Source: Thermoleophilia bacterium (lineage in GTDB: Bacteria; Actinomycetota; Thermoleophilia; RBG-16-64-13). From it: a stretch of DNA of 64,000 nt. The position numbers and the translations under genes are program-made. Numbering within the stretch: the first letter of the stretch is position 1; each line of letters begins with the position of its first letter. The notes under the pieces were generated by a model, which worked only from the letters and a program-made list of their open reading frames with translations, did not search any database and had not been told where the DNA came from. This document shows, in pieces, positions 1 through 64,000 of this stretch. The DNA lies in assembly GCA_026415615.1 (NCBI GenBank), contig JAOAGT010000002.1:448545-512544 (forward strand), in the 5' to 3' direction.

Positions 1-1
1 C

Positions 2-214
2 TCTCTTCTTGAGTTTCTCGTAGGGTTTATCCGTGACAACGAGATCACCTGCGTTTACGTGACTCACGAACTTACCGAAGCGCTTCAGCTTGCCGATCGG
101 ATTGTAGAGATCGGTGCTGACCGCATCCTTCGCGAGCTCGATCTTAGCGACCGCGCAGCCGTGGCGCGAGAGTGGCTTGCCCGCTCGTTGGGAAGATTAG
201 GGGGCGTGGCGTAG
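2..214 (+). CDS. ABC transporter ATP-binding protein, C-terminal fragment (5' end outside window)
   Basis: Frame-2 translation SLLEFLVGFIRDNEITCVYVTHELTEALQLADRIVEI... has an H-loop-like VTHE and an ADRIxxI tail typical of ABC ATPase C-termini. Stop TAG at 212-214. This frame is not in the ORF track. Confidence 0.5.
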   Translation, partial: SLLEFLVGFIRDNEITCVYVTHELTEALQLADRIVEIGADRILRELDLSDRAAVAREWLARSLGRLGGVA

Positions 215-327
215 ACTGAATCCCCGCCAGCACACGTCCCGCCAACACTAGACTACCGTTGGATCCTTTCCGAGGCCGTGTCGCCCTAGCATAGTCCCAG
301 GCAAACATCTTGGGGAAAGGAGGCACG

Positions 328-786
328 GTGTTCCAGAAGCAGCCGTGGATGCAGCGTGCGGGCGAGTATCCAGCGGACGACCAGGGGTACTTTAGTTTGC
401 TAGCAAGGGCGGTGTTCTCTGCTGGCTTAGGGCCCAAGGTTGTGGAAGCTCGGTGGCCCCACATCTGTGCGGCTTTCCACGACTTTGATCCTAGGCAAGT
501 GGCGGCTATGGGGGAGGCTGATGTAACAAGACTTCTGACCGATCCTCACGTGATTCGGAACCGCAGGAAGATCGAGGCTGTACTGGAGAACGCACGCCGG
601 TTTCTGTCTTGTCTAGAGGAGTCCGGGGTGAATTTCCACGATTACCTGCGTAGTCTTGGAGCAGAAAAAGATCTAGATATTGTTGCAGAGAGACTGTCTC
701 AAACCTTCGTTCACCTTGGCCGACCCTCGGCTCTCTTCTTTCTTTTCAGCGCTGGGTGGCGGCCGCGAGACATGGGCTTCGCGTGA
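328..786 (+). CDS. tag: DNA-3-methyladenine glycosylase I (Tag family)
   Basis: YFSLLARAVFSAGLGPKVVEARW...AFHDFDPRQVAAMGEADVTRLLTDPHVIRNRRKIEAVLENARRF matches the Tag/PF03352 pattern. The track ORF 310-786 uses a TTG start. A GTG at 328 is preceded by AAAGGAGG, so I start there. Confidence 0.8.
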   Translation: MFQKQPWMQRAGEYPADDQGYFSLLARAVFSAGLGPKVVEARWPHICAAFHDFDPRQVAAMGEADVTRLLTDPHVIRNRRKIEAVLENARRFLSCLEESGVNFHDYLRSLGAEKDLDIVAERLSQTFVHLGRPSALFFLFSAGWRPRDMGFA

Positions 787-913
787 GTGGTTTGAAGTCG
801 CGATTACCTGGTTAACACACTATTATGTTGTCAGGGGGTGAAATCAGCTGGCACGCCAGCGAGCTCTCCCGGCGGTTGGTTACGACGCCGGGCGGGGTAG
901 GAAAGGAGGCGCT

Positions 914-1189
914 GTGGATCCGGTGATCCTGCAGGAGTACCAACTCAAGCTCGCTAAGTGGCTTGGACAAGGGTATCGACTTCTAGCAGACGACGTGGAC
1001 GGGACACTGCGCATTACGGTGCACTACGTCTCACACGACGGAGCCGTGGGCAGCGAGCGGGATCAGGAGTACTGGCCTATGGCTCCCGAGATAGTGCAGA
1101 TGCTGGAGCAAAACGGTATCGAGATTTCGCGTGCCTTAGCTGGTCCCAGGCCGTGGTCCGGGGGGCCGACTCCTGACGAGCTTGAATAG
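914..1189 (+). CDS. hypothetical small protein (91 aa)
   Basis: GTG start sits 5 nt after GAAAGGAGG. I recognise no family. Confidence 0.45.
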   Translation: MDPVILQEYQLKLAKWLGQGYRLLADDVDGTLRITVHYVSHDGAVGSERDQEYWPMAPEIVQMLEQNGIEISRALAGPRPWSGGPTPDELE

Positions 1190-1296
1190 GGGGCACTCCG
1201 ATCGGCGCACTCTTCCCGCGCGTGGTGGTATCTTGTCGCAGTGCAATTCAGTATGTCGTATTGCACTCAGTGAAGACTTAGGAAAGGAGACCCCCC

Positions 1297-2478
1297 TTGT
1301 CTAGAAATGTTGTTATTGTCAGCGGCGCTCGTACTCCGGTAGGGCGCTTTCTAGGAACTCTGTCCGAAATTCCAGCTCCTAAGCTGGGCGCGATTGCCAT
1401 CCGCGAGGCTGTAAGGCGGGCGGGCATCGAGCCGGGAGAGGTCCAAGAGGTGATCATGGGACATGTGCTCTCGGGAGGCACCGGCCAAGGACCAGCTCGG
1501 CAGGCTGCTCTGATGGCTGGGCTGCCGCAGGAGGTTCCAGCTTGGTCGCTCAACCTGGTGTGCGGATCCGGTATGAAGGCTGTCCACGCCGCGGCCGAGG
1601 CCATTAAGGCTGGAGATGCTGAGGTTATCGTGGCCGGAGGCATGGAGAATATGAGCCTCGGTCCCTATATTGTTCCGAAAGCGCGTACCGGGTACCGCAT
1701 GGGCGACGGTGTGCTGCAGGATTTGATGATTCTGGACGGCCTCTGGTGTGCCATGAACCAGTACCACATGGGCATAACAGCCGAGAATGTGGCTGCCAAG
1801 TATGGCATCACCCGCGAGATGCAGGATCAAATAGCTTACGAGAGCCAAAAGCGGGCGGCTGCAGCTATTGCGGCGGGCAAGTTCAAGGCTGAGATAGTGC
1901 CTGTGGAAATCCCGCAGCGTAAAGGCGAGCCGCTTATCTTCGACACTGACGAGCATCCGCGGCCGGACACGACCCTGGAGGGGCTGGCCAAGCTTAAGCC
2001 AGCTTTCAAGGAAGATGGCACGGTGACCGCCGGGAATGCTTCCGGCATAAACGACGCAGCGGCAGCATTCGTGGTAGCTTCGGAAGAGTGGGCGCAGAGA
2101 AAAGGCATTAAGCCTCTTGCCACGATTGTCGAGTATGCGACTGCCGGTCTTGACCCTGCCTACATGGGTATGGGCCCCTATTACGCTACCAAGAAGGTGC
2201 TGGCCAAAGCGGGTATGAGCTTGGATGAGATGGATATCATCGAGTCCAACGAGGCTTTTGCAGCTCAGTGTGGTGCGGTGGCTAAGGAGCTAGGTCTTGA
2301 CATGTCCAAGACGAACGTATACGGGGGGGCGATCGCGCTTGGACATCCCATCGGGGCCTCCGGTGCTCGCATTCTGCTTACTCTGATCTCTGCGTTGAGG
2401 CAAGAAGGCGGCACTTACGGGCTGGCCACCATGTGCATAGGTGGTGGGCAGGGTATTGCTACCATTGTCAAGGTCTGA
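1297..2478 (+). CDS. acetyl-CoA C-acetyltransferase (thiolase II)
   Basis: [13 protein letters not shown] and [11 protein letters not shown] (active-site Cys) give the thiolase signature. The C-terminal catalytic region [12 protein letters not shown]...CIGGGQG is present. TTG start with an AGGAAAGGAGA RBS. Confidence 0.9.
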
Positions 2479-2496
2479 GAAGAAAGGAAGAAGGAA

Positions 2497-2721
2497 GTGA
2501 GAGACCGCGTAGAAAAAGCGCTCGAGATGATTCGGCCAGCCCTTCAGAATGATGGAGGAGATGTGGAGCTGGTCGACGTCGACGAGACCACCGGTGTGGT
2601 CAAGCTCAAGCTGGTAGGCGCCTGCGGCAGCTGTCCCATGTCGCAAATGACATTGCGCATGGGTGTGGAGCGCATACTCAAAGAGCAGGTCCCCGAGGTT
2701 GTAGAAGTTCAGGCTGTTTGA
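2497..2721 (+). CDS. NifU-like (Nfu-type) Fe-S cluster assembly domain protein
   Basis: A 74-aa protein with ...[15 protein letters not shown].... The CxxC motif fits the NifU C-terminal domain. GTG start. Confidence 0.8.
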
Positions 2722-2749
2722 AGCTGGCCAGCTTGTGGTCAGAGCTCGC

Positions 2750-3067
2750 CTAGGGCTTGACCCGTAAGAGCCAGCCCAGAGAACGGTCGAACTCGGTTTT
2801 GAGTAGGTTGAGCTGGGCAGCGGCGGCGGAGAGGGCTTGCAGCCTCTCCGCCGCCGCTGCTTGACTTTCCGCGGCCTCTTCCAGTCGCAAGGATACTGTC
2901 TGTGCCTGGCGGACGATGGCTGCTGCTTGCGCTCGGGCCGAAACACCCAGAACTCGGGCCCTTTTTAGTGCTCCTAGTCCTTGGACGACGGCATAAATTG
3001 ATCCGGCCAGCACCAGGATGCAGCCGACCCCCAAGCATATCAACATGATCAGAGTGCTCATGCTCAT
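2750..3067 (-). CDS. small membrane-anchored coiled-coil protein, hypothetical
   Basis: It has an N-terminal TM helix (LIMLICLGVGCILVLAGSIYAVV) followed by an Ala/Gln-rich helix. It lies 10 nt downstream of the NlpC/P60 gene on the same strand. The overlapping ORF 2739-3083 is rejected. Confidence 0.4.
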   Translation of the reverse strand: MSMSTLIMLICLGVGCILVLAGSIYAVVQGLGALKRARVLGVSARAQAAAIVRQAQTVSLRLEEAAESQAAAAERLQALSAAAAQLNLLKTEFDRSLGWLLRVKP

Positions 3068-3076
3068 AGGGCAACT

Positions 3077-4384
3077 CTACCAAAAGGCGGGAGGACCCAC
3101 ACGGGGTTTCAGATCAAACCGCCTGATAAGAGCAAGATCGGAACGTTCGCTTAAGCGGGATATTCTCACCACGTCGCCGGTCCGGGGGGCGTGGATGAAC
3201 AGCCCTTCCCCTATGTAGATCCCTACGTGGTAAACAGGCCACCCGAAGGCCAGCAAGTCACCAGGGCGTATGTCCTGTGGTTGCACAGGAGTGCCCATTT
3301 GAGCCTGGCTGCCGGAGTAGTGGGGCAGATACACGCCATGCTGAGCATAGACGTACGCAGTGAATCCAGAGCAATCAAACCCAGTTGAAGGCCGGTCGCC
3401 AGCCCAAACATACGGAGTACCAAGGTAAGCTGCCGCAGTCTCGAGAAGCTGTGTGACAATGTCAATCTCGCTCTGAGGGGAGCCGGAGAGAGTTACTCGT
3501 GCGCCACTTACGATTGCAGCAAGGGTTGTCCTCAATCGGGCCTGTTCTTCTTCCTGTCGTTTTCGCTCTTGCTCAATGATCTGACGAATCTCGTCATTGA
3601 GTTGATTAAGAACGGTCTCCCGTGCTGCCAGAGCGGTTTGTATCTCTCGCCGCTTGGCCTCGATTTGGGTTCGCAGCTCTACTTGTTCTTGCTTGACCTT
3701 GTCTACCTCTTGGACCAGTTCCTCAAGCCTATCAGTACTCCTCTGCACGCTTTCTAGGGCCCGCTCGTCCTCTTCAGCCAACATCATGCCAAGACGGATC
3801 CGGTAGACGAGGTCGGTAAACCCTTGAGCTTCAAGCACGAGTTGGAAAAAGCGCGAGCGTCCGCCGGACTTGTAAAGGGCGCAGAGGTGCCTTTCCCACT
3901 TTCTCACCTGATAGGCGTGGTCTTTTTCAGCTTGGTCAAGGTCACGCCGAAGCTCAAGCAGCCTCACATTTGTTTCGTCAAGCTTGACCTGAAGCTGGTT
4001 GTAGTTTTCGGTGTAGCGCTCAAGTTCTTGGTCAAGCCTGTCTATCTCACTCTGAATGGCCTTTGCTTGGGCCTCTAGGTTGTCGACTGTAGCCTGTGCA
4101 GAGCGGGATAGCGGCCCGGAGTAGGGACCTACAGGGTAGGCGGCTCTCACGGTAGTTCCTACGAGGAAGACTGGGACAAGGAGGACGAACACAAGGCTCG
4201 TCAGCAGCACGACTTTGGCGACGCTGATTCCTTGGCAGCGCGCGTACTTCTTCGCGTTGGTTGCGTGGGGCGCTTGTCGGACCGCGCTCTGTTGTACGGT
4301 ATTTGTCCGGGTTCGCAAGGGGCTGCCTCTGCCGGTATAGTCTTGTTCGACGATTCGTTTGTCTGCAATGCTATCTTTAAACAA
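3077..4384 (-). CDS. NlpC/P60 family peptidoglycan endopeptidase with N-terminal signal-anchor and long coiled-coil
   Basis: The C-terminus GTPYVWAGDRPSTGFDCSGFTAYVY...HVGIYIG...HAP carries the NlpC/P60 Cys-His core. The N-terminal two-thirds is heptad and coiled-coil-like, as in RipA or CwlO. The start is uncertain: TTG at 4384, or TTG at about 4315 after AGAGG. Confidence 0.85.
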   Translation of the reverse strand: MFKDSIADKRIVEQDYTGRGSPLRTRTNTVQQSAVRQAPHATNAKKYARCQGISVAKVVLLTSLVFVLLVPVFLVGTTVRAAYPVGPYSGPLSRSAQATVDNLEAQAKAIQSEIDRLDQELERYTENYNQLQVKLDETNVRLLELRRDLDQAEKDHAYQVRKWERHLCALYKSGGRSRFFQLVLEAQGFTDLVYRIRLGMMLAEEDERALESVQRSTDRLEELVQEVDKVKQEQVELRTQIEAKRREIQTALAARETVLNQLNDEIRQIIEQERKRQEEEQARLRTTLAAIVSGARVTLSGSPQSEIDIVTQLLETAAAYLGTPYVWAGDRPSTGFDCSGFTAYVYAQHGVYLPHYSGSQAQMGTPVQPQDIRPGDLLAFGWPVYHVGIYIGEGLFIHAPRTGDVVRISRLSERSDLALIRRFDLKPRVGPPAFW

Positions 4385-4443
4385 TGCTATCTCTAATTAT
4401 CGGCAACATGATATCTAGACTTGTCATGCTTTCGTTCGGCGAA

Positions 4444-4457
4444 GGTGTGGTATACTA
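4444..4457 (+). promoter_or_regulatory. extended -10 promoter element (TGgTATACT) upstream of tRNA-fMet
   Basis: gtggTATACT ends about 15 nt before tRNA nucleotide +1. Confidence 0.35.
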
Positions 4458-4471
4458 CGCAGCCCATACGG

Positions 4472-4548
<77 letters not shown>

Positions 4549-4553
4549 TAACG

Positions 4554-4584
4554 AAGCCCTGCTTTTGCAGGGCTTCCTATTTTC
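4554..4584 (+). terminator. rho-independent terminator after tRNA-fMet
   Basis: Hairpin GAAGCCCTGC-TTTT-GCAGGGCTTC followed by CTATTTT. Confidence 0.7.
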
Positions 4585-4669
4585 CGCATGAGTTGCAGCG
4601 GTCTCGCTGACGGGGCTATGGACTAGCATCGCTGTGTAGCAAGATCTTCATACCTTCGCCTCAGGCTCG

Positions 4670-5269
4670 TTACTCTCCCCACTTGGCCTCGATATCGCTA
4701 AAGATATCGCGCTGAAAAACAACGTACGAAGGGGTCGCGTCTTCTGGCATGGCGAAAGCCACCGCCCCTTTGACGGTCTTGCCAGGTAGCACCTGGCCGG
4801 TGCCAAGATCAGGCTTGCTGCAAGGGGCCATCAGCGACTCGTACTTCATGCCCTCAGTGTCGTACATCGTGAAGGCGAGCGCATTGTAGCTGTATGGCTC
4901 ATCGCCGATATTGCTGATGCTGACCATGCAATAAACGGCCTTCTGGTTAGGCTCAAGCAGCATCTCGCGGGTGATTTCGTCAAGATTGGCTGTGTCGTCC
5001 ACTGGGGCTGCTACGGTAATCTCCAGGCCCTTGAGCTTGGCAGTGCCTCCCCAGGGTTCTTCTACGACACCAGAAATCTTGACACCAGAAATCTTGGAAG
5101 TGGTTGTTTGCGGCTCTTTCGTCGGGCTGGGCTTGGCAGAGCTGTCGGTCGGTACTGATGTCTCAGTTGTCTCTGCAGCCGTAATAGTTCCAGTTTCGCT
5201 CACCGTGCAGCCAGCAGTGGCCACTAGCGTCAGACCGACTACGAGCAGGGCTAATAGCAACCTTGGCAT
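4670..5269 (-). CDS. secreted protein or lipoprotein with DUF4352-like beta-sandwich domain
   Basis: The start is moved to MPRLLLALLVVGLTLVATAGC, which is preceded by AAGGAGG. The signal peptide ends in Cys. The C-terminal region resembles the DUF4352 family. Confidence 0.65.
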   Translation of the reverse strand: MPRLLLALLVVGLTLVATAGCTVSETGTITAAETTETSVPTDSSAKPSPTKEPQTTTSKISGVKISGVVEEPWGGTAKLKGLEITVAAPVDDTANLDEITREMLLEPNQKAVYCMVSISNIGDEPYSYNALAFTMYDTEGMKYESLMAPCSKPDLGTGQVLPGKTVKGAVAFAMPEDATPSYVVFQRDIFSDIEAKWGE

Positions 5270-5548
5270 GAGCTTCCTCCTTGTTTTGGAATGTCTGACT
5301 TGTCTTGCTCTGCATGATAGTCGGGCCTGCGGACGGCTAGTTGGCTCGGTCGGGCTATCCATGCTCGCAGGAAGGGTCTTACCTCGAGTCCGTCTGCTTT
5401 GTCATCTCAGTTGCCACGTGGATCGGCTTGACAGCGTAAACAGGGGGCAATCAAAAAGTGACTCGAGACAAGCCGAATAAAGTCTCAGAATCGTAGGTTT
5501 AGCAGGATTATGCAGCGACCTATCTCGATGACCCGCCGCTGGACTAGC

Positions 5549-5926
5549 TCAGGACTGGGTATGAGCTTCTCCTTGCTCCTCAACAGCTCGCCGCGCTGCC
5601 TTTTGTACAAGCCATTGGTCGAGCTTGCTCTGCAACAAACGCCTCTGTTCAGGGCCCATGGCCTGCACAGCTGCTTCAACAATCATTTTTTGCTCGGGTG
5701 AAAGATCTGGAGAAAGCCGGTAGTGCATCCATAGGCCATGGCGAGTGAAATCCACAAGCCCAGCATGATAAAGATACCTAAGATGTCTTGAAACCTTAGA
5801 CTGAGTGAGGCCGAAACTGCCCACAAAATCGCAAACGCAGAGTTCTCCCCGATCATGTAGCAGGGCCACCATCTGGAGCCGAGTCTCCTCGGCCAAGGCC
5901 TTGAGTGTTTCAACAACCTGGTTCAC
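5549..5926 (-). CDS. ArsR/SmtB family transcriptional regulator
   Basis: LKALAEETRLQMVALL...ELCVCDF...LTQSKVSRHLRYLYHAGLV is the ArsR wHTH with a CVC metal site. GTG start. Confidence 0.85.
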   Translation of the reverse strand: MNQVVETLKALAEETRLQMVALLHDRGELCVCDFVGSFGLTQSKVSRHLRYLYHAGLVDFTRHGLWMHYRLSPDLSPEQKMIVEAAVQAMGPEQRRLLQSKLDQWLVQKAARRAVEEQGEAHTQS

Positions 5927-6177
5927 TGGCGATCGCTTGCAAAGGCGCGCTCTGTATTGTCTGCCGCTAGATTGTCAGTTTAGCCTCACATGCGCTGAAT
6001 GATAGCGCTTGAACTAGGGTCTGCAAGGTACTTGCCGACAAAAGCTAGTGTGCGGGAGGCGCGGGTGGCCGAAATCAGCTTACCCGTTGCTACCCCTTTG
6101 GGTTGGGAACTTATCCGAGTGTACTGTGGTCTAGTAACGGGTAGAGTAGTGTCGGTGATGCCAACGTTGGAGGCAGC

Positions 6178-7818
6178 ATGGGAGCCGCCCGCAGCAATCA
6201 CGGAACTAGGGCGCGAGCATCTTGGCGCTCTCTCTGGCACGCGTTGCTTTCTGCAGTTCTTCCGGGTGCAGGTCAGCTTGCGGCTGGGGCGAAAGCTCGA
6301 GGCTTTGCCATGGTGGCTGCAAGTGTTTTTGTGGCTGCAGCGGCTGGGATAGTTGCTGTGGTAGCCGGTCTTGACAACATGCTTGCCTGGGTGATTGCGC
6401 CGTCGGTGCTTTTGCTTCTCATTTTGCTGGATGGGGCCTTACTGGCCTTCAGGGTGTTTGCGGTAGTCGACGCCTACAGAGTCCCGCGTCGGTCAGATAT
6501 AACCTGGCCTCCTCAGGTGGTGGGATCCCGAGTTGAGTTTCGTGCTGCTCAGCGCCAACACCGGGCTTCGTTGGCAGCGGGGCTTCTTCTTGCTCTACTT
6601 GTCTTGTTCACCGCCGTACCCCACCTTGTTGCTGGCTATTACCTGTATGTCTCGCGCGATTTGGTGATGAGTGTATTCTCTAGTGAGGGTATTCCTGGGG
6701 GCTCCACAGACGTATGCACCACTGTAGTGGTCAGCCATACTGAAAGCAGGGGCAGCGGCTCCCTCGCTGTTTCTACAACAGGCTCAAGCGCGACATCCAA
6801 TGGCGGTACTTCGACGACCTATCCAGTTTCTAGTTCTACAGCTGCCTCTACTGGCGCCTCCGAACCGGGCTCTCTAGGTCCGACCTCGTCTGGGGAGGAG
6901 ATACCAGTTGTGGCTGACGATGACGGAAGACTTACGGTCTTGTTGATAGGAACCGATGCTGGATACGGACGCAGTGGCGCTAGAGCGGATAGCATAATGG
7001 TAGCCACTGCAAACCTAGAGACTGGGCGGGTGGCTCTATTTGGAATAGCGCGGAATACAGGTAGTGTTCCTCTAAGCCAACCAGCAGCGAGAGCCTTGGG
7101 CACCAAGGTCTACCTGAACTTAATCAGCTCCCTTTACTCTGACGCACGTGAGCACCCAGAGCTTGCTCCTGAGGGACAGGATCCTGGCGCAGTTGTGCTG
7201 CGCGACACGGTTAGCATGTTGCTTGGGATCCCCATTGACTATTACGCAGTAGTGGATATGGGCGGATTTGTCAAAGTTGTAGACGCTTTGGGTGGAGTTA
7301 CTTTGAATGTGAAAGAGCGGGTGCAAGTGCGTCTTTCGCCGCCTACCCCTGACGAGGAATGGAGGGTCTACGACATTGAGCCGGGTGTACGGCACTTGAG
7401 CGGTCTTGAGGCGCTCGCCTTTGCCCGTTCGCGCACAGGGAGCAGCGACTACGTTCGTATGGGGAGGCAGCGTTGCATACTTGCGGCACTTTTGTATCAG
7501 AATGGAGCAGCAGAATTTCTTCTCAAATTTCCTAAGCTGGCGGAGGTTATAAAAGACAGCGTAAAGACTGATGTCCCGCTTGAGACCATTCAAGCATTGA
7601 TCAAATCCCGTTCGCGCCTGAAGGCGGACGAAATAATAACCGTAGGATTCACTCGGCCAAAATACACCACGGGTATCAATTCCATGGGCTATAACATCTT
7701 GGATGTTGATTTGGTCCAGCGTACTGTGCGTGAGATCATTGAACATCCAGAGGAAGTAATGGCTAAGTCTGGCACCGACCAGTCGCTCGACACTTACGAC
7801 TGTTGGAAGGTCAAGTAG
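6178..7818 (+). CDS. LytR-CpsA-Psr (LCP) family cell-envelope phosphotransferase
   Basis: N-terminal TM, a Ser/Thr-rich linker, then LLIGTDAGYGRSGARADSIMVATANLETGRVALFGIARNT, which is the LCP core. GGAGG RBS. Confidence 0.85.
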   Translation: MGAARSNHGTRARASWRSLWHALLSAVLPGAGQLAAGAKARGFAMVAASVFVAAAAGIVAVVAGLDNMLAWVIAPSVLLLLILLDGALLAFRVFAVVDAYRVPRRSDITWPPQVVGSRVEFRAAQRQHRASLAAGLLLALLVLFTAVPHLVAGYYLYVSRDLVMSVFSSEGIPGGSTDVCTTVVVSHTESRGSGSLAVSTTGSSATSNGGTSTTYPVSSSTAASTGASEPGSLGPTSSGEEIPVVADDDGRLTVLLIGTDAGYGRSGARADSIMVATANLETGRVALFGIARNTGSVPLSQPAARALGTKVYLNLISSLYSDAREHPELAPEGQDPGAVVLRDTVSMLLGIPIDYYAVVDMGGFVKVVDALGGVTLNVKERVQVRLSPPTPDEEWRVYDIEPGVRHLSGLEALAFARSRTGSSDYVRMGRQRCILAALLYQNGAAEFLLKFPKLAEVIKDSVKTDVPLETIQALIKSRSRLKADEIITVGFTRPKYTTGINSMGYNILDVDLVQRTVREIIEHPEEVMAKSGTDQSLDTYDCWKVK

Positions 7819-7863
7819 GTCAACTAAGGCGCGACGTGCCAACCGTTCGAGGAGAGAACAACG

Positions 7864-9591
7864 ATGGGAACAGGGCGCATTCCCCCTCCATATCTCCCTA
7901 AAGACCACTGGGAATACAACCTTTACGAATATCACAAGGGGCTCCCCGACAAGAGTCACTACGAGTTCATCGCTAACACACCCGGGGTCAAGACGGCCGA
8001 ATATTGGAAGGAATGGTGCCAGGCCATTTTCTACGCTGGCACTACCCTTTGCATGTGGAACGCACTCCCCGAGGTTAAAGCGGCCTTTCTGTCACTGTGC
8101 TCGTTTGAGCCAGGCATGAAGGTATTTCTGGTGGGCAAGTATTTGTGGGAAAGCGGTCTAGCGGACGCGGTTCGCTCCCTTGTCGGAGATTCGGGAACTC
8201 TCGGCATCCTTGACATGACTGATCAAGTTCTCGAGACTGTGCGTGAGCTGGGTCCGCGGCGGACGGTTCAGTATGAGGCTGCGGGGGCTACTGGCAGCCG
8301 GGCGGCTAGGCCGTTAGTTTGGCCCTTGACGTGTTTTGACGGACTACCAGAAGGAAGCCTAGACAGAGTGGTTTTCTTCAATGGCGGCGCGCATGTAGCT
8401 AATTGGGAGCATGTGGCGTCAGAGATAAGCCGCGTTCTTGGGGAGCACGGACGACTGGTGATGGCGGAAGCTCCTCTGGGCGGTAGGGAGTTTGAGAATG
8501 CTTTGCATCTCGATTCCCATTATGAGTCTTTCATTCTCAGGGTACTTTCCGGCCTAGGTCTGTCGGAGAATGAGCTTCCGTATGTGGACCCTCGGGGTCT
8601 AAGCGAGCTTCTGCGGCCGCATTTTGCGTGGACCAGGTGGTGGTCACACCGGGGCATTCTCCTGTTGTACGGAGCCAAGGGGAAGCACGGTCACGAGATT
8701 GCCGTGCCTGGGCCGGCAGCTTCACTTCCCTGTTCAGACGAGGCAAGGGGTCCAGTGAGCGCATTTCTCGCCGTCAAACCGGTGACCAGCAGCTGGGAGC
8801 TAATGACTGAGCGGGAAAGAGAGATCTGGGGTGAGACTGTCGAGGATATTCTCACCCCTCACATGGGGAAATGCGTCACCTGGGGAGGGGGATCTCTTTG
8901 CTGGAATTACCGCAACCAGCGGGAGATCACGGACATCATGTGGAGCAACCTCGCCGCAAAGCCCGGAGACAAAGTAATGGTGATCGGGGAGTTTCTGCAC
9001 GACCTGGGCACCCTTGAGGAAGTCAAGAGGCGAGTGGGACCTACCGGCCAGGTTTTCCCTGTTGATATAACTGCTTCGCCTTGCTCTTATGATTACAAAG
9101 GTTGGCAGGCTAAGCGTAAAGCCTACATGGATCTAGGTTCACCTGAGGAGTGGCCCTACGATTTTGCGGATGACTTTCCGGACGAGTTTTTCGACGTGCT
9201 GTTCCTGCCTCAAGGTGTACACCACTGCAACAACTGGCTTAGGGACGCTCCCAGACTTCTGCGCGCAGTCAAAGTTGGCGGGCAGGTCATGGCGATCGAG
9301 TGTGGAATCAACCGTCCGGAGATGGCGCTAGCCAGAGATTTAAGTGCTCTTGTGCAGGTGGTGGGCGACCGGGTGTTTCGCATCGCGCTGCCTGAATGGC
9401 TCGTGGGGCCGTTGAGCCCCGAAGGGCCTCTCCCAGCAGGTACTGGCTATGGCCACGAGGGTCGCCCGTACCATGATGTGCCGACGGCGCATCTTCGCGA
9501 GGCCTTTGGCGCGGGGCTTACGGACGTTTGCAGTTTGGAGTACAAGGGCTGGATCCTCTTCTGGGGGTATAAGGCGCCGCGGACTGTCTAA
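7864..9591 (+). CDS. protein with two tandem class-I methyltransferase-fold halves, function unknown (paralog A)
   Basis: Both halves show a Rossmann-like motif I (KVFLVGKYLWESGL and KVMVIGEFLHDLG) and an acidic beta-2 end (ILDMTD and FPVDIT). Each half also has a post-III motif (DRVVFFNGGAHV...LGEHGRLVM and FDVLFLPQGVHH...VKVGGQVMAIE). It is paralogous to 29360-30883. Confidence 0.55.
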   Translation: MGTGRIPPPYLPKDHWEYNLYEYHKGLPDKSHYEFIANTPGVKTAEYWKEWCQAIFYAGTTLCMWNALPEVKAAFLSLCSFEPGMKVFLVGKYLWESGLADAVRSLVGDSGTLGILDMTDQVLETVRELGPRRTVQYEAAGATGSRAARPLVWPLTCFDGLPEGSLDRVVFFNGGAHVANWEHVASEISRVLGEHGRLVMAEAPLGGREFENALHLDSHYESFILRVLSGLGLSENELPYVDPRGLSELLRPHFAWTRWWSHRGILLLYGAKGKHGHEIAVPGPAASLPCSDEARGPVSAFLAVKPVTSSWELMTEREREIWGETVEDILTPHMGKCVTWGGGSLCWNYRNQREITDIMWSNLAAKPGDKVMVIGEFLHDLGTLEEVKRRVGPTGQVFPVDITASPCSYDYKGWQAKRKAYMDLGSPEEWPYDFADDFPDEFFDVLFLPQGVHHCNNWLRDAPRLLRAVKVGGQVMAIECGINRPEMALARDLSALVQVVGDRVFRIALPEWLVGPLSPEGPLPAGTGYGHEGRPYHDVPTAHLREAFGAGLTDVCSLEYKGWILFWGYKAPRTV

Positions 9592-9602
9592 TTGCAGCAA
9601 AG

Positions 9603-9654
9603 AGCTGAGCGCCCCGCTCGCCCGTCGGATCCGGGGCGAGCGGGGCGCTCAGCT
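9603..9654. terminator. long GC-rich palindromic hairpin between convergent genes, bidirectional terminator
   Basis: AGCTGAGCGCCCCGCTCGCCC at 9603-9623 pairs perfectly with 9634-9654, a 21-bp stem with a 10-nt loop. No strong U-tract. Confidence 0.6.
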
Positions 9655-9743
9655 GTCTCAGAGCTCAAGCTCTCCCGAGGCTTGTCCTAGCTCGGCAATG
9701 AGTTGCGGGCTAGAAAACTCGCTATATGGTTACTTTCCAATAA

Positions 9744-11111
9744 TCACTGCCCCGGCCACGGTGGCTTCGGGTAAATGGGTTTAGCTGTCCGCTTTGGCCC
9801 TGGGTCTATTACCTCGATCACCCCGTTTTGCCACTGGCCGATGAAGCCAGCGTAACAATCGCGGGCAAGAAGCTGGTTCTCAAACCAAGTATCTCCCAGC
9901 ACAGTCTGGAAATGCTCAGTCTTTAGGACCTCAGCCACTTTCTTGTTGTCCAAAGTGCCGGCCTTTTCGATAGCTTGCTTCAACATGTCAAGCGCAGCCA
10001 CAAAGTAGGCATAGCCGTAGTAGTTCATGTTGGCTTCGGTTCCGACTCTTTGCAGCAGCTTGTCGTGGAGTTGAGCAAGAGCAGGTGAGCTATGCACGCT
10101 CCAGACTCCATAGCCGCAGACCCCCTCCACCACTTTGTAGCCTTGTTCTGGTCCTTTGTCGCCTCCCATGGCAAACGGGAAAGCGCCAAAGGTTGCTCCG
10201 GGGCCCATTACCAGCATGCGCGGGTTATAGCCCAGTTGCATCATCTGGGCCACCATCGGGAAGTTCTGATCTGGGTAGCAGGGTACGAAGAAGCAGTCAG
10301 GATCAGCCTGCTGCACCTTTCGTAGTATCTGAGTGAAGTCTGCGGTGTTGGCAGGAATTGCCTCGTCATAAAGCAGCTTGATTCCCGCGTTCTTGGCCTC
10401 CTGGCGCATAACCTCGGAGTACTCTAGCCCGTGGAGGTCATCGAGATACACCATAGCTACGCTCTTAACTCCCACTTCCTTGAATATATCGATGAGGGTT
10501 GGGATGTCGTAGTGATTTGAATAGCTGAGCAAGCCAAAGAACATCGGCAAGTCGGGCAGCACCTCTTCAATGCTCTTGGCCCCTGCTTCCCCCGAGATGA
10601 GCAGATAACCGTGGGAGTTCGCCACATTCGCGGCTGCGAAGACAAATGCTGTACTTGCGGGAGAAAGGATGAAGTCCACCTTGTCCTCGACCATAAGCTT
10701 CTCAAGGAGCCGCATGCAGGTGTCCATATCGCTCTGGTCGTCGTAGACTTTCATCTCGATGGGGAGTTTCTTGCCATACTCAGCTACGTAAATGCCGCCT
10801 TCGGCATTGACCTCTTCTACCCACATCTTATAGATGACACCCAAAGCATTTTGCTCGAAGAAGCTTAGTGGTCCAGAGATGGGACGGGCGGCTCCGATGA
10901 CTATCTTGTCTTTTCCGCCCAGAGTGGTGGCAGTAGAAGTTTCTGTACTAGGAGCAGCAGTAGTCGTAGGTCCGGATGTGGTCGAAGGTCCGGCAGTTGT
11001 GCTGGGTGCTGCCGTTGTAGTTGTCTCCTTCTCGCCACAAGCAGCAACCAGCAAGGCGACCGCGGCGAGTATGCATACAACGGCCAGAATTCGTAAGTGT
11101 TTAGATCTCAT
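9744..11111 (-). CDS. ABC-type substrate-binding lipoprotein, LivJ/Peripla_BP_6 family; orphan with no permease or ATPase nearby
   Basis: Lipobox LVAAC, then a Thr/Pro/Ala-rich linker, then a type-I periplasmic binding fold (GxLSFFEQ..., VAMVYLDD...). It is the last gene of the minus-strand operon. Confidence 0.8.
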   Translation of the reverse strand: MRSKHLRILAVVCILAAVALLVAACGEKETTTTAAPSTTAGPSTTSGPTTTAAPSTETSTATTLGGKDKIVIGAARPISGPLSFFEQNALGVIYKMWVEEVNAEGGIYVAEYGKKLPIEMKVYDDQSDMDTCMRLLEKLMVEDKVDFILSPASTAFVFAAANVANSHGYLLISGEAGAKSIEEVLPDLPMFFGLLSYSNHYDIPTLIDIFKEVGVKSVAMVYLDDLHGLEYSEVMRQEAKNAGIKLLYDEAIPANTADFTQILRKVQQADPDCFFVPCYPDQNFPMVAQMMQLGYNPRMLVMGPGATFGAFPFAMGGDKGPEQGYKVVEGVCGYGVWSVHSSPALAQLHDKLLQRVGTEANMNYYGYAYFVAALDMLKQAIEKAGTLDNKKVAEVLKTEHFQTVLGDTWFENQLLARDCYAGFIGQWQNGVIEVIDPGPKRTAKPIYPKPPWPGQ

Positions 11112-11284
11112 TTTTTATTCATCCCCCTCTCTTGCCTGTGCTGTCAGGAACGCACACGTTGCAGAATACAAACGCTAAACCGGATAAGCAATGCCTAGGG
11201 GCTACCGTGACCTGATGAGCAGGTGCTGATCCCCAGCACTGAAAAACCCCGCCCAGGCTTTTCTAAAGGTTAAATGGTGCGACG

Positions 11285-12025
11285 CTAATACTTGTCTGGA
11301 GCCGCACCGGGGGCCACACCGGGAGGAGGCGTCTGTATCGGTCTGCCGGTAACCGGATGAGAGCAGTGAAAAGGCAGAACCTCGTGCTCTGGCCAGCGGA
11401 GCGGCATTTGGTCGGCTAGTTCATCCGGACCATAAGGATCCTCGGGGTATGTGGTAGTGAGCAACGGTACAAAGTTAGGCGGCGCGAAAGCCCATCCATT
11501 CTCAAAAGTGCTAAACCATACCGGCCGATAGTCAAGCTTCTTGATCCGCCAGATGCCGTCGCGCTTGACGTAGACATTTTCATAGAGCGCCCCTTCCCAC
11601 CACTGTCGCGAGATGGTGGTGGGAGAGGGGTTGCGTTCGTAATGAGTGCCCGCCTGCATCAGAAGACGAAACCGGCCCCACGCTGTCTGCCGGTCGGGGG
11701 CGACGTCGATGACGTCCTGCATCATGGGGTGGTCAAGCAAGAAGCCGAACACAGGGCCATTCTTGCCGTTGGTGAACTGCTCGCGAAATCGCCCGCAGTA
11801 GAGACGGCGCGCACCTTCCTTGCCTCGGTAAATACCGCCGAAAAAATGAACTTCGCAATCGTCGTCGTAGCAATCCACGGCCTCGTCGTACATGCATTTG
11901 TCGATGAAGTAGCCGTAGAGATGCTGAAGCCGGCGAATTGCTTGTATGTCCTCAACCACCCCCAGGCGGTATTCGAGTTCTCTTACTCGCTCGCTAAGCT
12001 TCTCAAGCTCTGCAACCGGATCCAT
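11285..12025 (-). CDS. NTF2-like / SnoaL-like fold protein
   Basis: DIQAIRRLQHLYGYFIDKCMYDEAVDCY..., then a beta-rich C-terminus, typical of the NTF2-like superfamily. GGTGGGGGG RBS. Confidence 0.5.
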   Translation of the reverse strand: MDPVAELEKLSERVRELEYRLGVVEDIQAIRRLQHLYGYFIDKCMYDEAVDCYDDDCEVHFFGGIYRGKEGARRLYCGRFREQFTNGKNGPVFGFLLDHPMMQDVIDVAPDRQTAWGRFRLLMQAGTHYERNPSPTTISRQWWEGALYENVYVKRDGIWRIKKLDYRPVWFSTFENGWAFAPPNFVPLLTTTYPEDPYGPDELADQMPLRWPEHEVLPFHCSHPVTGRPIQTPPPGVAPGAAPDKY

Positions 12026-12066
12026 CTCGGCCCCCCCACCATTTGACTAGCTTGCTCCTCGATACT

Positions 12067-13092
12067 TCAGCTTGCTCCCCGGTACTTCTCAACACCCACC
12101 CCAATAGGCTGGGACATCAAAAAGAAAACTTGCTTTCTTATGTCTCTGATGATCAAAGGTCCCTGACTTACGTTTGGGGGGATATAGGCGAAGAAACTCT
12201 TGGTAATCACGTGCTTCTCGCCCCCAATCCAGAGCTCGACCTCAGCGCAAAGGTCCGTGATGTCCTCGTAGTTAAGACCCAGCATAGCCAGGGAGGTGCC
12301 GTGAGGAACGGCGTGCTCGTCCATGATCACCAACTCCGCCCTTGTCTCTTTGGTGGGCAGATACCATCTGGTGTCACAGCCAAACTCAGCATCAGGGATC
12401 ACGGTCTCGTCAATATAAGCAGCAGGACGAACGTATTCGGGGTCAAGGGGACGCATGTATTCTGGGCGCTTCACATCCGGAGGCGTGCCGAATACTACAT
12501 ACCGGGCGTATTTGGACTCGGCAGGGTCCACGTGTCTGGCCACTGGCGGCTCTTTCTGTTCCTCCTCTGCCTGTTTGGTTTTTTCGTCTTTCTCCCGTGT
12601 GTAGACCCCGCCTGGCCCCGAAGTCCAATGCACGGTCGGGCGGGAGAAATGATGGCCGGTCACCCCTCCTGAGAACACTGGCATATGAGGGAGCCCGGCT
12701 GGTACGTAGGCTACCCAACTGCTTGGGAGGGGAATAATTTCGTCACCCATCTGAATGGCTGTGGGGTCGGTTTTGCTCGGGTCGTCTGGATCGGTTCCCC
12801 ACCAAGAAAGCAGTTCGGGAAAGTCATGGACATGCGGAAACATGGTGGGTGTCTGGTAGCCCAGCTTGGCCAGGTCTTCCCAGGTTACCTGATTGGGATA
12901 GTCAGGAGGCCAAATCCAGGTGGTTTCCCCATAGTAGGCGCCAGGGATCACGTCGTGGTCGATCCAGTGGACATGCTCCATGCTAATCCGCTTCCCTTGG
13001 GCAGCCAGTTGACGCCTCTGCTCTGGGGTGGGGCCGGGCAAGAGGTGCTGCTTCTGCAATGTGGTGCAAATGTACTTGTCAAACTGACCCAT
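12067..13092 (-). CDS. bicupin, a metal-binding double cupin protein, function unknown
   Basis: The N-terminal half has cupin motif 1 (HVHDFPELLSWWG) and motif 2 (PAGLPHMP). The C-terminal half has a degenerate second cupin (HAVPHGTS...GEKHV). It is paralogous to 13137-13634 and 33431-33898. Confidence 0.6.
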   Translation of the reverse strand: MGQFDKYICTTLQKQHLLPGPTPEQRRQLAAQGKRISMEHVHWIDHDVIPGAYYGETTWIWPPDYPNQVTWEDLAKLGYQTPTMFPHVHDFPELLSWWGTDPDDPSKTDPTAIQMGDEIIPLPSSWVAYVPAGLPHMPVFSGGVTGHHFSRPTVHWTSGPGGVYTREKDEKTKQAEEEQKEPPVARHVDPAESKYARYVVFGTPPDVKRPEYMRPLDPEYVRPAAYIDETVIPDAEFGCDTRWYLPTKETRAELVIMDEHAVPHGTSLAMLGLNYEDITDLCAEVELWIGGEKHVITKSFFAYIPPNVSQGPLIIRDIRKQVFFLMSQPIGVGVEKYRGAS

Positions 13093-13136
13093 GGCCTTGT
13101 GCCCTCCCTTGACGTGTATCGCGCAGAACGCGCCGC

Positions 13137-13634
13137 CTATGATGTCCCTTTCCCGTAGGGGATTGTTTCAAAATTCATAACCTTGTGGGGATCGAAGTCC
13201 TTGTCTTGCTCAAAATACGGCTCTCTAGTTCCCTCCGGGCCAGCAAGCATGATCTCAACCTGAATTATGGGCTTGTCCACGCGAGTGACTTCTAACGGGC
13301 AGTGGGGAAGGCCAGGTGGGAGATGGACTAGCGTGGGCCGAGTGAATACGTGTTTTTCCATCTCGGGCCCAAAGTGGAGTACTACCTCAGCCTCAAATTC
13401 ATCGGGGTCTTCGGGATTTCCGCTGTACCAGGCCAGGAACTCGTGAAAATTGTGCGTGTGGCAGGGATTATCTCCTCGAAACGGCTTTCGCACAAACTGC
13501 AGGCCCATAGTAAGGGGAAACCCGAGCTGCTGGTGGCCGATCATAAGACCATCGAAGACTACCGTCCCATCTGACTTCATGCTGAGGCGCAAATGGGGCG
13601 GATGATGAATATATTGGTCATACTTTCCGCTCAT
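13137..13634 (-). CDS. cupin domain protein (paralog of bicupin N-terminal half)
   Basis: HTHNFHEFLAWYSG...VHLPPGLPHCP. I moved the start to MSGKYDQ, which is preceded by GGAGA. The track used 13646. Confidence 0.6.
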   Translation of the reverse strand: MSGKYDQYIHHPPHLRLSMKSDGTVVFDGLMIGHQQLGFPLTMGLQFVRKPFRGDNPCHTHNFHEFLAWYSGNPEDPDEFEAEVVLHFGPEMEKHVFTRPTLVHLPPGLPHCPLEVTRVDKPIIQVEIMLAGPEGTREPYFEQDKDFDPHKVMNFETIPYGKGTS

Positions 13635-13649
13635 GCTCGTCTCCATTGG

Positions 13650-14447
13650 TTACATTACCGATCCGCCTGAGACATGGAACACCTGTCCAGTCACATAGCT
13701 TGTAATGTCCGAGGCGAGGATCGCAATAGCATTTGCCATATCCCGCGCAGTGCCAAACCGGCCAAGCGGAAACTCACCCATGATGGCTGCCTGTCTTCTT
13801 TTCATCTCCTCTGGGGAAATGTTGGGGTCGGGCTCTCTTAGAATGGCTCCGAAGTTAGTGGGCACAGGACCGGGTGCCACACAGTTAACCCGAATTCCGT
13901 TTTTTCCTTCTACATACGCCAACTGCTTGGTGAACAAGTCGACGGCGTATTTGGAGATGGCGTACATACCCACCCCCATTTGGTACTGATGCGTGCTTCC
14001 CGAACCCACGTTCACGATGACCCCGTAGCCTCGTTCGCGCATATGAGGGACCACCGCCTGGGTGACGTTCATCGTGCCAATCAGGTTTAACTTAAGCTGC
14101 TTTTCCCAGACTGTAGGATCTTGCTTTTCGATGGGTACGTTGTCCTTGTGCAGGATAGCTCCGGCCACATTGCAGAGGATGTCAATCCGCCCAAATTCTT
14201 CGAGGACTTTCTGGACCATAGCTTTGACGGCCGCATTGTCAGTGATGTCGGCGCTTAGGGCAATACATCTTGGGCCCAAGCTGCGCACGGTTTCTGCGGT
14301 CTTGGCCAGGTTCTCCTCATCAATGTCTGTTACGGCGATGGCCTCGATCCCTTCCTCGGCCAACACCAAGGCCGTCTCTCTCCCTATCCCCACCTGGCTA
14401 GCTGCGCCCGTTACGAGGGCCACTTTGTTCTTGAAACCCAGATCCAT
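13650..14447 (-). CDS. short-chain dehydrogenase/reductase (SDR)
   Basis: ALVTGAASQVGIG is a TGxxxGxG-like motif. NVAGA, the catalytic YxxxK region (YAISKYAV) and PGPVPT are present. Confidence 0.9.
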   Translation of the reverse strand: MDLGFKNKVALVTGAASQVGIGRETALVLAEEGIEAIAVTDIDEENLAKTAETVRSLGPRCIALSADITDNAAVKAMVQKVLEEFGRIDILCNVAGAILHKDNVPIEKQDPTVWEKQLKLNLIGTMNVTQAVVPHMRERGYGVIVNVGSGSTHQYQMGVGMYAISKYAVDLFTKQLAYVEGKNGIRVNCVAPGPVPTNFGAILREPDPNISPEEMKRRQAAIMGEFPLGRFGTARDMANAIAILASDITSYVTGQVFHVSGGSVM

Positions 14448-14472
14448 GTTCGCGACTCCCTGCTTGTAGTGA

Positions 14473-16320
14473 TTATGGCCACAGCACTTGGGCTATGTCA
14501 TCGAGACCCAGCTCAAGCAGTTTGGCCTTGCTCGGCTTGCCCGTCTTCGTATCCCAGTCCATCTCGACCAGGTACTGATCGTAAATCTCCTCGTGCGTGA
14601 AGGTGATGCCGGCTCGTGGGCCCACGGTCTTGGGCGGTACGCCTCTCATCCTATCGGGGTAGAGGAAAGGCGTCTGGACACCCTCTCTAATGTTGAAGGC
14701 CTGCCTGACGTTGGTGATTCTTTCACCGGTCTTAAGCAGCTCGTCTGCGCTGATGTCCTCCCAGCCGGTCAGGGCTCTCAGAGCTTCGAGCAGTTGGTCC
14801 ACATGTGGATATGCTCCAATCACAAACTGGCAAAGCCCCATGGCGCTTGCTGCGTGCATGAAGTTGGTGCTGATCTTGTGGTAAAGGCCACGGCCGGTAC
14901 GTTGCTCGCGTGGTATATCGGGTATATTCAAGCCTGGTGGGTGTTGCCCGCCTCCCTGATTGTGTCTTCCGGGGGTGGGGTCGCAGCCATAACCAATGGC
15001 AAATCCCCAACCGCCACGAGGGTCGTGACCAGCAATCTCTTGACCGCCAATGTGCATGGCATATTTCTCTGCGCCCCGACCAATCTTCTCGGCCGCGCGC
15101 TTTACGCCGTCGGCGATGATGTCGCCAAAGCCCTCACGCTTGGCCATCTTCTCGACCATTGCCACGATAGCCTTGTGATTGCCCCAGGTCATCTCAAGGC
15201 CGTCTGTGTCCGCCTGAGAAAGCACGCCGTTTTCATAACACTCAATGGTGAAGGCGATGCAAGCACCCGCAGAGATGGTGTCTAGGCCATAACGATTGCA
15301 GATGTCGGCGGCCAGGATGATGGAGTCAAGGTTTGAGTTCAGGAGGTTGCTCCCCAGCATAGCAAGCGTCTCGTACTCGGGTTTATGAGCGCCCTCCTCA
15401 TACTTGTATTCGCCTGTTCCGGCTTTCATTAGGCCCCCGCAGGCAATGGGGCAACGCCAGCAGGCAAAGCGGCGCATCTGCTTTTCTAATACCGCTTGCC
15501 CTCCACAAGCTGCGTAGTCGGGAAGATCGACGGTAACCACACCGGCCCAATTCTTGGCTGGAGCGTCGTCGATTATGCAGCACATCTCGAATATGCCGGG
15601 GGTGCCGGTTTCGTGTAGCTGCTCAGCATGGCCGGTAAGGGCGGCCACGTGCTTTTTTCTGAGCTCTTTCATTAACTCGGGGTTGTAGGCCGGCGGGATG
15701 AGATTGCCCTGGGCCACGATAGCCTTTAGACGCTTGGAGCCCATGACCGCGCCGAGACCTGAACGGGCCGCGGCTCGGCCCTTATTGTTGATTACCCCGC
15801 TAATTAGAGCGAGCTTCTCGCTCGCTGGACCGATGCAGGCTACCTCCAGGTTCTTGCCGTGTTTGGCGCGCAAGATATCTTCAGTTTCTACAGTGTCTTT
15901 CCCCCAAATCTCTGCGGCGTCCAGGAGTTGGGCCTCCCCATTGTGAAGGTAAAGGTAGACCGGTTTCTCGGAAATTCCGGTGAAAAAGACGGCGTCGTAA
16001 CCAGCGAACTTAAGCTGCGGGCCAAAGCTCCCTCCCGAGTTGGCGTCCCCCCATCCTCCGGTGAGAGGAGATTTGCCGACTACTGTGTAGCGGGAGCCGC
16101 CGACTACGTCGGTGCCAGTGGTTATGCCGGTCACAAAACCCAACGTGGCGTCGGGGCCTAGGGGATCTACTCCTGGCTTTTGCCGGTCCCAGAGCACTCG
16201 CGCGCCTAGCCCGTATCCGCCCAGGTATTTGCGGGCGGCCTGTTCGTCGAAAGTATCTACGGTTATCTCGTGGGTTGTAAGATCCACCCAGAGGATTTTC
16301 TCCATAGCTCCAAAAGCCAA
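14473..16320 (-). CDS. tungsten-containing aldehyde:ferredoxin oxidoreductase (AOR family)
   Basis: The N-terminal domain aligns by eye to canonical AORs: KYLGGYGLGARVLW, GGSRYTVVGKSPLTGGWGDANSGG and KFAGYDAVFFTG. The length is 615 aa. TTG start 5 nt after AAGGAGGT. Confidence 0.9.
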   Translation of the reverse strand: MAFGAMEKILWVDLTTHEITVDTFDEQAARKYLGGYGLGARVLWDRQKPGVDPLGPDATLGFVTGITTGTDVVGGSRYTVVGKSPLTGGWGDANSGGSFGPQLKFAGYDAVFFTGISEKPVYLYLHNGEAQLLDAAEIWGKDTVETEDILRAKHGKNLEVACIGPASEKLALISGVINNKGRAAARSGLGAVMGSKRLKAIVAQGNLIPPAYNPELMKELRKKHVAALTGHAEQLHETGTPGIFEMCCIIDDAPAKNWAGVVTVDLPDYAACGGQAVLEKQMRRFACWRCPIACGGLMKAGTGEYKYEEGAHKPEYETLAMLGSNLLNSNLDSIILAADICNRYGLDTISAGACIAFTIECYENGVLSQADTDGLEMTWGNHKAIVAMVEKMAKREGFGDIIADGVKRAAEKIGRGAEKYAMHIGGQEIAGHDPRGGWGFAIGYGCDPTPGRHNQGGGQHPPGLNIPDIPREQRTGRGLYHKISTNFMHAASAMGLCQFVIGAYPHVDQLLEALRALTGWEDISADELLKTGERITNVRQAFNIREGVQTPFLYPDRMRGVPPKTVGPRAGITFTHEEIYDQYLVEMDWDTKTGKPSKAKLLELGLDDIAQVLWP

Positions 16321-16398
16321 CGCCTACCTCCTTAGCTCGATGACGCCGTATTTATGACTATGGTCTTTATGACCCACTCAGACATCCGTTTGGCTTAG

Positions 16399-17715
16399 TT
16401 ACTTGCCGGTCACACTGGGAAGCCATGTCGCTAGCCCCGGGATAAGGAACAGGAGCACTACCATCAGCAGCCCGAGGGCAAAGAACGGCATGGAAGAACG
16501 AAACACCTGCCCCAGGGTAGCATGTGGTGGTGCTATAGCCTTCATAGTGTAAACATCCAGTCCAAACGGCGGAGATATCAGACCAAGCTGGATGTTAAGG
16601 AGAGAAACGACCCCGTACCAGATCAGATCGTACCCGAGGGCCTTAGCCAGCGGGAAGAAGATTGGCACCGTGATCATAACGATGCTGGCCGGATCCATGA
16701 ACATGCCGAGGAAGATAAGAATCACTTGAGTAGCGATGATTATGTAGATGGGGGCAATGTTGGCGCCTGTGGCCATATCGATCAGCTTTTGAATGGCCCC
16801 GGTGGTGGCCAGGATGCGGCTGAAGCTAATTGAGCCCACCACAATGAACATAACCATGACGGTGACGCGTACGCAGCTCATGGCGGATTTCGTTACCGTT
16901 TTCCAGCTTAACTGTCGGTAGAAAGCCGCCAGGACAAAGCAGGCTAACACGCCTAGAGCCGCTGCCTCACTCGGGGTGGCCACACCCAGGTATATGCTTC
17001 CGATCACCGCCAGAATGACAATGCCGATTGGGAGGATGTGGAATGTAAACGTGCGAAGCTTGTCTGTGAGGGAGACCTTTTCCACCTCGTAGGTGGGGGC
17101 AAGCGAAGGATCAAGTTTGCAACGTATCATGATGTAGAGGGCAAAGAGAATGGCCAGAAGCACACCGGGGATGATAATGGCCATGAGCAGCTTCCCTACT
17201 GAAATTTGCCCGATGGCTCCCAAAAAGACGGCAAGCGCGCTCGGTGGGATCAGAATGGCTAGGGTCCCGCTGGTGACGATGGGACCGTAAATCATAGCTG
17301 GTTTGTATCCTCGCGCTTCCATTTCGGGTACTAGTACCCGTCCAAGGATGCCAATCGATCCTCCACTGATGCCAATCATCGTCCCCAGAAGGACGCCGGA
17401 CCCTACGGCGAGTAGGCTTAAGCGGCCGGGCACCTTGCCTAGGAGCTTGTCTACCGCGCCCACTATTCGTGCGCCTGCTCCCGAAGAGAAGATGACGTCT
17501 CCCATCAGCACAAAAAGCGGGATGGGTAAAAACGCATAGTTTGCTACCGCGCTGTAAAAGCTCATTGCCAGCTGATCAAGACCCGGCGCCCCGCCCCAAA
17601 ACAGGACAGAACCAATGATGCACGTGAAGGTGAAAGCGAAACATATGGGCATGCCAGTCATCATGATGACAATGAGGCAACCAAACATGATAAGCAGTGA
17701 CGCCAACCATTCCAT
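16399..17715 (-). CDS. TRAP transporter large permease subunit (DctM family)
   Basis: A 438-aa polytopic membrane protein with the DctM pattern. GGAGG RBS. Confidence 0.9.
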   Translation of the reverse strand: MEWLASLLIMFGCLIVIMMTGMPICFAFTFTCIIGSVLFWGGAPGLDQLAMSFYSAVANYAFLPIPLFVLMGDVIFSSGAGARIVGAVDKLLGKVPGRLSLLAVGSGVLLGTMIGISGGSIGILGRVLVPEMEARGYKPAMIYGPIVTSGTLAILIPPSALAVFLGAIGQISVGKLLMAIIIPGVLLAILFALYIMIRCKLDPSLAPTYEVEKVSLTDKLRTFTFHILPIGIVILAVIGSIYLGVATPSEAAALGVLACFVLAAFYRQLSWKTVTKSAMSCVRVTVMVMFIVVGSISFSRILATTGAIQKLIDMATGANIAPIYIIIATQVILIFLGMFMDPASIVMITVPIFFPLAKALGYDLIWYGVVSLLNIQLGLISPPFGLDVYTMKAIAPPHATLGQVFRSSMPFFALGLLMVVLLFLIPGLATWLPSVTGK

Positions 17716-17724
17716 GGCTGCCTC

Positions 17725-18273
17725 CTACTCTGCTTTACCAGCTGGAGGCTGGGTCTCCGCTGGGGTCGGGGGACTGGTCTGCCGGTAGGCTTTAAAGTAG
17801 TTGACCGCGTGCCTTACTGCCTGGATTGTCAGCACCAGAAACGATATGGGAATGATCATCTCGATGGGCCACTTAACCGGATTAAGCACAGTAGCCAAGA
17901 TGAAGTGGTTGAGGTAGTCGTTGATAGTTAGCCGCGCGGTCAGAAAAAGACATAGGAGGCACAGGGCAACTACTACGCATGAAGTGGCGAAGTTAAGCAA
18001 GTTCTGGGCTCTCTTTGAAAGCATTCCAAGAATGGATTCCATCCTTACATGCCCGTGGTCGCGGTAGATGGCGGCTGTGCCAAGAAAGGTAAGCCACACC
18101 ATCGTGTAGGTCAGAAGCTCATACAAAGGTGCCCAGGTGAAGTCGACTGTCTTTCTGATGATTACGTCCTGTGCTATGGCCAAAGTGTCGAGAAGGATCA
18201 AGATGGCCGAGAGCAGCAGGAGAAAGTTAACAAGCTTGTCAAAAGCTCGGCCAGCTTTCTGTAAGAAGCGCAT
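17725..18273 (-). CDS. TRAP transporter small permease subunit (DctQ family)
   Basis: A 182-aa membrane protein with 4 TM segments. It lies between the DctP-like and DctM-like genes. Confidence 0.8.
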   Translation of the reverse strand: MRFLQKAGRAFDKLVNFLLLLSAILILLDTLAIAQDVIIRKTVDFTWAPLYELLTYTMVWLTFLGTAAIYRDHGHVRMESILGMLSKRAQNLLNFATSCVVVALCLLCLFLTARLTINDYLNHFILATVLNPVKWPIEMIIPISFLVLTIQAVRHAVNYFKAYRQTSPPTPAETQPPAGKAE

Positions 18274-18458
18274 GTCACTAACCTCTCACAGGTTGGTTGA
18301 AGTACGCGCAAGCAGAGAAGCAGAGGGCGCGAAGCGGCCCTGGACAGGGCCGCTTCGCGCCCTCACTTGGGTCTTGCCTGGTTCCGCAGGATGGCAAACC
18401 ACCCCGATCCGCCTAGCCTACGACCTGTCTAGCCTATGGCTGGCTAATCCAGGCACCT

Positions 18459-19610
18459 TTACTTGGCGCGCTCAAAGTCTGGATTCACGAGCCATTCCTT
18501 GAGCTTGGGGCCAATCTCGGGCCACCTCGCGATGTCTTCGGCCCACATCGACTCGCGGTACTTCAGATAGAACTGCTTTGACTCCTCAGGCGACAGGTGA
18601 ATGATCTTAATACCCGCAGCTTCAAGATCTGCCTTTACCTTTTCCACTGTCTTGTGGAAGTGGTCCGCCATGTCAATCTCGGTTTGAATCATGGCTTGGG
18701 TGAGCACGGCCTTTTGTTTCTCAGTGAGGCTCTCCCACTTCTTGAGGTTCATGATCATCATGCCGCCGCAGGAGCTGAACGGCTCGTCCAGCATAGCCTT
18801 GGTCACAGGCGTGAGTCCGAAGTCCTGAATGCCGGGGATGCCGATGTTGTAGCCGTCGACTGTCCCGCGCTCCATGGCTGTGAAGTACTCAGTAAAGTCT
18901 ATGGGCACGCAGACTGCGCCGAGGGCCTCAATGAAGGAACGGTTGGAACCGCCGGTGGCTGCGATCTTGAGCCCCTTCAAGTCAGCTAGGCCGTTGATAA
19001 CCTTGCCGAGGTAAATGACCGTCTGCTCCTGGGGACGAGACGAGACAGAGGCCCCCAAGTACTTGATGCCGTTCTTAGCAAATTCTTCCTCGTAGTACTT
19101 AAAGGCTGGGTTGCCGTTGCGCAGCTCTGGCGGGCTGTATTCAGCTCGCCCGATGGTGCTGCATCCGGGGACCATGGTGTCGCAATAGGCGGACATTACG
19201 CTCGCGATATCCATCGTGCCCCTTTGTACTGCAGCTGGCTGGTCCGGGGCGGGGATAGCCTCTGGGCCGTTGAACTTGATGGTCATCTTGCCAGCCGAGT
19301 ATTCCTGGACCTTGTTAATGAAGTCGCGGTGCCAGTCGGCTCCCGGGGGAATATCGGGCAAGAAGCAGGCCATGGAAAGCTCGATAGGCTCTACATCAGC
19401 AATTACCTGAGGCCCCGACGCAGCTGTCGTTTCTGTAGATGGCGCAGTAGTCTCAGTGGGCGCAGCCGTAGTGGTTGTCGCGGGTGCTTGGGTGGTAGCG
19501 GTGGTAGCCGGTGCGGCTGTGGTTGTGGTGGCTTCTTCCTCTCCGCACGATACCGCCAGGATAGACAGCGCAAGTACACAGCAAATGGCTATTATGGCCA
19601 GTTTCCTCAT
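18459..19610 (-). CDS. TRAP transporter substrate-binding protein (DctP family), probable lipoprotein with Thr-rich linker
   Basis: The start is moved to MRKLAIIAICCVLALSILAVSCGEE. The track ORF extends to 19736. A TTTAAP-type linker precedes a DctP-like fold. Confidence 0.85.
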   Translation of the reverse strand: MRKLAIIAICCVLALSILAVSCGEEEATTTTAAPATTATTQAPATTTTAAPTETTAPSTETTAASGPQVIADVEPIELSMACFLPDIPPGADWHRDFINKVQEYSAGKMTIKFNGPEAIPAPDQPAAVQRGTMDIASVMSAYCDTMVPGCSTIGRAEYSPPELRNGNPAFKYYEEEFAKNGIKYLGASVSSRPQEQTVIYLGKVINGLADLKGLKIAATGGSNRSFIEALGAVCVPIDFTEYFTAMERGTVDGYNIGIPGIQDFGLTPVTKAMLDEPFSSCGGMMIMNLKKWESLTEKQKAVLTQAMIQTEIDMADHFHKTVEKVKADLEAAGIKIIHLSPEESKQFYLKYRESMWAEDIARWPEIGPKLKEWLVNPDFERAK

Positions 19611-19838
19611 GGTGCCCCCCAATCCTAAGATTGCCTGATTTTGCCAAGTCTGCCTGCTGACGTGGAAGTCATTTCTCGCAAGTGCCGAGATGTGCTCTGG
19701 TCCGCTCCAACCTCCTTTGCTCCCGTTTGCTGTCAAGCCGGAACCTGTTGATCAGTGCCTCCCGGTATCGCCAAGCGTATAGCGTGGTGCTCCCGGGCCG
19801 AGACTGCTACTCCGGCGCGCCCGACTATGTTAGTGAGG

Positions 19839-19909
19839 ACTACTAGCACACGCTACTAGCGAATGCAACCGGTCTGTGTTATGTAGGACAGGTAATCGAG
19901 TTACTAGAC
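19839..19909. promoter_or_regulatory. candidate operator: CTACTAGC direct repeats in the 450-bp divergent region between dctP and tetR
   Basis: CTACTAGC occurs at 19840-19847 and 19853-19860. A third copy, TTACTAGAC, is at 19901-19909. Confidence 0.3.
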
Positions 19910-20184
19910 AGCGTTCTTACCAGGGCAAGATGCTTCCCTCGGTACTGGGAATGAAAGGCGTGACACACAACATGGACTACCTTGACTTGCCCGCGGGCAA
20001 GAAAGAAAACACCAAGAAGGATGACGGTACTGGCCCTGAGGGCAACAGTTCGTCGCCACAGACCGGAACCACCCTCACCACCCACACCCGTGAGATCTCG
20101 GGAACTGTAGCTCGCAGTAGTGAGACCGCGGGAACAAACGGAGGAGGCAGCAAGAGGAGCTCCGTATCTCTGCGGTGGAAGACC

Positions 20185-20832
20185 ATGAAGCCCGAACAAA
20201 AGAAGGAGGCGGTTATCAAAGCCGTACTGCGGGTGATAGCCAAACACGGGGTTCAAGGTACCACCACCGCTCGTATCGCTGCAGCTCTGGGGGTATCTGA
20301 GCCGACCATCTACCGAGTTTTCCCGAGCCGGCGGGAAATGCTTCTGGCTGCGGCGCAAAGTCTATGGCGGCAACGCCGTGAAGAGCTCGAGGCGTTTGTT
20401 CCAGTTGACGCTATGGACTATCTAAGGAAGTTATCTGCGCATCACACCGCTGGCATCCAGAAAACCAGAGTAACCCGGTATCTTTACGAGCTTTCGGTTG
20501 CGCGGCCTTCTGATGGACTCCGTGACTACTTGCGCGGGGAAATGATCGCCGAAGCAGAACGTCTTGCGGCTATTGTGGAGCAAGGACAAAAAGAAGGGTG
20601 CATCCGTGCAGACGTAGACCCCGGGGAAACAGCCTGGCGGATCATGACCGTTTACTGGCTTGAGGCTATGGCCCGGCTCCATGGGCTTGAGGACATTCTT
20701 CTCACCGGGTTTTCCACCCGGTTTTTCGACGGGATCCTAACCGACATTGCTGCCGCGCCTCTAGATGCACCAGGTGAGCAGCAAACTGTAGGGCAAAGTA
20801 GCGTCAAAGCGAGCGGTCTTGAGGGAGTGTGA
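20185..20832 (+). CDS. TetR/AcrR family transcriptional regulator
   Basis: KAVLRVIAKHGVQGTTTARIAAALGVSEPTIYRVFPSRREM is the TetR HTH. I moved the start to MKPEQKK. The 103 aa the track puts upstream are low-complexity, so they are not called. Confidence 0.8.
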   Translation: MKPEQKKEAVIKAVLRVIAKHGVQGTTTARIAAALGVSEPTIYRVFPSRREMLLAAAQSLWRQRREELEAFVPVDAMDYLRKLSAHHTAGIQKTRVTRYLYELSVARPSDGLRDYLRGEMIAEAERLAAIVEQGQKEGCIRADVDPGETAWRIMTVYWLEAMARLHGLEDILLTGFSTRFFDGILTDIAAAPLDAPGEQQTVGQSSVKASGLEGV

Positions 20833-20836
20833 ATAG

Positions 20837-22093
20837 ATGGATCACCAGTCTCCGCAAGTCTTGTACCAAGAGAGATTAAAGAGGATTGAGGACGCCATAG
20901 CACTGCGCCAGCCGGATAGAGTCCCGATCGTGATGTCTGCCGGATATTTTCTGGCTGATCTGGGAGGCATTACCAAACAGCAGCTGCTTGAGGACCCTGA
21001 ACTTTGCCAACAGCTGCTAGAAAAGGCCGCCCTTGAATTTCAGCCTGATTCAATCTGGGGTCCTATGCCGGCGGATCCAACTCCCTCCCTTATTCTGGGG
21101 GACAGACAGAGCGCTTGGCCCGGACACCAGCTTTCGCCCAACAGCCAGTTCCAGTTCGTTGAAGGCGAATTCATGAAGGAAGACGAGTACGAGGAATTCC
21201 TGGAAGATCCCACCGACTGGACCATCCGCACCTATTTGCCGCGGGTGTTTGGGGCGCTTGAAAGCTTTGCGCAGCTGCCGCCTCCGATTCTGTTCCTGTT
21301 TGGCGGGGGTTTTGGCCTTTCTAATTTTGCAATGCTGACCTCAGGGGCATTCGCGGAGTCTTTCAAAGCTTTTGCCAAGGCCTTACAGGCGGTAGCCGAA
21401 GGCCATGAGCGGGCAGCCAGAAATCATGAGCGCATGGCGGCGTTGGGTTTTCCGCCGAGCTTCATGAACGGTCCGATTCTAACCGCTCCCTTCGACGTGA
21501 TGTCTGATGCGGTTCGTGGGATGCGCGGCATTATGCTCGACGTTATTCGGCGTCCCGACAAGCTGCTTGCGGCGCAAGAAAAGGTGATGCGCTTTGAGCT
21601 TAAGTGGGCTCTTGATTTTTGCCGGGCTACGGGCGCAAAGAGAGCTTTTCTGCCTCTTCACAGGGGGTCGGATGGCTTCATGTCGCTGAAGCAGTTTGAG
21701 ACCTTGTACTGGCCGCAGCTGAAGAAGGTTCTCGAGACCCTCATAGAGAACGGCGTGACCCCCGTGGTGTTCTACGAAGGCTGCTGGAATCAAAGACTGG
21801 AGTATCTAGCGGAGCTACCCAAGGGCAAGAGCGTAGGATGGTTCCAAGCAAGCGACATCTTCAAAGTCAAGGAAGTGCTTGGCGACACCATGTGCATCAT
21901 GGGGGGGATGCCAAACTCGCTGCTTAAGGCTGGTCCTGCCGAGGAGGTGCGTGCGTTCACCAAACGCCTTTGCGAAGAGGTTGGCAAGGGCGGGGGATTC
22001 ATCATGACCACCGCGGTTGGCGAATTGGCTGGCTGCGATCCGGATCTCATCAAGGTGTGGGTGGAGGCGACCAAGGAATTTGGGAAAGCTTAG
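20837..22093 (+). CDS. uroporphyrinogen-decarboxylase (URO-D) family protein, MtaA/CmuA-like methyltransferase or decarboxylase
   Basis: 418 aa. The N-terminal RLKRIEDAIALRQPDRVPI, then FKVKEVLGDTMCIMGGM, EEVRAFTKRL and GGGFIMTTAVGE resemble the URO-D TIM-barrel family used by corrinoid-dependent methyltransferases. Confidence 0.5.
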   Translation: MDHQSPQVLYQERLKRIEDAIALRQPDRVPIVMSAGYFLADLGGITKQQLLEDPELCQQLLEKAALEFQPDSIWGPMPADPTPSLILGDRQSAWPGHQLSPNSQFQFVEGEFMKEDEYEEFLEDPTDWTIRTYLPRVFGALESFAQLPPPILFLFGGGFGLSNFAMLTSGAFAESFKAFAKALQAVAEGHERAARNHERMAALGFPPSFMNGPILTAPFDVMSDAVRGMRGIMLDVIRRPDKLLAAQEKVMRFELKWALDFCRATGAKRAFLPLHRGSDGFMSLKQFETLYWPQLKKVLETLIENGVTPVVFYEGCWNQRLEYLAELPKGKSVGWFQASDIFKVKEVLGDTMCIMGGMPNSLLKAGPAEEVRAFTKRLCEEVGKGGGFIMTTAVGELAGCDPDLIKVWVEATKEFGKA

Positions 22094-22123
22094 CAAAGCA
22101 CAGGAAAGCTTAGGAATGAAACC

Positions 22124-22858
22124 ATGGACCTCAAGTTGAAGGATAAAGTTGCGCTCGTTACAGGAGCAGGGAGTCCCATAGGCTATGGCAGGGCAATTGC
22201 TCTCACCCTGGCCGAAGAGGGCTGTCGAGTTGCCTGTGCTGACCTACGACTTGACTGGGCAGAGGAGACCGCTGCCCTAATCAGAGAGGCAGGCGGCGAA
22301 GCCTTCGCAGTCAAGGTTGACGTGACCGACATGGCCCAGGTGGAGGCCATGGTGGAGGCGGTTGTTGCCCGATACGGGCGGATCGACATTCTCGTTAACA
22401 ACGCTGGCAAAAGCAGCATCGACAAACCTTTCATGGAAAAGACCCGGGCAGACTGGGATCTCGATATTCAGGTGAATTTGTATGGCCAAATGAACGTGGC
22501 GCGCGCAGTGATTCCTCACATGGCCAGGCAAGGCTATGGGCGCATCATTAACACTTCCGGCGGGCAGGGCTTGCCGACCGTATCCACTTACGGAGCAGCC
22601 AAAGCAGGGGTGGAAGCATTTACACATTCGTTGGCCATGGAGGTTGCCTCCTTGGGGATCATCGTAAACGCCATTGCCCCGGGGCTGGGGGAGACCGGCC
22701 TGATTTCGGCCAGCGAAGAACACAAAGAGGGGTATCGGCGTATGTCGGCCCTAAAACGCCTTTGCACTCCAGCCGACGTGGCACCTGCGGTGGCGTTTCT
22801 AGCTTCGGATGTTTGTAGCTACATGGTTGGGCAGTGCCTCAGGTTGAGTACCCACTAG
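22124..22858 (+). CDS. short-chain dehydrogenase/reductase (SDR), FabG-like
   Basis: ALVTGAGSPIGYG, NNAG, YGAAKAG (YxxxK) and PG. Confidence 0.9.
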   Translation: MDLKLKDKVALVTGAGSPIGYGRAIALTLAEEGCRVACADLRLDWAEETAALIREAGGEAFAVKVDVTDMAQVEAMVEAVVARYGRIDILVNNAGKSSIDKPFMEKTRADWDLDIQVNLYGQMNVARAVIPHMARQGYGRIINTSGGQGLPTVSTYGAAKAGVEAFTHSLAMEVASLGIIVNAIAPGLGETGLISASEEHKEGYRRMSALKRLCTPADVAPAVAFLASDVCSYMVGQCLRLSTH

Positions 22859-22873
22859 CAAGGAGTACCAGTC

Positions 22874-23095
22874 ATGGCCATACGTCACTTTAGTCGTGAC
22901 GATTGCACGGGATGCGGGATATGTGTCGCTGCGTGTCCCATGGATGTGCTTCGTCTGGATGAGGAAGCGCAGAAGGCAACCGTAAGCTATCCCGACGACT
23001 GCATCGCCTGCTGGGGTTGCGAGTCGTTCTGTCCGCAGGGTTGTTTCGATATTTCTCCCGAACGGGCCCGCGGGGAGCTACCCGCTCCTTACTGA
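22874..23095 (+). CDS. 2x[4Fe-4S] ferredoxin
   Basis: CTGCGICVAACP and CIACWGCESFCP. 73 aa. Confidence 0.85.
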   Translation: MAIRHFSRDDCTGCGICVAACPMDVLRLDEEAQKATVSYPDDCIACWGCESFCPQGCFDISPERARGELPAPY

Positions 23096-23118
23096 GTCTC
23101 GCGGAGTAACAAAGGCGA

Positions 23119-24849
23119 GTGGGAAGGAAAGACATGAGAGGCTGGGATCAAACGCCGGTTAGGATTGCTGCCGATGTGCTGGTGCTGGGAGCGGGCGGTG
23201 CTGGCATGTGTGCGGCGCTTAAAGCGCGGGAAATCGGCGCTGATGTTCTGATGGTAGACAAGTGCGGCATCGGCTACAACGGGCAGGTGCCTATCGGGGG
23301 CGGCATACTCGCGTACATTTACCCCTCCTACGTAGAGACGTGGGTTGAGAAAGTTACCCGCCAGAGCCATTTCTTCAACAACCAGGAATGGACGTATCTC
23401 TTTGGCCGCTCAATGGACCCAGTTACTACTGAGCTTGCGAAGCTAGGGCTCACATTCTTGCGGAAAGAGGGCGAGATCGAGATTCTAACCTGGGGTCCAA
23501 ATATCCATGTGACGCTATTTGACGCGCCCAAGTCCTTAGTGGCCCTAAAAAGAACAGCCGCCGCCCGGGGCGTGCGCATGATGGACAAGATTTTTGCTGT
23601 CGATCTGCTCAAGAAAGACGACCGTGTGGTAGGAGCGGTGGCCTTTGGGTTGGTAGATGGGCGGGTTTATGTTTTTGATGCCAAGGCAGTAATTGTTGCC
23701 ACCGGGAACTGCGGCTACCAGCATGAAAAAACTTACAGCTCCGTCCAAGGCGAGGGCCCAGCTATGGGTTATCGAGCGGGGGCCAAACTCACCAACGCCG
23801 AGTTCAACAGCATGTACGTGTGGGGAGCTAAGGTCCTTGGCAAGGAGTTAATGGGCATCCATTACTACCTGTATCTCGAGAACGCCCGGGGAGAAAAGAT
23901 TATGGGCAAGCACTATCCGGAGCTGATGGTAGGAAAGCATGCCGTCTACACCTTTGATCCTCGGGTTATTGACGCCATGTACAAAGAGGTCCAGGCTGGG
24001 CTAGGACCCATCTATCTAAACCTCACGGGGCTGAGCGAGGAAGAAATTGCAGGGCTTGCCGAAGACGTCGTGGAAGAACTCTCTCATCTTATGGCAAACG
24101 ACTCCATGCGTTTGCTTCGGGAAAAGGCCGGCATTGATCCCACGAAAGAGCGCATCGAAATGTGGCCTCGTCTGTTGTACACGGGGGGCGGCATGCTGGT
24201 GGACACAGAGTGTCGAACGACTGTCCCAGGTCTTTGGGCGGCGGGGGGAGCGTGCAGCACCTTGTGGACTAACGGCGGCGGTGGTCAGGGCGGTCTAGGG
24301 GTACAGAACGCCGCGGTTACTGGATTTGTCGCTGGGGAGAGTGCAGCCAAATGGGCGGCGGAGACAACGCTTGTGCGCGCCGATGATGCCCATGTTGAGC
24401 AAGTTGTGGGGCGGATTATTGAGCCGCTTGTGCGGGAAGGGGCGGGCGACCCGTACGAGGTCACCTACCGAGTACATGAAGCAATAGTTCCCATGAAGTA
24501 CAACCGCATCCGAGAGGCTACTAGGATGCGTGAGGCACTGGGGATCTTGGCGGATGCGCGCGAAAAACTGTCTCGTATAAGCGTCCGCAATTTCCACGAT
24601 CTAGCCCGTTATCACTCAGCAGAAAGCATGCTGATGGCGGCGGAGTTTACCTACCAGGCTGCTTTAATGCGCCAGGAGAGCAGAAGCCAGCACTATAGAG
24701 AAGATTTCCCCGCGCGAGACGACGCAAATTGGCTTAAGTGGATCACGATCGAAAAGGGGGCAAACGGCCCCGAGCTTGGTGTTGTACCCGTGCCCTTGGA
24801 GAAGTACCCGCTCAAACCAGACTGGTGGCCAGCATTGAGCGGGAATTAG
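23119..24849 (+). CDS. FAD-dependent oxidoreductase, fumarate reductase/succinate dehydrogenase flavoprotein-like
   Basis: VLVLGAGGAGMCAAL (GxGxxG) and a C-terminal HYREDFPARDDANWLKW like the FrdA/SdhA tail. It lies directly after the small ferredoxin. Confidence 0.8.
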   Translation: MGRKDMRGWDQTPVRIAADVLVLGAGGAGMCAALKAREIGADVLMVDKCGIGYNGQVPIGGGILAYIYPSYVETWVEKVTRQSHFFNNQEWTYLFGRSMDPVTTELAKLGLTFLRKEGEIEILTWGPNIHVTLFDAPKSLVALKRTAAARGVRMMDKIFAVDLLKKDDRVVGAVAFGLVDGRVYVFDAKAVIVATGNCGYQHEKTYSSVQGEGPAMGYRAGAKLTNAEFNSMYVWGAKVLGKELMGIHYYLYLENARGEKIMGKHYPELMVGKHAVYTFDPRVIDAMYKEVQAGLGPIYLNLTGLSEEEIAGLAEDVVEELSHLMANDSMRLLREKAGIDPTKERIEMWPRLLYTGGGMLVDTECRTTVPGLWAAGGACSTLWTNGGGGQGGLGVQNAAVTGFVAGESAAKWAAETTLVRADDAHVEQVVGRIIEPLVREGAGDPYEVTYRVHEAIVPMKYNRIREATRMREALGILADAREKLSRISVRNFHDLARYHSAESMLMAAEFTYQAALMRQESRSQHYREDFPARDDANWLKWITIEKGANGPELGVVPVPLEKYPLKPDWWPALSGN

Positions 24850-24900
24850 CTGGTAGTTGGATAGGCGGCCCTCAACGGTAAAGGAGGCGGGAAGAGCGCG

Positions 24901-26367
24901 ATGGTAAGCAAAGAAAGACTGGCAGAGATAGTAGGGGCTGCGAATGTCAGCAGCGAGCCGGATGTTCTTGAGCAGTACGCCAGGGACGTGAGTTTTGTCA
25001 ATCATACAAGACCGGCGTACGTGGTTAAGCCCCATACCGCCCAGGAGGTCAAGGACCTTGTCAAACTGGCCAACGAGAGCCGTACGCCTCTGGTGCCAGT
25101 GAGCTCGGGCCCACCGCACTTTCGGGGAGATACGGTGCCCACAGCGGGCGGGGCGGTGGTGGTAGACCTGAGTGAGATGAAACGCATCGTGTTTGTGGAT
25201 CGCCCGCGCAGAGTGGCCATGGTTGAGCCAGGCGTGACCTTTGGAGAACTCATTCCGGCTGCCACCAAGGAAGGGATTAGGCTAAACATGCCTCTCTTGC
25301 CTAGAACGACCAAGACAGTCGTGGGCAGCATGTTAGAGAGGGAACCTGTGGTCATGCCCAAGTATCAGTGGGACATCTCCGATCCCTTGGCGTGCGTTGA
25401 GGTAATCTTCGGCACGGGTGACGACTTCCGCACGGGCCAGGCCGCTGGACCCGGCACCATCGAAGAGCAGTGGCAGGTCGGGGGAGTGCAGAAAGCCCCC
25501 TACGGGCCTCACATTACCGCGTGGCATAGGCTCATTCAGGGAGCTCAGGGAACCATCGGAATCGTGACCTGGGCCTCTTTGCGCTGTGAGCTGCTGCCTC
25601 GGTTACAGGAGCCTTACGTCGTAGCAAGTGCGCAGCTGGGACCTTTGGTGGAGATGGCAGCCTGGTTGATTCGGCTAAGGATGGCCAACGAGTGCTTCAT
25701 TTTGTCGAATGCCAACCTGGCTGCGATCTTTGCCGAAGACTGGCCAAACGATTACGTCAAGCTAAAAGCCTCTCTGCCCTCTTGGACATTGTTCTACGTT
25801 CTGGCCGGCTACGAGTACTTCCCCGAAGAGAGGGTGGCGTCATATCAGAAGCAAGTCGTATCTCTTTGTCAGCGCCTAGCTCTGGAGCCGCTGCGGGCGG
25901 TGGGCGGACTTTCTGCGCGCAGCATCATGAAAGCTGTGCAGAACGTGTGCCCCGAACCCTACTGGAAGCTCCGCTACAAAGGCGCCTCAGAGGACGTGTT
26001 CTTCCTTACCACCAACGACAAGGTGGAAGGATTTGTAAGTACGATGCAGGCTCTTGCTGCCGAGGTAGGGTACGCTGCCTCTGACTTAGGAGTCTATGTC
26101 CAGCCAGTGGTGCAAGGTACGGCTTGTCACGTAGAGTTCAACCTCTTCTACGATCCAGGTGACAGCAAAGAAGTCGAGCGGACTAGATGTCTTGCCGGCA
26201 TTGCCACGAAAGCGTTCTTGGATGATGGCGCCTTCTTCTCTCGTCCATACGGCGAGTATGCCCGGGACATCATGAATCGCGATGCTGCGTCGCTAGATGT
26301 GCTTAAGAAGCTGAAGGGGATCTTTGATCCCAACAACATCATGAACCCGGGCAAGCTTTGCTTCTGA
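24901..26367 (+). CDS. FAD-linked oxidase (PCMH/FAD_binding_4 type), GlcD-like
   Basis: The FAD-binding N-terminal domain (VVKPHTAQEVKDLVKLANESRTPLVPVSSG...) and oxidase C-terminal domain are present. Confidence 0.8.
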   Translation: MVSKERLAEIVGAANVSSEPDVLEQYARDVSFVNHTRPAYVVKPHTAQEVKDLVKLANESRTPLVPVSSGPPHFRGDTVPTAGGAVVVDLSEMKRIVFVDRPRRVAMVEPGVTFGELIPAATKEGIRLNMPLLPRTTKTVVGSMLEREPVVMPKYQWDISDPLACVEVIFGTGDDFRTGQAAGPGTIEEQWQVGGVQKAPYGPHITAWHRLIQGAQGTIGIVTWASLRCELLPRLQEPYVVASAQLGPLVEMAAWLIRLRMANECFILSNANLAAIFAEDWPNDYVKLKASLPSWTLFYVLAGYEYFPEERVASYQKQVVSLCQRLALEPLRAVGGLSARSIMKAVQNVCPEPYWKLRYKGASEDVFFLTTNDKVEGFVSTMQALAAEVGYAASDLGVYVQPVVQGTACHVEFNLFYDPGDSKEVERTRCLAGIATKAFLDDGAFFSRPYGEYARDIMNRDAASLDVLKKLKGIFDPNNIMNPGKLCF

Positions 26368-26429
26368 GCTTTGCTTCTGAGGCGAGGCCTGTTGGTGAGA
26401 CATTGGTCGTAGCAGAAGGAAGGAGCGAG

Positions 26430-27704
26430 ATGGCATTAGAAGATTACGCCGGTGACATGAACATGTGTTGCCGCTGCTCGGCATGCAAGTTCATACCACT
26501 GCAGATGATCAAAGGGTATAAGCATGCCTATGTGTGCCCCAGCATCTCCCGGTACAACTTCCACTTCTTCTCTGGCGGCGGCAGACTGAACCTGGGGGTG
26601 GCGGGGCTGGAGCAGGGGTTCAAATACACGCCCTGGTACCTCTCCAGTGTCTATAACTGTCAGCAATGCGGCGCCTGCGACGTGTCCTGCAAGTACGGCA
26701 TGGACATGGAGGTCCTGCTTCCCATCCAGGAGCTTCGCATCAAGGCAGTGGAAGACGGGCATGCGCATCCGGCTCTGGCGCGCGTGGTGGAGCGGATGAA
26801 CAAGACCGGGAGCATGGTCCCCATGGAAGGGGCAAGCCGTGGGGACTGGGCTGCGGACTTGGGCCTCAAAGACGCCACCCAAGAGAAGGTGGAGGTTCTC
26901 TACCACGTAGGGTGCCTGACCAGCTTTGATAAGGATATGCAGGCGGTGGCTCGGGCGACGGCCAAGGTACTTGGCGCGGCCGGGATTGACTTTGGCATCC
27001 TGGGCGATGCCGAGACCTGCTGTGGGGGGCGCGCCTACGAGATGGGCCACAAGAATGACTTCATGACTCAGGCCAAGAAGAGCATGGAGGTCATCCGGTC
27101 CACTGGGGCAAAATTCCTGGTCACGAGCTGCGCCGAGTGCTACCAGGCCTACAAGGTTCTCTACGATCGTTTTGGCCTACGGAATGATTCGGAGCTTAAG
27201 GTTCTCCATACCTCTCAGCTTCTAGACGAGGTGATAAGCCAGGGCAACCTCAAGCTAAGTGGCCGGGTCGATCTGTGTGTTACTTATCACGATCCTTGCC
27301 ATCTGGGCAGACTAGGAGAGCCCTGGATCCACTGGCAGGGTAAAAAAGTGCCGGGCGACCGCTTCATCTTTGACCCGCCGAAGCCTTACCGCCGCGGCAC
27401 TAACGGGGTATACGAGCCGCCGCGCCGGGTGCTAAAAAGCGTACCCGGGGTGATTCTCGAGGAGATGGACCGCATAAAGGAATACGCGTGGTGCGCTGGT
27501 TCGTGCGGTGGTGTTACCGACTCCAATCCGGAGTTTGCCGAATGGACCGCCGAGCAGCGTCTCGAAGAGGCGCTCTGCACAGGCGCGGAGGCGATTGTCT
27601 CGGCTACCCCGTGGGGCGAGAAGCTCCTGCGCGATGTCGCAAAGAAGAACGACGTGCAGCTCGAGGTTTATGACCTTGTTGAACTGGTCGCCCAGGCTAT
27701 CTAG
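26430..27704 (+). CDS. Fe-S oxidoreductase with two 4Fe-4S motifs and two CCG domains (GlcF/HdrD-like)
   Basis: CxxCxxC..CP and CQQCGACDVSC, then CCGG and CAGSCGG cysteine-rich CCG motifs. I moved the start to MALEDY, which is preceded by AGGAAGGAG. Confidence 0.75.
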   Translation: MALEDYAGDMNMCCRCSACKFIPLQMIKGYKHAYVCPSISRYNFHFFSGGGRLNLGVAGLEQGFKYTPWYLSSVYNCQQCGACDVSCKYGMDMEVLLPIQELRIKAVEDGHAHPALARVVERMNKTGSMVPMEGASRGDWAADLGLKDATQEKVEVLYHVGCLTSFDKDMQAVARATAKVLGAAGIDFGILGDAETCCGGRAYEMGHKNDFMTQAKKSMEVIRSTGAKFLVTSCAECYQAYKVLYDRFGLRNDSELKVLHTSQLLDEVISQGNLKLSGRVDLCVTYHDPCHLGRLGEPWIHWQGKKVPGDRFIFDPPKPYRRGTNGVYEPPRRVLKSVPGVILEEMDRIKEYAWCAGSCGGVTDSNPEFAEWTAEQRLEEALCTGAEAIVSATPWGEKLLRDVAKKNDVQLEVYDLVELVAQAI

Positions 27705-27721
27705 GAAGGAGGTCGAAAGCC

Positions 27722-29212
27722 TTGGCACTTACTAAGGAAATGTATGAGGCGTTCGCAGGGGTAGTGGGGGAAGAGAATCTCTGCGACGATCCCGCCATGA
27801 TGGCTGCTTATTTCCGCACGGATTTTGCGGCGGTGGTGATGCCCAAGGACACTGCCGAAGTCCAAGCGGTCGTCAGATTGTGCAATAAGTTCAAGCTAAA
27901 GTTTAGGCCCATATGTACAGGCTGGACGGGAGTCTTCCAGCCGGGCAGCGTTCTGCTTGATCTGCGGCGGATGAACCGCATCATCGAGATCAACGAAAAG
28001 AACATGTATGCGGTAGTGGAGCCGTACGTGACTTCTGCCCAGCTGCAGGCTGAGCTGTTTAAGCGAGGGCTGAACACCAACATGAAGGGGGCAGGAGCCC
28101 AGTGTTCGGCCATGCTTCGGGGCCACGGACATCTCGATCAGTCGTGTGGCGCTGACGATCGCAATCACCTAGCTGTGGAGTGGGTGACTCCCGAGGGCGA
28201 GCTGGTCAAGATGGGATCCTGGGGCGCCATCGGTGAGTGGTTCTGTGGCGATGGGCCAGGCCCCTCTTTGCGCTCCCTTGTGTCCAGTGTGGTTCCGCCG
28301 AGCACCACTCCGGGCGTCTTCACCAAGGTGGCGATGAAGCTTTATCACTGGCCGGGGCCTGATAAGTACGCGCTGGAGGGCTACTCTCCCAAATATACGT
28401 TGCGGGAGTTTCCGCCCAACATGATGGCTCGGTACTACAGCTTCCCCACGCTTGAGAAGATGTGGCAGGCGGAGATTGCCATCGGCGAGGCGGAGATCGC
28501 TCTTGAGCTCATGGGCTTCAACGCGGCCATGGTGGCGGCGAATATCACCACCTGCAACGAAGAAGAAATGGCCATGTTTGAACGCCTCTCTAAGGAGGTG
28601 CAGGGGCCGGGCTTCTTTGTGATCATAGCTGGCGATTCTCCAGAAGACTTTGCCTACAAGAAAAAGGTCCTTGAGACTATCGTCAAGGAAAATGACGGGC
28701 AGTCGCTTAAGACAGTCGAAGATCCGGAGCTTGAGGGTATCCTGCTTACGCAGTGCACAAGAATCAGTGCATCAGTTCGGGAGACGTTCCGACCGGGTGG
28801 GTACTTCAAGTCGATTCCCATCATGGGTCAACGTGACCTTACTATTCGTTGGGCTGTAGGTGCTGGCAAGGCCAAGCTCCCGCTTATTGAGCAGGGTCTT
28901 ATTGCCGATGACGGTGGCGGATTCTTCGGCTGGGGAGTGGAGCACGGTCATCTCGGCAAGACGGAGATCTTCTGCAAGTTCAGTCCGCTTAATCCCGAGG
29001 CCTGGAAAGCGGTTAACAAGTGGCACCAGGAGCAGGTCCAGCGGGCGCTTGACGAAAAGTACTTTGCTCTCACCATGGGGCCGCAGGAAGAGATCGACAA
29101 GAAGGTTGGGCCCGCTCTCTCGAACTATCACTTGTGGTGGTACAAGGTGCTCGACGCCTTAGACCCCAACGGAGTGGTGCCTGACAAGGGCCTGAGCAAT
29201 CTTACGCCGTAG
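27722..29212 (+). CDS. FAD-linked oxidase-like protein (divergent, GlcE-like)
   Basis: The N-terminus resembles a FAD_binding_4 domain (AVVMPKDTAEVQAVVRLCNKFKLKFRPICTGW...). TTG start after GGAAGGAGG. Confidence 0.6.
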   Translation: MALTKEMYEAFAGVVGEENLCDDPAMMAAYFRTDFAAVVMPKDTAEVQAVVRLCNKFKLKFRPICTGWTGVFQPGSVLLDLRRMNRIIEINEKNMYAVVEPYVTSAQLQAELFKRGLNTNMKGAGAQCSAMLRGHGHLDQSCGADDRNHLAVEWVTPEGELVKMGSWGAIGEWFCGDGPGPSLRSLVSSVVPPSTTPGVFTKVAMKLYHWPGPDKYALEGYSPKYTLREFPPNMMARYYSFPTLEKMWQAEIAIGEAEIALELMGFNAAMVAANITTCNEEEMAMFERLSKEVQGPGFFVIIAGDSPEDFAYKKKVLETIVKENDGQSLKTVEDPELEGILLTQCTRISASVRETFRPGGYFKSIPIMGQRDLTIRWAVGAGKAKLPLIEQGLIADDGGGFFGWGVEHGHLGKTEIFCKFSPLNPEAWKAVNKWHQEQVQRALDEKYFALTMGPQEEIDKKVGPALSNYHLWWYKVLDALDPNGVVPDKGLSNLTP

Positions 29213-29214
29213 GG

Positions 29215-29257
29215 GGTGGGCGGGCGCAGGCCCTGCAGGGCCTGCGCCCGCCCCCTT
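29215..29257 (+). terminator. palindromic terminator hairpin ending the plus-strand operon
   Basis: GGGCGGGCGCAGGCCC-TGCA-GGGCCTGCGCCCGCCC, a perfect 16-bp stem, followed by CCTTTC. Confidence 0.65.
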
Positions 29258-29359
29258 TCAGTACCCGTCCAATACGTGGGCCGGGAGTGTAGACTTTCTA
29301 GCCTGCTTCGCGCAGCGCTTCTCTCTTGTTTGTTTCGATAACGGCAAGGAGGTTGCGGT

Positions 29360-30883
29360 TTGACAGCCCTACCCGAGAGAACAGCAAGCTGGTGCCAAGC
29401 GTTGTTCTTTGCTGGATCCACGACCTACATGTGGAATCAGGCGCCGGAGCTTAAAGCGCTTTTCTTGACGGCCTGCTCCTTCGAGGAAGGTATGGACGTA
29501 CTCCTTATAGGCAAGTTCTTGGAGGAAAGCGGTCTTGTTTCGGCCGTTGAGTCGATCCTACGGAGCTGGGGCAATCTGCGGGTAGTGGACTTGGCTCCCC
29601 AGGTTGTGGCTGCATGGCGGGCGGCGGGTGTGGCAGATGAGCAGCCTTCTTTCAAATGGGATCTTGATTGTTTTGATGAGCTCAGAGATGGGAGTCTCGA
29701 CCGTGTCGTGTTGTTTAACGCGGCCTCCCACGTTGCGGACTGGGAACATCTGTCTGCTCAAATCGGCCGGGTTCTTTGTCGAGGAGGCCGGGTTGTAGTC
29801 GCAGAGGCTCCACTGGGCGGGGCTGCTTTTAAACGCGCCCTTGCCTTTCACGCAGGATGGCGAGCAACGGTCGAAGGATTGCTTAGCGGCTTGGATCTAG
29901 AAGAAAGGGCAGTTGCTCCGCCAGAACCGGAGGATCTCAGGGCTCTGCTTGCCCAGCATATGACTTGGGCTCGTGTGCATGAGTGGCAGGGAATCTTTAT
30001 TTGCTACGGACAAAAAGGTCTCACAGAAAGGGAGGAGCTGGAAGCGTCCACAGCTGCCGAGATGGCCGGTCTGGGGGAGAATGATCTGGTCTACGTACCC
30101 GGTCCGGACACGTTTACAGCTTTTCCGCCGGCCAACATCTGGGTGCGCAGTTTCTTGAAGGTGCGTCCAGTGCGCACCACGTGGAGCCTTATGAGCGAGC
30201 TTGAGAAGGAAATTTGGGCAGACACCGCTGTAGAACTAGTGACACACTCAGGTGGCGATCTGTCAACAAATAAGGTGCTGGGGCTTAGCTTGATCGTCGA
30301 GTCGCCACAATCTGAGTTGGCGTCGCAGACACTGGTTTTGACGAAGCCTGCTGCAATAGGAGATGCGCTAGGAGGCTTTTCTCATCACTGGGCTTCTGGG
30401 CTTGTCGGCGCGTTTCTGGAATGCTTCCTGGGTCCAGATGATGGCCACCTTGCAAAGGTTGGAGAAACGCATGGTCCTTCTGAGCTGGGAAGTCTTGTTG
30501 CCAGACACTCGGCAGACGAGCTTGATCTTCTTTTTGTTGACGCCAGACTGGGTGACAGACACTACTGGAAGGAAACAATATCCCTCCTGTTGCCGGTTCT
30601 AAAACCCGGGGGCCGGCTTGTGTTATTTGCGGAAGATGGCGATGCTATCCAGCTGCTGTCGTTTCACAGCGCCTTCGCGCGCCTGCTTCTGGCAAGACTA
30701 GTGACTCCAGCAGACCCACTCGCTGCAGACTCCGCGGACGCGCTCTGTAACCGACTGACGGGCGGCATAAATATGGACCCCGAGTTGCTGCGCCAAGTGC
30801 TTGCAGGGTTCTTTGATGAGATCTCTGTGGCAGGACACGGCGGCTTCGTATTTGTGTCTGGCCGAAAACCTATGCGTCTTTAG
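29360..30883 (+). CDS. protein with two tandem class-I methyltransferase-fold halves, function unknown (paralog B)
   Basis: It shares extended motifs with 7864-9591: WCQALFFAGSTTYMWNQAPELKALFLTACSFEEGMDVLLIGKFLEESGL, DRVVLFNAASHVADWEH and RVVVAEAPLGG. TTG start after GGCAAGGAGG. Confidence 0.55.
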   Translation: MTALPERTASWCQALFFAGSTTYMWNQAPELKALFLTACSFEEGMDVLLIGKFLEESGLVSAVESILRSWGNLRVVDLAPQVVAAWRAAGVADEQPSFKWDLDCFDELRDGSLDRVVLFNAASHVADWEHLSAQIGRVLCRGGRVVVAEAPLGGAAFKRALAFHAGWRATVEGLLSGLDLEERAVAPPEPEDLRALLAQHMTWARVHEWQGIFICYGQKGLTEREELEASTAAEMAGLGENDLVYVPGPDTFTAFPPANIWVRSFLKVRPVRTTWSLMSELEKEIWADTAVELVTHSGGDLSTNKVLGLSLIVESPQSELASQTLVLTKPAAIGDALGGFSHHWASGLVGAFLECFLGPDDGHLAKVGETHGPSELGSLVARHSADELDLLFVDARLGDRHYWKETISLLLPVLKPGGRLVLFAEDGDAIQLLSFHSAFARLLLARLVTPADPLAADSADALCNRLTGGINMDPELLRQVLAGFFDEISVAGHGGFVFVSGRKPMRL

Positions 30884-30888
30884 ACAAC

Positions 30889-31200
30889 CTATGCGTCTTT
30901 GGGCTCGCTGGGGCTGTTCTGTGGGCTGTCAGAGAAGAGACTCTCAAACCGACGCGCGGCTTTTTCTTTTTCTGCCTCCTGAGCAGCTCTTACTTTCGAT
31001 GCGGCTTCTTCCAGGGCCACTTTGTGTTGCTCTGCCCGGGCAAGCAGAGTGTCAAGCGAGACCTCCGGCTGCTCCTTCGCCACTTGCTTTAGGATAAAGA
31101 GCACTTCCTCTTGCAGCGTCCGCTGATTGTATGCCGCTCGCATGCGCAAGGCCCGGACTACTTCGTCGGGTACGTTTTTTATGGTCAGGGTGGTAGCCAT
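30889..31200 (-). CDS. ribbon-helix-helix (Arc/FitA-type) antitoxin-like protein, no adjacent toxin
   Basis: MATTLTIKNVPDEVVRALRMRAAYNQRTLQEEV matches RHH 'plasmid stability' antitoxins, followed by a charged helical tail. I moved the start to MATT, preceded by AGGAG. Confidence 0.5.
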   Translation of the reverse strand: MATTLTIKNVPDEVVRALRMRAAYNQRTLQEEVLFILKQVAKEQPEVSLDTLLARAEQHKVALEEAASKVRAAQEAEKEKAARRFESLFSDSPQNSPSEPKDA

Positions 31201-31219
31201 TACATTGACGCTCCTGCGT

Positions 31220-31768
31220 TCAAAGCCTAAGTACCAACAAGCGGGCTCGCTCTTCAATTCGCCTTAGCTCCGCTTCATCAGGAAGACCTTTGATGTTGCC
31301 CATTCTTCCTCTTGTGCTCAGTTCCTCAGACCCATGGAACTCAGAAAGCACATACCATTCATCTAGCACAGCGAACCCTAGGTGCTCAAAAAACTGCGCA
31401 GCGTACATGCCAGCTGGGATGGCCTCTCTGAGCCCCGTGTGTGGTCCCGAGAAAGTGCAGAAAATTAAGGCATTTCTGTTAGGCAGGCGCGGTGCTCCTG
31501 GCAAGACCCTGCCTTGATGGCGATACTGTTCAAACTTGCTCTTTAGATAATCATCCATGGCCCGGGGCGGATGCCAGTTGTAAGACGGAAACCCCAGGCA
31601 GACAAGATCAAAATCAAAGAAGTCAAGATCTCCAGCCTCTTCTACTGGACGCAAGGTAGTGGCCATTCCTCCGGCGCGGAGTCCTGCTTCGATGGCCCGA
31701 GCTACCTTGGCTGTATTTCCTGTGCGTGACCAATAAAGCACCAGGGCAGTTCTTGGCGCGTTGGTCAT
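31220..31768 (-). CDS. flavodoxin-family FMN protein
   Basis: LVLYWSRTGNTAKVARAI is the flavodoxin phosphate-binding motif. Confidence 0.7.
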   Translation of the reverse strand: MTNAPRTALVLYWSRTGNTAKVARAIEAGLRAGGMATTLRPVEEAGDLDFFDFDLVCLGFPSYNWHPPRAMDDYLKSKFEQYRHQGRVLPGAPRLPNRNALIFCTFSGPHTGLREAIPAGMYAAQFFEHLGFAVLDEWYVLSEFHGSEELSTRGRMGNIKGLPDEAELRRIEERARLLVLRL

Positions 31769-31882
31769 TCCTCTACCTCTTATCTTGTGCTCGCGGTTGT
31801 TCCTGCCGTAATTTTGCTACCGACTAACAGAAGCCTACCATGACAACAGGCGGTGGCAAGAGGTTCCCAAAGGAGGCTGCAC

Positions 31883-32236
31883 GTGATTGTCAAGCGAGCA
31901 AGCGACGTGGAGCAAGTAGAGGTAGCCGGGTGTCCTGGGGTAACAAAACAAATTGTCCTGGGCCCAGCCGATGGTTCAGAGGAGATAGTGCTCCGTTACT
32001 TTAAGGTAGAAAAAGGCAGCGCTACGCCCCGGCATGCTCATGATTTTCCTCACCTCGTGAAGATTGAAGCTGGCCAGGGAGTAGCGGTATGTGCTGATGG
32101 GACCGAGAAGCCTCTGGGCGCCGGCGACTACGTGTTTGTTCCAGCCAATGAGCTGCACAGCTTCAGGAACACAGGGGAAAAGACCTTTGAGTTCGTGTGT
32201 ATAGTGCCGGGGCGCGGCGAGCCGCCCGGAGCCTAG
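31883..32236 (+). CDS. cupin domain protein
   Basis: ATPRHAHDFPHLVKIEAG...PANELHSFRNTG are the cupin motifs. The GTG at 31883 is preceded by AAAGGAGG. The track start at 31853 has no RBS. Confidence 0.75.
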   Translation: MIVKRASDVEQVEVAGCPGVTKQIVLGPADGSEEIVLRYFKVEKGSATPRHAHDFPHLVKIEAGQGVAVCADGTEKPLGAGDYVFVPANELHSFRNTGEKTFEFVCIVPGRGEPPGA

Positions 32237-32272
32237 GCCGGGCGGCTCGCCGCCTAAATCCTGTCTAGCCTT

Positions 32273-33049
32273 TTACCGCACTATCCGGTAGACGACTGTC
32301 ACCGAAGCTGTTACCTGGATGTTCTGCGGAATGATCGGCGGCGGTGTTACCGAACCTGTCTCTTGGGCGCCAGCATAAGCTCTTGCATCCATTCCCGGGA
32401 ACCAGTTGTAGCTCTGGTTCTCACTGATGCTGACAACTTCTCCCAGACGAAGACCCTGGTCTTGTGCGATAGCTTCGGCTTTGAGCTGAGCGTTGGCAAG
32501 CGCCTTTGAAAGGGCCTTGGCGACTGCCGAACTGTCCTCTCTTAGTTGCCAAGCGGGACCGTTTATGTTGTCCGCTCCTGCGTCGCTAGCTGCAGCGAAA
32601 ACCTGTCCTATCTGGGCGAAATCCGTGATCCTGACACTTACCGTGTTCTGTGCCCGGTAGCCGGTGGTTTTCTCCTGGCCCGTTGCAGAGTCATAGTAAC
32701 GGTTGGGGTAGACTGTAACTCCTGCGGTCTCAATCTTGTCCTGCGAGATGCCCTCAGCCTTCAAGCGATCAAGGACCTTCTGTGTTTCCTTTGAGTTCGC
32801 GTCAAGTGCCGCGGCCGCGGTTTTCCCATCCGTTTCGACACCGATTTGGATCGTGGCCTCATCTGGAGCGGTGGTGACCGTGCCAGTGCCGGTGACGACG
32901 ATAGTGTTGGCTCCCTGGGCTTCAGGGCTCTCTGCTTGAGCGGCTGGCTGCTCCTGGCTGCATCCGGCTAATGTTCCTGCCAGGATAATCGTTAGACCCA
33001 CCAGAACTGCTGCAATGAGCCTCCCCGTGCTCCGTTTGGAGTGCGTCAT
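32273..33049 (-). CDS. SIMPL/DUF541 domain secreted protein (BP26/OMP28-like)
   Basis: Signal peptide with AGC, then the SIMPL pattern (YRAQNTVSVRITDFAQIGQVFAAA...). AAAGGAGAA RBS. Confidence 0.8.
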   Translation of the reverse strand: MTHSKRSTGRLIAAVLVGLTIILAGTLAGCSQEQPAAQAESPEAQGANTIVVTGTGTVTTAPDEATIQIGVETDGKTAAAALDANSKETQKVLDRLKAEGISQDKIETAGVTVYPNRYYDSATGQEKTTGYRAQNTVSVRITDFAQIGQVFAAASDAGADNINGPAWQLREDSSAVAKALSKALANAQLKAEAIAQDQGLRLGEVVSISENQSYNWFPGMDARAYAGAQETGSVTPPPIIPQNIQVTASVTVVYRIVR

Positions 33050-33430
33050 TGTATTCTCCTTTCCACTCTGAGCCGTGGTCTAGCTTCGTTGTGCCCATGA
33101 GTGGGACGCACCCTGGGACGGTTTGGTTCCGTTGCGAAGTCCAAGAGGGTACCGATCGGATCGGAGGCTGCGTACACATCTTGGCGGACCGCACCCCCTT
33201 CTGGCAACTGCTAGAGGTTGGCAGTCGCTTGGCGCGACATGCGTCTCGGGTTAAGCGGGAACGTGGAGGGAAAGACGTGCGGGGACGACTGCAGCTTGAA
33301 GATCACTGCTTGTTCTGTGAACGAGAGATATCTTCCTATGTGGCCAGCTACCTCTATACTTGCAGGCGGTGCTTTGGAAGCGCCTGGAACTAAGCTTCAT
33401 TTGACGGAACCGGGCCAGAAAGGAAAACCC

Positions 33431-33898
33431 ATGTGCGCAGACGACGTTTCGAGGTATCTAGTTGATCACCCTCCCTACGAAGTGACGCCGCCCGCTGTCG
33501 AGGGTCGCACTTCTCCCATGACTCTGATGAGTCGCAACCTTGTCCCCGAAGCCAATGTCTACGTGGAGGGCGGCTGGATCTTCGGTCCCCCAGATCCAAA
33601 TCCCCACATTCTTGAGCACACTCACAACTACGATGAGCTGGTCATACACGTTGGGTCCGACCCAGAGAACCCCGAGGACCTCGGAGCCGAAATAGAGTTC
33701 ATGCTTGACGGCAAGCCTCTTCTCATTAGCCGGACGTCTTGTGTCTTTGTGCCCAAGGGTATGAAGCACGGCCCGCTTACCTGGAAGCGGTTCACGCGCC
33801 CGCATATCGAACTAACGGTCATGTTAGGAGCAGGCACTCTCGCTGAGGCTGATCCCGGAGGCCATCTGGCTGCCTCAGAGCAGAAGGACACTCCCTAA
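33431..33898 (+). CDS. cupin domain protein (third paralog of the 12067 and 13137 family)
   Basis: HTHNYDELVIHVGSDPENP...VFVPKGMKHGP. I moved the start to MCADD, preceded by AAAGGAAAA. The track starts at 33218. Confidence 0.6.
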   Translation: MCADDVSRYLVDHPPYEVTPPAVEGRTSPMTLMSRNLVPEANVYVEGGWIFGPPDPNPHILEHTHNYDELVIHVGSDPENPEDLGAEIEFMLDGKPLLISRTSCVFVPKGMKHGPLTWKRFTRPHIELTVMLGAGTLAEADPGGHLAASEQKDTP

Positions 33899-33944
33899 TC
33901 AGCTCCTAGTGAGCTCGCGCCGCGCTTGTCAGGCTCGCTGCGCA

Positions 33945-34382
33945 CTAGTGCGCCCGGGTAAGGGGCGGCACGATAACAACTGGGCAGGGAGCGTGGTCGG
34001 CCACATGTCTGCTTACAGAGCCTAGCAACAATGAGGCTAGCGCTCCCTGCCCTCGTCTGCCTACTACCAACATCTCCGCCTCTTTGGCCTCTTCCACGAG
34101 CACTTCAGGGGGCCAACCGTTAATGGCTCGCCCCTCACGGGCCAAGGTGGGTTCGAGTTCTCTTACTCTCTCAAGGGCTTCGGCGACAACAGCCTCTGCT
34201 CCCTCCCTGATCACATCAAAAAGCCCGGCGGCTGTGAGGGCGTCTTGCTGGCCCAAGCTTGGACTCTCCCAGACGCAGATCACGCGCAGTAAGGCGTTTC
34301 GTATCTTGGCTTCCTCCACTGCAAACTCAAGAGCCACCCCCGATGCCTCAGAGCCATCTACGCCAACCAATATGAGCCCCAC
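33945..34382 (-). CDS. universal stress protein (UspA family)
   Basis: ILVGVDGSEAS...VVGRRGQGALASLLLGSVSRHVADHAPCPVVIV. GTG start after GGGAGG. Confidence 0.85.
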   Translation of the reverse strand: MGLILVGVDGSEASGVALEFAVEEAKIRNALLRVICVWESPSLGQQDALTAAGLFDVIREGAEAVVAEALERVRELEPTLAREGRAINGWPPEVLVEEAKEAEMLVVGRRGQGALASLLLGSVSRHVADHAPCPVVIVPPLTRAH

Positions 34383-34486
34383 CTTCAGCCTCCCGCCAAG
34401 TCTGGTCTTGTGCTAGTCGCGCGCAGTTCCCAAGCGGTGAATCTGCGCGAAAATAGGTTTGCGCGGAAATGGGTCTGCCTGAGTAA

Positions 34487-34912
34487 CTAGATGCCCTGCG
34501 ACAGCACTTCAACCACGCGGTTGGCGTCTTCTGCCGAGTCAAGCCCTACGTGAGCAACGAACCGTGTTCCTAGTGCCGCAGCGGAGAAGCCGCGCATGTT
34601 TATGCCTGCATCTGCCACCTTTTGCGCGATCTTAGACGCTACACCCGGTTCGTTTTGGCCCTCCACCCGAACCGAGTGAAGAGTAGAGGTTGCCGAGAAA
34701 CCCAGAGTAGTGGCGGCTCTAATTTCCCGGTCGCCGCGAATCGGGGTCACGAAAATCACACCTGTGCCAGGTTTCTCTGGCGCTCGCCGCACAATGATGA
34801 AATCCAAGTCAGCTCCTGCTGCAGCCAACCCTTGTAGAACTGCGGCTAGGGCTCCCGGTTTATCCTCAAGACTTGCAGCCCACACTTCTTCCTTTTCCAC
34901 CAGGAGTTCCAT
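34487..34912 (-). CDS. ACT-domain pair protein
   Basis: Two ACT-like halves (DKPGALAAVLQGLAAAGADL and EPGVASKIAQKVADAGINM). Confidence 0.7.
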   Translation of the reverse strand: MELLVEKEEVWAASLEDKPGALAAVLQGLAAAGADLDFIIVRRAPEKPGTGVIFVTPIRGDREIRAATTLGFSATSTLHSVRVEGQNEPGVASKIAQKVADAGINMRGFSAAALGTRFVAHVGLDSAEDANRVVEVLSQGI

Positions 34913-35106
34913 GAATTCCCCCTTCGTAACGTAAGAGCGCTTTCCCTAAGAGTAGGCTTGTTCGACGGCCTATGAGCCGCTCTCTTGTTGCGAAGTTACC
35001 CAGAATAAGCCTTGTCTAAGCCCCCTCGTCGTCCTTAAGTTGGCGGCAAGACCACGCACGAGAGCGCGTGGTGGGGAGGGCAGATCGCAGCAGGCGCGCG
35101 TGGCAT

Positions 35107-36336
35107 TTATGGGGTGGTCTGTGGGGCGGTCCCTGAGAGTTTCTTGGCCAGAGCCGGGAGACCTATGACGTCAAGCGTACGAATCTCTGAGCGGTTGGTT
35201 TCAAACAGAGTGGCAAAACCTGTGGGTAGCTCTCCGTTTCTCGCTAGGAGCAAAATGCCGTTGTCCTGCGCAAGACACGCGCTAGCTACCAAGGCATCGG
35301 CAAAGCTATCGCCACTCGCAATACAAGTGTGCGCGAAGCTCAACCCGTTCCGTGAGGCGTAACTCACTACGGCAGCGGCGGTGGTGAATGGGTCAGTCTC
35401 GTTAATAGTCTCCACAGTAGCAAGAGAGAGCTTGGTCTGTGTTCCCACTATGAGTGCCGATGTCACTCCAGCCTGGTCCAGAAATGAGGTTACCTGTGCA
35501 GGTAACTTGGCGTCGCGTCTGGTAAGAACCACAGGCCACTTGTGCGCGCCAGCGAGCGGGCCAACGGCGACCGCTTCAACAAAGTCATCCGAGGGGACAA
35601 CCACGACCCGAGCAATGGTCTCCAATTTGCCGGCTAGCGTCTGCGCTATAAGCACTGCGGTTTGGTAGGCGTCATCGCCAGTTATCGTGGTGACCTGGGG
35701 CTTGTCCAGTATTTCTCTTAGTCGAGAAGCGGTCGCTTTAGCCTTTGGAACTCCCACCAGGAAGACCTGGACTGGGTCAAGCCTCTTGAGCTCCGTCTCT
35801 AAATCACCGCGCAGCCCCGAGGGGGGCATCAGCAGCACGGGTCCCCCGTAAGCAGCTGCTAAGGGAGGGACGCAGATACCATGCTCGAAGCTCTCCCCAG
35901 AAACCAAGACTACGCTCGGCGCTCCTGTGGGGAAGTTTAGCCGCGAAACAGCTATGGCTGTGGCGTAGCGGTCTTCGCCAGCGGGGATGTTGTTTACTAT
36001 GAGAGGTTCAGTGGTAGTGGTGGTGGACGTCTCTTCTACATAAGGGGTCGTGCTAGGTACGGTGTAGGCTGTTTCCGTTGTATTGGAGGCAAACAACGGG
36101 AACACAAGTCGCTCCGCGGTGTAGTAGAGAGCGTATGCAATTGCCGCTATCACACCGAGAGAAAAAAGCCACTTAACAACTTGTGCTCCCACGCGGATGT
36201 AAGTGGTCCCGCCGAGCAAACCCAGGTGAACCCGGGGAAGACGCGCCCCGCAGTACCAGCAATACTTGCTTCCGCGAGTGTTGGTTCCACCGCACTCGCG
36301 ACACTCGATGCCCTGATCTTGCTTCTCAGCAGCCAC
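35107..36336 (-). CDS. cell-wall-binding repeat (CW_binding_2) protein with N-terminal zinc-ribbon and TM anchor
   Basis: CRECGG..CWYCG zinc ribbon, a TM helix, then three repeats of the clostridial cell-wall-binding repeat 2 (...GDDAYQTAVLIAQ...). Confidence 0.75.
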   Translation of the reverse strand: MAAEKQDQGIECRECGGTNTRGSKYCWYCGARLPRVHLGLLGGTTYIRVGAQVVKWLFSLGVIAAIAYALYYTAERLVFPLFASNTTETAYTVPSTTPYVEETSTTTTTEPLIVNNIPAGEDRYATAIAVSRLNFPTGAPSVVLVSGESFEHGICVPPLAAAYGGPVLLMPPSGLRGDLETELKRLDPVQVFLVGVPKAKATASRLREILDKPQVTTITGDDAYQTAVLIAQTLAGKLETIARVVVVPSDDFVEAVAVGPLAGAHKWPVVLTRRDAKLPAQVTSFLDQAGVTSALIVGTQTKLSLATVETINETDPFTTAAAVVSYASRNGLSFAHTCIASGDSFADALVASACLAQDNGILLLARNGELPTGFATLFETNRSEIRTLDVIGLPALAKKLSGTAPQTTP

Positions 36337-36380
36337 GTTTCCCCCCGCTTGGCAGCTCCAATCTACTACATTAGCCCTAT

Positions 36381-37895
36381 TTAAAGCAGTAGGGATCTAG
36401 TCGGAAACTGGGGATCGCTGGTGGCGTTTAGACCGAGTCTGCGCAAGCCCGCCTCATCGCCTGCTGTGGGCATGTGAGTGGTATGAAACTCGCAGCCGGC
36501 GAGTTCTCTTAGGTGTCCCATGGCCAGCTGAGCTGCGGGATTGGTAGCCGCGCTTATCCCCAGAGCTATTAACGTTTCGTCGAGATCCAAACTTACGGAG
36601 TTCATCCGCAGGATGTCTTTTTTCATGTTGGCTATTGATTCAAGGACGTTGGGGGTAAGCAGAGGCAACTCGTCCGGAATATGGGAAAGATACTTGACGG
36701 CGTTCAGCACGGCTGCGGACGCGGCGTGCATCAAAGGAGAGTTCTTGCCGGTGACAATATGGCCGTCTGAAAGTTCGATGGCGGCGCCGCAGTATATCCC
36801 GTTGTTGCCCTTGCCTTTAGCTTCTGCCTCTTGAGCTGCCTGCCTTGCGGGCTGCACGACGCTGCGCTGACTCTCGTCAAGCCCAAGCTCTTTCATAAGA
36901 AGCAAGGCGCGCTCGGCATCTTCTTTTTCCACCAAACCCAGCGCATATTCGCATGCATAGCGGAAATAGCGACGGATAACCTCCTGCTCGGCGGCTCGGC
37001 ACACTACCTCCTCGTCAACAATGGCGAAACCGGCCCGGTTGACTCCCATATCCGTTGGAGAGCGGTATAAGGTTGGGGCGCCTATGCGCTCGAGGATCCG
37101 AGCCAGCAACGGGAAAGCCTCTATATCTCGATTGTAGTTCACGGCTTGCACCCCATAGGCCGCCAAGTGGAAGGGGTCGATCTGGTTGACGTCCCGTAGC
37201 TCCACCGTGGCGGCCTCATAAGCGACGTTTACTGGATGCTTAAGGGGAAGATTCCATATTGGAAAAGTTTCAAACTTGGCATACCCTGCTTTGTTCCCCC
37301 TGAGATTTTCGTGGTAAAGCTGCGAGAGACATGTGGCCAACTTGCCGCTGCCAGGGCCGGGTCCCACTACTACCACCACCGGGCGCTCGGTCGGAATGTA
37401 GCTGTTGGCCCCATACCCTTCCTCGCTCACGATCCGGTCCACGTCGGTTGGGTAGCCGCGAGTAGAAGCGTGGGTATACACGGGAATGCCACGGCGCTCA
37501 AGCCGAGACTTGAAAATCCGGGCCGAAGGCTGTCCGTCAAAACGTGTGATGACAACCGCACGAACCAACAATCCCCAGTCTTGTAGATCGTCAATGAGTT
37601 TAAGAGCGTCCAGATCGTAAGGAATGCCGAAATCCGCCCGTATCTTGCGACGTTCGATCGCTCCTGCGTAGATGCAAACGATGATCTCAGCCTGGTCTCG
37701 CAACAGCTGAAGCAGCCGGACTTTCACGTTTGGGTCGTAGCCGGGTAACACCCGCGCCGCGTGGTAGTCATAGGCCACCTTCCCCCCAAATTCAAGATAC
37801 AGTCGCCCCCCGGTCCGCTCGGCTCTCTCGATTATGGCTCGGCTCTGTTCCTCCAGATACTTCTCGTTATCAAAACCGATCTTCTTTTGCGCCAA
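36381..37895 (-). CDS. UPF0371 (DUF1846) family protein
   Basis: The 504-aa protein matches the UPF0371 pattern end to end (KIGFDNEKYLEEQSRAIIER...). TTG start after GGGGAGA. Confidence 0.85.
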   Translation of the reverse strand: MAQKKIGFDNEKYLEEQSRAIIERAERTGGRLYLEFGGKVAYDYHAARVLPGYDPNVKVRLLQLLRDQAEIIVCIYAGAIERRKIRADFGIPYDLDALKLIDDLQDWGLLVRAVVITRFDGQPSARIFKSRLERRGIPVYTHASTRGYPTDVDRIVSEEGYGANSYIPTERPVVVVVGPGPGSGKLATCLSQLYHENLRGNKAGYAKFETFPIWNLPLKHPVNVAYEAATVELRDVNQIDPFHLAAYGVQAVNYNRDIEAFPLLARILERIGAPTLYRSPTDMGVNRAGFAIVDEEVVCRAAEQEVIRRYFRYACEYALGLVEKEDAERALLLMKELGLDESQRSVVQPARQAAQEAEAKGKGNNGIYCGAAIELSDGHIVTGKNSPLMHAASAAVLNAVKYLSHIPDELPLLTPNVLESIANMKKDILRMNSVSLDLDETLIALGISAATNPAAQLAMGHLRELAGCEFHTTHMPTAGDEAGLRRLGLNATSDPQFPTRSLLL

Positions 37896-37928
37896 GGCTG
37901 TCTCCCCGTGCTCCTTTCCGCTCTGTCT

Positions 37929-38783
37929 TTAGAGGTCTTCTCGCCAGTTCCAGTCCCGGCCTCCTTTGAAAACATTGGCGTTCATCTCATTGCTGAGGTG
38001 CACAAGGTTGGCTTCGGGGAAACGCTCAGCCATAGCGTAGTAGAACCCTGCCACAGTGTCGTGTCTGGCAAGCTCTTCTTCGGTTGCGATTAAGTACTCG
38101 CGTGTGAAGTCGAGGGAGCTACGATCAAAAGGCATGCCAGGCTTCTGGTGCCCCGGAATGATTATCTCGGCACCCATCTTTTCTATCTTGTCGATTTCCT
38201 CTATCCACTGCTTGCGCTCTTCGGCGGTAAGCTCGCAGGTGAACGGGTGCGCCTGGTTGAAAAGCACGTCGCTCGCATAGAGCGTCTTCATGCAGGGAAT
38301 CCACACCATGGTGTTGTACTTCATGTCGCCCATAACGCGCGGGATGATCTCGATCCGTTCGCCTTCAAGCTCTAGGTAGTCTTGCTCAAGCGGCTCCACC
38401 GGGACGGTCTGCCGACACACGTTGTGGGAACCGATGATGCTTTCCCAGTGCTCGATCTTGCCGAAGAACTGCTTGTTTATGATGTTTGCCTCCGACGGAA
38501 CAGCAACAACTCTAGCTTTGGGGAAAGCTGCGGCTATGGTGCCTGCGCCAAAGTAGTGGTCTGGGTGGGCGTGGGTGAGATAGATTGTATGCAGGTTCTT
38601 GCCTGTCTCGAGAATCTCCGCAATAACTCTGTAAGCGTTGGAAAGAGTCCACTGGGCGTCGATTAGGATGGCGTCCCTCTCGCCCATTATGATAACCGAG
38701 GCAACTTCAAAGCCCTTCTCATCGCTGAATAGCACCTTGGCTGTGAGGGGGCTGGTGGCGACTCCGGCGTGTCTAATCTCCAT
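37929..38783 (-). CDS. MBL-fold metallo-hydrolase
   Basis: THAHPDHYFG (HxHxDH). AAGGAGGA RBS. Confidence 0.85.
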   Translation of the reverse strand: MEIRHAGVATSPLTAKVLFSDEKGFEVASVIIMGERDAILIDAQWTLSNAYRVIAEILETGKNLHTIYLTHAHPDHYFGAGTIAAAFPKARVVAVPSEANIINKQFFGKIEHWESIIGSHNVCRQTVPVEPLEQDYLELEGERIEIIPRVMGDMKYNTMVWIPCMKTLYASDVLFNQAHPFTCELTAEERKQWIEEIDKIEKMGAEIIIPGHQKPGMPFDRSSLDFTREYLIATEEELARHDTVAGFYYAMAERFPEANLVHLSNEMNANVFKGGRDWNWREDL

Positions 38784-38855
38784 CGCGTGATCCTCCTTGA
38801 CTAGTGTTTCTCTCCGTTCTCACGTTCGGCGCGTGCTTAGTGTAGGGGTTACTTT

Positions 38856-39818
38856 TTAGACCGCTTCAATAGTGGAAGGCGGCTTGGGAGCAATGTTGTA
38901 CGTCACGCTGACCACTCCAGGCACTTCCTGCACGATCTCTCGAGCCAGGCGCTCAAGAACATCAAATGGCAGGCGGGTGGGAGTGGCCGTGCGGGCATCT
39001 ACACTGTCCCAACACCTCACTTCGATTTGCTGACCAAACTCCCGTTTGCCGTTGCGCATGCCCGTGACCCGATCCTCGTGCAGAATAGCCAGGTACTGGA
39101 ATGCTCCGTACCCGGAGAGCATGCGCTCTACAATCTCGGTGGCTTGGCGAACGGTCTCTATTCGCTCGGGTGTGACCTCGCCAATAACTCGGGCAGCTAG
39201 AGCGGGACCTGGGAAGGGAATGCGTTCGAAAACTTCGGGTGGTAACCCAAGAGCTTCCCCGACCTTGCGCACCCCGTCCTTGCGCAGTTGGACCAGGGGC
39301 TCAATGATTTTGTATCCAAAAGCGGCTTCAGGGTCTATGCCAAGCTGCTCAAAAACGTTGTGTTGGCGTTTTATACCAGCCGCCGTTTCTTCCACGTCGG
39401 TTAGAATTGTGCCCTGCAGGAGGAACCTCGCTCCGCTTTCGCGCACGATGCGTCCAAATACGTCCCGGTAGAACGTTTGCGTGATGGCCTCGCGCTTGGC
39501 CTCGGGATCCGTAACGCCGCGCAGGGCATTGAAAAACTCCTCTCGGGCATCGACGAGCTCTACAGGTATGCCAAGATCTCGGAACAGGCCAACCACTTGC
39601 TCGGGCTCCCCGGCCCGCATGAGTCCGTTGTTAATGAAGACTGTGCGCAGCCGGTCTCCCAAGGCTCGATGACCTAGCATGGTCACGGTTGAGGAGTCAA
39701 CCCCTCCAGACAGGGCGTTGATGGCATGTCCGTCGCCAACCAGCTCCCTTATTTCTCTAACCTTTTCGTCGATAAAACGCTGTGGATCGAGCTCCGACGC
39801 CGGAATTTCCTTGATCAT
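38856..39818 (-). CDS. GMP synthase-type ATP pyrophosphatase plus dimerisation domain, stand-alone with no glutamine amidotransferase adjacent
   Basis: ALSGGVDSST is the PP-loop. The C-terminal ...NIAPKPPSTIE resembles the GuaA tail. I moved the start to MIKEIP, preceded by AAAGGAGA. The track uses TTG at 39884. Confidence 0.7.
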   Translation of the reverse strand: MIKEIPASELDPQRFIDEKVREIRELVGDGHAINALSGGVDSSTVTMLGHRALGDRLRTVFINNGLMRAGEPEQVVGLFRDLGIPVELVDAREEFFNALRGVTDPEAKREAITQTFYRDVFGRIVRESGARFLLQGTILTDVEETAAGIKRQHNVFEQLGIDPEAAFGYKIIEPLVQLRKDGVRKVGEALGLPPEVFERIPFPGPALAARVIGEVTPERIETVRQATEIVERMLSGYGAFQYLAILHEDRVTGMRNGKREFGQQIEVRCWDSVDARTATPTRLPFDVLERLAREIVQEVPGVVSVTYNIAPKPPSTIEAV

Positions 39819-40143
39819 CCAGTTGTCTCCTTTAGCCTTCACATATGTGGTCTTGCGATCGGCCAAACCATAGGTCCTGATCAAGCTTCCATTATCCAGG
39901 ATTGGCTAGCTGTTTGAAGGCTCTTTTGTGACCGTAGTTGATCATCCAGTTAACGCGGGCGTACACTAGGCAAAGACCAGCCTGCGAAGGTGCAGAGCAA
40001 TCCAAGCGGTCTGCCGTGTCGAGCTCTTCTTGTCGTCTTGAGCTCTTCTATTGCCTGCCGGCGCGTAAGAATATCGACCGGCTGGTAGGGTTCCCGTAGT
40101 AAGATGGCCGGAGCTAAAAACACCGAAAGGAAGGTTCCAAGAG

Positions 40144-40554
40144 ATGCCGGTTGATGTAATTACCGCTGACACCCTCAACAAAGAGACCATTAAAGAAGCA
40201 CTGGACCCAGACTTTCCCAACGTCTTTGTTGACGAAGACGGGGATTTGGGGGTGAGGGACCTTTGCATCTGCTACCTGCTTCCGAACGTGGAGCAGAAGA
40301 GGCTGAGACTGCTCACTCTTTGGCATTTTAGGAAAGAGGTAGGGGAGCTCGAGAAGTATCTTTGCGCAAACCGCATAAATGTAGACTATGCCATCGTGCG
40401 GGCGGCTGTGGTGGGGAATAACCTTGCCATGACATACGATGTTTCTTTGGAGGGAGACGGAATATCTCGTCGGTCTCTGGTTCTTTTGATAAAGCGTTTC
40501 TGCTCTGCAGCCCTGGCTTCTGCCATGGAGTATGGGCAAGGTCTGCTTTCCTGA
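40144..40554 (+). CDS. hypothetical protein, possibly a YbjN-like (T3SS-chaperone-like fold) domain
   Basis: 136 aa with AAAGGAAGG RBS. The family assignment is by weak pattern only. Confidence 0.35.
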   Translation: MPVDVITADTLNKETIKEALDPDFPNVFVDEDGDLGVRDLCICYLLPNVEQKRLRLLTLWHFRKEVGELEKYLCANRINVDYAIVRAAVVGNNLAMTYDVSLEGDGISRRSLVLLIKRFCSAALASAMEYGQGLLS

Positions 40555-40650
40555 GATAGACAGAGGGAAAGAGCTCATCTGGCCGGGTATAAGAGCCCGA
40601 GGGAGGTTTGAAAAGAAAGGGCGCTGCGTAGCCAAGAGAGCGGCGCCGGC

Positions 40651-40689
40651 AAAGAGGAGCGGCCCGCCGATGGCGGGCCGCTCCTCTTT
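40651..40689. terminator. bidirectional terminator hairpin between convergent genes
   Basis: AAAGAGGAGCGGCCCGCC-GAT-GGCGGGCCGCTCCTCTTT. A-tract on one side, T-tract on the other. Confidence 0.7.
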
Positions 40690-40735
40690 GGTCTTAAGCC
40701 TTTTCCCGAGCCTCGGGACCGAAGGCTCCAGAGTT

Positions 40736-41587
40736 CTACTTGCTAAGCACAATGTCGCCCAGGTTGACAGACGTGAAAGTCCTTGCCTCTAGCACCTGGT
40801 CCTTGTAACCAGCCATTGAAACCGTGAGCTTGTACTTGGTATTGGCTGGCAGCCCGTCGAACTCAAAATCGCCGAAGCCGTCGGTGACTTTGGTTTGCTT
40901 GGCGCCAGTCGGATTCCCGTCCACATCAAGCTCCTCAAGCGTCACCGTCGCTCCCTTGGCGCACTCATCGGTGTCGCCAAGGACTACGCACCCGGCTATG
41001 AAGCTCTTGGGCAACCCGATATAGCGGACCTTCTCTTTTAGACCAAATTCGGGATGAAGCACCTCGGTCTGGCTTGAGGCAAGCAGTTTCGAGATGGCGC
41101 TGTTTGGATCATCCAGGTCGCCAAAGACAAGAGCTCCGGTGGGGCATGCCTCCACGCAGCGAGGCTCCTTCCACCCAGCATCCAGAAGGTGGGCACAGAA
41201 CGTGCATTTCTGGGGTAGCTGGGACTCCTCGTTCCAGAAGATCACCCTGTACGGGCAACGGTTAACGAGTTCCTTTTGGCCCTTGGCCTTGACGGGATCA
41301 ATGATCACTATGCCGTCGTCACGCTTGTAGACGGCGCCATCTCGCGAAGCCGCCACACAGGGGGCGTCATCGCAGTGCATGCAAGGGATGGCCGTATAGT
41401 CAACCTTGACCTTGGGGTACTGGCCCCGCTGGGTCTCAATGACGTTCATCCAAGTCTGCCCGGTCAGAGGCTGGGCCGCCGCATACGGGCTGTGATCATT
41501 GCCGCAATGCTCGTCCTTGCAGGCAATGAAGCAGTTGTAGCACCCAATACAGTGGGCGACGTCGATCACCATTCCGTACCTGGTCAT
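40736..41587 (-). CDS. molybdoenzyme small (beta) subunit: 3x[4Fe-4S] ferredoxin domain plus C-terminal Ig-like beta-barrel (BthL-like)
   Basis: CIGCYNCFIACKDEHC, CMHCDDAPCVAA and CTFCAHLLDAGWKEPRCVEACP, then a beta-sandwich tail. Immediately downstream of the alpha subunit, separated by 1 nt. Confidence 0.7.
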   Translation of the reverse strand: MTRYGMVIDVAHCIGCYNCFIACKDEHCGNDHSPYAAAQPLTGQTWMNVIETQRGQYPKVKVDYTAIPCMHCDDAPCVAASRDGAVYKRDDGIVIIDPVKAKGQKELVNRCPYRVIFWNEESQLPQKCTFCAHLLDAGWKEPRCVEACPTGALVFGDLDDPNSAISKLLASSQTEVLHPEFGLKEKVRYIGLPKSFIAGCVVLGDTDECAKGATVTLEELDVDGNPTGAKQTKVTDGFGDFEFDGLPANTKYKLTVSMAGYKDQVLEARTFTSVNLGDIVLSK

Positions 41588-41588
41588 C

Positions 41589-44093
41589 TTAGGCCTCCCA
41601 TCTGGTTATCTCGATCAAGCACGAGTTGGGTGCCATGCCCGGTGCATTCTTAGAGAGCAGTCTCGCCGGCGTGAGCAGGTTGACGCATCCGCCTCTGTCA
41701 ATGGCGCCAGGCTTACCGGGCTCCAGCGGGTCGTACTTGGCCGATCCTTCATATGAGTGAACAACGCCAGGCCGAACTCTCTCGGTAACTTCGGCGGCGC
41801 ACAGCACCGCAGCGCGGTCGTTAAACAGCTTCACGATGTCACCGTTCTTGATGCCTCTGGCCTCAGCGTCCCGCGGATGGATGCGCACGATCCAGTAGTC
41901 GTAGCCGTTCTTGCGCATCCGGTGGATGGGGATCTCTGACAGCCACGGCACATGGGTGTCGTGGTGAGTATGGAAGCTAAACCGCGGATGCGGGGATATG
42001 AGCTGCAACGGGTACTTCTTGGCTAGCTCAGAGGTATGCCCCTCCCAGCTTGGGATGTACTTGGGCATTGGCGCCCGCTCAGTGTCATCCGGGGTATGCG
42101 CCAGCAAGCTTTGCGACACGAACTCGATCTTACCGCTGTAGGTGCCAAGCTCGTGCGCCTTCTCGGTGCCGCGCTTGGGATTGGCAAAGTCAGGCGTGTC
42201 GCAAGGTCTGCCCTCGTAGAACCACCGCAGGGCTGGAGTGGGCTTGTAGTTCTCGATCTGCGGGACCACAAAGTAGCCCTTGCGCTTGAACTCCTCGAAG
42301 GATATGTACTTGGGCAGATCCGAGGCGTAGAACATCTTCTCGATCCACTCCTCGATGGTCTTGCCTTCGGTGTAATCCTCGAGGAAGCCAAGGCGTTCAG
42401 CAAGTCCGCAGAAGATGTCCCAGTCAGAACGTGACTCACCAAGCGGCTCGATGCACTTCTGCTGGTAAATAATGACGCGGTGGTTGCAGCTACCAGAAGC
42501 GTGGAGGGAGTATCCGCCCGAGCTTGCCCACTCGCTAATGTCGTTGCGCTCCAAGTTGGTGCACGCCGGCAGAATGACGTCAGCAAAGCGAGTCTCCGTG
42601 GACCACCAGCAGTCCTGGTTGACCACAAACTCCAACTTCGGGCTCTGATACATCCGGACCCAGCGGTTGGTCTCGGTCATAGTGGCGATGAATGCGCCCC
42701 CATACCGATAGAACATCTTCACCTCAGAGTGTCCCGGCAGCGGGTACACAAATTTGGTGAACTGCTGTTCGAGCGATCCGCCGCAGAAGCCCTCGCCCAT
42801 CCATTCGATGTGCCCATCAAGGATTGCTTCCGGCACAAGCAAGCGGTACACGCGCTGCTTAACCGGGTTAATCGCCTTCTTCTCAGCGATGAGGTTAAAC
42901 CCGCCGCTGGCGTATCCCGGGAAGTCAAGCTCGTAGTTGTACGGCGGCCCGTTAGTGGTGCCCCATATGCTGACTCCGGGCTTGCCCAAGCCTTGCATAG
43001 CTTGCAGGAAGACCAGCATCCGGTCGTGCTCGGTAGCGTAGGCTTGACGGCAGTGACCACCCTCGCCGCCTTTGGTGCCGCCTGCCAGGCAAGTGCGGTT
43101 GGCGGCCCACTCGCGAGCCAACGCAACGATGGTGCGGGCCTCGACTCCGGTGATCTCAGCTGCCCATCTGGGGTCCTTAGGTACGCCGTCTTCTTCGCCG
43201 AGCACATACTTCTTGAACTCATCAAAGCCAATAGTGCGATTGGCGATGTAGTCCTTGTCGTAAGTGCCCTCGGTAAGCCAGACATAGGCGATGCCCAGAG
43301 CCAACGCTCCCGTGGTGCCGGGCCGGTAAGCGATCCACTTATCTCCTACCGCAGCGCCGGTGTAGTTGTAGAACGGGTCGATGATAATCTGCCGAATGCC
43401 CTTTTCTTTGAACCAATAACGCCAGAGTGCGGACTCATTACCCCCGTAGATGCCGTGGGTGGAGTCGGCGTCGTTTCCCCAGTGGATAATGAGCGTGGTA
43501 TGCCTCAGTGTTTCCTCGAGCATGTCGTAATGCTCGGGGTTGCCGAGGCGCCAGTAGAAGCCCCAGGCGTGTGTGGCTCCCCAGTGCCAGCCTTCCCAGC
43601 TGTCTGGGTTGTCCAGGATGTCGGTAAAGCCGAGCATGTTGAAGAAGCGAGCCCACGCCCCGGTGCGATAGCCCAGGTTACCCCAGTTGTGATGCGAGGA
43701 AGCGCGGGACATGATGGCTTCGGGACCATAGGTCTCCCGAATCCGCTTCATCTCATTCGCAACTAGGTCCAGCGCCTCGTCCCAGCTGATCCTCACATAT
43801 CCGGACTTGCCCCGGTTTTGGGGATTGCGCTCACCGTTTGGATCGAAGTCAACCCGCTTCATGGGGTAGAGGATCCGGTCCTCAGAGTAGACGCGGGCTT
43901 TTTCCGTCAAGGTGAAAGGCGCAACACAGGCTTTACGTGGAGGCGTGTACTTCTTGCCTTCAACATCGATTACCCAAGACGGGGCGTCCGTCTCGTCAAA
44001 GACGAGCGGACGCACCCGTACTATCTTTCCATCCTTGACATGGACTCGGATTGGGCCGCCGGCAGTGCAGTTAATAAATGTCTGCTCCGACAT
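41589..44093 (-). CDS. molybdopterin (bis-PGD) oxidoreductase large subunit, pyrogallol-hydroxytransferase (AthL)-like; no N-terminal Fe-S motif, no Tat signal
   Basis: 834 aa. The N-terminus GGPIRVHVKDGKIVRVRPL...PSW...YTPPRK...YPMKRVDFDPNGERNPQNRG...SHHNWGN...DSWEGWHWG follows the transhydroxylase-family pattern. The Cys cluster of other DMSO-reductase-family enzymes is absent. AGGAGGG RBS. Confidence 0.7.
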   Translation of the reverse strand: MSEQTFINCTAGGPIRVHVKDGKIVRVRPLVFDETDAPSWVIDVEGKKYTPPRKACVAPFTLTEKARVYSEDRILYPMKRVDFDPNGERNPQNRGKSGYVRISWDEALDLVANEMKRIRETYGPEAIMSRASSHHNWGNLGYRTGAWARFFNMLGFTDILDNPDSWEGWHWGATHAWGFYWRLGNPEHYDMLEETLRHTTLIIHWGNDADSTHGIYGGNESALWRYWFKEKGIRQIIIDPFYNYTGAAVGDKWIAYRPGTTGALALGIAYVWLTEGTYDKDYIANRTIGFDEFKKYVLGEEDGVPKDPRWAAEITGVEARTIVALAREWAANRTCLAGGTKGGEGGHCRQAYATEHDRMLVFLQAMQGLGKPGVSIWGTTNGPPYNYELDFPGYASGGFNLIAEKKAINPVKQRVYRLLVPEAILDGHIEWMGEGFCGGSLEQQFTKFVYPLPGHSEVKMFYRYGGAFIATMTETNRWVRMYQSPKLEFVVNQDCWWSTETRFADVILPACTNLERNDISEWASSGGYSLHASGSCNHRVIIYQQKCIEPLGESRSDWDIFCGLAERLGFLEDYTEGKTIEEWIEKMFYASDLPKYISFEEFKRKGYFVVPQIENYKPTPALRWFYEGRPCDTPDFANPKRGTEKAHELGTYSGKIEFVSQSLLAHTPDDTERAPMPKYIPSWEGHTSELAKKYPLQLISPHPRFSFHTHHDTHVPWLSEIPIHRMRKNGYDYWIVRIHPRDAEARGIKNGDIVKLFNDRAAVLCAAEVTERVRPGVVHSYEGSAKYDPLEPGKPGAIDRGGCVNLLTPARLLSKNAPGMAPNSCLIEITRWEA

Positions 44094-44107
44094 GCGCTAT
44101 AGCCCTC

Positions 44108-45331
44108 CTAGTCGACTGGTGCTGCGTTCAGCAAGGCCATGTCCGTCGTTGCAAATCCATGCAGGAAGCTGTAGACGTCCCTTAGATGCTTGCTGAAGGG
44201 CACGTCGTCATCAGTTGTACCGTATCCGCCGAAGATGCCGCACGCGTGGTTGACAAACTCCACGCCGATTTGGTCGACAAAGGCCTTGACCAGCATTCCG
44301 ATCTTCGGATTGTAGTCGTGCTTTGTCTGGTACGACCAGGCACCCTTCCAGAGCAGCGCCCGAGCCGCCTCAAGCTTGGCCTGCATGTCGGCGATCTTCA
44401 TGGCGACATGGTGATGCTGAATGATGGGCTTTCCGCCCTGCACCCGCTTCTTAGCGTAGTCCAGAGCCTCTTCATAAATTGCCCTCACCGTGCCCAGGTT
44501 GGCAGCAGCGCCCAGGAGCCCAAACGGCGGTGGAACTCCTTGCGGGGTCTTGGACCAGTCTTTCTGCGGGCCTCCCCACTCGCCTTCGGTTCCCCAAGCC
44601 TCGCCTTCCTTACCTACGAGGTAGCGGGCCGGAATCCGAGCGTTCTCGAAAACTAGCTCAGCGTTGGCAAGCAGCCTCCTACCCAACTTGTTGTGGAACC
44701 GGCCGATCCGCAACCCTGGGGTGTCGTGCGGCACGAGGAAGCAGCTCAGGCTGGTGGAGATGGGGCCCTTCCTGTCGGTACGGGCATACAGGAAATAAAG
44801 CTTGGCGATGCCGCCGCAGGAAATGTAATGCTTAGTGCCGTTAATAATGTATTCGTCGCCTACTCTTTCGGCATAGGTTTGAATTGAGGCTCCCGGCTCG
44901 TCGTAGAGGAAGTGAGAGTCGGTTCCCGCCTCCGGCTCGGACCGCGCCAGACCCAGGAGGAAGGTGTCGTCTTCCAGGAACTTTGGCAACCACTCGTCGC
45001 GCTGTTCAGGTGTGAGCTCCCCGACAAGTCGTGGAGACTCGGTGTAGCAGCCGCGGATGATGGTGGCAAAGCCCTGGTCTGCCACTCCCAGTTCCTCGAG
45101 GACGATGCAGAGAGTAAGGTAATCCGCGCCTCCGCCTCCCCACTTCTCAGGGATGGCAAGAGTACGAAGACCAAGCTGCGAAGCCTTCTTGATCAGGTCC
45201 CACGGGACACAGTCAATCGGGTTCGGCCGCCGGTCGTACTCCATGGCCACGGGCTTCACCTCGTTCTCGGCGAAATCCCGCACCATGTCGCGGATCATCT
45301 GTTGTTCTTCGGTTAGATAAAAATCAACCAT
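44108..45331 (-). CDS. acyl-CoA dehydrogenase family protein
   Basis: ACAD N-terminal, middle and C-terminal domains are present (LTEEQQMIRDMVRDFAENEV..., YIINGTKHYIS, FGGYG). GGAAGGAGGA RBS. Confidence 0.85.
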   Translation of the reverse strand: MVDFYLTEEQQMIRDMVRDFAENEVKPVAMEYDRRPNPIDCVPWDLIKKASQLGLRTLAIPEKWGGGGADYLTLCIVLEELGVADQGFATIIRGCYTESPRLVGELTPEQRDEWLPKFLEDDTFLLGLARSEPEAGTDSHFLYDEPGASIQTYAERVGDEYIINGTKHYISCGGIAKLYFLYARTDRKGPISTSLSCFLVPHDTPGLRIGRFHNKLGRRLLANAELVFENARIPARYLVGKEGEAWGTEGEWGGPQKDWSKTPQGVPPPFGLLGAAANLGTVRAIYEEALDYAKKRVQGGKPIIQHHHVAMKIADMQAKLEAARALLWKGAWSYQTKHDYNPKIGMLVKAFVDQIGVEFVNHACGIFGGYGTTDDDVPFSKHLRDVYSFLHGFATTDMALLNAAPVD

Positions 45332-45605
45332 GCAATTCCTATCCTCCTTCCAGCACCGAGAGGCTGCCGCCGACGTTGGCTAGATCACCGGAGGTCCGGT
45401 GGTTGCTGTAGCTGAAGACCAGCCCAGCAACTAGCTCCATCATAGTACTTGTTGTTGCTGCGCGGGCCGTTTTAAGTCAACTTGTCATGACTTGGCCAAA
45501 CTATTACGGGAAGGTATGAATCCGGACCGCTGCCAGAGCTAGACGAATCTGGACTGCCGTCAGCACCAGATCAAGGTGGAATGTTGCCGCCACGAGACAC
45601 TCGGG

Positions 45606-46490
45606 CTAGCCCCGCTGGACAATGGCGCTCTTTATGTGGAGCATTAGGGCGCGGGCCGCTGCCGGGAGGGGCCGGTCGCGGGGATAGATAAGAGTAAGGT
45701 CTCGGTAGAGAGGACGTTCAAACGGGACCACTACCAGATCTTCAGCATTATCTGCGGTGGCAAGCATTTTTGGCATGGGAGCAACCCCAAAACCTTTGCT
45801 TACCAAAGCCTTGATCAGCTCTGGGTAATTGGCACGATAGGAGAAGCGAGGCTCCACGCCTGCTCGCCGCAGGGCGTCGGCTGCAATGTTCCCCGCATTC
45901 ATGGTGGTACGCGGGAGAAGTATCGATTCTCCAGCAAGCATCTTGAGCGGAACGCGGGGGAGGCGAGCCAACCGGTGGTTTCGCGGCACCACAAGCACTA
46001 TTTCTTCTGTAAGAAGATGCTGCGCAGCAGTGCGTGACGAACCCCAGGGAGTTATTACCGCGCAGTCGAGTTCCCCACGAATGACTGCCTCTTCGAGCTG
46101 AGCGTCATCCTTTTCCACGAGGTCTACACTGACATGGGGATAGGCTTCCAAGAACGAAACTAGAATAGGAGTAAGAAGCAGTGCCATGACGTTGCCGACG
46201 GCGCCAAAACGCACCGAACTGGATGTGGCTCCGGCCTGTTCGCGTATGAGAGCGATGGCCTCCTCGGTTCGGGCGACGATTGCTTGGGCCAAGGGCAATA
46301 AGAGCTGGCCGGCTGCGGTGCATTCCACGTGCCGTCCGTATCGCTCAAAGAGCTGAGCTCCCAGCTCACGCTCTAGTCGCGCTATCTGCCTGCTCAGGGT
46401 AGGCTGCGTGGAGTGCATAGCGCGAGCCGCCCGGCTGAAACTTCGGGCTTCGGCTACGGCAAGAAAGGATTTGAACAGCTCCAGGTCCAT
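45606..46490 (-). CDS. LysR family transcriptional regulator
   Basis: The N-terminal HTH (LELFKSFLAVAEARSFSRAARAMHSTQPTLSRQIARLERELG) plus the LysR substrate-binding domain. It is divergent from etfB. Confidence 0.9.
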   Translation of the reverse strand: MDLELFKSFLAVAEARSFSRAARAMHSTQPTLSRQIARLERELGAQLFERYGRHVECTAAGQLLLPLAQAIVARTEEAIALIREQAGATSSSVRFGAVGNVMALLLTPILVSFLEAYPHVSVDLVEKDDAQLEEAVIRGELDCAVITPWGSSRTAAQHLLTEEIVLVVPRNHRLARLPRVPLKMLAGESILLPRTTMNAGNIAADALRRAGVEPRFSYRANYPELIKALVSKGFGVAPMPKMLATADNAEDLVVVPFERPLYRDLTLIYPRDRPLPAAARALMLHIKSAIVQRG

Positions 46491-46640
46491 CTATGCAATA
46501 TGGTAATACTTCTTGCTAGCCATGAAAAGTTCCATACAAAACTCAACTTGCTGTTGGCATAGGGCTATCATGTATAAAGCCCGTTTCTGCGGGCGGGGGT
46601 CGTTTCCAGGTATGCCTTGAAAAAAAGGAATGGATGACTC

Positions 46641-47417
46641 ATGAACATTGTAGTTTGCGTGAAACAAGTTATCGACACCGAAGCCGAAAACAGGCTCAAC
46701 CCGGAGACGTGGCGCGTAGACCGCAGCGTCAATTGCATTCTCAACCCCTATGACGAGTATGCAGTGGAAGAAGCGCTAAGGCTTCAAGAGGCGCACGGCG
46801 GCCAGGTTACTGTGGTTTGCATGGGACCAGAGAAGGCTGCTGAGGCCGTGCGGAAGGCTCTGGCCATGGGAGCAGACAGCGCCGTGCTGGTGAGCGACGA
46901 AGCTTTGGCCGGTTCCGATGTGCAGGGTACCGCGTATGCGCTGGCGGAAGCTCTCAAGGGGCTAACCTTTGATCTCCTGATTTTCGGCAACCGTTCCACC
47001 GACGGCGAAACAGGGTGCGTACCTGCAGCTGTGGCCGAGCGACTGGGCATTCCGTTCTTGTCTTGCTTGTCCAAGGTCGAGGTCAACGGGAACACCCTAT
47101 CTGTCCATCGGGAAACAGACCAAGGCCATGTTGCGTATGAATGCCCGCTGCCGGCTGCCATTTCGGTGGTCAAGGGAATCAATGAGCCTCGGTATCCAAG
47201 CATCAAGGGCATCATGACCGCAAAGAAAAAGCCGCTCGACGTCAAGAATGTGGCGGCTCTTGGTCTGGACGCTGGCCAAGTAGGGGCTGCCGGGGCAAAG
47301 ACCAAGGTCCTGACAGCAACCGTTCCAGAGCCACGCAAGGCTGGGGTCAAGATTGAGGACGACGGTTCAGGCGGCAAGCGCATAGCTGAGTTCTTGGCTG
47401 GCGCCAAGCTCATCTAG
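46641..47417 (+). CDS. etfB: electron transfer flavoprotein beta subunit
   Basis: MNIVVCVKQVIDTE...NPYDEYAVEEALRL is the EtfB/FixA pattern. Confidence 0.9.
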   Translation: MNIVVCVKQVIDTEAENRLNPETWRVDRSVNCILNPYDEYAVEEALRLQEAHGGQVTVVCMGPEKAAEAVRKALAMGADSAVLVSDEALAGSDVQGTAYALAEALKGLTFDLLIFGNRSTDGETGCVPAAVAERLGIPFLSCLSKVEVNGNTLSVHRETDQGHVAYECPLPAAISVVKGINEPRYPSIKGIMTAKKKPLDVKNVAALGLDAGQVGAAGAKTKVLTATVPEPRKAGVKIEDDGSGGKRIAEFLAGAKLI

Positions 47418-47434
47418 GAAGGGGAGATAGAACC

Positions 47435-48424
47435 GTGAGCAACAAGACTGGGATCCTGGTTGTAGCTGAGCCCGGCCAAGGCCGGCTGGCTAACGTTACT
47501 CTCGAAAGCATTACTCAAGCTCGGGTGCTTGCGGCGTCCCTGGGCGGGCCCGTGAGTGTGGCCGTGATCTCCTCTGAAGCGGCTCCTCTGGTGGCTCAGG
47601 CTGGACGGTTTGGGGCAGACAAAGTCTACGTGGTAGAGAGCCCCGAACTTAGCGTATTCCGGTCCGGCACGTTTGCTGATGCTGCCACGGCGGCGATCAA
47701 AGCGGCAGACCCGGCGGTGGTGCTCTTTTCTAATTCGAACGATGGTCGGGATGTGGCAGCAGCGTGTGCTGCTCGTCTGGGCGTAGGACTCTTGGTGGAC
47801 GTCACCGATTTGCAGGTGAAAGACGGGACGCTTCGAGCTTATCATCCGTGCTTTGGTGGGCGGATGATTGCTGAAAAAGAGGCCACTTCCGTTCCCGTCA
47901 TGGTCACGGTCCGGCCAAGCGCGTTTGCGCGCGAAGAGGCTCCTAAGGAACCCGAGGTTGTCCCGCTTGCTGTTGATTTTGGGCCGACAAGCCTCGCTGC
48001 AAAGATAGTGGATGTGGTCACCGAGAGTCTCGGGGAAATTGCCCTCGAGGAGGCTTCGGTCATCGTAGCCGGTGGACGCGGAGTGGGAAGCGCAGAGGGA
48101 TTTGGCGTCTTGCGCGAATTGGCCAAAGAGCTGGGGGCTGCGGTGGCAGCGAGCCGAGCTGTGGTGGATCTCGGTTGGATGCCTCACCAGAGCCAGGTTG
48201 GCCAGACGGGCAAGACCGTTTCGCCGCAGCTTTATATTGCCTGCGGGATTTCCGGGTCCATCCAGCACCGAGCTGGTATGCAGACTTCCAAATGCATCGT
48301 GGCCATCAACAAAGACCCCGAGGCGCCCATCTTTTCCATTGCCGACTTTGGCGTGGTGGGAGATCTCTTTGCTGTCGTGCCGGCGCTGACCGAGGAAATT
48401 CGTCGTCGCAAAGCGGGAGCCTAA
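47435..48424 (+). CDS. etfA: electron transfer flavoprotein alpha subunit
   Basis: The C-terminal FAD-binding region (...[19 protein letters not shown]...) is the EtfA/FixB pattern. Confidence 0.9.
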
Positions 48425-48488
48425 AGCAATGTGCGCGAAAGCCCTCGCAGCGGTTAAGGTTTGGTCCTTAGAGTAGGAGGGTGCGCCG

Positions 48489-50180
48489 ATGACTCAAGAA
48501 CGAGAGGTAATGGAGGTCGATGTCCTCTATGTGGGCGGAGGCGTTGCCTCTCTAAGTAGCGCTCTTCACCTGTCAAATCTTATTAATGCTCACAACGCCA
48601 AGGGCGAGGGCAAGAAGCTTGATGAGGTTATGGTAGCGGTCCTCGAGAAGGGGGCCTACTTTGGAGCTCACGGCATTTCCGGAGCAGTGATGGCTCCTGG
48701 CCCGCTTAAAGAGCTGATACCCGACTACTTAGACAAAGGCGCCCCCATTGAGGGAGAGGTAACAAAAGAATCCATCTACCTTCTGACCGAGCGGGGCAAG
48801 ATTAAGTCTCCCATTACTCCTCCTCCACTTAATAACCACGGCAACGTCGTCATATCCATGGCGAAGATGAATCAATGGCTGGCTGGCCTAGTGGAGGAGA
48901 ACGGCGTTTACATGTTCCCCAGCTTTGCTGGAGTTGAGCTTCTCTACGACGGGGACAGGGTCATTGGAGTTCGCACTGGAGACAAGGGAGTTGGCCCCGA
49001 CGGGCAAAAGAAGCCCAACTATGAACCGGGAGCCGACGTCATCGCCCGGGTGGTCGTGTTAGGCGAGGGTTCGCGTGGAAGCTTGACCAAAGAGGTCATA
49101 AAGCGTTTCGGGCTTGATCGCGGCAAGAACCCGCCAGGATTTGAGGTTGGTGTAAAAGAGGTTTGGGAGATACCTGCTGGTCGTATCGAGCCTGGCGAAG
49201 TAATCCACACCATGGGGTATCCGCTCAAGAGCGATACTTTTGGCGGGGGCTTCATCTACGGTATGAAAGACAATCTGGTGTGCCTCGGCCATCTCACCAG
49301 TCTGGATTATTCAGATCCTTTCATTGATCCCCACCGCGAGTTCCAGCGTTTTAAGCTTCATCCTTTGGTGAGAGGACTACTGGAGGGCGGCAAGCTTGTC
49401 CAGTACGGGGCCAAGACTGCGCCAGTGGGTGGATATTACTCGATTCCCAAGCTCACCTTCCCTGGCGGTTTGCTAATTGGTGACGGCGCCAACCTCTTCA
49501 ACGCCCAGAAAATCAAAGGCGTGGATATAGCTATGCGGTCAGGAATGCTGGCTGCAGAGGTTATTTTCGCTGCACTGGTTAACGACGATTTTTCTGAGTC
49601 CCGCCTTGCGGCGTACGAGCAGGCCATGGCTGAGACCAAGGAAATGAAGGACCTGTACAAGGTGCGGAATTTCCATCAAGCCATGACGCGCGGGCTGTAT
49701 TTGGGCCTGCTTACCGCGGCTGCTCAGTATGTTCTGGGAGGGCGAGTACTTAAGAACAGGTTGCCTGCTACTCCGGATCATACCCACCTGAAAACTGTCG
49801 CGGAGAAGTACGGCACAACTACCCCGAGCCCCGAGGCGGTGCGCGACTTCAAGTATGACGGCAAGCTCACTTTTGACAAAGAGACAGACGTTTACTACTC
49901 GGGAACGGTTCACGAAGAAGCTCAGCCCTCTCATCTCAAGATAAAGAGCTTGGACATTTGCTACGGGGAGTGCGCTACACGTTATCAATATCCTTGCGTC
50001 AGGTTCTGTCCAGCCGGGGTCTATGAGATTGAGGTGGACGAGTCTACCGGGCAGAAGTCGCTCAAGATTAACTTCTCAAACTGCGTTCATTGCAAGACGT
50101 GTGATGTGAAGGATCCTTTCGAGAACATCCAATGGGTGCCCCCGGAAGGAGGAGGAGGTCCCAAGTACACAGTCGTGTAG
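48489..50180 (+). CDS. ETF:quinone oxidoreductase (ETF-QO / FixC-FixX fusion type)
   Basis: 563 aa. The N-terminal FAD motif VDVLYVGGGVASL and a C-terminal 4Fe-4S ferredoxin-like domain (CYGEC...CVRFCPAGVY...CVHCKTCD). Confidence 0.85.
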   Translation: MTQEREVMEVDVLYVGGGVASLSSALHLSNLINAHNAKGEGKKLDEVMVAVLEKGAYFGAHGISGAVMAPGPLKELIPDYLDKGAPIEGEVTKESIYLLTERGKIKSPITPPPLNNHGNVVISMAKMNQWLAGLVEENGVYMFPSFAGVELLYDGDRVIGVRTGDKGVGPDGQKKPNYEPGADVIARVVVLGEGSRGSLTKEVIKRFGLDRGKNPPGFEVGVKEVWEIPAGRIEPGEVIHTMGYPLKSDTFGGGFIYGMKDNLVCLGHLTSLDYSDPFIDPHREFQRFKLHPLVRGLLEGGKLVQYGAKTAPVGGYYSIPKLTFPGGLLIGDGANLFNAQKIKGVDIAMRSGMLAAEVIFAALVNDDFSESRLAAYEQAMAETKEMKDLYKVRNFHQAMTRGLYLGLLTAAAQYVLGGRVLKNRLPATPDHTHLKTVAEKYGTTTPSPEAVRDFKYDGKLTFDKETDVYYSGTVHEEAQPSHLKIKSLDICYGECATRYQYPCVRFCPAGVYEIEVDESTGQKSLKINFSNCVHCKTCDVKDPFENIQWVPPEGGGGPKYTVV

Positions 50181-50224
50181 TGCTGTTGGACGGTCAAATC
50201 AACAAGAAGTAAAGGAGTGGTCAG

Positions 50225-50680
50225 ATGGCACGGCCCGAAGAACAGAAAATTGTGGAGATTTTTAAGGCCGCTAAGACCGGCGAAGATATTCTCGCAGCGT
50301 GGGCTGCTCAGCGGCCAGGGTACAAGCCCAGCGGCGCCGGCGACCCGAGCCTGGATTTCTGGGTAAAGCGCAGACCGGACATGCTGCATACCTTTGCCCA
50401 TAACCAGCTCACCCAGCTGCTTGATCGCGGCATCCTCGATCCGAAGACCCGTTACCTCCTGCTCGTGGGTCTCTACATGATGCAGGGTCATTACGACGGG
50501 GTTCTGCCGCAGGCCTGCAACGCCAAGGCTGCTGGTGCTACCGAGGAAGAGCTCATGGAAGTGGCTTTCTGCGTTTGCTACTCCGTGGGCAAGGCCAAAC
50601 TCCAGGAGACTGGCGCCTGCCTGGACAAGGTTTTCTCCAATCCGATGTTCCAGCAGATCAAGCGGGTCGGCGAGGAGTAA
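50225..50680 (+). CDS. carboxymuconolactone-decarboxylase / AhpD-like family protein
   Basis: The 151-aa helical protein has the CMD-family pattern (KTRYLLLVGLYMMQGHYDGV...FCVCYSVG). Confidence 0.7.
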   Translation: MARPEEQKIVEIFKAAKTGEDILAAWAAQRPGYKPSGAGDPSLDFWVKRRPDMLHTFAHNQLTQLLDRGILDPKTRYLLLVGLYMMQGHYDGVLPQACNAKAAGATEEELMEVAFCVCYSVGKAKLQETGACLDKVFSNPMFQQIKRVGEE

Positions 50681-50716
50681 TCTCTCCCAAGAAAGCCGAT
50701 CTTGGTTTGGAAGTGC

Positions 50717-50754
50717 GCAAGAGGAGGCCCCGTCCATGCGGGGCCTCCTCTTGC
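50717..50754 (+). terminator. terminator hairpin after the etf-etfQO-ahpD-like operon
   Basis: GCAAGAGGAGGCCCCG-TCCAT-GCGGGGCCTCCTCTTGC, then TTAAC. Confidence 0.6.
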
Positions 50755-50836
50755 TTAACGGCTCGGCAGGGCGGCAGGAGTCTTGCTGTTAGCCGGTCCG
50801 TCTTGACCAGTGTAAGAGAAGGGTCTGCGTGCAGGC

Positions 50837-51580
50837 ATGGTTGTGCGGGAAAAGCAAGTAAAGAGCATTTTGTCTCCCTCCAAGGTCTACGACTATGCGC
50901 TTAACCCGTACGTAGGATGTGAGCACGCATGCGCATACTGCTATGCCCGCTTCATGCGCCGGTTTACTGGTCACCGGGAGCCGTGGGGCGAGTTTGTGGA
51001 CGTGAAAACCAATGCGCCAGATTTGCTTCGCCGGGAAATTATGCGAAAGCCTGTGGGTACAGTGTGGGTGAGCGGGGTTTGTGATCCCTATCAGCCGCTT
51101 GAGCGCCAATACAGGCTCACGCGCCAGTGCCTTGAAATCTTGGTGGAGAACCAGTGGCCCATCTGTGTTCAGACTCGGTCTCCTCTCGTGTTGCGAGATC
51201 TGGACGTTTTGCGTCTGGGATCACGGTTGGAGGTCGGTTTTACGATCACCACCGGTGACGACGAAATCAGGCGCCTGTTTGAGCCTCGTGCATCGAGCGT
51301 GCAAGAGCGGCTGGAAGGTCTTGCAGTGCTACACGAGGCGGGAATAAAGACCTTCGCCATGATTGCTCCTATCTTGCCCGGCGCCGAGAAACTGCCCAAG
51401 TTACTCGCTGGCAAGGTAGATCACATTCTTGTGGACCGGCTAAACTACGACTACGGCAATTGGGTCTACAAACAGCACGAACTTGAGTACGCTCGCACAG
51501 ACGCTTACTTCGAGTCCGTTGCCAGAGAACTCGCGGCTGATTGCGCACGACTAGGCATTCCGTGCCGAGTGGTGTTCTAG
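50837..51580 (+). CDS. radical SAM protein (COG1533 / SPL-like family)
   Basis: YALNPYVGCEHACAYCYA is the CxxxCxxC radical-SAM cluster motif. Confidence 0.7.
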   Translation: MVVREKQVKSILSPSKVYDYALNPYVGCEHACAYCYARFMRRFTGHREPWGEFVDVKTNAPDLLRREIMRKPVGTVWVSGVCDPYQPLERQYRLTRQCLEILVENQWPICVQTRSPLVLRDLDVLRLGSRLEVGFTITTGDDEIRRLFEPRASSVQERLEGLAVLHEAGIKTFAMIAPILPGAEKLPKLLAGKVDHILVDRLNYDYGNWVYKQHELEYARTDAYFESVARELAADCARLGIPCRVVF

Positions 51581-51625
51581 TCGAACTCTAGCGGCTGTTA
51601 TGATGCCGGAGATGTCGAACAAACT

Positions 51626-54199
51626 GTGATGGAGAGTGGGGGTATGATCGCGCGCACTACGGCCTGGTCAGCGGGCCCCGGCTGCCACGGAGGGTGCGGG
51701 GTTCTAGCTTATGTTGAGGACGGCAGACTGGTAAAGGTGGAAGGGGATCCGGATCATCCCATCAACCGGGGACGGCTCTGCGCCCGGTGTCTGGCGATGC
51801 CCCAGTACATCTATCACCCGGATCGCCTACGCAGTCCCAGGATTAGAGTTGGCGAGCGCGGCGAGGGAAAGTGGAAAGACATCTCTTGGGAGGAGGCCTT
51901 CGACTATATAGAGGAAAGAATGAAGGCCATCCGAGACAAGCATGGGGCCGAAAGCGTGCTGTTTGCTATGGGCACCGGTCGTGATGTCGGGGCCTGGATC
52001 TGTTTGCTTGCTTACAACTATGGGAGTCCCAACGTAGTTTTTGCCCTATCCGGAATCGGATGCTACACGCCTCGTATTGTGGCCTCCGAGACAGTGTTGG
52101 GTGACTACTGCGTGTTTGACGGTGGGCAGTGGCTTCCGCAGGGACACGATGATCCGGCGTACCGAGTGCCGGAGTGCATCGTTATCTGGGGTTACAACAT
52201 TAACGCCTCTTGCCCAGACAATATCTTTGGTCACTGGGTGACCGATCTCATGAAAAAGGGCTCCAAGCTCATCACGATCGATCCCCGTCTTACCTTTTTT
52301 GCTTCGCGAGCCGACAAGTGGCTTCAGCTTAGGCCTGGTACAGATGGTGCCCTGGCTATGGGCTTTCTCAATGTGATCATCGAAGAAGGACTCTACGACA
52401 AGGAGTTTGTAGAGAAGTGGACAAATGCTCCCCATCTGATCCGGACCGACACAGGTACGCTCTTGCGCGCTTCGCACCTGGTTGCTGATGGCTCGCCTGA
52501 CGACTTTGTGGTCTGGGATCTTGCCGGTGGACGTCCTGCTATATGGGATTCGGCCAACGTGGAGTTTCGCAGTCCTGGGGTGACTCCTGCGTTGGAAGGA
52601 AGCTTTACCGTGCGTCTGGCTGACGGTTCCTCGGTTACCACTGAGACGGTGTGGTCGCTGTTCTGCAGGGAAGTCGCCAAGTATCCTGTGGAGGAGGTTG
52701 CGAGAATCACCTGGCTCAAGCCGGACGATATCAGAGAAGCTGCCCGTCTATATGCCACGAGCAAACCCGCCACCATCCAGTGGGGCGTGGCAATTGATAT
52801 GACTCCGGCCATAACTCCCACCTCAATGGCTATTGCCGACCTTTGGTGCATTACCGGCAACCTTGACGTGCCGGGGGGAAATGTGATTGCGCGCCCGGCT
52901 TTTGGGGCAGTGCCGTACGCTCTACCTGGGCAAAGGGGGCCTATCCGGCTGCCCGATGAAAGCATCGACGAAAAGCGCATAGGTCGAGACCGTTACGGAG
53001 CTCTAAGAGAGTTCATTTGGCGGGCCCACACCGATCTTGCGTTGGAACAGATCTTTACCGGAGATCCGTACCCGATTAAGGGAATGTGGATTCAGTGCTG
53101 CAACTTGGTAGGAGGCATAGGGTACGACCCGGAGCGATGGGTGAGGGCTTTGAAGAAGCTCGACTTTGTCGCTGTGGTGGACACTTTCATGACGCCTACT
53201 GCGGAGCTTGCGGACATCGTGCTACCCGCGGCTACTTTCTTAGAAAAGAACGGAGTGCGCAGCTGGTGGACTCCGCTTGAGGCCATTGTCAAGGTTGTTG
53301 AAGTGGAAGGGTGCAAACCGGACAACGAAATCAACTTTGAGCTTGCCAGGCGCTTTAATCCAAACATGAAGTGGAAGTCCTGCGATGAGCTTCTGGACGA
53401 GATCGTAAGTCCAGCGGGCGTGACCTTCAAAGAGCTTGCCGAGAAGGGCTGGATTCTTCCTCCTGATGGTCATCCGAGCGCTCCCTACCGCCGACACGAG
53501 CGCGGTTTACTTCGGCCCGACGGAAAGCCTGGCTTTAAAACTCCATCGGGCAAGGTAGAGCTCTACTCAGTCTTGCGGGAAAAATGGGGGTTTGAGCCCT
53601 TGCCACACCACGAGGAGCCGCCTTTTAGTCCGGTGGCGAGCCCAGACCTCTTCCAGCGATATCCGCTTATTCTCACCACTGGGAGGCGCTCTCCCGTGTA
53701 CTTTAACTCCGAGCATCGCAATATCCCTTGGCTTCGTGAGGCCGACCCCGACCCAGTGGTTGAACTTCATCCTGAGACTGCCGCTGCCCTAGGCATCGGC
53801 GATGGCGAGTGGGTCTGGATAGAGAACATGTTTGGGCGGTGTCGACTGAAAGCCAAGCTCACGCGTGTAGTGCCGCGCTGGCTAGCCTCTGCTACGCATG
53901 GATGGTGGTACCCAGAGAGAGAAGGTGCCGAGCCGTCGCTGCGGGGAGTTTGGGACTCAAGCACAAATCAACTGCTTCCTATGGGCTATCAGGGCAAAGA
54001 CGGATTGGGGACCCATGCCAAGTGCACCATCTGCCGGGTCTATCGGGCCCACACCGCTCCTCCCAGCGCCTATGCCATGCCAGAGGGCGGTGTCATTGGT
54101 GGAGTACTAAAGCCGAGATCGGTGCCTCATGGTGCGGCTCCAGGCCACGCCTCGGCGCCGGCCGGATCGGCGGGGCGGGAAGACAGAGAGGAGAAGTAA
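51626..54199 (+). CDS. molybdopterin/tungstopterin (bis-PGD) oxidoreductase catalytic subunit, cytoplasmic with no Tat signal; PsrA/PhsA-like N-terminus
   Basis: The N-terminal Fe-S motif CHGGC...C..C with KVEGDPDHPINRGRLCARC resembles the polysulfide/thiosulfate-reductase-type N-terminus. 857 aa. The start is ATG at 51626, or ATG at 51644 after GGAGAGTGGGGG. Confidence 0.8.
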   Translation: MMESGGMIARTTAWSAGPGCHGGCGVLAYVEDGRLVKVEGDPDHPINRGRLCARCLAMPQYIYHPDRLRSPRIRVGERGEGKWKDISWEEAFDYIEERMKAIRDKHGAESVLFAMGTGRDVGAWICLLAYNYGSPNVVFALSGIGCYTPRIVASETVLGDYCVFDGGQWLPQGHDDPAYRVPECIVIWGYNINASCPDNIFGHWVTDLMKKGSKLITIDPRLTFFASRADKWLQLRPGTDGALAMGFLNVIIEEGLYDKEFVEKWTNAPHLIRTDTGTLLRASHLVADGSPDDFVVWDLAGGRPAIWDSANVEFRSPGVTPALEGSFTVRLADGSSVTTETVWSLFCREVAKYPVEEVARITWLKPDDIREAARLYATSKPATIQWGVAIDMTPAITPTSMAIADLWCITGNLDVPGGNVIARPAFGAVPYALPGQRGPIRLPDESIDEKRIGRDRYGALREFIWRAHTDLALEQIFTGDPYPIKGMWIQCCNLVGGIGYDPERWVRALKKLDFVAVVDTFMTPTAELADIVLPAATFLEKNGVRSWWTPLEAIVKVVEVEGCKPDNEINFELARRFNPNMKWKSCDELLDEIVSPAGVTFKELAEKGWILPPDGHPSAPYRRHERGLLRPDGKPGFKTPSGKVELYSVLREKWGFEPLPHHEEPPFSPVASPDLFQRYPLILTTGRRSPVYFNSEHRNIPWLREADPDPVVELHPETAAALGIGDGEWVWIENMFGRCRLKAKLTRVVPRWLASATHGWWYPEREGAEPSLRGVWDSSTNQLLPMGYQGKDGLGTHAKCTICRVYRAHTAPPSAYAMPEGGVIGGVLKPRSVPHGAAPGHASAPAGSAGREDREEK

Positions 54200-54200
54200 G

Positions 54201-54617
54201 GTGTCGGATCACAGAGTGAATTCAGACGCCAGCGTCAGCCAGGGTGCACCCACGAGTGGTGAAACAAAGCCGCGTCGTGACAAGCAACCCGAGTATGGCC
54301 TTCTCATTGACTATGAATTCTGCACCGGGTGTTTTGCTTGTCAGGTGGCCTGTCAGCAAGAGCACCGCTGGCCGTCGGGATTGGGAGGCATTCGGGTGCA
54401 GGAGATAGTCCAAAATTTGCCGAATGATCGGGCCTACCTTACATATCTCCCCTTTCCGACCGAGCTCTGTGTCCTGTGTGCTGCACGCACTCGTAAAGGG
54501 CTTCAACCCGCATGCGTCCAGCACTGCATGGCTCGCTGCATGAAATATGGGCGACTGGAGGATCTCGTCAAGGAGATGACGAAGCCGCGGATGGTGTTAT
54601 GGGCGCCTCGCGCGTGA
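54201..54617 (+). CDS. small 2x[4Fe-4S] ferredoxin-like electron-transfer subunit
   Basis: CTGCFACQVACQ and CVLCAA...CVQHCMARC. GTG start 5 nt after GAGGAGAAG. The stop of the upstream Mo enzyme overlaps the RBS. The track ORF 54129 starts inside the Mo gene. Confidence 0.65.
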   Translation: MSDHRVNSDASVSQGAPTSGETKPRRDKQPEYGLLIDYEFCTGCFACQVACQQEHRWPSGLGGIRVQEIVQNLPNDRAYLTYLPFPTELCVLCAARTRKGLQPACVQHCMARCMKYGRLEDLVKEMTKPRMVLWAPRA

Positions 54618-54662
54618 TTTGCGCCTAAGTAATTCGCGCTTAGCTCGGTAATTCGCGCTCAA

Positions 54663-55247
54663 TTAGTTGTGGCAGTTGTGGCGAGTTGGGGCATCCCGCC
54701 AGGCAACTCTCTCGGACGAGATTGGTCGGGCTGGCACTCCACCCACAAAGCTTCCCGGTGCCACGTCCGCGTTAACCAAGCTACAAGCGGAGATCACAGC
54801 ACGATCTCCGATCTTTACTCCTGGCAGAATGGTCACGTTGGCGCCTATCATCACCCGCTGACCAATCGTGACCGGTCCAACTCGCAGCTCGTCAACTAGG
54901 AACTCGTGAGCGAGGATTACCGTGTTGTAGCCAATAATAGAGTTATCGCCAACGGTTATAAGTTGGGGGAAGAATATGTCCAAGACGGATCCGAGGCCAA
55001 ACGATACTTGATTCCCGATACGTGCTCCTAGTGCCCGGTAGAGGAAGTTTTTCCAGGACAGGAAAGGCAAGTACCGGCAAAGGTATATCACGACAAAATT
55101 AAGAGCTACCCTACGCAGCGGTACCCACTTTCGCCAGACCCACAGGGAATTAGAGTCTGGCGGCGCCGGCATAACTGACAGTCTAGCAGTTCGTGATGTC
55201 TGTCCGTCCATCCAAGAGTGCTCGCTTATTGCCGTGCATCCTACCAA
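54663..55247 (-). CDS. hexapeptide-repeat (LbH) acetyltransferase, WcaF/maltose-O-acetyltransferase-like
   Basis: Hexapeptide repeats IGNQVSFGLGSV...IGANVTILPGVKIGDRAVISACSLV. Confidence 0.7.
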   Translation of the reverse strand: MVGCTAISEHSWMDGQTSRTARLSVMPAPPDSNSLWVWRKWVPLRRVALNFVVIYLCRYLPFLSWKNFLYRALGARIGNQVSFGLGSVLDIFFPQLITVGDNSIIGYNTVILAHEFLVDELRVGPVTIGQRVMIGANVTILPGVKIGDRAVISACSLVNADVAPGSFVGGVPARPISSERVAWRDAPTRHNCHN

Positions 55248-55357
55248 GTATTGTAAAGCGGGCGCGGCAGTGGTCTACTCTACTGCGTAGGAGTAGTTGT
55301 AAAGCAGCAGTAGTTCGTAAAGCAGCACCTAACGGGTTCTCAACTGGGTAAGCCGCA

Positions 55358-56026
55358 ATGGTATCGTTGCTCTCTTCACAGCCACACGAGTACCGGATCT
55401 TGCGGCATGCCGTGAGGGCTTGGACCTGTTTTGCTCGCTGGGCGGTCTACAGTCCCGTCGTCTGGGTCTTGGTTGCGGTTAACCTCGGTAGTGCAGTTCC
55501 GGGTTACCTTTTTTGGTATGGCGGAACGCTACAGCGTTCTCCCTGGTACCTGTGGGTTTTCGTTCCTGACAGCCCCCTGTCTGTCAGCCTTATGGGCGTG
55601 GCGCTTGTGGCCTTGCATTACCGCAAACGGTGGGAAGTACTGTATATGTTGGCCTCCGTTAGCTGTATGAAATATGGAATGTGGACTGTCTTGGTCTGGC
55701 TTACCCACTACCTCTCGGGCGGAAGTTACGACTTTACCGCTATCCTAATGAGCGCGACCCACGGCGGAATGGTGATCGAGGGCTTTATAGTTGCTGTCCT
55801 CATGCGACGCGTTCTTTTATCTCTTGTTGTCTCTGCTTGCTACCTAGTGGTCAATGACGTGGTCGACTACGTGCTCGGTCACCATCCGCGAGTTCCCAAT
55901 CCTCAAGACTTGCCGCTAATAGGCATCTTAACGGCTCTTCTGTCCGTCCTCATCATCGTCGGGTGGGTGGTTGTTCTGGTCAAACAAGGGGCACTTCATC
56001 GCCAGTCCGCGTTGATGGGCAAGTGA
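55358..56026 (+). CDS. DUF1405 family membrane protein
   Basis: A polytopic membrane protein of about 220 aa with the DUF1405 pattern (WYLWVFVPDSPL...). The family is Firmicutes-specific. Confidence 0.65.
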   Translation: MVSLLSSQPHEYRILRHAVRAWTCFARWAVYSPVVWVLVAVNLGSAVPGYLFWYGGTLQRSPWYLWVFVPDSPLSVSLMGVALVALHYRKRWEVLYMLASVSCMKYGMWTVLVWLTHYLSGGSYDFTAILMSATHGGMVIEGFIVAVLMRRVLLSLVVSACYLVVNDVVDYVLGHHPRVPNPQDLPLIGILTALLSVLIIVGWVVVLVKQGALHRQSALMGK

Positions 56027-56215
56027 GGCGGGGCGTGTCCAGCGCTGGCACTTCGGCCGAGCCTCCAGATTTCAAATAGCATCTTGGGACTTAATGGCTG
56101 AGATTTGACGGCTGAGATTTGATAGGTGGGATTTGATGCGCTCTTGATTGGGGTAGTGTTAAATAGCAGCGGCGGCGTGAGAAATAGCCGATGCCAACAT
56201 GTGAAGGGTGTGTAT

Positions 56216-58282
56216 ATGGTTCTTGGCGCAGTCGAGAACAACGACCAGTCGGTGAAGGCCGAGAAGAGCTTGGAGTCCGGTGAGCGTGCTGGAGTAGGGC
56301 AGAGCAACTCGCGTTCTGCTCGCTCCAATCGGCAGGCCCAAAGGCCTCTTCGCTCGCCCACAACTCGGGGAGAGGGCGACGCCGACGGGCGTCAGCCTCG
56401 CGGGCGGCACCTTTGGCACTTTGTGGCCTACGTCATTGTGGCTCTGGTGGCCCTGTATCTGTTTCAGCAGTTTATCCTTGGTCCTCTAACCAGTCCCTCG
56501 GTTGAGCTCGACTACAGCACATTCAAGGCTAAGCTTGCTGAGGGGCAGATACTTACCGCCACCATTGGGGACAACCAGATAACCGGGACGATGAAGGATC
56601 CCACAGGGGCTACCAAGAAGGGAGTCGAGTTTCGAACCTACGCCAAGCTGGGTGCAGACAGCAATCTTGTCAAGGAGCTGCAGGACGCCGGAGTCCACTA
56701 CAAGTTCAGCAGCCCGAGCAGTCCCGTGGTGAACATTCTCATTAGCCTGTTGCCTTTTGTGCTGATCGGGGTGTTCTGGTACTTGATGTACGGCCGGATC
56801 ATGGGCGGCGCGAGGGGCGCGGGGGGCATATTTGGCGTGGGAAAGAGCAAAGCTACCCGCGTTATGCCTGAGCAGGTAGGGGTGACGTTTAAAGACGTGG
56901 GCGGAGCCGACGAGGCTATTGCTGAATTGCGGGAGATCATCGAATTTCTCAAGAATCCTGAGCAGTTCGCTCGTTTGGGCGGCCGAATTCCGAAAGGTGT
57001 GTTGCTGGTGGGTCCGCCGGGAACGGGTAAGACCCTGTTGGCAAAGGCGACGGCTGGCGAGGCTGGTGTACCTTTCTTTGAAAGTAGCGGGTCTGAGTTT
57101 GTTGAGATGTTCGTCGGAGTGGGAGCAGCCCGCGTGCGCGATCTGTTTGAGCAAGCGCGCAAAGTGGCTCCGGCAATCGTTTTCATCGATGAGATTGATG
57201 CCATCGGAAAGAGTCGCGCGATGGGCATCACGCTGGGAGGGGCCAATGACGAGCGCGAGCAAACTTTGAACCAGTTGCTTGCTGAAATCGACGGTTTTAG
57301 CAGCGACACTGGTCGTCCGGTAATCATAATGGCGGCAACTAACCGTCCCGAGGTTCTCGACCCTGCGTTGCTGCGTCCCGGGCGATTTGACCGGCAGATC
57401 GAGGTAGGCAATCCGGATCTTCACGGGCGTATACAGATCCTTAAGATTCATAGCCGCGGAATTAAACTTGCCCCCGACTTTGACATCGAGCGGGCAGCCA
57501 GAATAACCCCTGGTTTTAGCGGCGCCGACTTGGCCAACACCATGAACGAAGCAGCGCTTCTTGCGGCCAGACGTAACGCTCGTGCGGTGACTATGGCCGA
57601 CTTCGAAGCGGCTATGGAGCGAGTCATAGCAGGGCTGGAAAAGAAAACTCGAGCCATGAACGAACACGAGCGCAGAATCGTTGCCTACCACGAAGCGGGC
57701 CACGCTTTGGTTGCCGGACTTCTGCCGCATGCCGATCCGGTTGCCAAAATAAGCATCATTCCGCGTGCCCGCGGTGCTCTGGGTTACACGCTTCAGATGC
57801 CAGCCGAAGATCGATACATTCTGACTCGAGAGGAGCTTCTTGATCGTATCGCTGTGATGCTTGGGGGTAGGGCTGCGGAGAAATTAGTTGTAGGGACGAT
57901 TAGCACCGGAGCGACTGATGATATCCAAAAAGCAACGGAGCTAGCTCGCCGCATGGTGGTTGAGTTTGGCATGAGCGAGGCTCTAGGCTCGGTACGTTAT
58001 GCTGGGCAGCAACTGCAGTATCTCGGGGGAGGGATACAAGAAGCGGGCGTTATTAGTCCCAGTACCCAAGAGCTAATAGACCGCGAAGTCAAGAATTTAG
58101 TAACTGAGCAGTATGAGCGGGCTGTCACCTTGCTCACCGAGCATCGGCAGGCATTGGAATATCTCGCCAACAAACTGCTGCGTGAGGAAACGCTCGAGGG
58201 TTCTGTTGTGCAAGAGGCCCTAGAGGTCGAGGGTCAGGGATCAAACGCGACCGCCGCCGAGGCGATAAGCCCGGCGCCGTAG
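56216..58282 (+). CDS. ftsH: ATP-dependent zinc metalloprotease FtsH
   Basis: Walker A GPPGTGKT, the SRH motif, the HEAGHA zinc motif, and an N-terminal TM plus periplasmic domain. I moved the start to MVLGAV. The track starts at 56126. Confidence 0.9.
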
Positions 58283-58305
58283 GATATGAGGGAAGCGAGA
58301 CTGCT

Positions 58306-59142
58306 ATGACATCTGTGGGCGTGATAGGGGCTGGCAATATGGGTTCTGCCATGGTTCGAGGTTGGGCCCGTGACCCCGCGAGCAACCTCGAGGTAGTTGT
58401 CTGGGACAAAGTCGAAAGCGCGGTTCGGCAATTTGACGCCTTTCCTCGTGTACGGCTCGCGGCTGGCCTGGAGGATGTCATCAAAGACGTAGACTTTGTT
58501 TTTCTGGTGGTAAAGCCCAAGGACGCCATCCAGGTGCTTCGAGAACTTCGCTCGTGCTTGAATGCGGTGCAGACTGTTGTTTCGGCCATGGCGGGGGTCA
58601 CTCTTGCCTGGCTGCGGGAGGGGCTTGGACCCGGCCCTGGGTTGATCCGCATCATGCCCAATCTTGCGGTTGAGTTTGGAGTGGGCACGATTGGTCTAGC
58701 TCCCGAGTGGGGCACAAGTGAGGAAATGATTGCGGCCTGCCGGCGAATCCTTAGTCCGCTGGGCTTGGTTGAGATGGTACCGGAGGACTGTATGGATGCC
58801 GTCACCGCGGTGGCCGGCTCGGGGCCTGCTTTCTTTGCTATTGCCATGGAGGCGCTCGAAGACGGCGCTGTTTCAGCAGGGTTGAGTAGGGCTGCGGCTA
58901 GAGCACTCGTGTTGCGGGTTGCCGCCCGTGTGGGCGAGGAACTCATGCTTCTCCATGACGAAATGCGAGAAGGTTTATCCGGAATTGACGACAGGGAACA
59001 ACAAATGTCAGCTGTTGCGAGGGCCGCGGCTTTGGTCGAGCAGCGCGCAGTGCGGGAAGCTTTTCGCCAAGCCGTGGTGGCGGCAGTCGAGCGTGGGCGC
59101 GCGATGCTCTTGCATCAGCCCCGTCCTAGTGCTGTAGACTGA
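58306..59142 (+). CDS. proC: pyrroline-5-carboxylate reductase family protein
   Basis: VGVIGAGNMGSAMVRG is the NADP Rossmann motif. AGSGPAFFAIAMEALEDGAVSAGL is the P5CR signature region. Confidence 0.75.
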   Translation: MTSVGVIGAGNMGSAMVRGWARDPASNLEVVVWDKVESAVRQFDAFPRVRLAAGLEDVIKDVDFVFLVVKPKDAIQVLRELRSCLNAVQTVVSAMAGVTLAWLREGLGPGPGLIRIMPNLAVEFGVGTIGLAPEWGTSEEMIAACRRILSPLGLVEMVPEDCMDAVTAVAGSGPAFFAIAMEALEDGAVSAGLSRAAARALVLRVAARVGEELMLLHDEMREGLSGIDDREQQMSAVARAAALVEQRAVREAFRQAVVAAVERGRAMLLHQPRPSAVD

Positions 59143-59185
59143 AAGACAGTGGCAAATTTCGGGTCACAAGGAGAGGGAGGGAAAA

Positions 59186-59818
59186 ATGCTAGTCAGGGAT
59201 CGGATGTCAAAACACCCCGTCACGATTCGACCCGATGCATCAGTTCCGGATGCGCTGAAGGTGATGCAGGGTAGCAAGGTCCGTCAGCTTCCCGTAGTCA
59301 CCGACAAAGGGGAGCTGGTTGGAATAGTCTCCTTGGTAGACCTGTTCAGAGTCTCGCCTTCCCCAGCTACGTCACTTAGCGTTTGGGAAGTGGACTACTT
59401 GCTTGAGAAGATCACCATCGAGCAAATCATGACTCGAGAGGTGATCACCGTCACCGAAGATACGGCAGTGGAGGAGGCGGGTCGGATCATGGCTGACAAC
59501 AAGATCAGCGGCCTGCCAGTTATGCGCGGTGACGAGCTTGTCGGCATGTTTACTGAGAGCCACGTTTTCAACATCTTGCTCGAACTATTTGGGGCGTGGA
59601 CTTCCGGCGTCAGGGTCACAGCCAAGATTGCTCATGAGCAGGGGATGTTGGCCAAGATCACCGGCGCTATCGCCAGCATAGGAGGGCAAATCGAGGCGCT
59701 TGGTCTTCACGGAGATTCGCAGACCGTCACTTTTAAGGTGGTGAATCTCCCGCGGGAGGAAATCATCAAGGCTATTGAGCCTCTTGTGATAGAGATCCTG
59801 GACGTAAGAGAAACCTGA
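59186..59818 (+). CDS. CBS-domain pair protein with C-terminal ACT-like domain (AcuB-like)
   Basis: Two CBS motifs (VTIRPDASVPDALKVM and VITVTEDTAVEEAGRIM). AGGAGAGGGAGG RBS. Confidence 0.8.
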   Translation: MLVRDRMSKHPVTIRPDASVPDALKVMQGSKVRQLPVVTDKGELVGIVSLVDLFRVSPSPATSLSVWEVDYLLEKITIEQIMTREVITVTEDTAVEEAGRIMADNKISGLPVMRGDELVGMFTESHVFNILLELFGAWTSGVRVTAKIAHEQGMLAKITGAIASIGGQIEALGLHGDSQTVTFKVVNLPREEIIKAIEPLVIEILDVRET

Positions 59819-59844
59819 AGCACCTTTCATTGCTTCTGAAATCG

Positions 59845-59890
59845 GCGGGGCGGGGGCTTGTCTTGCAAGCCCCCGCCCCGCAGTTTCTCT
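59845..59890 (+). terminator. rho-independent terminator after the CBS gene
   Basis: GCGGGGCGGGGGCTTG-TCTTG-CAAGCCCCCGCCCCGC followed by AGTTTCTCT. Confidence 0.7.
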
Positions 59891-59945
59891 CCAGGACTCC
59901 CGCGCGAAGATACTTCCGCGCTTAAGCTAGATCTACGAAATACGT

Positions 59946-60815
59946 CTACGAAGTTTTTCTCGCCGGCTGGGCTTGTTTGCGCAGGTAGATGAACCAGTAC
60001 ATGAATCCCACCAAGACGGCCCCGCCAATAATGTTGCCAATTGTTACGGGGATGAGATTGTTCACGAAGAAGTTTCCCCAGGTAAGGTCGGGATAGTCGG
60101 CAGCAGTCTTGCCGATCGCCGTCCAGAAGGACTCCGGGGCAAGTGCTTTGATCGCTAGGCCCAGAGGAATGAAGTACATGTTTGCAATGCTGTGCTCGAA
60201 GCCTGCAGCGACGAAAGCAGTTATGGGCGGAATTATGGCCAATATACGGTCAGTAGTGCTGCGGGCGCTGTAGGTAAGCCAGACTGCCAAGCAGACAAGG
60301 GCATTACACATGATGCCCAAGACAAGAGCTTGGAAGAAATCTAGACCGGACTTGGTGTTGGCTATAGCAAGTGCTGTTGCGCCCACGACTCCGGACCCAA
60401 AGCGGTACTGCCCGGTGGCTAGCATGAGGCCCACGGTAGCCAGGGAGCCCACAAAATTTCCCACCCAGACGACCAGCCAGTTCCACAGTAGTCGCCGGGT
60501 GCTTACTTTTCGCCGGGCCCAAGCCATTACGATCAAATTGTTTCCCGTAAAAAGCTCGGCTCCGCCGATCACTACCAGCATGAGCCCGAGGCTAAAAGCT
60601 AGACCGCCGAGCAGTTTCACTATCCCATATGGTAGGGCGCCAGTAAGCCCGGCGGATCCGTCAACCGAGCGGAAATCCAAAGTGCCTGAGATTACGGTGG
60701 TTGAGAAAACTGCTCCCAGAGCAATAAAGGCGCCAGCTAGCACGGAAAGAGCAAACATCCGGGGGAAATCCATGTTTGCCTTAGACACGCCTATCTGTTC
60801 GGCCTTAGTTGCCAT
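59946..60815 (-). CDS. formate/nitrite transporter (FNT) family channel
   Basis: The FNT pattern (...GAELFTGNNL..., NLIPVTIGNIIGGAVLVG). The start is uncertain: the track ORF begins at 60950 and overlaps the upstream gene, so I chose the Met at 60815. Confidence 0.75.
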   Translation of the reverse strand: MATKAEQIGVSKANMDFPRMFALSVLAGAFIALGAVFSTTVISGTLDFRSVDGSAGLTGALPYGIVKLLGGLAFSLGLMLVVIGGAELFTGNNLIVMAWARRKVSTRRLLWNWLVVWVGNFVGSLATVGLMLATGQYRFGSGVVGATALAIANTKSGLDFFQALVLGIMCNALVCLAVWLTYSARSTTDRILAIIPPITAFVAAGFEHSIANMYFIPLGLAIKALAPESFWTAIGKTAADYPDLTWGNFFVNNLIPVTIGNIIGGAVLVGFMYWFIYLRKQAQPARKTS

Positions 60816-60880
60816 CTGTGAGGGGAGAAGGGCGTCAAAGGAAACGGCACCATGGCCGGGATGATTCCCCTGTGGTCTTC

Positions 60881-61534
60881 TCATGCGCGGCTGAGCTTCT
60901 CGAGTGCTTGTTGGCACAGTCTTACTCCCTCCATTGCGTCGTTGGTCCAAAGGTCAGCGCCTATGTAGCGCGCGGTAGCTTCGTCGATAGTTCCCCCGCC
61001 TACGACTAACAGCGGCAAGTGTTCAAACTCCGAGGCGTGCTGACGGAAGAGCGCCACGGTTTCGTGCATAGAAGCAAAAGCAGCTGTGAGGAGACCGGAC
61101 ATGCCCACGATGTCGGGCTTGGACTCCCGTGCCGCTTCGAGAAACTCCTCTGGGGGTATGTTTACGCCAAGGTCACGGACAGAGAAGCCAAACATGCGAA
61201 ATGCCAAAGCTGCCATGTTCTTGCCGATATCGTGGATATCCCCAGCTACAGTACCAAGCAGCACTTTCCCCGAGGCTTCCCCAGTCCACTCGGCTTCGAG
61301 CCCTGGTCTTACCAGTTCCATAACGGTCCGGAAGATTTCGCCGGCCATTATGAGCCCGGACAAGTAGATTTCTTTTTGCTCGTACCTTTCTCCAACGCGG
61401 CGCATGCCTGCCTGCACAGCTCGCACCACCTCGACCGGGCTGGTGCCCTCTTTGAGGGCTTGTTCCACAAGGTCGAGGACTCGCTTGTCGTCTAGCTCCT
61501 CGACTGCGCCGCTTATCTGTTCCAAGACAAGCAT
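60881..61534 (-). CDS. corrinoid (cobalamin-binding) protein, MtaC/MtbC-like
   Basis: An N-terminal helical cap plus the B12-binding Rossmann domain with GDIHDIGKN (the DxHxxG motif). GGGAGGAG RBS. Confidence 0.8.
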   Translation of the reverse strand: MLVLEQISGAVEELDDKRVLDLVEQALKEGTSPVEVVRAVQAGMRRVGERYEQKEIYLSGLIMAGEIFRTVMELVRPGLEAEWTGEASGKVLLGTVAGDIHDIGKNMAALAFRMFGFSVRDLGVNIPPEEFLEAARESKPDIVGMSGLLTAAFASMHETVALFRQHASEFEHLPLLVVGGGTIDEATARYIGADLWTNDAMEGVRLCQQALEKLSRA

Positions 61535-61591
61535 CTACTCCTCCCGCAGCTTCCCCCTCCACGTCACCACGATGTCACCGCGCTGCGATGA

Positions 61592-62491
61592 TCATTTCCT
61601 GGCGCGAGCAAGCGGCGCCGATCGAGGTTCACGTGGTGGCACGGGACCTAGGTGGCTTGTTAGCTGAAATTGATCAGGCCGGCAGAGGAAACGGCCCCAA
61701 CTTAGCGGTCTGCCGTCAAAATCGTGGAACAAACTCTCTAAACACAACGCAGGCGAGCCAACGGGCAGCTCTAGATTAGCCGCGGCTTCGCTGTCCAGAC
61801 TGACAGCGCGTATGGTGAGCCAACCTCCGGGCAAGCCTTCGGCTCTGGCAGATCGCAGCAGGCCGGCAAGGGATGTAATCTGGAGTTCAACCTCAACTAG
61901 AGGTCGATGCTCATCGTAGAGTATGTAGGCCAGCTGGTAAATCAGGGGAGTTTGTTCCCGCTTCACTAGACGGCGTAAGTAGACAGTGGGCGTTCCCGTC
62001 TCGACCTCAAGCACGGCCGCCACCTCTTCGTCAGCCGGTTTGATCCTTGCCTCGAGCAATAGGACTTCGGCAGAGTCGTCCTCGGTCCACGACTCGGTAA
62101 TTTCTTGGAGGCGAAAGATCGCCTCTCCCATGTCAAGAGCACGCACGAACGTGCCCTTGCCCTGTACCGTGGTGACTAGACCTCTGTCGAGGAGCAGGCC
62201 GATGGCTCTGCGGACAGTCATAGGACTAACTCTGTACTGTGCCCGCAGCTGGGGCTCGGTCGGGAGTTGGTCCCCGGGGCGAAATACTCCGGCCGCAATC
62301 TGCTCCGAAAGAGCGTTTGCGATACGCACATAGGCCGGCTCATAAGAACGTTCTGATGGGTAACGAGGGCGACCTCGCTCAGACGCGGCTGGCGGAACAG
62401 GTTCCAAGTTCCCCTGCATGCCGCCATATCCCGCCTGCTGGCTTCGTCTTTGAGTCGGCGGGCCCGAAGCGTTGTTGAAGGGCTCTACCAC
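61592..62491 (-). CDS. GntR family transcriptional regulator, HutC subfamily (UTRA effector domain)
   Basis: YVRIANALSEQIAAGVFRPGDQLPTEPQLRAQYRVSPMTVRRAIGLLLDRGLV is the GntR wHTH. The UTRA-like C-terminus is present. The start is uncertain: GTG at 62491, or ATG at 62419. Confidence 0.8.
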   Translation of the reverse strand: MVEPFNNASGPPTQRRSQQAGYGGMQGNLEPVPPAASERGRPRYPSERSYEPAYVRIANALSEQIAAGVFRPGDQLPTEPQLRAQYRVSPMTVRRAIGLLLDRGLVTTVQGKGTFVRALDMGEAIFRLQEITESWTEDDSAEVLLLEARIKPADEEVAAVLEVETGTPTVYLRRLVKREQTPLIYQLAYILYDEHRPLVEVELQITSLAGLLRSARAEGLPGGWLTIRAVSLDSEAAANLELPVGSPALCLESLFHDFDGRPLSWGRFLCRPDQFQLTSHLGPVPPREPRSAPLARARK

Positions 62492-62528
62492 TTATGTCCC
62501 ACAACCTCCTCGAACAACTTGCACATTT

Positions 62529-62557
62529 ATCTATATAACTATACAATACATCCCCGG
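62529..62557 (+). promoter_or_regulatory. sigma-A-type promoter TTGCAC-N17-TACAAT upstream of fhs
   Basis: TTGCAC at 62529-62534, a 17-nt spacer, TACAAT at 62552-62557. A leader of about 100 nt lies before the fhs ATG. Confidence 0.45.
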
Positions 62558-62657
62558 ACTGTCAAACCAAGTAGTTGTGAGAACTTGCGGGCTCGACTGA
62601 CGGCGAAGTTCTCCCGCATGTTCTCGGGCGTACAAGCGTCGTAATGGAGCATAGCTG

Positions 62658-64000
62658 ATGAAGACGGAGTCGAGGATCAAGACTGACATCGAGATTGCTC
62701 ACGAAGCCACCCTGGTTCCCATCACTGAAATAGCTGCTGATCTAGGTCTATCTGCTGACGACATCGACCAGTATGGCAAATACAAAGCCAAGATACATCT
62801 GGATGTCCTTGAGCGTCTAAGCGACAGACCCGACGGCAAGCTCGTTCTCTGCACAGCGATCACCCCCACTCCGGCAGGAGAGGGAAAAACGACTACCAAC
62901 ATTGGCCTCTCCATGGCTCTGAACAAACTGGGCCGCAAAGCTGTATGCACTCTGCGCGAGCCGTCCTTGGGGCCCTGCTTTGGGATTAAAGGCGGTGCGG
63001 CTGGCGGCGGCTATGCCCAGGTTGTGCCCATGGAAGACATCAACCTTCATTTTACTGGAGATATTCACGCTATCGGAGCTGCGCACAATCTGTGTGCTGC
63101 GGTTCTGGACAACCACCTTTTCCAAGGAAACGAGCTTGACATTAATCCCAACGACATCCCCTGGCCTCGCGTGGTTGACTTGAACGACCGTGCGCTTCGT
63201 GACATTACCATCGGCCAGGGTGGCCAAGGCGTCGAGCGCAAGACTCGCTTCGACATCACTGTGGCCTCCGAAGTGATGGCTATCCTCTGCTTGGCTAACG
63301 ACTATGACGACCTGAAGGCCCGCCTTGAGCGTACCGTAGTAGCTTGGACCCACTCGGGTCAGCCTGTCACGGCCAAGGATCTCAAGGTTTCGGGGTCTAT
63401 GGCTGTTCTCTTGCGTGACGCACTCATGCCCAACCTGGTGCAGACGCTGGAAAATACTCCGGCGATTATTCATGGTGGTCCCTTCGCCAACATCGCTCAC
63501 GGATGCAATTCGGTGCAGGCTACCAAGATCGGTCTCAAGCTAGGTGACTACTGCGTCACCGAGGCCGGCTTTGGGGCTGATCTCGGGGCCGAGAAGTTCT
63601 TCGACATTAAGTGCCGCTACGCTGGTTTATCGCCAGACTGCGTAGTCTTGGTGGCAACCATTCGGGCTCTTAAGATGCACGGTGGTGTTCCGTTGGCGGA
63701 TCTTAAGACCGAGAATCTTGAGGCGCTCAGCCTCGGCATCGAGAACCTTGAAAAGCACCTCGAGAACATTCAGGGCTTTGGTATGCCGGTGGTTGTGGCC
63801 ATTAACCGCTTCCCCGATGACACCGAAGCGGAGCTTGAGCTTTTGCGGCAGAGAGTGGCTGCCATGGGAGCCAATGTAGTGCTATCTGAAGTCTGGGCCC
63901 ACGGCGGAGATGGCGGGCTTGAGCTGGCGGAGGAAGTCATTCGGTTGTGCGAGTCAGGAGAAAAACCACAGCTAAAGTTTACGTATGACCTTGAGGACAG
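62658..64000 (+). CDS. fhs: formate--tetrahydrofolate ligase, 3' end outside window
   Basis: My own translation from ATG 62658 gives [19 protein letters not shown]...[18 protein letters not shown]...[38 protein letters not shown]... These are diagnostic Fhs motifs. The frame stays open to the window end, so the ORF track does not list it. Confidence 0.9.

Follow-up and report, generated by a model that had tools for sequence, protein, structure and literature searches.

The described systems that are closest to the locus analyzed here belong to several groups of enzymes. In the glycolate oxidase GlcDEF of Escherichia coli and the two-subunit D-lactate dehydrogenase Dld-II of Desulfovibrio vulgaris (DVU3027-28), FAD_binding_4 flavoprotein(s) are combined with a soluble Fe-S subunit carrying 2x[4Fe-4S] and CCG domains, and the presumed path of electrons leads from the substrate via FAD and Fe-S to a membrane acceptor. 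The 4-phenol oxidoreductases of the VAO/PCMH clade (viz. vanillyl-alcohol oxidase/dehydrogenase, p-cresol methylhydroxylase, eugenol oxidase, and pinoresinol hydroxylase) have O2 or cytochrome c as their partner, and the thiol:fumarate reductase TfrAB of methanogens consists of an FrdA-superfamily flavoprotein and a CCG-domain Fe-S protein encoded in one operon. The dissimilatory APS reductase AprAB and the AprAB-like PAPS reductase of Methanothermococcus thermolithotrophicus (8a8o; PMC10322725) contain a fumarate-reductase-superfamily flavoprotein that lacks the covalent-FAD histidine and whose gene adjoins that of a small 2x[4Fe-4S] ferredoxin subunit. Among the corrinoid methyltransferases I (MT I), CdmB is a chloromethane:corrinoid MT I that works without zinc and is related to the O-demethylases MtvB, OdmB, and VdmB (PMC13222342).

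Relatives of all of these systems are found together in a 64-kb window (the whole stretch of DNA that was analyzed) from an uncultured Thermoleophilia-type actinobacterium of soil or sediment. They form part of an island of about 16 genes in two divergent putative operons, which appears to be built from separately portable modules. The island bundles several self-contained redox enzymes under a repressor and is a good lead, although the pathway is unsolved.

Organization and conservation of the island

The plus arm consists of eight co-directional ORFs at the coordinates of the ORF list, and the Pfam domains of each agree with the label given in a preliminary description of this DNA. The order is TetR (TetR_N), URO-D-like protein (URO-D), SDR (adh_short), 2[4Fe-4S] ferredoxin (2x Fer4), FrdA-superfamily flavoprotein (FAD_binding_2 and Succ_DH_flav_C), FAD1 (FAD_binding_4), CCG Fe-S protein (Fer4_8 and 2x CCG), and FAD2 (FAD_binding_4). 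Some starts were revised on the basis of Shine-Dalgarno sequences and homologue lengths, after which the gaps are, from 5' to 3', 4, 30, 15, 23–38, 51, 62, and 17 nt. The TetR-family regulator (20185..20832, plus strand; TetR_N E = 1.3e-12) probably starts at ATG 20185 (215 aa; homologues in syntenic loci have 208–239 aa) and not at 19876, where the listed ORF (19876-20832) begins. For the CCG protein, ATG 26430 (424 aa; homologues 421–422 aa) is the probable start instead of 26358, and the FrdA-superfamily flavoprotein possibly starts at ATG 23134, the listed ORF beginning at GTG 23119.

The minus arm, divergent from TetR, begins with a TRAP transporter (16399..19736) consisting of DctP (18459-19736), DctQ (17725-18273), and DctM (16399-17715), which were assigned by Pfam and are conserved at every syntenic locus. 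It continues with a tungsten-type aldehyde:ferredoxin oxidoreductase family protein (AFOR; 14473..16320; AFOR_N E = 8.8e-75, AFOR_C E = 7e-101) and with a stretch (11285..14447) that encodes SDR2 (13650-14447), a cupin-like protein (13137-13646), a double cupin-like protein (12067-13092), and a SnoaL_4 protein (11285-12025). The two cupin-like proteins belong to one metal-cupin-like family with the motif HxHxxxE...H, which is matched by no Pfam or NCBIfam model, lies near the trio of FAD1, CCG protein, and FAD2 in 22 loci from several phyla, and is undescribed.

Both arms recur in the same order in 10 other distinct Actinomycetota MAG contigs, with protein identities of 55–85%, and the whole arrangement is therefore non-random; every genome that carries the island is an uncultured MAG. 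The divergent intergenic region contains a 21-bp candidate TetR operator, ACTACTAGCACACGCTACTAG (19839..19859), an imperfect palindrome of the form CTAnTAGC-N4-GCTAnTAG. It occurs once in the 64-kb window even when 3 mismatches are allowed (0 copies expected from 100 shuffles), and each of the 10 other syntenic contigs carries it between DctP and TetR, with a second copy immediately upstream of the URO-D-like gene in 3 loci; it is absent from the remaining 80 loci, none of the copies lying outside the syntenic contigs. The two arms thus have one conserved palindromic site in common; we infer that TetR binds it and that the island is a TetR-controlled, catabolic one. The earlier proposal that the genes form one conserved unit tied to the divergent transporter arm is thus upheld by synteny in 11 contigs and by the shared site. 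Directly 3' of the FAD2 stop lies a perfect G+C-rich hairpin (29214..29255, plus strand; −47.4 kcal/mol, z = −4.6, equalled by 0/200 shuffles), which is the probable terminator of the operon; a consensus terminator scan missed it because its T tail comprises 3 T only.

The FAD1-CCG-FAD2 trio

The first subunit of the trio, FAD1 (24901..26367, plus strand; FAD_binding_4), is a VAO-superfamily flavoprotein. The GlcF/HdrD-like CCG subunit (26430..27704, plus strand; CCG E = 1.3e-25, Fer4_8) contains a 2x[4Fe-4S] ferredoxin domain and two CCG domains, the second of which is degenerate; the Cys pattern of its Fe-S ligands is conserved across 56 family members, about six CCG-domain Cys being kept, and its top NCBIfam match is TfrB (132 bits vs. 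a cut-off of 385 bits). FAD2 (27722..29212, plus strand; FAD_binding_4 E = 4.7e-20) is a full-length (496 aa) but very divergent member of the VAO superfamily, which can be aligned with FAD1 over the N-terminal 126 aa only (32%), and the best match of its family profile is the PCMH-type 9h40 (8.5e-15).

The subunit composition of the trio, two FAD_binding_4 flavoproteins and a CCG Fe-S protein, is GlcDEF-like as was initially described. Orthology with GlcDEF is ruled out by the scores of the GlcD (52 bits vs. a 568-bit cut-off) and GlcF (25 vs. 333) models, and the trio is as near to the VAO/PCMH clade as to the D-lactate dehydrogenases (about 20% identity in each case), without the catalytic signature of either clade. 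The predicted fold of FAD1 (pLDDT 96.4) is likewise nearest to VAO/PCMH and D-LDH, its profile matches being 1.6e-26 for VAO/PCMH vs. 1e-16 on the D-LDH side. In HMM alignments, the VAO Tyr-Tyr-Arg phenolate triad corresponds to Arg75, Ser447, and Arg448 of FAD1, so that Tyr108 and Tyr503 are replaced and the equivalent of Arg504 is kept, and Asp170 is replaced by Arg135. The motif FSRPYG occupies the place of the C-terminal GEHG of D-LDH/GlcD-type proteins.

The order FAD1-CCG-FAD2, which had been considered atypical, is in fact the invariant one: it is kept in 57 of 80 species-level MAG loci from five or six phyla, and most of the remaining loci are cut by contig ends. The trio superfamily comprises 309 clusters at E < 1e-30. 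A natural FAD1-FAD2 fusion protein (P0416) and a FAD1-CCG run-on protein exist, and these fusions support a physical complex of the subunits. Recurrent neighbours in other phyla are cupin-like proteins, AFOR, SDR, and SnoaL_4, a set that fits an alcohol/aldehyde-forming oxidation route; AFOR genes, syntenic in Actinomycetota, also adjoin the trio in 6–7 Dehalococcoidia loci, and glutaredoxin directly follows the trio in five Dehalococcoidia loci, with MarR, an ABC exporter pair, and an FMN reductase coming next. On the basis of these comparisons of sequences and gene order, the trio is a separate, previously undescribed and widely distributed family of three-subunit FAD/Fe-S dehydrogenases, not GlcDEF, and appears to be an autonomous conserved module.

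The MT I-type protein and the ferredoxin-flavoprotein pair

The URO-D-superfamily protein (20837..22093, plus strand; PF01208 E = 1.4e-19) is judged from its relatives to be of the corrinoid MT I type and not HemE, in agreement with one of the two possibilities previously raised for it. Its best solved relative is CdmB (9rui; E = 7e-38, vs. 1.6e-4 for HemE), and homologues at 59–61% identity are encoded in MT II-corrinoid protein-MT I-RACo operons (Pterin_bind-B12-binding-URO-D-RACo), in which several MT I paralogues share one corrinoid protein. The zinc residues of MtaA-type enzymes, which had been singled out for inspection, are kept in part: His275 is present, but Gly277 takes the Cys position of the His-x-Cys motif and Cys353 follows at +78. 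Genes for a corrinoid protein, an MT II, or a RACo activase are absent from the 64-kb window and from the flanks of the syntenic loci, and 2 of 4 homologues at 61–64% identity likewise lack these neighbours. The MT I is an orphan here; if it has a corrinoid protein, an MT II, and an activase, their genes must be located elsewhere.

Downstream lie SDR1 (22124..22858, plus strand; adh_short_C2 E = 1.8e-57), which reaches no NCBIfam equivalog cut-off, and a 73 aa 2x[4Fe-4S] ferredoxin (22874..23095, plus strand; Fer4, two CxxCxxCxxxCP motifs), a beta-like subunit of the SdhA/FrdA/AprA-superfamily flavoprotein that follows (23134..24849, plus strand). The ferredoxin invariably has 73 aa and immediately precedes the flavoprotein, also in Dehalococcoidales, in which these two genes form a unit by themselves. 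The description of the flavoprotein as "FrdA-like" holds for the superfamily, but among solved structures the protein is best matched by the PAPS reductase alpha subunit 8a8o (E = 3.9e-40), and alignment with E. coli FrdA reveals the changes His44 to Asn, His232 to Tyr, His355 to Leu, and Arg390 to Gly/Gln. Every NCBIfam score is far under its cut-off, TfrA (167 bits) being among the best matches. The flavoprotein thus lacks the fumarate-site residues and, with its ferredoxin, has the AprAB/PAPS-reductase architecture. The lost residues argue against the fumarate/succinate chemistry of a fumarate-type reductase but not against reductions of another kind, C=C reduction among them.

Proposed function and comparison with known systems

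In the proposed scheme, the TRAP system would import an organic anion, which would relieve repression by TetR, and the MT I would demethylate the substrate, most plausibly at a methoxy group, with a corrinoid protein from another locus as the methyl acceptor. The trio would dehydrogenate or hydroxylate the substrate at FAD, and the electrons would reach menaquinone or a disulfide by way of the CCG subunit, first through its two [4Fe-4S] clusters and then through its CCG-domain cluster; the quinone pool is likely because an ETF:quinone oxidoreductase is encoded in the window. The SDRs and the aldehyde oxidoreductase would process the resulting alcohol and aldehyde intermediates, and the ferredoxin-flavoprotein pair would catalyze a ferredoxin-linked redox reaction of its own with a probably anionic substrate. 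We have low confidence in our best guess for the substrate of the island, a methylated, possibly aromatic, organic acid; it might, at a guess, be a methoxylated aromatic or alicyclic acid derived from lignin or humic material. The single redox cascade suggested in the preliminary description is weakened: the pair and the trio each stand alone in other phyla. In Dehalococcoidia they are found apart, with the pair often beside housekeeping genes, so that the modules may lie together here without serving a single pathway.

We consider the chances of this whole explanation, a TetR-controlled catabolic island combining TRAP import, MT I demethylation, and oxidation by the trio, to be about even. 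Alternatively, the trio might simply be a divergent glycolate/D-lactate/2-hydroxy-acid dehydrogenase (GlcDEF or Dld-II type) that delivers electrons to the quinone pool, in an operon for oxidation of an imported 2-hydroxy acid. This is unlikely, because the GlcD, GlcF, and YdiJ models reach 5–10% of their cut-offs, no GlcE match was found, and both Foldseek and the profiles (by about 10 orders of magnitude for FAD1 and 4–7 orders for FAD2) favor VAO/PCMH, to which are added the FSRPYG motif and a second FAD subunit that, unlike GlcE, is full length. The best sequence and Foldseek relatives, vanillyl-alcohol dehydrogenase, PCMH, eugenol oxidase, 4-ethylphenol oxidase, and pinoresinol hydroxylase, would fit an oxygen-independent PCMH-like hydroxylase that would act via a quinone methide on the para-alkyl (or benzylic) group of a phenolic acid once O-demethylation by MT I had freed the phenol. 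SDR and AFOR would then convert the alcohol and aldehyde into the acid, as happens when p-cresol or 4-ethylphenol is degraded. The recurrence of SDR and AFOR beside the trio in several phyla and the presence of an MT I of the O-demethylase clade in the same operon agree with such a role, as do the two paralogous alpha subunits of Geobacter PCMH. A phenolic substrate is not indicated for FAD1, because the phenolate triad and Asp170 of VAO are not kept, and we hold this role to be improbable.

The TfrB and TfrA matches of the CCG protein and the flavoprotein, together with the glutaredoxin genes of the five Dehalococcoidia loci, would be consistent with an HdrD/TfrB-like thiol/disulfide site in the CCG subunit, by which the trio, perhaps with the TfrA-like flavoprotein, would couple substrate redox to a low-molecular-weight thiol or glutaredoxin and not to quinone. 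With all Tfr scores far under cut-off, so few conserved CCG-domain Cys and a degenerate second CCG domain, a flavoprotein devoid of fumarate-site residues, and no linkage of flavoprotein and trio outside Actinomycetota, such coupling is quite unlikely. It is very unlikely that the URO-D-like protein is a cofactor-free decarboxylase of an arylacetate-type side chain, comparable to HemE acting on uroporphyrinogen, and no methyltransferase: its fold, the incomplete zinc motif, and the lack of a nearby corrinoid protein, here and beside some close homologues, would allow this, but the protein is far nearer to CdmB, itself zinc-independent, than to HemE, and in the corrinoid operons of its homologues several MT I paralogues are served by each corrinoid protein.

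The URO-D-like protein groups with the MT I component of the Mtv/Odm/Vdm O-demethylases and of the CdmBCA chloromethane system, and its close homologues are encoded alongside MT II, corrinoid protein, and RACo; the MT I of the island differs in being an orphan within a redox operon. The pair shares with AprAB and the PAPS reductase 8a8o a flavoprotein without the covalent-FAD histidine and its adjoining ferredoxin gene, a likeness of profile match and architecture; the aprA, aprB, and PRK06854 models stay well under cut-off, the beta subunit is just 73 aa long, and no sulfate-activation genes are present in the 64-kb window. TfrAB is resembled in the joint occurrence of a flavoprotein and a CCG protein in one operon, but FAD1 here lies between the two genes, which are unlinked in other phyla. 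Both FAD subunits have their top profile and Foldseek matches in the VAO/PCMH clade, with a full-length fold match (TM 0.80–0.84), and differ from it in their low identity, in the replaced VAO residues, in having a CCG Fe-S protein as partner, and presumably in belonging to strict anaerobes. With GlcDEF and Dld-II, the trio has its kinds of subunits and its presumed electron path in common, whereas its lack of orthology, its FAD-CCG-FAD gene order, a second flavoprotein dissimilar to GlcE, the C-terminal motif of FAD1, and the degenerate second CCG domain set it apart from them.

Organization and conservation of the two-armed locus

The gene order that had been proposed for the plus strand is borne out by our analyses, which place eight plus-strand ORFs in the same sequence between 19.9 and 29.3 kb of the window, and Pfam upholds all of the family labels given to their products (viz. 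TetR_N; URO-D; adh_short; two Fer4 motifs in a 73-aa protein; FAD_binding_2 with Succ_DH_flav_C; FAD_binding_4; Fer4_8 with two CCG domains; and again FAD_binding_4). On the basis of ribosome-binding sites and homologue lengths, the start of the TetR gene was moved to ~20185 and that of the CCG protein gene to the ATG at 26430, and with the starts corrected the intergenic gaps amount to 4-62 nt; the flavoprotein gene possibly starts at 23134. The terminator claimed for this operon probably corresponds to a perfect G+C-rich hairpin (29214-29255; -47.4 kcal/mol, z = -4.6) directly 3' of the last stop codon. A consensus promoter and terminator scan, which did no better than on shuffled sequences, overlooked this hairpin because its T tail is weak. 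A gene for a 507-aa methyltransferase-like protein (29360-30883, plus strand) was ruled out as a member of the unit, since it lies past the hairpin and is unconserved in the syntenic loci. This protein and one of 575 aa (7864-9591, plus strand) are large proteins that flank the island, one on each side, and have only a weak Methyltransf_11 match. The divergent minus arm encodes, in order, a DctPQM TRAP transporter, a tungsten-type aldehyde:ferredoxin oxidoreductase (AFOR), a second SDR, two proteins without a Pfam or NCBIfam family and a SnoaL_4 protein.

A locus scan in which each species was represented by a single genome yielded 80 loci, exclusively from MAGs, and the proteins of the window were all mapped onto them by tblastn. 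These loci belong to Dehalococcoidia/Dehalococcoidales/Dehalococcoidaceae (57), Actinomycetota (12), other Chloroflexota (7), Acidobacteriota (2), Zixibacteria (1) and Desulfobacterales (1). Among them, the complete TetR-to-FAD2 operon together with the divergent TRAP/AFOR arm is restricted to Actinomycetota, where it is found on ten distinct contigs besides the window. URO-D-like proteins that are 67-72% identical to that of the window are encoded in this same two-armed locus. On one contig (contig_47830; loci L002/L077) the flavoprotein, AFOR, DctM and second SDR genes are each broken into two or three ORFs, which are probably long-read assembly frameshifts and not signs of decay. Our search of the literature found no report of this gene combination in Dehalococcoidia or Thermoleophilia.

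A k-mer comparison across the syntenic loci revealed an imperfect palindrome, ACTACTAGCA(C/T)ACGCTACTAG, in the DctP-TetR intergenic regions, which had escaped a generic search for intergenic repeats. The palindrome is found in all of the syntenic loci and is missing from the rest of the 80 loci, and it occurs a single time in the 64-kb window (19839-19859), even when three mismatches are allowed (0 expected); in three loci the site is present twice, the other copy lying immediately 5' of the URO-D-like gene. It is a putative TetR operator, and its shared presence would join both arms in one regulon. The closest solved relative of the TRAP binding protein DctP (18459-19736, minus strand) is 4mnc (E = 2e-22), a structure that we take to be a benzoylformate complex and have not counted as evidence on the ligand of DctP. 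The DctP domain is preceded by a long low-complexity N-terminal stretch (residues about 43-107; a 'New_glue' match to it is spurious), which has the appearance of a lipoprotein-like tether in a monoderm cell; the window also has a gene for a CW_binding_2 cell-wall protein (35107-36336).

The FAD1-CCG-FAD2 trio and its relatives

The island as a whole is an uncharacterised but ordinary-looking catabolic regulon, and its most interesting part is the widespread family formed by FAD1 (24901-26367), the CCG Fe-S protein (26430-27704) and FAD2 (27722-29212). The preliminary description, whose observation is real and conserved and whose family labels are right, offered three functional analogies, two of which need revision. 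One of them likened this trio to GlcDEF. The likeness holds for subunit composition (two FAD_binding_4 subunits plus one Fer4/CCG subunit) but not for orthology, as all Glc models score far under their cut-offs: on TIGR00387 (cut-off 568) FAD1 obtains 52.4 bits and FAD2 44.1, on PRK11230 (cut-off 897) FAD1 obtains 30.7, and the CCG protein obtains 25.2 bits on PRK11274 (the GlcF model, cut-off 333). The NCBIfam GlcD, GlcF and YdiJ models thus reach just 5-10% of their own cut-offs on the trio, and FAD2 (496 aa) has no GlcE match among the NCBIfam models; hence the trio is not orthologous to GlcDEF. GlcDEF moreover has a short GlcE and the gene order D-E-F, whereas the trio has a full-length FAD2 and the order FAD1-CCG-FAD2, and the resemblance is architectural only.

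In single-sequence and profile searches against solved structures, both FAD subunits are nearest to the 4-phenol-oxidising VAO/PCMH clade, which the FAD1 profile matches at E = 1.6e-26 (5e-24 for the full-length alignment to PCMH). A serious rival explanation is that the trio is a 2-hydroxy-acid dehydrogenase, by analogy with Dld-II of Desulfovibrio. The FAD1 profile matches the D-LDH clade at 1e-16 and 'glycolate oxidase' at 1e-12, and on these comparisons FAD1 constitutes a separate family, which shares about 20% identity with the VAO/PCMH and D-LDH clades alike. Where the D-2-hydroxy-acid dehydrogenases of the lactate type (LDHD/D2HGDH/LctD clade) have a C-terminal GEHG-type motif, whose His and Glu bind metal or substrate, FAD1 reads FSRPYG in the HMM alignment; FAD2 has a conserved GVE(Q/H)GHLGK stretch.

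In an HMM alignment to 8s7t, the VAO phenolate triad, which we take to be Tyr108-Tyr503-Arg504 in the numbering of that family, corresponds to Arg75, Ser447 and Arg448 of FAD1, of which only the Arg is kept; the missing triad argues against classical phenols as the substrate. The position of VAO Asp170 and EUGO Asp151 (mutated in the 8s7x P151 variants) is occupied in the HMM alignment by Arg135, with Lys138 close by. Both of these residues are conserved in the family, which has no acidic residue at the Asp170 position, and the pocket of FAD1 looks basic, which would suit an anionic substrate. An AF2 model of FAD1 was built on a diverse alignment from a representative search. FAD2 can be aligned to FAD1 over its first 126 residues only, and its pyrophosphate loop has a four-residue deletion relative to PCMH. 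In the CCG subunit nine Cys for the two [4Fe-4S] clusters are conserved, and in addition four Cys of the first CCG domain but just two of the second.

At E < 1e-30 the FAD1 superfamily comprises 309 clusters (50% identity), a number that rises to 1377 at E < 1e-10. The order FAD1-CCG-FAD2 is found in 57 of the 80 loci, and contig ends interrupt most of the others. Members of the superfamily include a 1066-aa protein in which FAD1 and FAD2 are naturally fused and another in which FAD1 runs on into the CCG protein, and these support a physical complex of the three subunits. Some Dehalococcoidales have the trio twice, the second copy being more divergent (45-62% identity) and adjoining the first (L048:13068-16305; L035, minus strand), which indicates that the family has paralogous subtypes.

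The neighbours of the trio in Dehalococcoidia are highly variable, and AFOR, SDR and SnoaL_4 genes recur near it, as does an undescribed cupin-like family with single- and double-domain members. This family has the invariant HxH...E...H pattern that is typical of metal cupins, and solved cupins match it only at E of about 0.01. The family, for which neither Pfam nor NCBIfam has a model, includes the 169- and 341-aa proteins of the minus arm (12067-13646, minus strand), the product of a 136-aa ORF that some loci have behind the URO-D-like gene as an insertion, and proteins of 300-330 aa downstream of the trio in Chloroflexota (examples elsewhere are L019:6757-7695, L021:14180-15181 and L032:14305-16129, among others). 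In 22 loci, drawn from several phyla, cupin-like genes lie <=10 kb from the trio; they are encoded beside it repeatedly in Actinomycetota, Dehalococcoidia and Chloroflexia. In five Dehalococcoidia loci (L023, L027, L043, L058 and L068) the trio is followed by glutaredoxin, MarR, an ABC exporter pair (741 and about 640 aa) and FMN reductase genes, with or without a double cupin, an arrangement suggestive of some connection with thiol or redox homeostasis.

The ferredoxin-flavoprotein pair and the URO-D-like protein

The other analogy that needs revision is that of the flavoprotein (23134-24849) with FrdA. The residues of FrdA-type fumarate chemistry (E. coli FrdA numbering) are replaced in the alignment, with Asn for the covalent-FAD His44 and, among the substrate residues, Tyr for His232, Leu for His355 and Gly or Gln for Arg390. 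Judging from its sequence, the substrate of the pair is other than fumarate, succinate or aspartate. On NCBIfam models the flavoprotein scores 201 bits at best, where the cut-off is 587, and it belongs to a tight family with 258 matches. Its best solved relative is the AprA-like alpha subunit of the PAPS reductase of M. thermolithotrophicus (E = 3.9e-40), the beta subunit of which is a two-cluster ferredoxin domain (PMC10322725). As in AprAB, the flavoprotein adjoins a 2x[4Fe-4S] subunit, the 73-aa ferredoxin (22874-23095) encoded 23-38 nt upstream, and the pair is kept across phyla. Unlike AprAB, however, its equivalog scores fall below the cut-offs (aprA 66.5 against 642; PRK06854 134 against 557; aprB 37 against 136), and no ATP sulfurylase or APS kinase domains are present among the annotated ORFs of the window. 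In Dehalococcoidales the ferredoxin and flavoprotein genes stand alone as a pair, near rpoBC, ruvB and queH in two of the three loci examined, and the pair is therefore a module separate from the trio.

For the URO-D-like protein, a corrinoid-dependent methyltransferase had been suggested as one possibility, and it is indeed closer to corrinoid methyltransferase I (MT I) than to HemE, matching CdmB with 133.9 bits (E = 7e-38) and HemE with 24 bits (E = 1.6e-4). CdmB, which serves Acetobacterium as its chloromethane:corrinoid methyltransferase I, is active without zinc (PMC13222342). No corrinoid protein, methyltransferase II (MT II) or activase gene was found in the window or in the flanks of the syntenic loci. 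Two homologues with 59-61% identity (P0119 and P0099) are encoded in Pterin_bind (MT II)-B12-binding-URO-D-RACo (reductive activase) operons, one of which has three MT I paralogues, and the genes for two others with 61-64% identity (P0062 and P0087) come after acyl-CoA dehydrogenase/ETF genes and have no corrinoid protein gene with them. His97, His275, Glu314, Cys353 and Cys379 are invariant in 118 homologues. In the URO-D-like protein of the window, the place of the MtaA-type His-x-Cys zinc site reads His-Arg-Gly (His275, with Gly277 at +2), and Cys353 lies at a spacing of 78; the ligand positions applied here (His-x-Cys...Cys) are those we assume for MtaA.

Proposed function and comparison with known systems

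Beyond the observed gene content, conserved order, modularity, fold and cofactor-binding motifs and shared palindrome, a scheme may be proposed in which an organic anion is imported via the TRAP system and releases TetR. The MT I would demethylate it, with a corrinoid protein whose gene lies elsewhere as the methyl acceptor, and the substrate would be oxidised or hydroxylated at the FAD of the trio, with electrons passing via the CCG subunit to menaquinone or a disulfide. The SDRs and AFOR could handle alcohol and aldehyde intermediates, and the AprAB-like pair would carry out a ferredoxin-linked step of its own. By analogy, the recurrent combination of trio, SDR and AFOR fits an alkyl to alcohol to aldehyde to acid route, as in p-cresol degradation.

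Several other genes of the window touch on this metabolism. ETF beta, ETF alpha and ETF:quinone oxidoreductase genes (46641-50180, plus strand), with a divergent LysR regulator, imply that this presumed anaerobe oxidises acyl-CoA and has a quinone pool, which the ETF:quinone oxidoreductase gene in particular makes likely. A molybdopterin enzyme (40736-44093, minus strand) has an AhtL-like first domain of pyrogallol-phloroglucinol transhydroxylase large subunits and is accompanied by a Fer4_11/CarboxypepD_reg beta subunit, which hints that the organism handles hydroxylated aromatics anaerobically. An acyl-CoA dehydrogenase gene adjoins the genes for this enzyme and beta subunit (40736-44093, with 44108-45331), and an AhtL-like gene is also present near the ferredoxin-flavoprotein pair of a Dehalococcoidales locus (L089). 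A radical SAM protein and an 857-aa molybdopterin oxidoreductase with an Fe4S4 domain are encoded, in this order, at 50837-54199 (plus strand).

It is a tentative reading, and one that we consider rather unlikely in its entirety, that the trio represents a new oxygen-independent class of the VAO superfamily, in which two very divergent flavoproteins form a heterodimer that is connected to an HdrD/GlcF-like Fe-S subunit. Together with the metal-cupin family, it would carry out the O2-free oxidation or hydroxylation of recalcitrant anionic organic matter (e.g., lignin- or humic-derived acids) in uncultured Dehalococcoidia, Actinomycetota, Chloroflexia, Acidobacteriota, Zixibacteria and Desulfobacterales, and in Thermoleophilia-type actinobacteria it would belong to a TetR regulon in which the corrinoid methyltransferase is an orphan and the AprAB-like reductase has a non-sulfur substrate. 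The trio family is abundant in MAGs from anoxic habitats (soil, peat, aquifer and sediment), a single scan having yielded 80 species-level genomes with it; it has no studied member and is absent from curated naming models. If the trio proves to dehydrogenate or hydroxylate plant- or humic-derived acids anaerobically, it would explain an unassigned step of carbon turnover in uncultured Dehalococcoidia and Actinomycetota, and the actinobacterial regulon offers testable handles on it, viz. a transporter binding protein, a repressor and a putative operator.

In comparison with known systems, VAO/PCMH enzymes hand their electrons to O2 or to a cytochrome c subunit, whereas in the trio the gene for the CCG Fe-S protein always lies between the two FAD genes, and no cytochrome gene is present in the operon or the syntenic loci. 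Were the trio to prove such an anaerobic dehydrogenase or hydroxylase of plant- or humic-derived acids, the VAO superfamily would gain a new type of electron acceptor, and the Fe-S-linked flavoprotein pair would show the AprAB architecture at work in a reaction that does not involve fumarate and, probably, does not involve sulfur compounds either.

Follow-up and report, generated by a model that had tools for sequence, protein, structure and literature searches.

AthL-like genes found in peat, sediment and aquifer MAGs are routinely labelled "pyrogallol hydroxytransferase" and taken as a sign of anaerobic polyphenol turnover. The enzyme behind this label is AthL/BthL (PgtL) of Pelobacter acidigallici (PDB 4v4c). 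RhLS of Azoarcus anaerobius and DbhLS of Thauera aromatica AR-1 come from respiring bacteria and pass electrons to an acceptor; the step that follows is catalysed by a dehydrogenase. Both belong to the AthL family and are, according to general knowledge and the table in PMC10100899, net water-dependent phenol hydroxylases. Such a mode would suit the link to the quinone pool that is seen at the locus described below. To our knowledge, neither an acyl-CoA dehydrogenase (ACAD) nor an electron-transfer flavoprotein (ETF) is involved in RhLS or DbhLS.

The DNA analysed here is a stretch of 64 kb from a Thermoleophilia bacterium, a soil actinobacterium; the stretch is called the window throughout. 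It encodes a Mo enzyme, alpha/beta, with the same two-subunit architecture and domain set as AthL/BthL. Unlike AthL/BthL, this pair lies in an operon with an ACAD-fold flavoprotein, and the operon has a promoter motif in common with the genes for ETF and ETF:quinone oxidoreductase (ETF-QO), see Table 1. Literature searches for a link between pyrogallol hydroxytransferase and an acyl-CoA dehydrogenase yielded no useful result.

Table 1. Features of the ACAD-alpha-beta locus and its upstream neighbours, in window coordinates.
Feature	Position	Strand	Description
Terminator-like hairpin	40652-40688	-	perfect 19-bp GC-rich stem, then UUUG
BthL-like beta, Fe-S subunit	40736-41587	-	283 aa; Fer4_11 + CarboxypepD_reg
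AthL-like alpha, Mo-bisMGD catalytic subunit	41589-44093	-	834 aa; PF21423 + PF00384 + PF01568
Acyl-CoA dehydrogenase-fold flavoprotein (ACAD)	44108-45331	-	407 aa; Pfam Acyl-CoA_dh_N/M/1; His-type subfamily
Composite motif, copy 1	45438-45507	-	106 nt upstream of ACAD start codon
LysR-type regulator	45606-46490	-	HTH_1 + LysR_substrate
Composite motif, copy 2	46503-46572	+	68 nt upstream of etfB, oriented with etf operon
etfB, electron-transfer flavoprotein beta	46641-47417	+	PF01012
etfA, electron-transfer flavoprotein alpha	47435-48424	+	PF01012 + PF00766
ETF-QO, ETF:quinone oxidoreductase	48489-50180	+	PF21162 ETFQO_UQ-bd + PF05187 Fer4_ETF_QO
CMD-fold (carboxymuconolactone-decarboxylase-like) protein	50225-50680	+	151 aa; Pfam CMD E=3.8e-4

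In Pfam, alpha matches PF21423 (AhtL-like_1st, E=7.8e-23), Molybdopterin and Molydop_binding, with no match to PF04879. The best solved structure is the large subunit of pyrogallol hydroxytransferase (4v4c_A, E=2.1e-277), matched over the full length, and the identity to AthL is 52%. Like AthL, alpha has neither FS0 nor Tat signal: residues 1-70 hold only Cys9 and Cys56 and no Fe-S Cys cluster, and the N-terminus, MSEQTFINCTAGGPIRVHV, shows on reading no RR/twin-arginine motif and no hydrophobic stretch. Both absences had been claimed in the first-pass annotation, and alpha is predicted to be cytoplasmic, without Tat or Sec signal. Mis-assignment was considered as well, with alpha carrying a cryptic Fe-S site and belonging elsewhere in the DMSO-reductase family; this was dropped in view of the Pfam domains, the structure match, the neighbour-joining (NJ) tree and the presence of only these two cysteines.

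Ser165, located in NPDSWEGWHW, is invariant in all three AthL-like clades and is the predicted Mo ligand (AthL Ser175); AthL carries its Ser ligand in the same D-S-W-E-G-W context. The AthL pocket, which we take after Messerschmidt et al. 2004 to consist of His144, Arg153, Asp174, Tyr404, Tyr560, Trp176, Trp354 and Phe468, is kept in alpha at seven of the eight positions. The exception is Trp354, replaced by Glu344 in alpha and in most of its clade. Kept in alpha, Mo ligand included, are H134, R143, D164, S165, W166, Y394, F436 and Y528, so that AthL His144, Asp174, Tyr404, Phe468 and Tyr560 all have their counterparts. Alpha departs from AthL at W354E, H362Y, A469C, I561S and D563H.

The NJ tree places alpha in a large, widespread and uncharacterised clade that is sister to AthL proper, while AthL groups with L052_107, L016_4907 and L056_6429 (numbers with L denote related loci). 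By this tree alpha is not an ortholog of the characterised AthL. The earlier placement in the transhydroxylase clade is thus right about the family, given PF21423 and 4v4c_A, and has to be amended from AthL itself to its sister clade. Alphas linked to an ACAD are monophyletic (n=11 sequences), and their sister group consists of Dehalococcoidales L007-L009 and L011. The pocket string of the ACAD-linked alphas is identical to that of the ACAD-less L007-L009, and the alignment contains no pocket change particular to the linked ones.

Beta matches 4v4c_B (E=1.9e-62) over residues 1-266. Its cluster cysteines form three groups of four (13, 16, 19, 23, 69, 72, 77, 111, 128, 131, 144 and 148), which by sequence provide for three [4Fe-4S] clusters; the C-terminal part of beta is a beta domain of the CarboxypepD_reg type. 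BthL is built in the same way, and the three 4Fe-4S motifs and C-terminal beta-barrel described before are borne out.

The gene order on the minus strand is ACAD, alpha, beta. Between ACAD and alpha there is TAG, 14 nt and ATG, with a GGAGG that overlaps the ACAD stop, and between alpha and beta TAA, 1 nt and ATG; the coupling over 1-14 nt proposed in the first-pass annotation agrees exactly with the open reading frames. The hairpin 48 nt past the beta stop codon has a folding energy of -45.6 kcal/mol (z=-6.4), equalled by none of 200 shuffles. It marks where the operon ends, and with the only terminator after beta and a first gap of 14 nt, ACAD and alpha/beta are almost certainly on one transcript. 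A scan with consensus promoters and terminators gave output at chance level and missed this hairpin.

Further, the arrangement is conserved in one lineage. The adjacency of ACAD and alpha, together with LysR and an ETF system, recurs in 10 further MAG loci, which are from Actinomycetota or unclassified (L001, L004-L006, L010, L012-L014, L019 and L040). The linkage of ACAD to AthL-like genes is confined to the 11 loci of a single monophyletic Actinomycetota subclade, with an unchanging gene order and gaps of 14-88 nt. Compared with the proteins of the window, the alphas in linked loci are 75-83% and the ACADs 66-84% identical.

Other relatives of alpha/beta have different neighbours. SDR, cyclase, 3HCDH-like and BKACE families make up the anaerobic PGR-DPGC-TfD-TAL phloroglucinol pathway of Clostridium scatologenes, which has been defined biochemically (PMC10470551). 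At least two of SDR, Cyclase PF04199, 3HCDH and BKACE PF05853 lie beside alpha in 18 of the 80 alpha loci, counted by tblastn since the simple ORF caller is noisy in GC-rich loci. Such contexts occur in Dehalococcoidales, Desulfobacterota, Neomoorella and others, and the sister group L007-L009 sits amid genes of this pathway without an ACAD. These neighbours imply that free phenols may be the substrate. Cyclase, BKACE and 3HCDH are absent from the window and from +/-10 kb of every ACAD-linked locus, where the only gene of the phloroglucinol families is one SDR in L005; none of the families of the C. scatologenes cluster is present in the window. The fate of a phloroglucinol product is therefore not visible at the locus.

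The ACAD has the same three-domain fold as MCAD and SCAD, the dehydrogenases that work with ETF and ETF-QO, and here EtfAB and ETF-QO are encoded next to it. The best PDB match is MCAD (E=1.5e-48), and Foldseek gives TM 0.85-0.90 to MCAD/SCAD at 29-31% identity. In the AF2 model (pLDDT 88.8) the loop LHGFAT follows helix 378-389 and is the counterpart of YEGT; the flavin-motif regions SEPEAGTD and IFGGYG can be recognised by eye. Unlike MCAD, it has a conserved His in place of Glu376: His391-Gly392 occupies the site of the canonical catalytic Glu-Gly, and 115 of 116 homologs keep His391. The LCAD/IVD position (MCAD Thr255) has no Glu either, and there is no conserved acidic residue in residues 246-275 and 386-396 of the family, and none at the catalytic site in an ungapped alternative register. 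A further difference is that about 15 residues are inserted at 245-270, with low pLDDT. The protein is a true ACAD fold that has lost the canonical catalytic base; its own substrate may be a CoA ester or some other compound.

Another candidate for this protein was an O2-dependent group-D flavin monooxygenase (DszC/C2-like), as these enzymes also have a C-terminal His. It was rejected: Pfam, NCBIfam and Foldseek all find ETF-linked ACADs nearest, the DszC model scores only 35 bits, and one homolog lies in a glycyl-radical-enzyme operon.

In the nine homolog contexts that were inspected, ACADs of 45-69% identity adjoin widely differing genes: a glycyl-radical enzyme, aldehyde dehydrogenase/OYE, DHDPS-family genes, or CoA transferases and a mutase. 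This His-type subfamily is thus conserved beside other genes too, which the first-pass annotation had named as speaking against its proposal. CoA transferases are found in one of the nine contexts, where the homolog (L089, 51% identity) adjoins two of family III and an acyl-CoA mutase; in view of this neighbourhood the substrate of the flavoprotein may yet be a CoA ester.

As had been described, a LysR gene and an etfBA/ETF-QO operon lie directly upstream; their positions hold, with the correction that the LysR gene shares its strand with the ACAD operon and diverges from etfB. It stands between two copies of a 70-nt composite motif, GTAATAS-N12-ATGAMAAGTT-N33-CTATSATG, which has exactly two matches in the window where none is expected. 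LysR is kept at the same place in L004, L005, L010, L012, L013, L014, L019 and L040. The motif recurs in six relatives and its blocks are conserved across seven loci: in relaxed form it precedes ACAD in L001, L004, L005, L014 and L040, and in L019 it is found upstream of the CMD-like gene. In L005 mobile genes have entered between LysR and ACAD, and the motif is still present. No T-N11-A dyad was found in either intergenic region. The presence of the motif twice in the window and again in relatives suggests that ACAD-alpha-beta and etfBA, ETF-QO and the CMD-like gene form one regulon.

The etfB copies are 70-77% identical in nine of the 10 ACAD-linked loci, and etfA is likewise conserved. At the position of ETF-QO, L004, L019 and L040 have a Fe-S oxidoreductase of about 680 aa (Fer4 and two CCG domains), with an additional weak NarI-like match in L019; we read this as a probable non-orthologous replacement that preserves the ETF-to-quinone step. 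For ETF as acceptor of the ACAD, the genomic observations are that etfBA/ETF-QO are adjacent, conserved and preceded by the same motif. The last gene of the etf operon is the CMD-like one, with weak PDB matches to 2cwq and 2af7; its homologs adjoin ACAD-His genes in L002, L003, L087 and L088.

In our working model, alpha/beta is a cytoplasmic bis-MGD Mo enzyme of the AthL/BthL type, with a predicted Ser ligand, and would transfer or add a hydroxyl on a free polyhydroxybenzene. The ancestral role of its clade may have been to supply the phloroglucinol pathway, and in one Actinomycetota lineage the pair was joined in an operon behind a His-type ACAD-fold FAD protein. This operon and the etfBA-ETF-QO-CMD-like operon share a promoter/operator motif flanking the LysR gene. 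The flavoprotein would oxidise a small molecule that arises as an intermediate in the same inducible route of aromatic catabolism and pass two electrons via EtfAB and ETF-QO to menaquinone, with the Mo enzyme as the hydroxyl-transfer step. Taken as a whole, a free-phenol AthL/BthL enzyme with a co-regulated flavoprotein that feeds an ETF-to-quinone chain, we hold this to be probably correct, with limited confidence. Against it, redox-neutral transhydroxylation alone leaves the co-regulation with an electron chain unexplained, and the aligned pocket departs from that of AthL at W354E, H362Y, A469C and D563H.

In another reading, the ACAD would have no small-molecule substrate of its own and would relay electrons from Mo through the three [4Fe-4S] clusters of beta to its flavin, and on through EtfAB/ETF-QO to menaquinone. 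The enzyme would then be a net, quinone-linked phenol hydroxylase, as resorcinol hydroxylase is a net hydroxylase, or the chain would make or re-poise the tetrahydroxybenzene co-substrate and the Mo redox state. The tight translational coupling of ACAD to alpha/beta, the motif in common with the ETF-to-quinone chain and the absence from the ACAD of the Glu that deprotonates the substrate all fit, and so does some background: where the reaction is redox-neutral, no role is assigned to the BthL Fe-S clusters, and extracts of Pelobacter start only when given an oxidant or co-substrate. However, His-type ACADs also lie beside enzymes without a BthL-like Fe-S subunit, which speaks for a separate substrate of the ACAD, and sister enzymes with an identical pocket do without an ACAD. 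Further, we know of no precedent for an ACAD that does nothing but relay electrons to an Fe-S protein, and we regard this role as unlikely. We are just as doubtful that alpha/beta is a plain pyrogallol-type transhydroxylase while ACAD/ETF carries out an oxidation further down the route or unrelated to it, such as that of a short acyl intermediate, the two being co-located and co-induced solely as parts of a general island of plant-aromatic catabolism. Genes that would suit such an island are plentiful in the window (AOR, TRAP, GlcD/CCG, corrinoid/URO-D-like and acetylene-hydratase-like), and ACAD-His homologs occur in many differing contexts; but a fixed order with gaps of 14-88 nt persists over 11 loci, and the motif survives the mobile-gene insertion in L005.

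The first-pass annotation had instead pointed to a CoA-thioester or otherwise different substrate. With a CoA thioester, the Mo enzyme would (trans)hydroxylate an aryl- or acyl-CoA, and this ester would also be the compound on which the ACAD acts. The operon does join alpha/beta to an ACAD-fold protein whose nearest structures are genuine acyl-CoA dehydrogenases, one distant ACAD homolog has the CoA-transferase/mutase context given above, and in phenylacetyl-CoA:acceptor oxidoreductase (PadBCD) a DMSO-reductase-family enzyme acts on a CoA ester. PadBCD is a three-subunit, membrane-anchored complex; unlike it, the alpha/beta operon has no third, membrane subunit and terminates straight after beta. 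What makes this substrate very improbable in our eyes is that the ACAD-linked alphas show no specific change in the pocket, which they share with an ACAD-less sister among phloroglucinol-pathway genes, the ancestral free-phenol context of the clade. In the ACAD itself, neither of the known positions has the catalytic Glu, and its homologs lie beside differing genes. The window contains no gene for a CoA ligase, a CoA transferase or an enoyl-CoA hydratase, none of these was noted beside ACAD in the linked loci examined, and there are neither beta-oxidation nor CoA-activation genes near the ACAD.

It should be kept in mind that the clade of alpha is very large and only the sister of the sole characterised enzyme. 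As its pocket differs from that of AthL, pyrogallol should not be assumed to be the substrate. In Actinomycetota the enzyme appears wired to an ETF-to-quinone chain via an ACAD-fold protein without catalytic glutamate, an arrangement that offers a concrete test of the role of the transhydroxylase Fe-S clusters, and of phenol respiration versus isomerisation by AthL-type enzymes. If the ACAD is a redox partner, the "orphan" Fe-S clusters would gain a function and the long-missing route of tetrahydroxybenzene (re)generation might be found; on the plain reading of the locus, the result would be a modest extension of known polyphenol catabolism. The His-type ACAD subfamily is itself widespread in MAGs of anaerobes, uncharacterised, and often accompanied by a CMD-fold partner.

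Downstream of the operon, the 850 nt 3' of beta have no homology in any related locus and hold only a weak YbjN-like ORF on the opposite strand. Rfam at gathering threshold finds a single tRNA in the 64 kb. Elsewhere the window also holds AOR, a TRAP transporter and GlcD/CCG-type dehydrogenases, as well as genes for corrinoid and URO-D-like proteins (methyltransferase-type) and for a Mo enzyme that resembles acetylene hydratase.

The genes for the acyl-CoA-dehydrogenase-fold protein (ACAD) and for the large (alpha) and small (beta) subunits of the molybdoenzyme form one minus-strand operon. The first-pass annotation had described them as tightly coupled, with gaps of 1-14 nt, and the junctions agree: ACAD and alpha are joined by TAG-14 nt-ATG, with a GGAGG overlapping the stop, and alpha and beta by TAA-1 nt-ATG. 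There is no terminator within the operon, and a hairpin follows it. The LysR gene and the etfBA/ETF-QO genes that had been placed upstream are indeed found there, and the etf operon is closed by a gene for a CMD-like protein. The 850-nt stretch downstream of beta matches none of the related loci; its sole ORF is weakly YbjN-like.

Features of the window and of related loci in other genomes (L handles)
Feature	Locus	Positions	Strand	Remarks
Thiolase	window	1.3-2.5 kb		
URO-D-like methyltransferase-type protein	window	20837-22093	+	
GlcD-like/CCG set	window	23119-29212	+	
GlcD-like/CCG set	L001	1003-5280		
GlcD-like/CCG set	L006	5904-8412		
GlcD-like/CCG set	L089	3435-6152		
Stretch downstream of operon	window	39885-40735		
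YbjN-like ORF	window	40144-40554	+	Pfam E=8e-5
Hairpin, perfect 19-bp	window	40652-40688	-	48 nt past beta; -45.6 kcal/mol, z=-6.4
Beta, Fe-S protein	window	40736-41587	-	ORF, 283 aa
Alpha, molybdopterin protein	window	41589-44093	-	ORF, 834 aa
ACAD	window	44108-45331	-	ORF, 407 aa
Motif copy 1	window	45438-45507	-	points at ACAD operon
LysR gene	window	45606-46490	-	upstream of ACAD, same strand
Motif copy 2	window	46503-46572	+	points at etf operon
etfB, etfA, ETF-QO, CMD-like gene (151 aa)	window	46641-50680	+	divergent from LysR
Radical-SAM gene	window	50837-51580	+	
Second Mo enzyme, Fe4S4 domain	window	51626-54199	+	best PDB match acetylene hydratase, E=3.7e-82
Small Fer4 protein	window	54129-54617	+	
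B12-binding corrinoid protein	window	60881-61534	-	
~680-aa protein at ETF-QO position	L004	3660-5690		
~680-aa protein at ETF-QO position	L019	3482-5554		
~680-aa protein at ETF-QO position	L040	3613-5640		
Different ACAD	L063	4079-5242	+	104 nt upstream of window-clade alpha

Alpha has Pfam matches to AhtL-like_1st, Molybdopterin and Molydop_binding, and none to an Fe4S4 domain. The large subunit of the Pelobacter acidigallici pyrogallol-phloroglucinol transhydroxylase (AthL, PDB 4v4c_A) aligns with alpha over its full length (E=2e-277), and the small subunit (BthL, 4v4c_B) aligns with beta (E=2e-62). As read earlier, the alpha N-terminus carries neither a Cys cluster nor a twin-arginine motif, and the three 4Fe-4S motifs of beta are present as 12 Cys in three groups.

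For the pocket comparison, AthL was rebuilt from the HMMER alignment and aligned with 97 alphas of related loci. The window alpha shares 52% identity with AthL and keeps its His144, Arg153, Asp174, Ser175, Trp176, Tyr404, Phe468 and Tyr560, the Mo ligand Ser175 corresponding to Ser165; the changes are Trp354->Glu, His362->Tyr, Ala469->Cys and Asp563->His. A neighbour-joining tree divides the AthL-like sequences into AthL proper, its large sister clade with the window alpha (members 62-83% identical to it), and a third clade of paralogs at 35-45% identity. The Pfam matches, the alignment to 4v4c_A and the Mo ligand thus bear out the proposed transhydroxylase family. On sequence evidence, architecture and ligand place the pair in the AthL/BthL family, but it is not orthologous to the characterised AthL enzyme, from which it differs at one of the pocket residues, which we take to be those of Messerschmidt et al. 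2004. The family is large (>6000 proteins at E<1e-50) and genome papers on Chloroflexi and Dehalococcoidia already label it 'pyrogallol hydroxytransferase'; in the literature searched we found no paper in which such an enzyme shares an operon with an ACAD or ETF.

The linkage to the ACAD is conserved but restricted to one lineage. A scan with one genome per species gave 80 loci with close relatives of alpha, against which the window proteins were searched by tblastn. In ten of the 80, L001, L004-L006, L010, L012-L014, L019 and L040, and in no others, alpha-beta is immediately preceded by an ACAD gene. Their sources are Thermoleophilia, Gaiellales and other Actinomycetota, or unclassified MAGs; identity to the window proteins is 75-83% for alpha and 66-84% for the ACAD. 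LysR keeps its position in 8/10 of these loci, and etfB or etfA is nearby in 9/10. The ACAD-linked alphas form one clade in the neighbour-joining tree, and their sister is a Dehalococcoidales group without the ACAD (L007-L009, L011).

Further, the neighbouring ORFs of all loci were clustered and representatives annotated with Pfam. For alphas that are not in the ACAD subclade, the most common neighbours are SDR, Cyclase PF04199, 3-hydroxyacyl-CoA-dehydrogenase-like (3HCDH-like) and BKACE PF05853 proteins, together with cupins, ADP-forming acetyl-CoA synthetase, thiolases and TRAP transporters. SDR, Cyclase, 3HCDH-like and BKACE are the families used by the PGR-DPGC-TfD-TAL phloroglucinol pathway, biochemically established in Clostridium scatologenes (PMC10470551). 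At least two of them occur within the fetched flanks in 18 of the 80 loci, none of which is ACAD-linked, and none of the four was found in the window. The pocket string is the same in the ACAD-linked alphas and in the ACAD-less, phloroglucinol-cluster-linked sister group; on the simplest interpretation, the Mo enzymes of both groups act on one kind of free phenol.

The window ACAD has three Pfam ACAD domains; among solved structures it is closest to MCAD, SCAD and Bcd (~30% identity), and its AlphaFold model (pLDDT 88.8) gives TM 0.85-0.90 on structures of these types. It shares the fold of the canonical ACADs but lacks their defining catalytic Glu: MCAD Glu376 aligns with His391. The model places the loop L-H-G-F-A-T between helix 378-389 and a further helix. 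This arrangement mirrors the Y-E-G-T loop of MCAD and supports His391-Gly392 as the predicted counterpart of Glu376-Gly377. When the profile alignment is made without a 2-residue gap the register is shifted, and an acidic residue is still absent from the segment; alignments give either Thr or Phe where the LCAD/IVD-type Glu would stand. Of 116 homologs reaching down to 45% identity, 115 keep His391, which marks a distinct His-type subfamily rather than a decayed copy.

Compared with canonical ACADs and more distant His-type homologs, the window ACAD also has a ~15-residue insertion at ~245-270 (GTEGEWGGPQKDWSKTPQGV), modelled with low confidence (pLDDT ~60). Judged by protein length, it seemingly occurs in homologs at least 66% identical, including that of L002, which is not AthL-linked.

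Nine look-ups of ACAD homologs gave varied gene contexts. The L001 homolog (84% identity) lies in the same AthL operon, while those of L002 (69%) and L088 (57%) lie with CMD-like, aldehyde dehydrogenase and OYE genes, and those of L003 (57-59%) with a glycyl-radical enzyme, its activase and a CMD-like gene. Others adjoin DHDPS-family and Tct transporter genes (L084, L090), an enoate-reductase-like OYE and AOR (L085), CMD-like and M24 peptidase genes (L087) or, in a single such case, two CoA transferases and an acyl-CoA mutase (L089). The most frequent companion is the CMD-like protein. A different ACAD stands beside the L063 alpha (Desulfobacteraceae MAG): it keeps the canonical Glu (VEGS motif), is 27% identical to the window ACAD and represents an independent ACAD-AthL adjacency.

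The ACAD operon shares an upstream motif with the ETF-to-quinone chain. An alignment over eight loci of the two intergenic regions, LysR-ACAD and etfB-LysR, showed three conserved boxes, which lie in opposite orientation in the two. They make up a 70-nt motif, GTAATA-N13-ATGANAAGTT-N33-CTATNATG (also written GTAATAS-N12-ATGAMAAGTT-N33-CTATSATG), with exactly two matches in the window, identically spaced, and none in 100 shuffles. The composite motif has no obvious T-N11-A dyad. In relaxed form it is found upstream of ACAD and/or etfB only in L001, L004, L005, L014, L019 and L040; in L005 it is retained despite phage and toxin genes inserted between LysR and ACAD, and in L019 one copy lies upstream of a CMD-like gene. 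In three loci the ETF-QO position is taken by a protein of ~680 aa that carries an Fe-S dicluster (Fer4) and two CCG domains, the L019 copy having an additional weak NarI-like match. It looks like a different kind of ETF:quinone oxidoreductase, a non-orthologous replacement; if so, what is conserved is electron transfer from ETF to quinone.

The Mo enzyme would act on a free polyhydroxybenzene, as its clade context and unchanged pocket suggest, and the ACAD would oxidise some intermediate of the same inducible route, its electrons passing through EtfAB and ETF-QO to menaquinone. We lean towards this model as a whole. The main alternative is that the ACAD serves as redox partner of beta, in a quinone-coupled hydroxylase or in co-substrate priming. 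In its favour, no role has been assigned to the BthL clusters and transhydroxylation is itself redox-neutral, but the ACAD subfamily also occurs with partners that lack such an Fe-S subunit, and we consider it unlikely. More improbable still is the earlier proposal that the Mo enzyme uses a CoA thioester, for which adjacency to the ACAD was the one point in favour that emerged. Genes for a CoA ligase, a CoA transferase or an enoyl-CoA hydratase are absent from the 64-kb window, whose only CoA-pathway gene is the thiolase.

Beta is absent beside a large alpha subclade (65-72% identical) from Dehalococcoidaceae/Dehalococcoidales (L015, L017-L038, L041-L046, L068), whose conserved neighbours are a divergent Exo_endo_phos (exonuclease III-like) gene, a HAD hydrolase and other ORFs, one UvrC-like by eye. 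Two or three paralogous AthL-like pairs of different clades occur per locus in L052 (Neomoorella sulfitireducens), L016, L056 and L061. The L016 order is alpha-beta-alpha, without a second beta. In L052 one phloroglucinol-pathway cluster lies between a pair of the AthL-proper clade and one of the window clade, an arrangement that suggests a single pathway fed from different phenol substrates.

Acetylene hydratase as best PDB match, as in the second Mo enzyme of the window, is how the catechol-dehydroxylase class is recognised (PMC7028382). Several other loci have homologs of this enzyme (37-75% identity) close to an AthL-like alpha: immediately upstream of it in L020, L049 and L081, nearby in L052, L054, L056, L069 and L077, and once in an ACAD-linked locus (L013). 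Several loci also have, near their ACAD/etf module, a GlcD-like FAD_binding_4 protein and a CCG Fe-S subunit. The GlcD-like protein has two copies each in the window and L001; the window genes are preceded by a fumarate-reductase-like flavoprotein and lie ~15 kb from the module. Finally, the URO-D-like and corrinoid proteins are components typical of anaerobic O-demethylases, and a similar pair adjoins the His-type ACAD/CMD module of L088; these genes fit a methoxylated-aromatic theme.

Follow-up and report, generated by a model that had tools for sequence, protein, structure and literature searches.

A predicted cytoplasmic dehydroxylase module of the Gordonibacter type, with a two-cluster ferredoxin subunit, in a Thermoleophilia genome

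We analyzed a 64,000-nucleotide stretch of a Thermoleophilia metagenome-assembled genome (contig JAOAGT010000002.1; hereafter the window), in which a gene for a Mo(or W)-bis-PGD enzyme and the small ferredoxin gene that follows it constitute a self-contained two-gene module. With moderate confidence, we read the module as a soluble, cytoplasmic polyhydroxybenzene dehydroxylase of the Gordonibacter type, to which the radical-SAM gene lying upstream is unrelated. Judged from sequence, its most likely function would be cytoplasmic reductive dehydroxylation of a polyhydroxybenzene; the label "dehydroxylase" derives from homology at 38–50% identity. The enzyme and its Fe-S partner belong to a large family already described: the soluble, two-subunit, anchor-free architecture has been published as the "Gordonibacter-type catechol dehydroxylase" (PMC7028382, PMC11887054). 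The catalytic subunit has more than 5,400 database relatives, and 401 genome stretches encode one. Thus, contrary to what the initial annotation had supposed, cytoplasmic members of this branch are not rare.

The open reading frames at 50837–51580, 51626/51644–54199 and 54201–54617 are all real and lie on the plus strand, as first described (Table 1). The Mo subunit had been given 857 residues, counted from GTG 51626; this frame exists, but gene callers and homologues favor ATG 51644, which is most likely the true start and yields 851 residues. A longer N-terminus is impossible, because TAG 51578–51580, the stop codon of the radical-SAM gene itself, closes the Mo reading frame upstream. The reported overlap of the ferredoxin start with the catalytic stop proved to be a near-abutment: GTG 54201 comes one base after TAA 54197–54199, with AGGAG about 8 nt upstream of it, and gene callers assign the ferredoxin 138 residues.

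Table 1 Features of the window discussed in the text
Feature	Position	Strand	Evidence
Catalytic Mo/W-bis-PGD subunit, Cldh/Dodh-type, predicted cytoplasmic	51644..54199	+	Pfam, BLASTP, NJ tree
FS0 [4Fe-4S] binding region	51683..51790	+	alignment, 39 orthologues
Cys140, predicted Mo/W ligand, motif SGIGCYTPR	52061..52063	+	alignment, 39 orthologues
~80-aa insertion (residues about 262–343)	52427..52672	+	alignment
Pro/Ala/Gly-rich C-terminal tail (residues about 803–851)	54050..54196	+	orthologue lengths, pLDDT
Small electron-transfer subunit, 138 aa, predicted 2x[4Fe-4S]	54201..54617	+	Cys conservation, PsrB alignment, adjacency
Radical-SAM protein, COG1533/SplB-like, 247 aa	50837..51580	+	PF04055
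GC-rich hairpin, 17-bp stem, after CMD-like gene	50717..50754	+	folding energy vs shuffles
LysR-family regulator between two divergent gene sets	45606..46490	-	NCBIfam matches, synteny
Upstream genes (following four rows)	46641..50680	+	synteny in close lineage
EtfB	46641..47417	+	
EtfA	47435..48424	+	
ETF:quinone oxidoreductase (ETF-QO)	48489..50180	+	
CMD/AhpD-like protein, 151 aa	50225..50680	+	
Divergent operon (following three rows)	40736..45331	-	Pfam, 4v4c_A match
Acyl-CoA dehydrogenase	44108..45331	-	
Pyrogallol-phloroglucinol transhydroxylase-like large subunit (AthL-like)	41589..44093	-	4v4c_A match
Small Fe-S subunit of AthL-like enzyme	40736..41587	-	

The catalytic subunit carries the Pfam domains Molybdop_Fe4S4, Molybdopterin and Molydop_binding, and no NCBIfam model reaches its cutoff; partial similarities to the PhsA, DmsA and Fdh models all score far below theirs. 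The PsrA/PhsA-like identity first proposed was rejected, as the PhsA model gives 252 bits against a cutoff of 694 and a Psr-like reference gives just 123 bits in BLASTP, whereas the Gordonibacter enzymes Cldh and Dodh each align in two blocks, at 50% and 41% identity (268 + 343 bits, sum 611) and at 50% and 38% identity (260 + 328 bits, sum 588), respectively. A further sequence, from the alignment in eLife Figure 6, brings the range over the three to 588–649 bits. Dadh reaches 332 bits and acetylene hydratase (AH) 110 + 202 (about 312) bits, although AH is the best match in the PDB (279.8 bits, E = 3.7e-82), followed by PsrA (219 bits). In a simple neighbor-joining (NJ) tree of 29 sequences, the orthogroup had 100% bootstrap support and fell within the Cldh/Dodh-type clade in 177 of 200 replicates, apart from AH and its Desulfococcus homologue, which formed a separate clade with 100% support. 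Motifs of the clade, WSxGPGCHGGC...CxRC and the Cys ligand in SGxxCYxPR, are common to the catalytic subunit and Cldh/Dodh. By sequence, then, the catalytic subunit belongs to the Gordonibacter-type catechol dehydroxylase group, sister to AH; the loose kinship with AH noted at the outset is upheld.

The motifs read initially, CHGGC...CARC and KVEGDPDHPINRGRL, are both present in the catalytic subunit. The ligand set of FS0 is non-canonical (Cys14-His15-x2-Cys18 ... Cys46-x2-Cys49, with Gly in place of the canonical first Cys); when aligned with AH, Dadh and a Psr-like protein, every Cldh/Dodh-type sequence has GPGCHGGC where CxxCxxxC would stand, and C14, H15, C18, C46 and C49 are invariant across 39 orthologues. 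His15 aligns with the Asp13 on which AH depends for catalysis, and AH Ile14 is replaced by Gly. Cys140, likewise invariant across the 39 orthologues, aligns with the Cys of PsrA SLCTAPR and with that of AH, Dadh, Cldh and Dodh, and is the predicted protein ligand of Mo/W.

Because of an insertion of about 80 residues that Cldh and Dodh lack, the window enzyme is not a typical Gordonibacter-type protein. The insertion is also missing from AH and from all paralogues at about 50% identity, and appears specific to the orthogroup within the Cldh/Dodh-type clade. It has the pattern KWTNAP.L...GS..F.V.D...PALEG.F...L.DG..V...VW in common with Dadh and is, by alignment, a homologue of one part of the longer insertion in that Eggerthella enzyme. 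An AF2 model (pLDDT 60.6), too poor for active-site inspection, predicts the insertion to be beta-rich (pLDDT 83–94), although the model is poor overall. The C-terminal tail has pLDDT below 35; orthologues beyond the close lineage have 806–842 residues and cover just 94–95% of the query. The tail is thus lineage-specific and probably disordered.

Neither a Tat signal nor a transmembrane segment was found in the Mo subunit: no RR motif occurs among its first 60 residues, the maximal Kyte-Doolittle value over 19 residues is 1.37, and, the frame being closed upstream, no start reassignment can bring a Tat motif into it. These features predict a cytoplasmic enzyme, as was proposed initially. No NrfD/PsrC-like anchor is present at the locus or recurs among the 79 related genome loci kept for neighborhood counts, again in agreement with the first description. 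For the Gordonibacter enzymes, which likewise have no Tat signal and a small 4Fe-4S protein as partner, a soluble or cytoplasmic location is predicted (PMC7028382, PMC11585353, PMC11887054, PMC12771579).

The small ferredoxin gene adjoins the Mo gene in 72 of the 79 loci. Across 62 homologues, which have a common core of about 110 residues, eight of its cysteines (Cys41/44/47/51 and Cys90/93/105/109; a ninth lies at 113) reach 90% conservation or more; they are enough for the two predicted [4Fe-4S] clusters and bear out the description as a two-cluster ferredoxin. Residues 30–75 align with PsrB 2–48 and residues 88–127 with PsrB 114–153, a pattern in which Cys groups II and III of PsrB are deleted. 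The partner is thus a PsrB-type protein cut down to the two-cluster domain that docks on the catalytic subunit.

The informative neighbor is the AthL homologue across the shared LysR gene, not the radical-SAM gene. This AthL-like protein matches 4v4c_A, pyrogallol hydroxytransferase, with 925.6 bits (E = 2e-277); Pfam finds AhtL-like_1st in its operon, together with Fer4_11 and CarboxypepD_reg, and the divergent arrangement recurs in loci L081/L082 and L002. The LysR gene, syntenic in L002 and L081, has counterparts in L081/L082 with Pfam HTH_1 and LysR_substrate, and is a candidate substrate-responsive regulator. LysR regulators accompany the Gordonibacter-type Gs Vadh (PMC11887054) and AH-like genes in Coriobacteriales (PMC7858054). 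Among 59 long loci, 10 have an AthL homologue of at least 40% identity, and in five loci of other phyla (L027, L033, L042, L046 and L053) paralogous pairs form contiguous Mo-Fd-AthL-BthL cassettes. In L027, the order is cyclase x2, cupin, 3HCDH, SDR, Mo, Fd, AthL, BthL, BKACE and thiolase, whose genes match DPGC, TfD, PGR and TAL of the published phloroglucinol pathway (PMC10470551); no DPGC, TfD or TAL gene was found in the window. Homologues are widespread in environmental anaerobes, including one in the Thauera 3,5-dihydroxybenzoate cluster (PMC7028382). As the module shares its LysR region with a close AthL homologue, and as paralogous pairs elsewhere are joined into cassettes of phloroglucinol operons, the substrate is, by analogy, probably of the tri- or tetrahydroxybenzene type, or else a related plant polyphenol. 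A cytoplasmic reductant would charge both clusters of the small subunit, from which electrons would run via FS0 to Mo, and the reduced Mo center would take a ring hydroxyl off the polyhydroxylated aromatic as water.

Synteny of the EtfB, EtfA, ETF-QO and CMD genes is confined to the close lineage (L002, L080, L081 and L088); beside orthologues at 80% (L087) and 68–69% (L084, L085) identity, these genes are missing. ETF and ETF-QO genes in this position could point to the opposite direction of electron flow. Between these genes and the Mo-Fd unit, a hairpin at 50717–50754 (-39.3 kcal/mol, z = -6.5; none of 200 shuffles as stable) is preserved in L081 and L002 through compensatory G:C to A:T changes; it is probably a terminator or attenuator that sets the two apart. 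A strong structure therefore does precede the unit, as the initial annotation had it, but the hairpin lacks a T-tract, which is why a terminator scan did not report it.

These neighborhoods bear on the alternatives. The initial annotation had combined the three genes into one unit, in which the COG1533 radical-SAM protein would mature, or partner with, a rare cytoplasmic Psr/Phs-like reductase. Its gene follows the hairpin and is separated by 63 bp from the Mo gene downstream, which has the same orientation; co-transcription is thus plausible in this lineage. The pairing recurs only where the Mo subunit is at least 94.6% identical, in L080 (98.6%) and L088–90 (94.6%). However, the radical-SAM gene is missing from the otherwise syntenic LysR-Etf-ETFQO-CMD-Mo-Fd backbone of L081/83 (Mo 86.6%) and L002 (81%), and adjoins the Mo gene in none of the 79 loci; homologues at 63–68% identity stand in unrelated contexts without a Mo neighbor. 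The protein is full length at 247 residues, with 7,186 relatives, mostly of that length, and contains CxxxCxxC as CEHACAYC; the domain search detected Radical_SAM alone, with no SPASM or other maturase-type auxiliary-cluster domain, and the protein falls far short of the cutoffs of the PA0069 and mobile-pair-B models. The Psr/Phs models fail as well, and the published account of characterized Gordonibacter-type clusters lists two enzyme subunits, transporters and a regulator and mentions no radical-SAM component (PMC11887054). The conservation data largely refute the maturase or partner model, which we consider highly improbable: the radical-SAM gene, widely conserved as a stand-alone gene, has no relation to the module and is a recent chance neighbor in the immediate lineage; as a lineage-specific addition it leaves the three-gene unit unsupported. 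Distribution also lends something to a cytoplasmic reductase of a small inorganic, organo-sulfur/selenium/arsenic compound or S/N-oxide, serving detoxification or assimilation. Members of the orthogroup from Actinomycetota, Dehalococcoidia and Desulfobacterota are at least 64% identical; others occur in Aminicenantes, and there is a partial relative in Thermoprotei (archaeal) at 59%. The 66–87% identity across several phyla, in unrelated contexts, is what a housekeeping or detoxification enzyme independent of context would show, and the contexts mean that the polyphenol context is documented only for the close lineage and paralogues at about 50% identity. We nonetheless hold this reading to be quite unlikely, since the PhsA, DmsA and Fdh similarities that would favor it stay so far below cutoff, the nearest characterized relatives act on aromatic hydroxyl groups, and links to polyphenol genes exist both in the window's lineage and for several paralogues.

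The chemistry might instead run oxidatively, with a water-dependent hydroxylase or dehydrogenase acting in the cytoplasm on an aromatic or alicyclic substrate (resorcinol hydroxylase-type chemistry) and electrons passing from the two-cluster subunit through ETF and ETF-QO to the quinone pool. Mo-bis-PGD enzymes are reversible O-atom transferases, and the ETF genes are found directly upstream in the same orientation, with synteny in L002, L081 and L088. Against this stand the conserved hairpin between the two sets, the absence of ETF genes beside the more distant orthologues and at nearly all 79 loci, and the acyl-CoA dehydrogenase of the divergent operon, an ordinary client of ETF/ETF-QO. Every characterized member of the clade is a reductive dehydroxylase, so that we regard the oxidative reading as unlikely, even though the neighboring AthL family includes hydroxylases (PMC10100899). 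A non-redox hydratase of the AH type, whose Fe-S partner merely keeps W/Mo reduced, would agree with the PDB ranking, the conserved Cys ligand and the Fe-S proteins noted next to putative AH genes (PMC7858054). The replacement of the catalytic Asp, the different FS0 motif, the separate AH clade and Cldh and Dodh scores about 2-fold above that of AH make it very unlikely. The reductive dehydroxylase thus remains our preferred reading.

Among known systems, the Gordonibacter-type enzymes (Cldh, Dodh, Gp Hcdh, Gs Vadh, Eadh1/2) are nearest by sequence (38–50% identity, about 590–610 bits). They share with the window enzyme a Tat-less bis-MGD catalytic subunit with an adjacent small Fe-S protein and no membrane anchor, the FS0 motif WSxGPGCHxGC...CxRC and the Cys metal ligand, and, in the Gs Vadh cluster, a nearby LysR regulator. 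They differ in length (about 770–800 residues against 851, through the insertion and the disordered tail), in origin (gut Coriobacteriia against an environmental Thermoleophilia MAG) and in having an MFS transporter or LuxR regulator, neither of which adjoins the window enzyme. The Eggerthella-type enzymes (Dadh, Cadh, Hcdh) belong to the same wider clade, but Dadh, only 30% identical, has a Tat signal, a canonical CxxCxxxC FS0, about 1,000–1,200 residues, a four-cluster subunit and a membrane anchor. AH of Pelobacter (Syntrophotalea) acetylenicus (PDB 2e7z), the closest solved structure, likewise resides in the cytoplasm, binds its metal through Cys and has a [4Fe-4S] cluster at the N-terminus; unlike the window enzyme, it has the canonical Cys motif, is a monomer without a dedicated ferredoxin subunit and performs non-redox chemistry. 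PsrABC/PhsABC (PDB 2vpw) can be aligned with the N-terminal half of the catalytic subunit (153 bits) and the small subunit derives from a PsrB/NrfC-type protein, but Psr is Tat-exported and has a four-cluster PsrB and the NrfD-type anchor PsrC. The 3,5-dihydroxybenzoate cluster of Thauera aromatica AR-1, likened to the window by description only, is proteobacterial, belongs to a nitrate-respiring pathway and presumably also contains a LysR regulator and a hydroxylase of the pyrogallol-transhydroxylase type. Its AH/dehydroxylase-type homologue lies within an anaerobic polyhydroxy-aromatic operon (PMC7028382). AthL/BthL (PDB 4v4c) of the anaerobic phloroglucinol pathway (PMC10470551) resemble the window in context only, through the close homologue next door and the paralogous Mo-Fd pairs fused to AthL-BthL within PGR/DPGC/TfD/TAL operons, a gene set that the window lacks; AthL itself belongs to another family of Mo enzymes, in which the metal is Ser-ligated and FS0 is lacking.

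The window sequence contains the three plus-strand open reading frames that the initial annotation had joined into one anchorless unit: a radical-SAM gene, a gene for a rare cytoplasmic PsrA/PhsA-like Mo/W-bisPGD enzyme and a mini-ferredoxin gene. The cytoplasmic location, the two-cluster partner and the lack of an anchor held up, whereas the family, the rarity and the radical-SAM link did not. The proposed GTG start of the catalytic subunit (Mo gene) at 51626 gives way to ATG 51644 (MIARTT..., 851 aa), which is favoured by the gene calls of near-identical contigs and by homologue N-termini. The small-subunit gene (Fd) had been described as overlapping the Mo stop codon; its GTG instead lies one base past TAA 54197-54199, with AGGAG about 8 nt upstream. 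The terminator placed before the unit is only partly borne out: a strong hairpin is present, but it has no T-tract, and for this reason our consensus scan missed it. The promoter and terminator counts of that scan were not above those of shuffled sequence. Alignment showed the hairpin to be kept in two relatives with compensatory changes. An Rfam scan of the whole window returned one tRNA only, and no riboswitch, for Moco or otherwise, close to the Mo-Fd unit.

Features of the window discussed in the text
Feature	Position	Strand	Basis or remark
Radical-SAM protein, 247 aa	50837-51580	+	PF04055, motif CEHACAYC
Mo-bis-PGD catalytic subunit	51626/51644-54199	+	Pfam Molybdop_Fe4S4, Molybdopterin, Molydop_binding
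FS0 region of catalytic subunit	51683-51790		alignment
Small Fe-S protein, GTG start	54201-54617	+	sequence
Hairpin	50717-50754		folding: 17-bp, GC-rich, -39.3 kcal/mol, z = -6.5
CMD/AhpD-like protein, 151 aa	50225-50680	+	under Pfam cutoff; weak match to GSU3128 (seleno)protein family
Acyl-CoA dehydrogenase with transhydroxylase homologue	40736-45331	-	
AthL-like large subunit	41589-44093	-	925.6 bits to PDB 4v4c_A
Small Fe-S/CarboxypepD_reg subunit	40736-41587	-	domains
Unassignable 212-aa ORF after small Fe-S subunit	40114-40752		sequence
Hexapeptide acetyltransferase	54663-55247	-	200 bits to heptaprenylglyceryl phosphate O-acetyltransferase model (cutoff 300)
DUF1405 membrane protein, divergent	55358-56026	+	97 bits to LhaT lipoprotein N-acetyltransferase model (cutoff 255)
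DUF1846 protein	36381-37895	-	
CW_binding_2 (cell-wall binding repeat) protein	35107-36336	-	
Region resembling an anaerobic catabolic region	1297-31768 and 59946-60950		
Thiolase	1297-2478		
Aldehyde:ferredoxin oxidoreductase, most likely 615-aa ORF	14473-16320		AFOR_N/AFOR_C match
Formate/nitrite transporter, most likely	59946-60950		

The Mo frame is closed upstream by an in-frame TAG at 51578-51580, which is the stop codon of the radical-SAM gene itself; therefore, no reassignment of the start can supply a signal peptide. The first 60 residues of the Mo subunit contain no RR motif, a [ST]RRxFLK-like motif is absent, and a sequence scan found no hydrophobic segment in either subunit. The absence of a Tat signal was thus confirmed, and a cytoplasmic location of the Mo-Fd enzyme is well supported by its sequence.

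The description of the partner as a two-cluster mini-ferredoxin also proved sound. Across 62 homologues, with a conserved core of about 110 residues, eight Cys are at least 90% conserved in the arrangement CxxCxxCxxxC, then CxxCx11CxxxC, as expected for 2x[4Fe-4S]. Residues 30-75 aligned to residues 2-48 of PsrB (2vpw_B) and residues 88-127 to PsrB 114-153, so Cys groups II and III are deleted and groups I and IV kept. In subunits of the FdnH/PsrB type, the ferredoxin-like domain in contact with the catalytic subunit is built from groups I and IV; the small subunit thus corresponds to the docking half of a PsrB. The window has no NrfD/PsrC-type anchor gene, and none is a recurrent neighbour at related loci.

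The PsrA/PhsA-like label of the catalytic subunit could not be maintained, as the PhsA model failed and the Gordonibacter catechol dehydroxylases Cldh and Dodh were far closer by BLASTP and in a neighbour-joining (NJ) tree. References for Cldh, Dodh, the Eggerthella catechol dehydroxylase Dadh and acetylene hydratase (AH) were taken from the eLife Figure 6 alignment. Cldh scored 611 bits (50% and 41% identity in two blocks) and Dodh 588 bits (50% and 38%, also in two blocks), followed by Dadh (332 bits, 30% identity), AH (about 312 bits) and a Psr-like protein (123 bits). In the NJ tree, the orthogroup of the window protein has 100% support and falls inside the Cldh/Dodh-type radiation, apart from AH and Dadh, in 177 of 200 bootstraps. 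Among solved structures, AH (PDB 2e7z, 3.7e-82) is the closest, and Thermus PsrA (8e-64) comes next. None of the curated NCBIfam models was passed: PhsA (NF012032), with its cutoff of 694, reached 251.9 bits, and every model for Psr/Phs, Ttr, Arr, Fdh, Nas and DmsA stayed far under its cutoff.

Catechol dehydroxylases have been described as a clade sister to acetylene hydratase with two architectures: an Eggerthella type that is Tat-exported and large, with a four-cluster subunit and a membrane anchor, and a smaller Gordonibacter type without Tat, with a small 4Fe-4S protein encoded adjacently and a predicted soluble, cytoplasmic location (PMC7028382, PMC11585353, PMC11887054, PMC12771579). 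Gordonibacter urolithinfaciens has been established as a host in which such enzymes can be expressed (PMC11887054). The window protein shares with the whole Cldh/Dodh-type clade the signature W-S-x-G-P-G-C-H-G-G-C ... C-x-R-C at FS0, the N-terminal [4Fe-4S] site, where the first Cys of the canonical CxxCxxxC is replaced by Gly; an extra Cys49 lies in the CxRC part. Several paralogues (L030, L052, L027, L033, L067, L024 and L038) also lack the second Cys of CxRC, leaving three. The predicted metal ligand, Cys140 (SGIGCYTPR), is conserved in the alignment and, like His15, invariant in 39 orthologues. Given the BLASTP scores, the NJ tree, the shared N-terminal signature and this Cys, we assign the catalytic subunit to the Cldh/Dodh type, as neither Psr/Phs-like nor acetylene hydratase. 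An assignment to AH was rejected on the tree, the FS0 motif and the replacement of Asp13 by His: AH C12-D13-I14 aligned to C14-H15-G16 of the window protein, which places His15 at the position of the catalytic Asp13.

Some 80 residues (~262-343) have no counterpart in Cldh, Dodh, AH or any paralogue of about 50% identity; this insertion can be recognised as a homologue of part of the larger one in Dadh. Its structure was predicted with confidence to be a beta-rich module, but the AlphaFold2 model as a whole, built with 39 closely related sequences, was poor (pLDDT 60.6, pTM 0.51). The C-terminal ~49 residues are probably a disordered, lineage-specific tail. In this orthogroup a core of the Cldh/Dodh type thus carries a Dadh-like insertion, and conservation is unusually high: members from Actinomycetota, Dehalococcoidia and Desulfobacterota share at least 64% identity, Aminicenantes proteins also belong to it, and an archaeal relative has 59% identity.

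Cytoplasmic members of this branch had been thought rare; they are instead abundant. Among 8,000 candidates scored in a protein search, 5,436 were relatives of the catalytic subunit at E <= 1e-20, and the best 120 of these, from Actinomycetota, Dehalococcoidia, Deltaproteobacteria and Aminicenantes, were all 66-99% identical. In a species-level genome collection, 401 stretches encode a relative, and a small ferredoxin gene adjoins the Mo gene in 72 of the 79 loci kept. Earlier papers have described the architecture, the clade and its wide distribution in the environment, nearby LysR regulators, and sediment Chloroflexi in which genes for pyrogallol hydroxytransferase and 'acetylene hydratase-like' proteins occur together (PMC7028382, PMC7858054, PMC11887054, PMC3971608).

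The suggestion that the radical-SAM protein is a maturase or partner enzyme is unsupported because of its distribution relative to the Mo gene. A radical-SAM gene precedes the Mo gene in the loci with 98.6% (L080) and 94.6% (L088-L090) identical Mo proteins, but not in those with 86.6% (L081-L083) and 81% (L002), nor in any of the 79 genome loci of various Mo identity. The window's order LysR(-)/EtfB/EtfA/ETF-QO/CMD-like/Mo/Fd is otherwise kept in L081-L083 and L002, running on in L081-L083 into FtsH/P5CR/CBS, and non-coding sequence alone occupies the place of the radical-SAM gene. Radical-SAM homologues of 63-68% identity have unrelated neighbours, such as DUF169, SnoaL and ABC transporters, and no Mo gene; in one case PadR and FtsH follow about 5 kb downstream, a sign of local rearrangement and not of functional coupling. 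The radical-SAM gene is thus, as judged from gene order, a chance neighbour of the Mo-Fd pair, and the annotation 'radical-SAM-matured cytoplasmic Psr' would be wrong. The protein itself is full length, 247 aa being the modal length among 7,186 detected relatives; it passed no curated model and had no PDB relative at E < 0.01. Its family is COG1533-like, with more than 7,000 relatives. Directly upstream of two distant relatives (L091:4222-5744 and L092:4190-5744), an unannotated protein of 252-257 aa is encoded, with DUF169 near.

Upstream of Mo-Fd on the same strand, with the hairpin between, lie genes for EtfB, EtfA, ETF:quinone oxidoreductase (ETF-QO) and the CMD/AhpD-like protein. Conservation of the latter, which always lies between ETF-QO and the hairpin, is 100% for L080 and L088 and 85% for L081. 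A LysR gene is divergent to this side, and past it on the minus strand follow an acyl-CoA dehydrogenase gene and a pair very similar to AthL and BthL, the large and small subunits of pyrogallol-phloroglucinol transhydroxylase; the pairing of the dehydrogenase with a transhydroxylase homologue is unusual. Where the window has the hexapeptide acetyltransferase and DUF1405 genes, L081 has a PadR gene; heptaprenylglyceryl phosphate O-acetyltransferase and LhaT systems have been described in Bacillota, and CW_binding_2 is also more typical of that phylum. The catabolic-like region further encodes a TRAP transporter (DctP/Q/M), two SDRs, FAD_binding_4 and CCG (Hdr-like) proteins and a TetR regulator; AOR, TRAP, thiolase and SDR genes also recur beside paralogous Mo-Fd pairs elsewhere. 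No family neighbours the Mo-Fd pair in more than 14 of 75 loci, the commonest being thiolase, SDR, 3-hydroxyacyl-CoA dehydrogenase, ABC ATPase and AOR.

Gene context in other genomes bears on the role. AthL homologues (at least 40% identity) were found in 10 of the 59 loci having at least 8 kb of flank, and Mo, Fd, AthL and BthL follow one another, tens of bases apart, in L027, L033, L042, L046 and L053. L027, a Desulfitobacteriia MAG, carries at 3796-16213 two cyclases, a cupin, a 3-hydroxyacyl-CoA-dehydrogenase-like protein (3HCDH), an SDR, Mo, Fd, AthL, BthL, BKACE and a thiolase; the operons of L033, L042 and L053 resemble it. The anaerobic phloroglucinol pathway set comprises DPGC, TfD, PGR and TAL (PMC10470551). 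By the correspondences cyclase/DPGC, 3HCDH/TfD, SDR/PGR and BKACE/TAL, the L027 operon matches this set and adds the transhydroxylase. Cassettes of Cldh-like Mo-Fd with AthL-BthL occur in Desulfitobacteriia, Clostridiales, Pseudomonadota and Deltaproteobacteria MAGs, and suggest a role for dehydroxylase-type enzymes in trihydroxybenzene fermentation. DPGC, TfD and TAL genes were not found in the window.

We infer that the Mo-Fd module probably reduces a substrate of the polyhydroxybenzene type; electrons would run from the small subunit via FS0 to Mo, with a ring hydroxyl released as water. In the main alternative, the enzyme would work oxidatively and feed ETF and quinone. The ETF/ETF-QO association is limited to the window's close lineage, and the adjacent acyl-CoA dehydrogenase is an obvious ETF client. 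Orthologues in other phyla have unrelated gene contexts, which limits what the context can say about function. The broader proposal, that the window enzyme and the AthL-BthL-linked paralogues form a general redox component of anaerobic trihydroxybenzene metabolism, seems to us unlikely. If true, the enzyme could make or consume 1,2,3,5-tetrahydroxybenzene, the co-substrate of the transhydroxylase, or other polyphenol isomers could be funnelled into the phloroglucinol pathway; the turnover of polyphenols in peat and anoxic sediments would then include cytoplasmic dehydroxylation as a general step not assigned before, and the reaction would not be a gut speciality.

Mo-Fd modules are repeatedly tied to pyrogallol-transhydroxylase and complete phloroglucinol pathway genes, more loosely in this Thermoleophilia genome. 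This offers tri- and tetrahydroxybenzenes as candidate substrates for a family in which hardly any environmental member has been assigned, and bears on anaerobic polyphenol turnover and the 'enzyme latch' question (PMC10470551). A limited literature search found no prior description of tight Mo-Fd-AthL-BthL cassettes inside phloroglucinol operons, of the orthogroup-specific Dadh-like insertion, or of the clade-wide loss of the first FS0 Cys with three Cys in several paralogues; the search being limited, we treat these as leads and not as established novelties.

The window enzyme is an environmental representative of an enzyme class already in the literature. Psr/Phs enzymes have a Tat-exported catalytic subunit, a four-cluster PsrB and an NrfD-type anchor, PsrC, whereas here the Tat signal is missing, the partner has two clusters and no neighbour is NrfD-like. 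Acetylene hydratase shares the Cys ligand to W/Mo, aligned to Cys140, but has the canonical CxxCxxxC...C motif at FS0 and, next to its catalytic Asp13, the hydrophobic Ile14 in place of Gly16. The closest likeness is to the Gordonibacter type: the nearest characterised relatives are Cldh and Dodh, and the window enzyme, like that type, lacks a twin-arginine signal and an anchor and has a small Fe-S partner. Gordonibacter-type enzymes take a hydroxyl group off a catechol in a Mo-dependent reduction, and their expression is induced by the substrate. That type, however, is compact (~770-800 aa) and without the Eggerthella-type insertion, whereas the 851-aa window subunit carries the insertion and a 49-aa tail.
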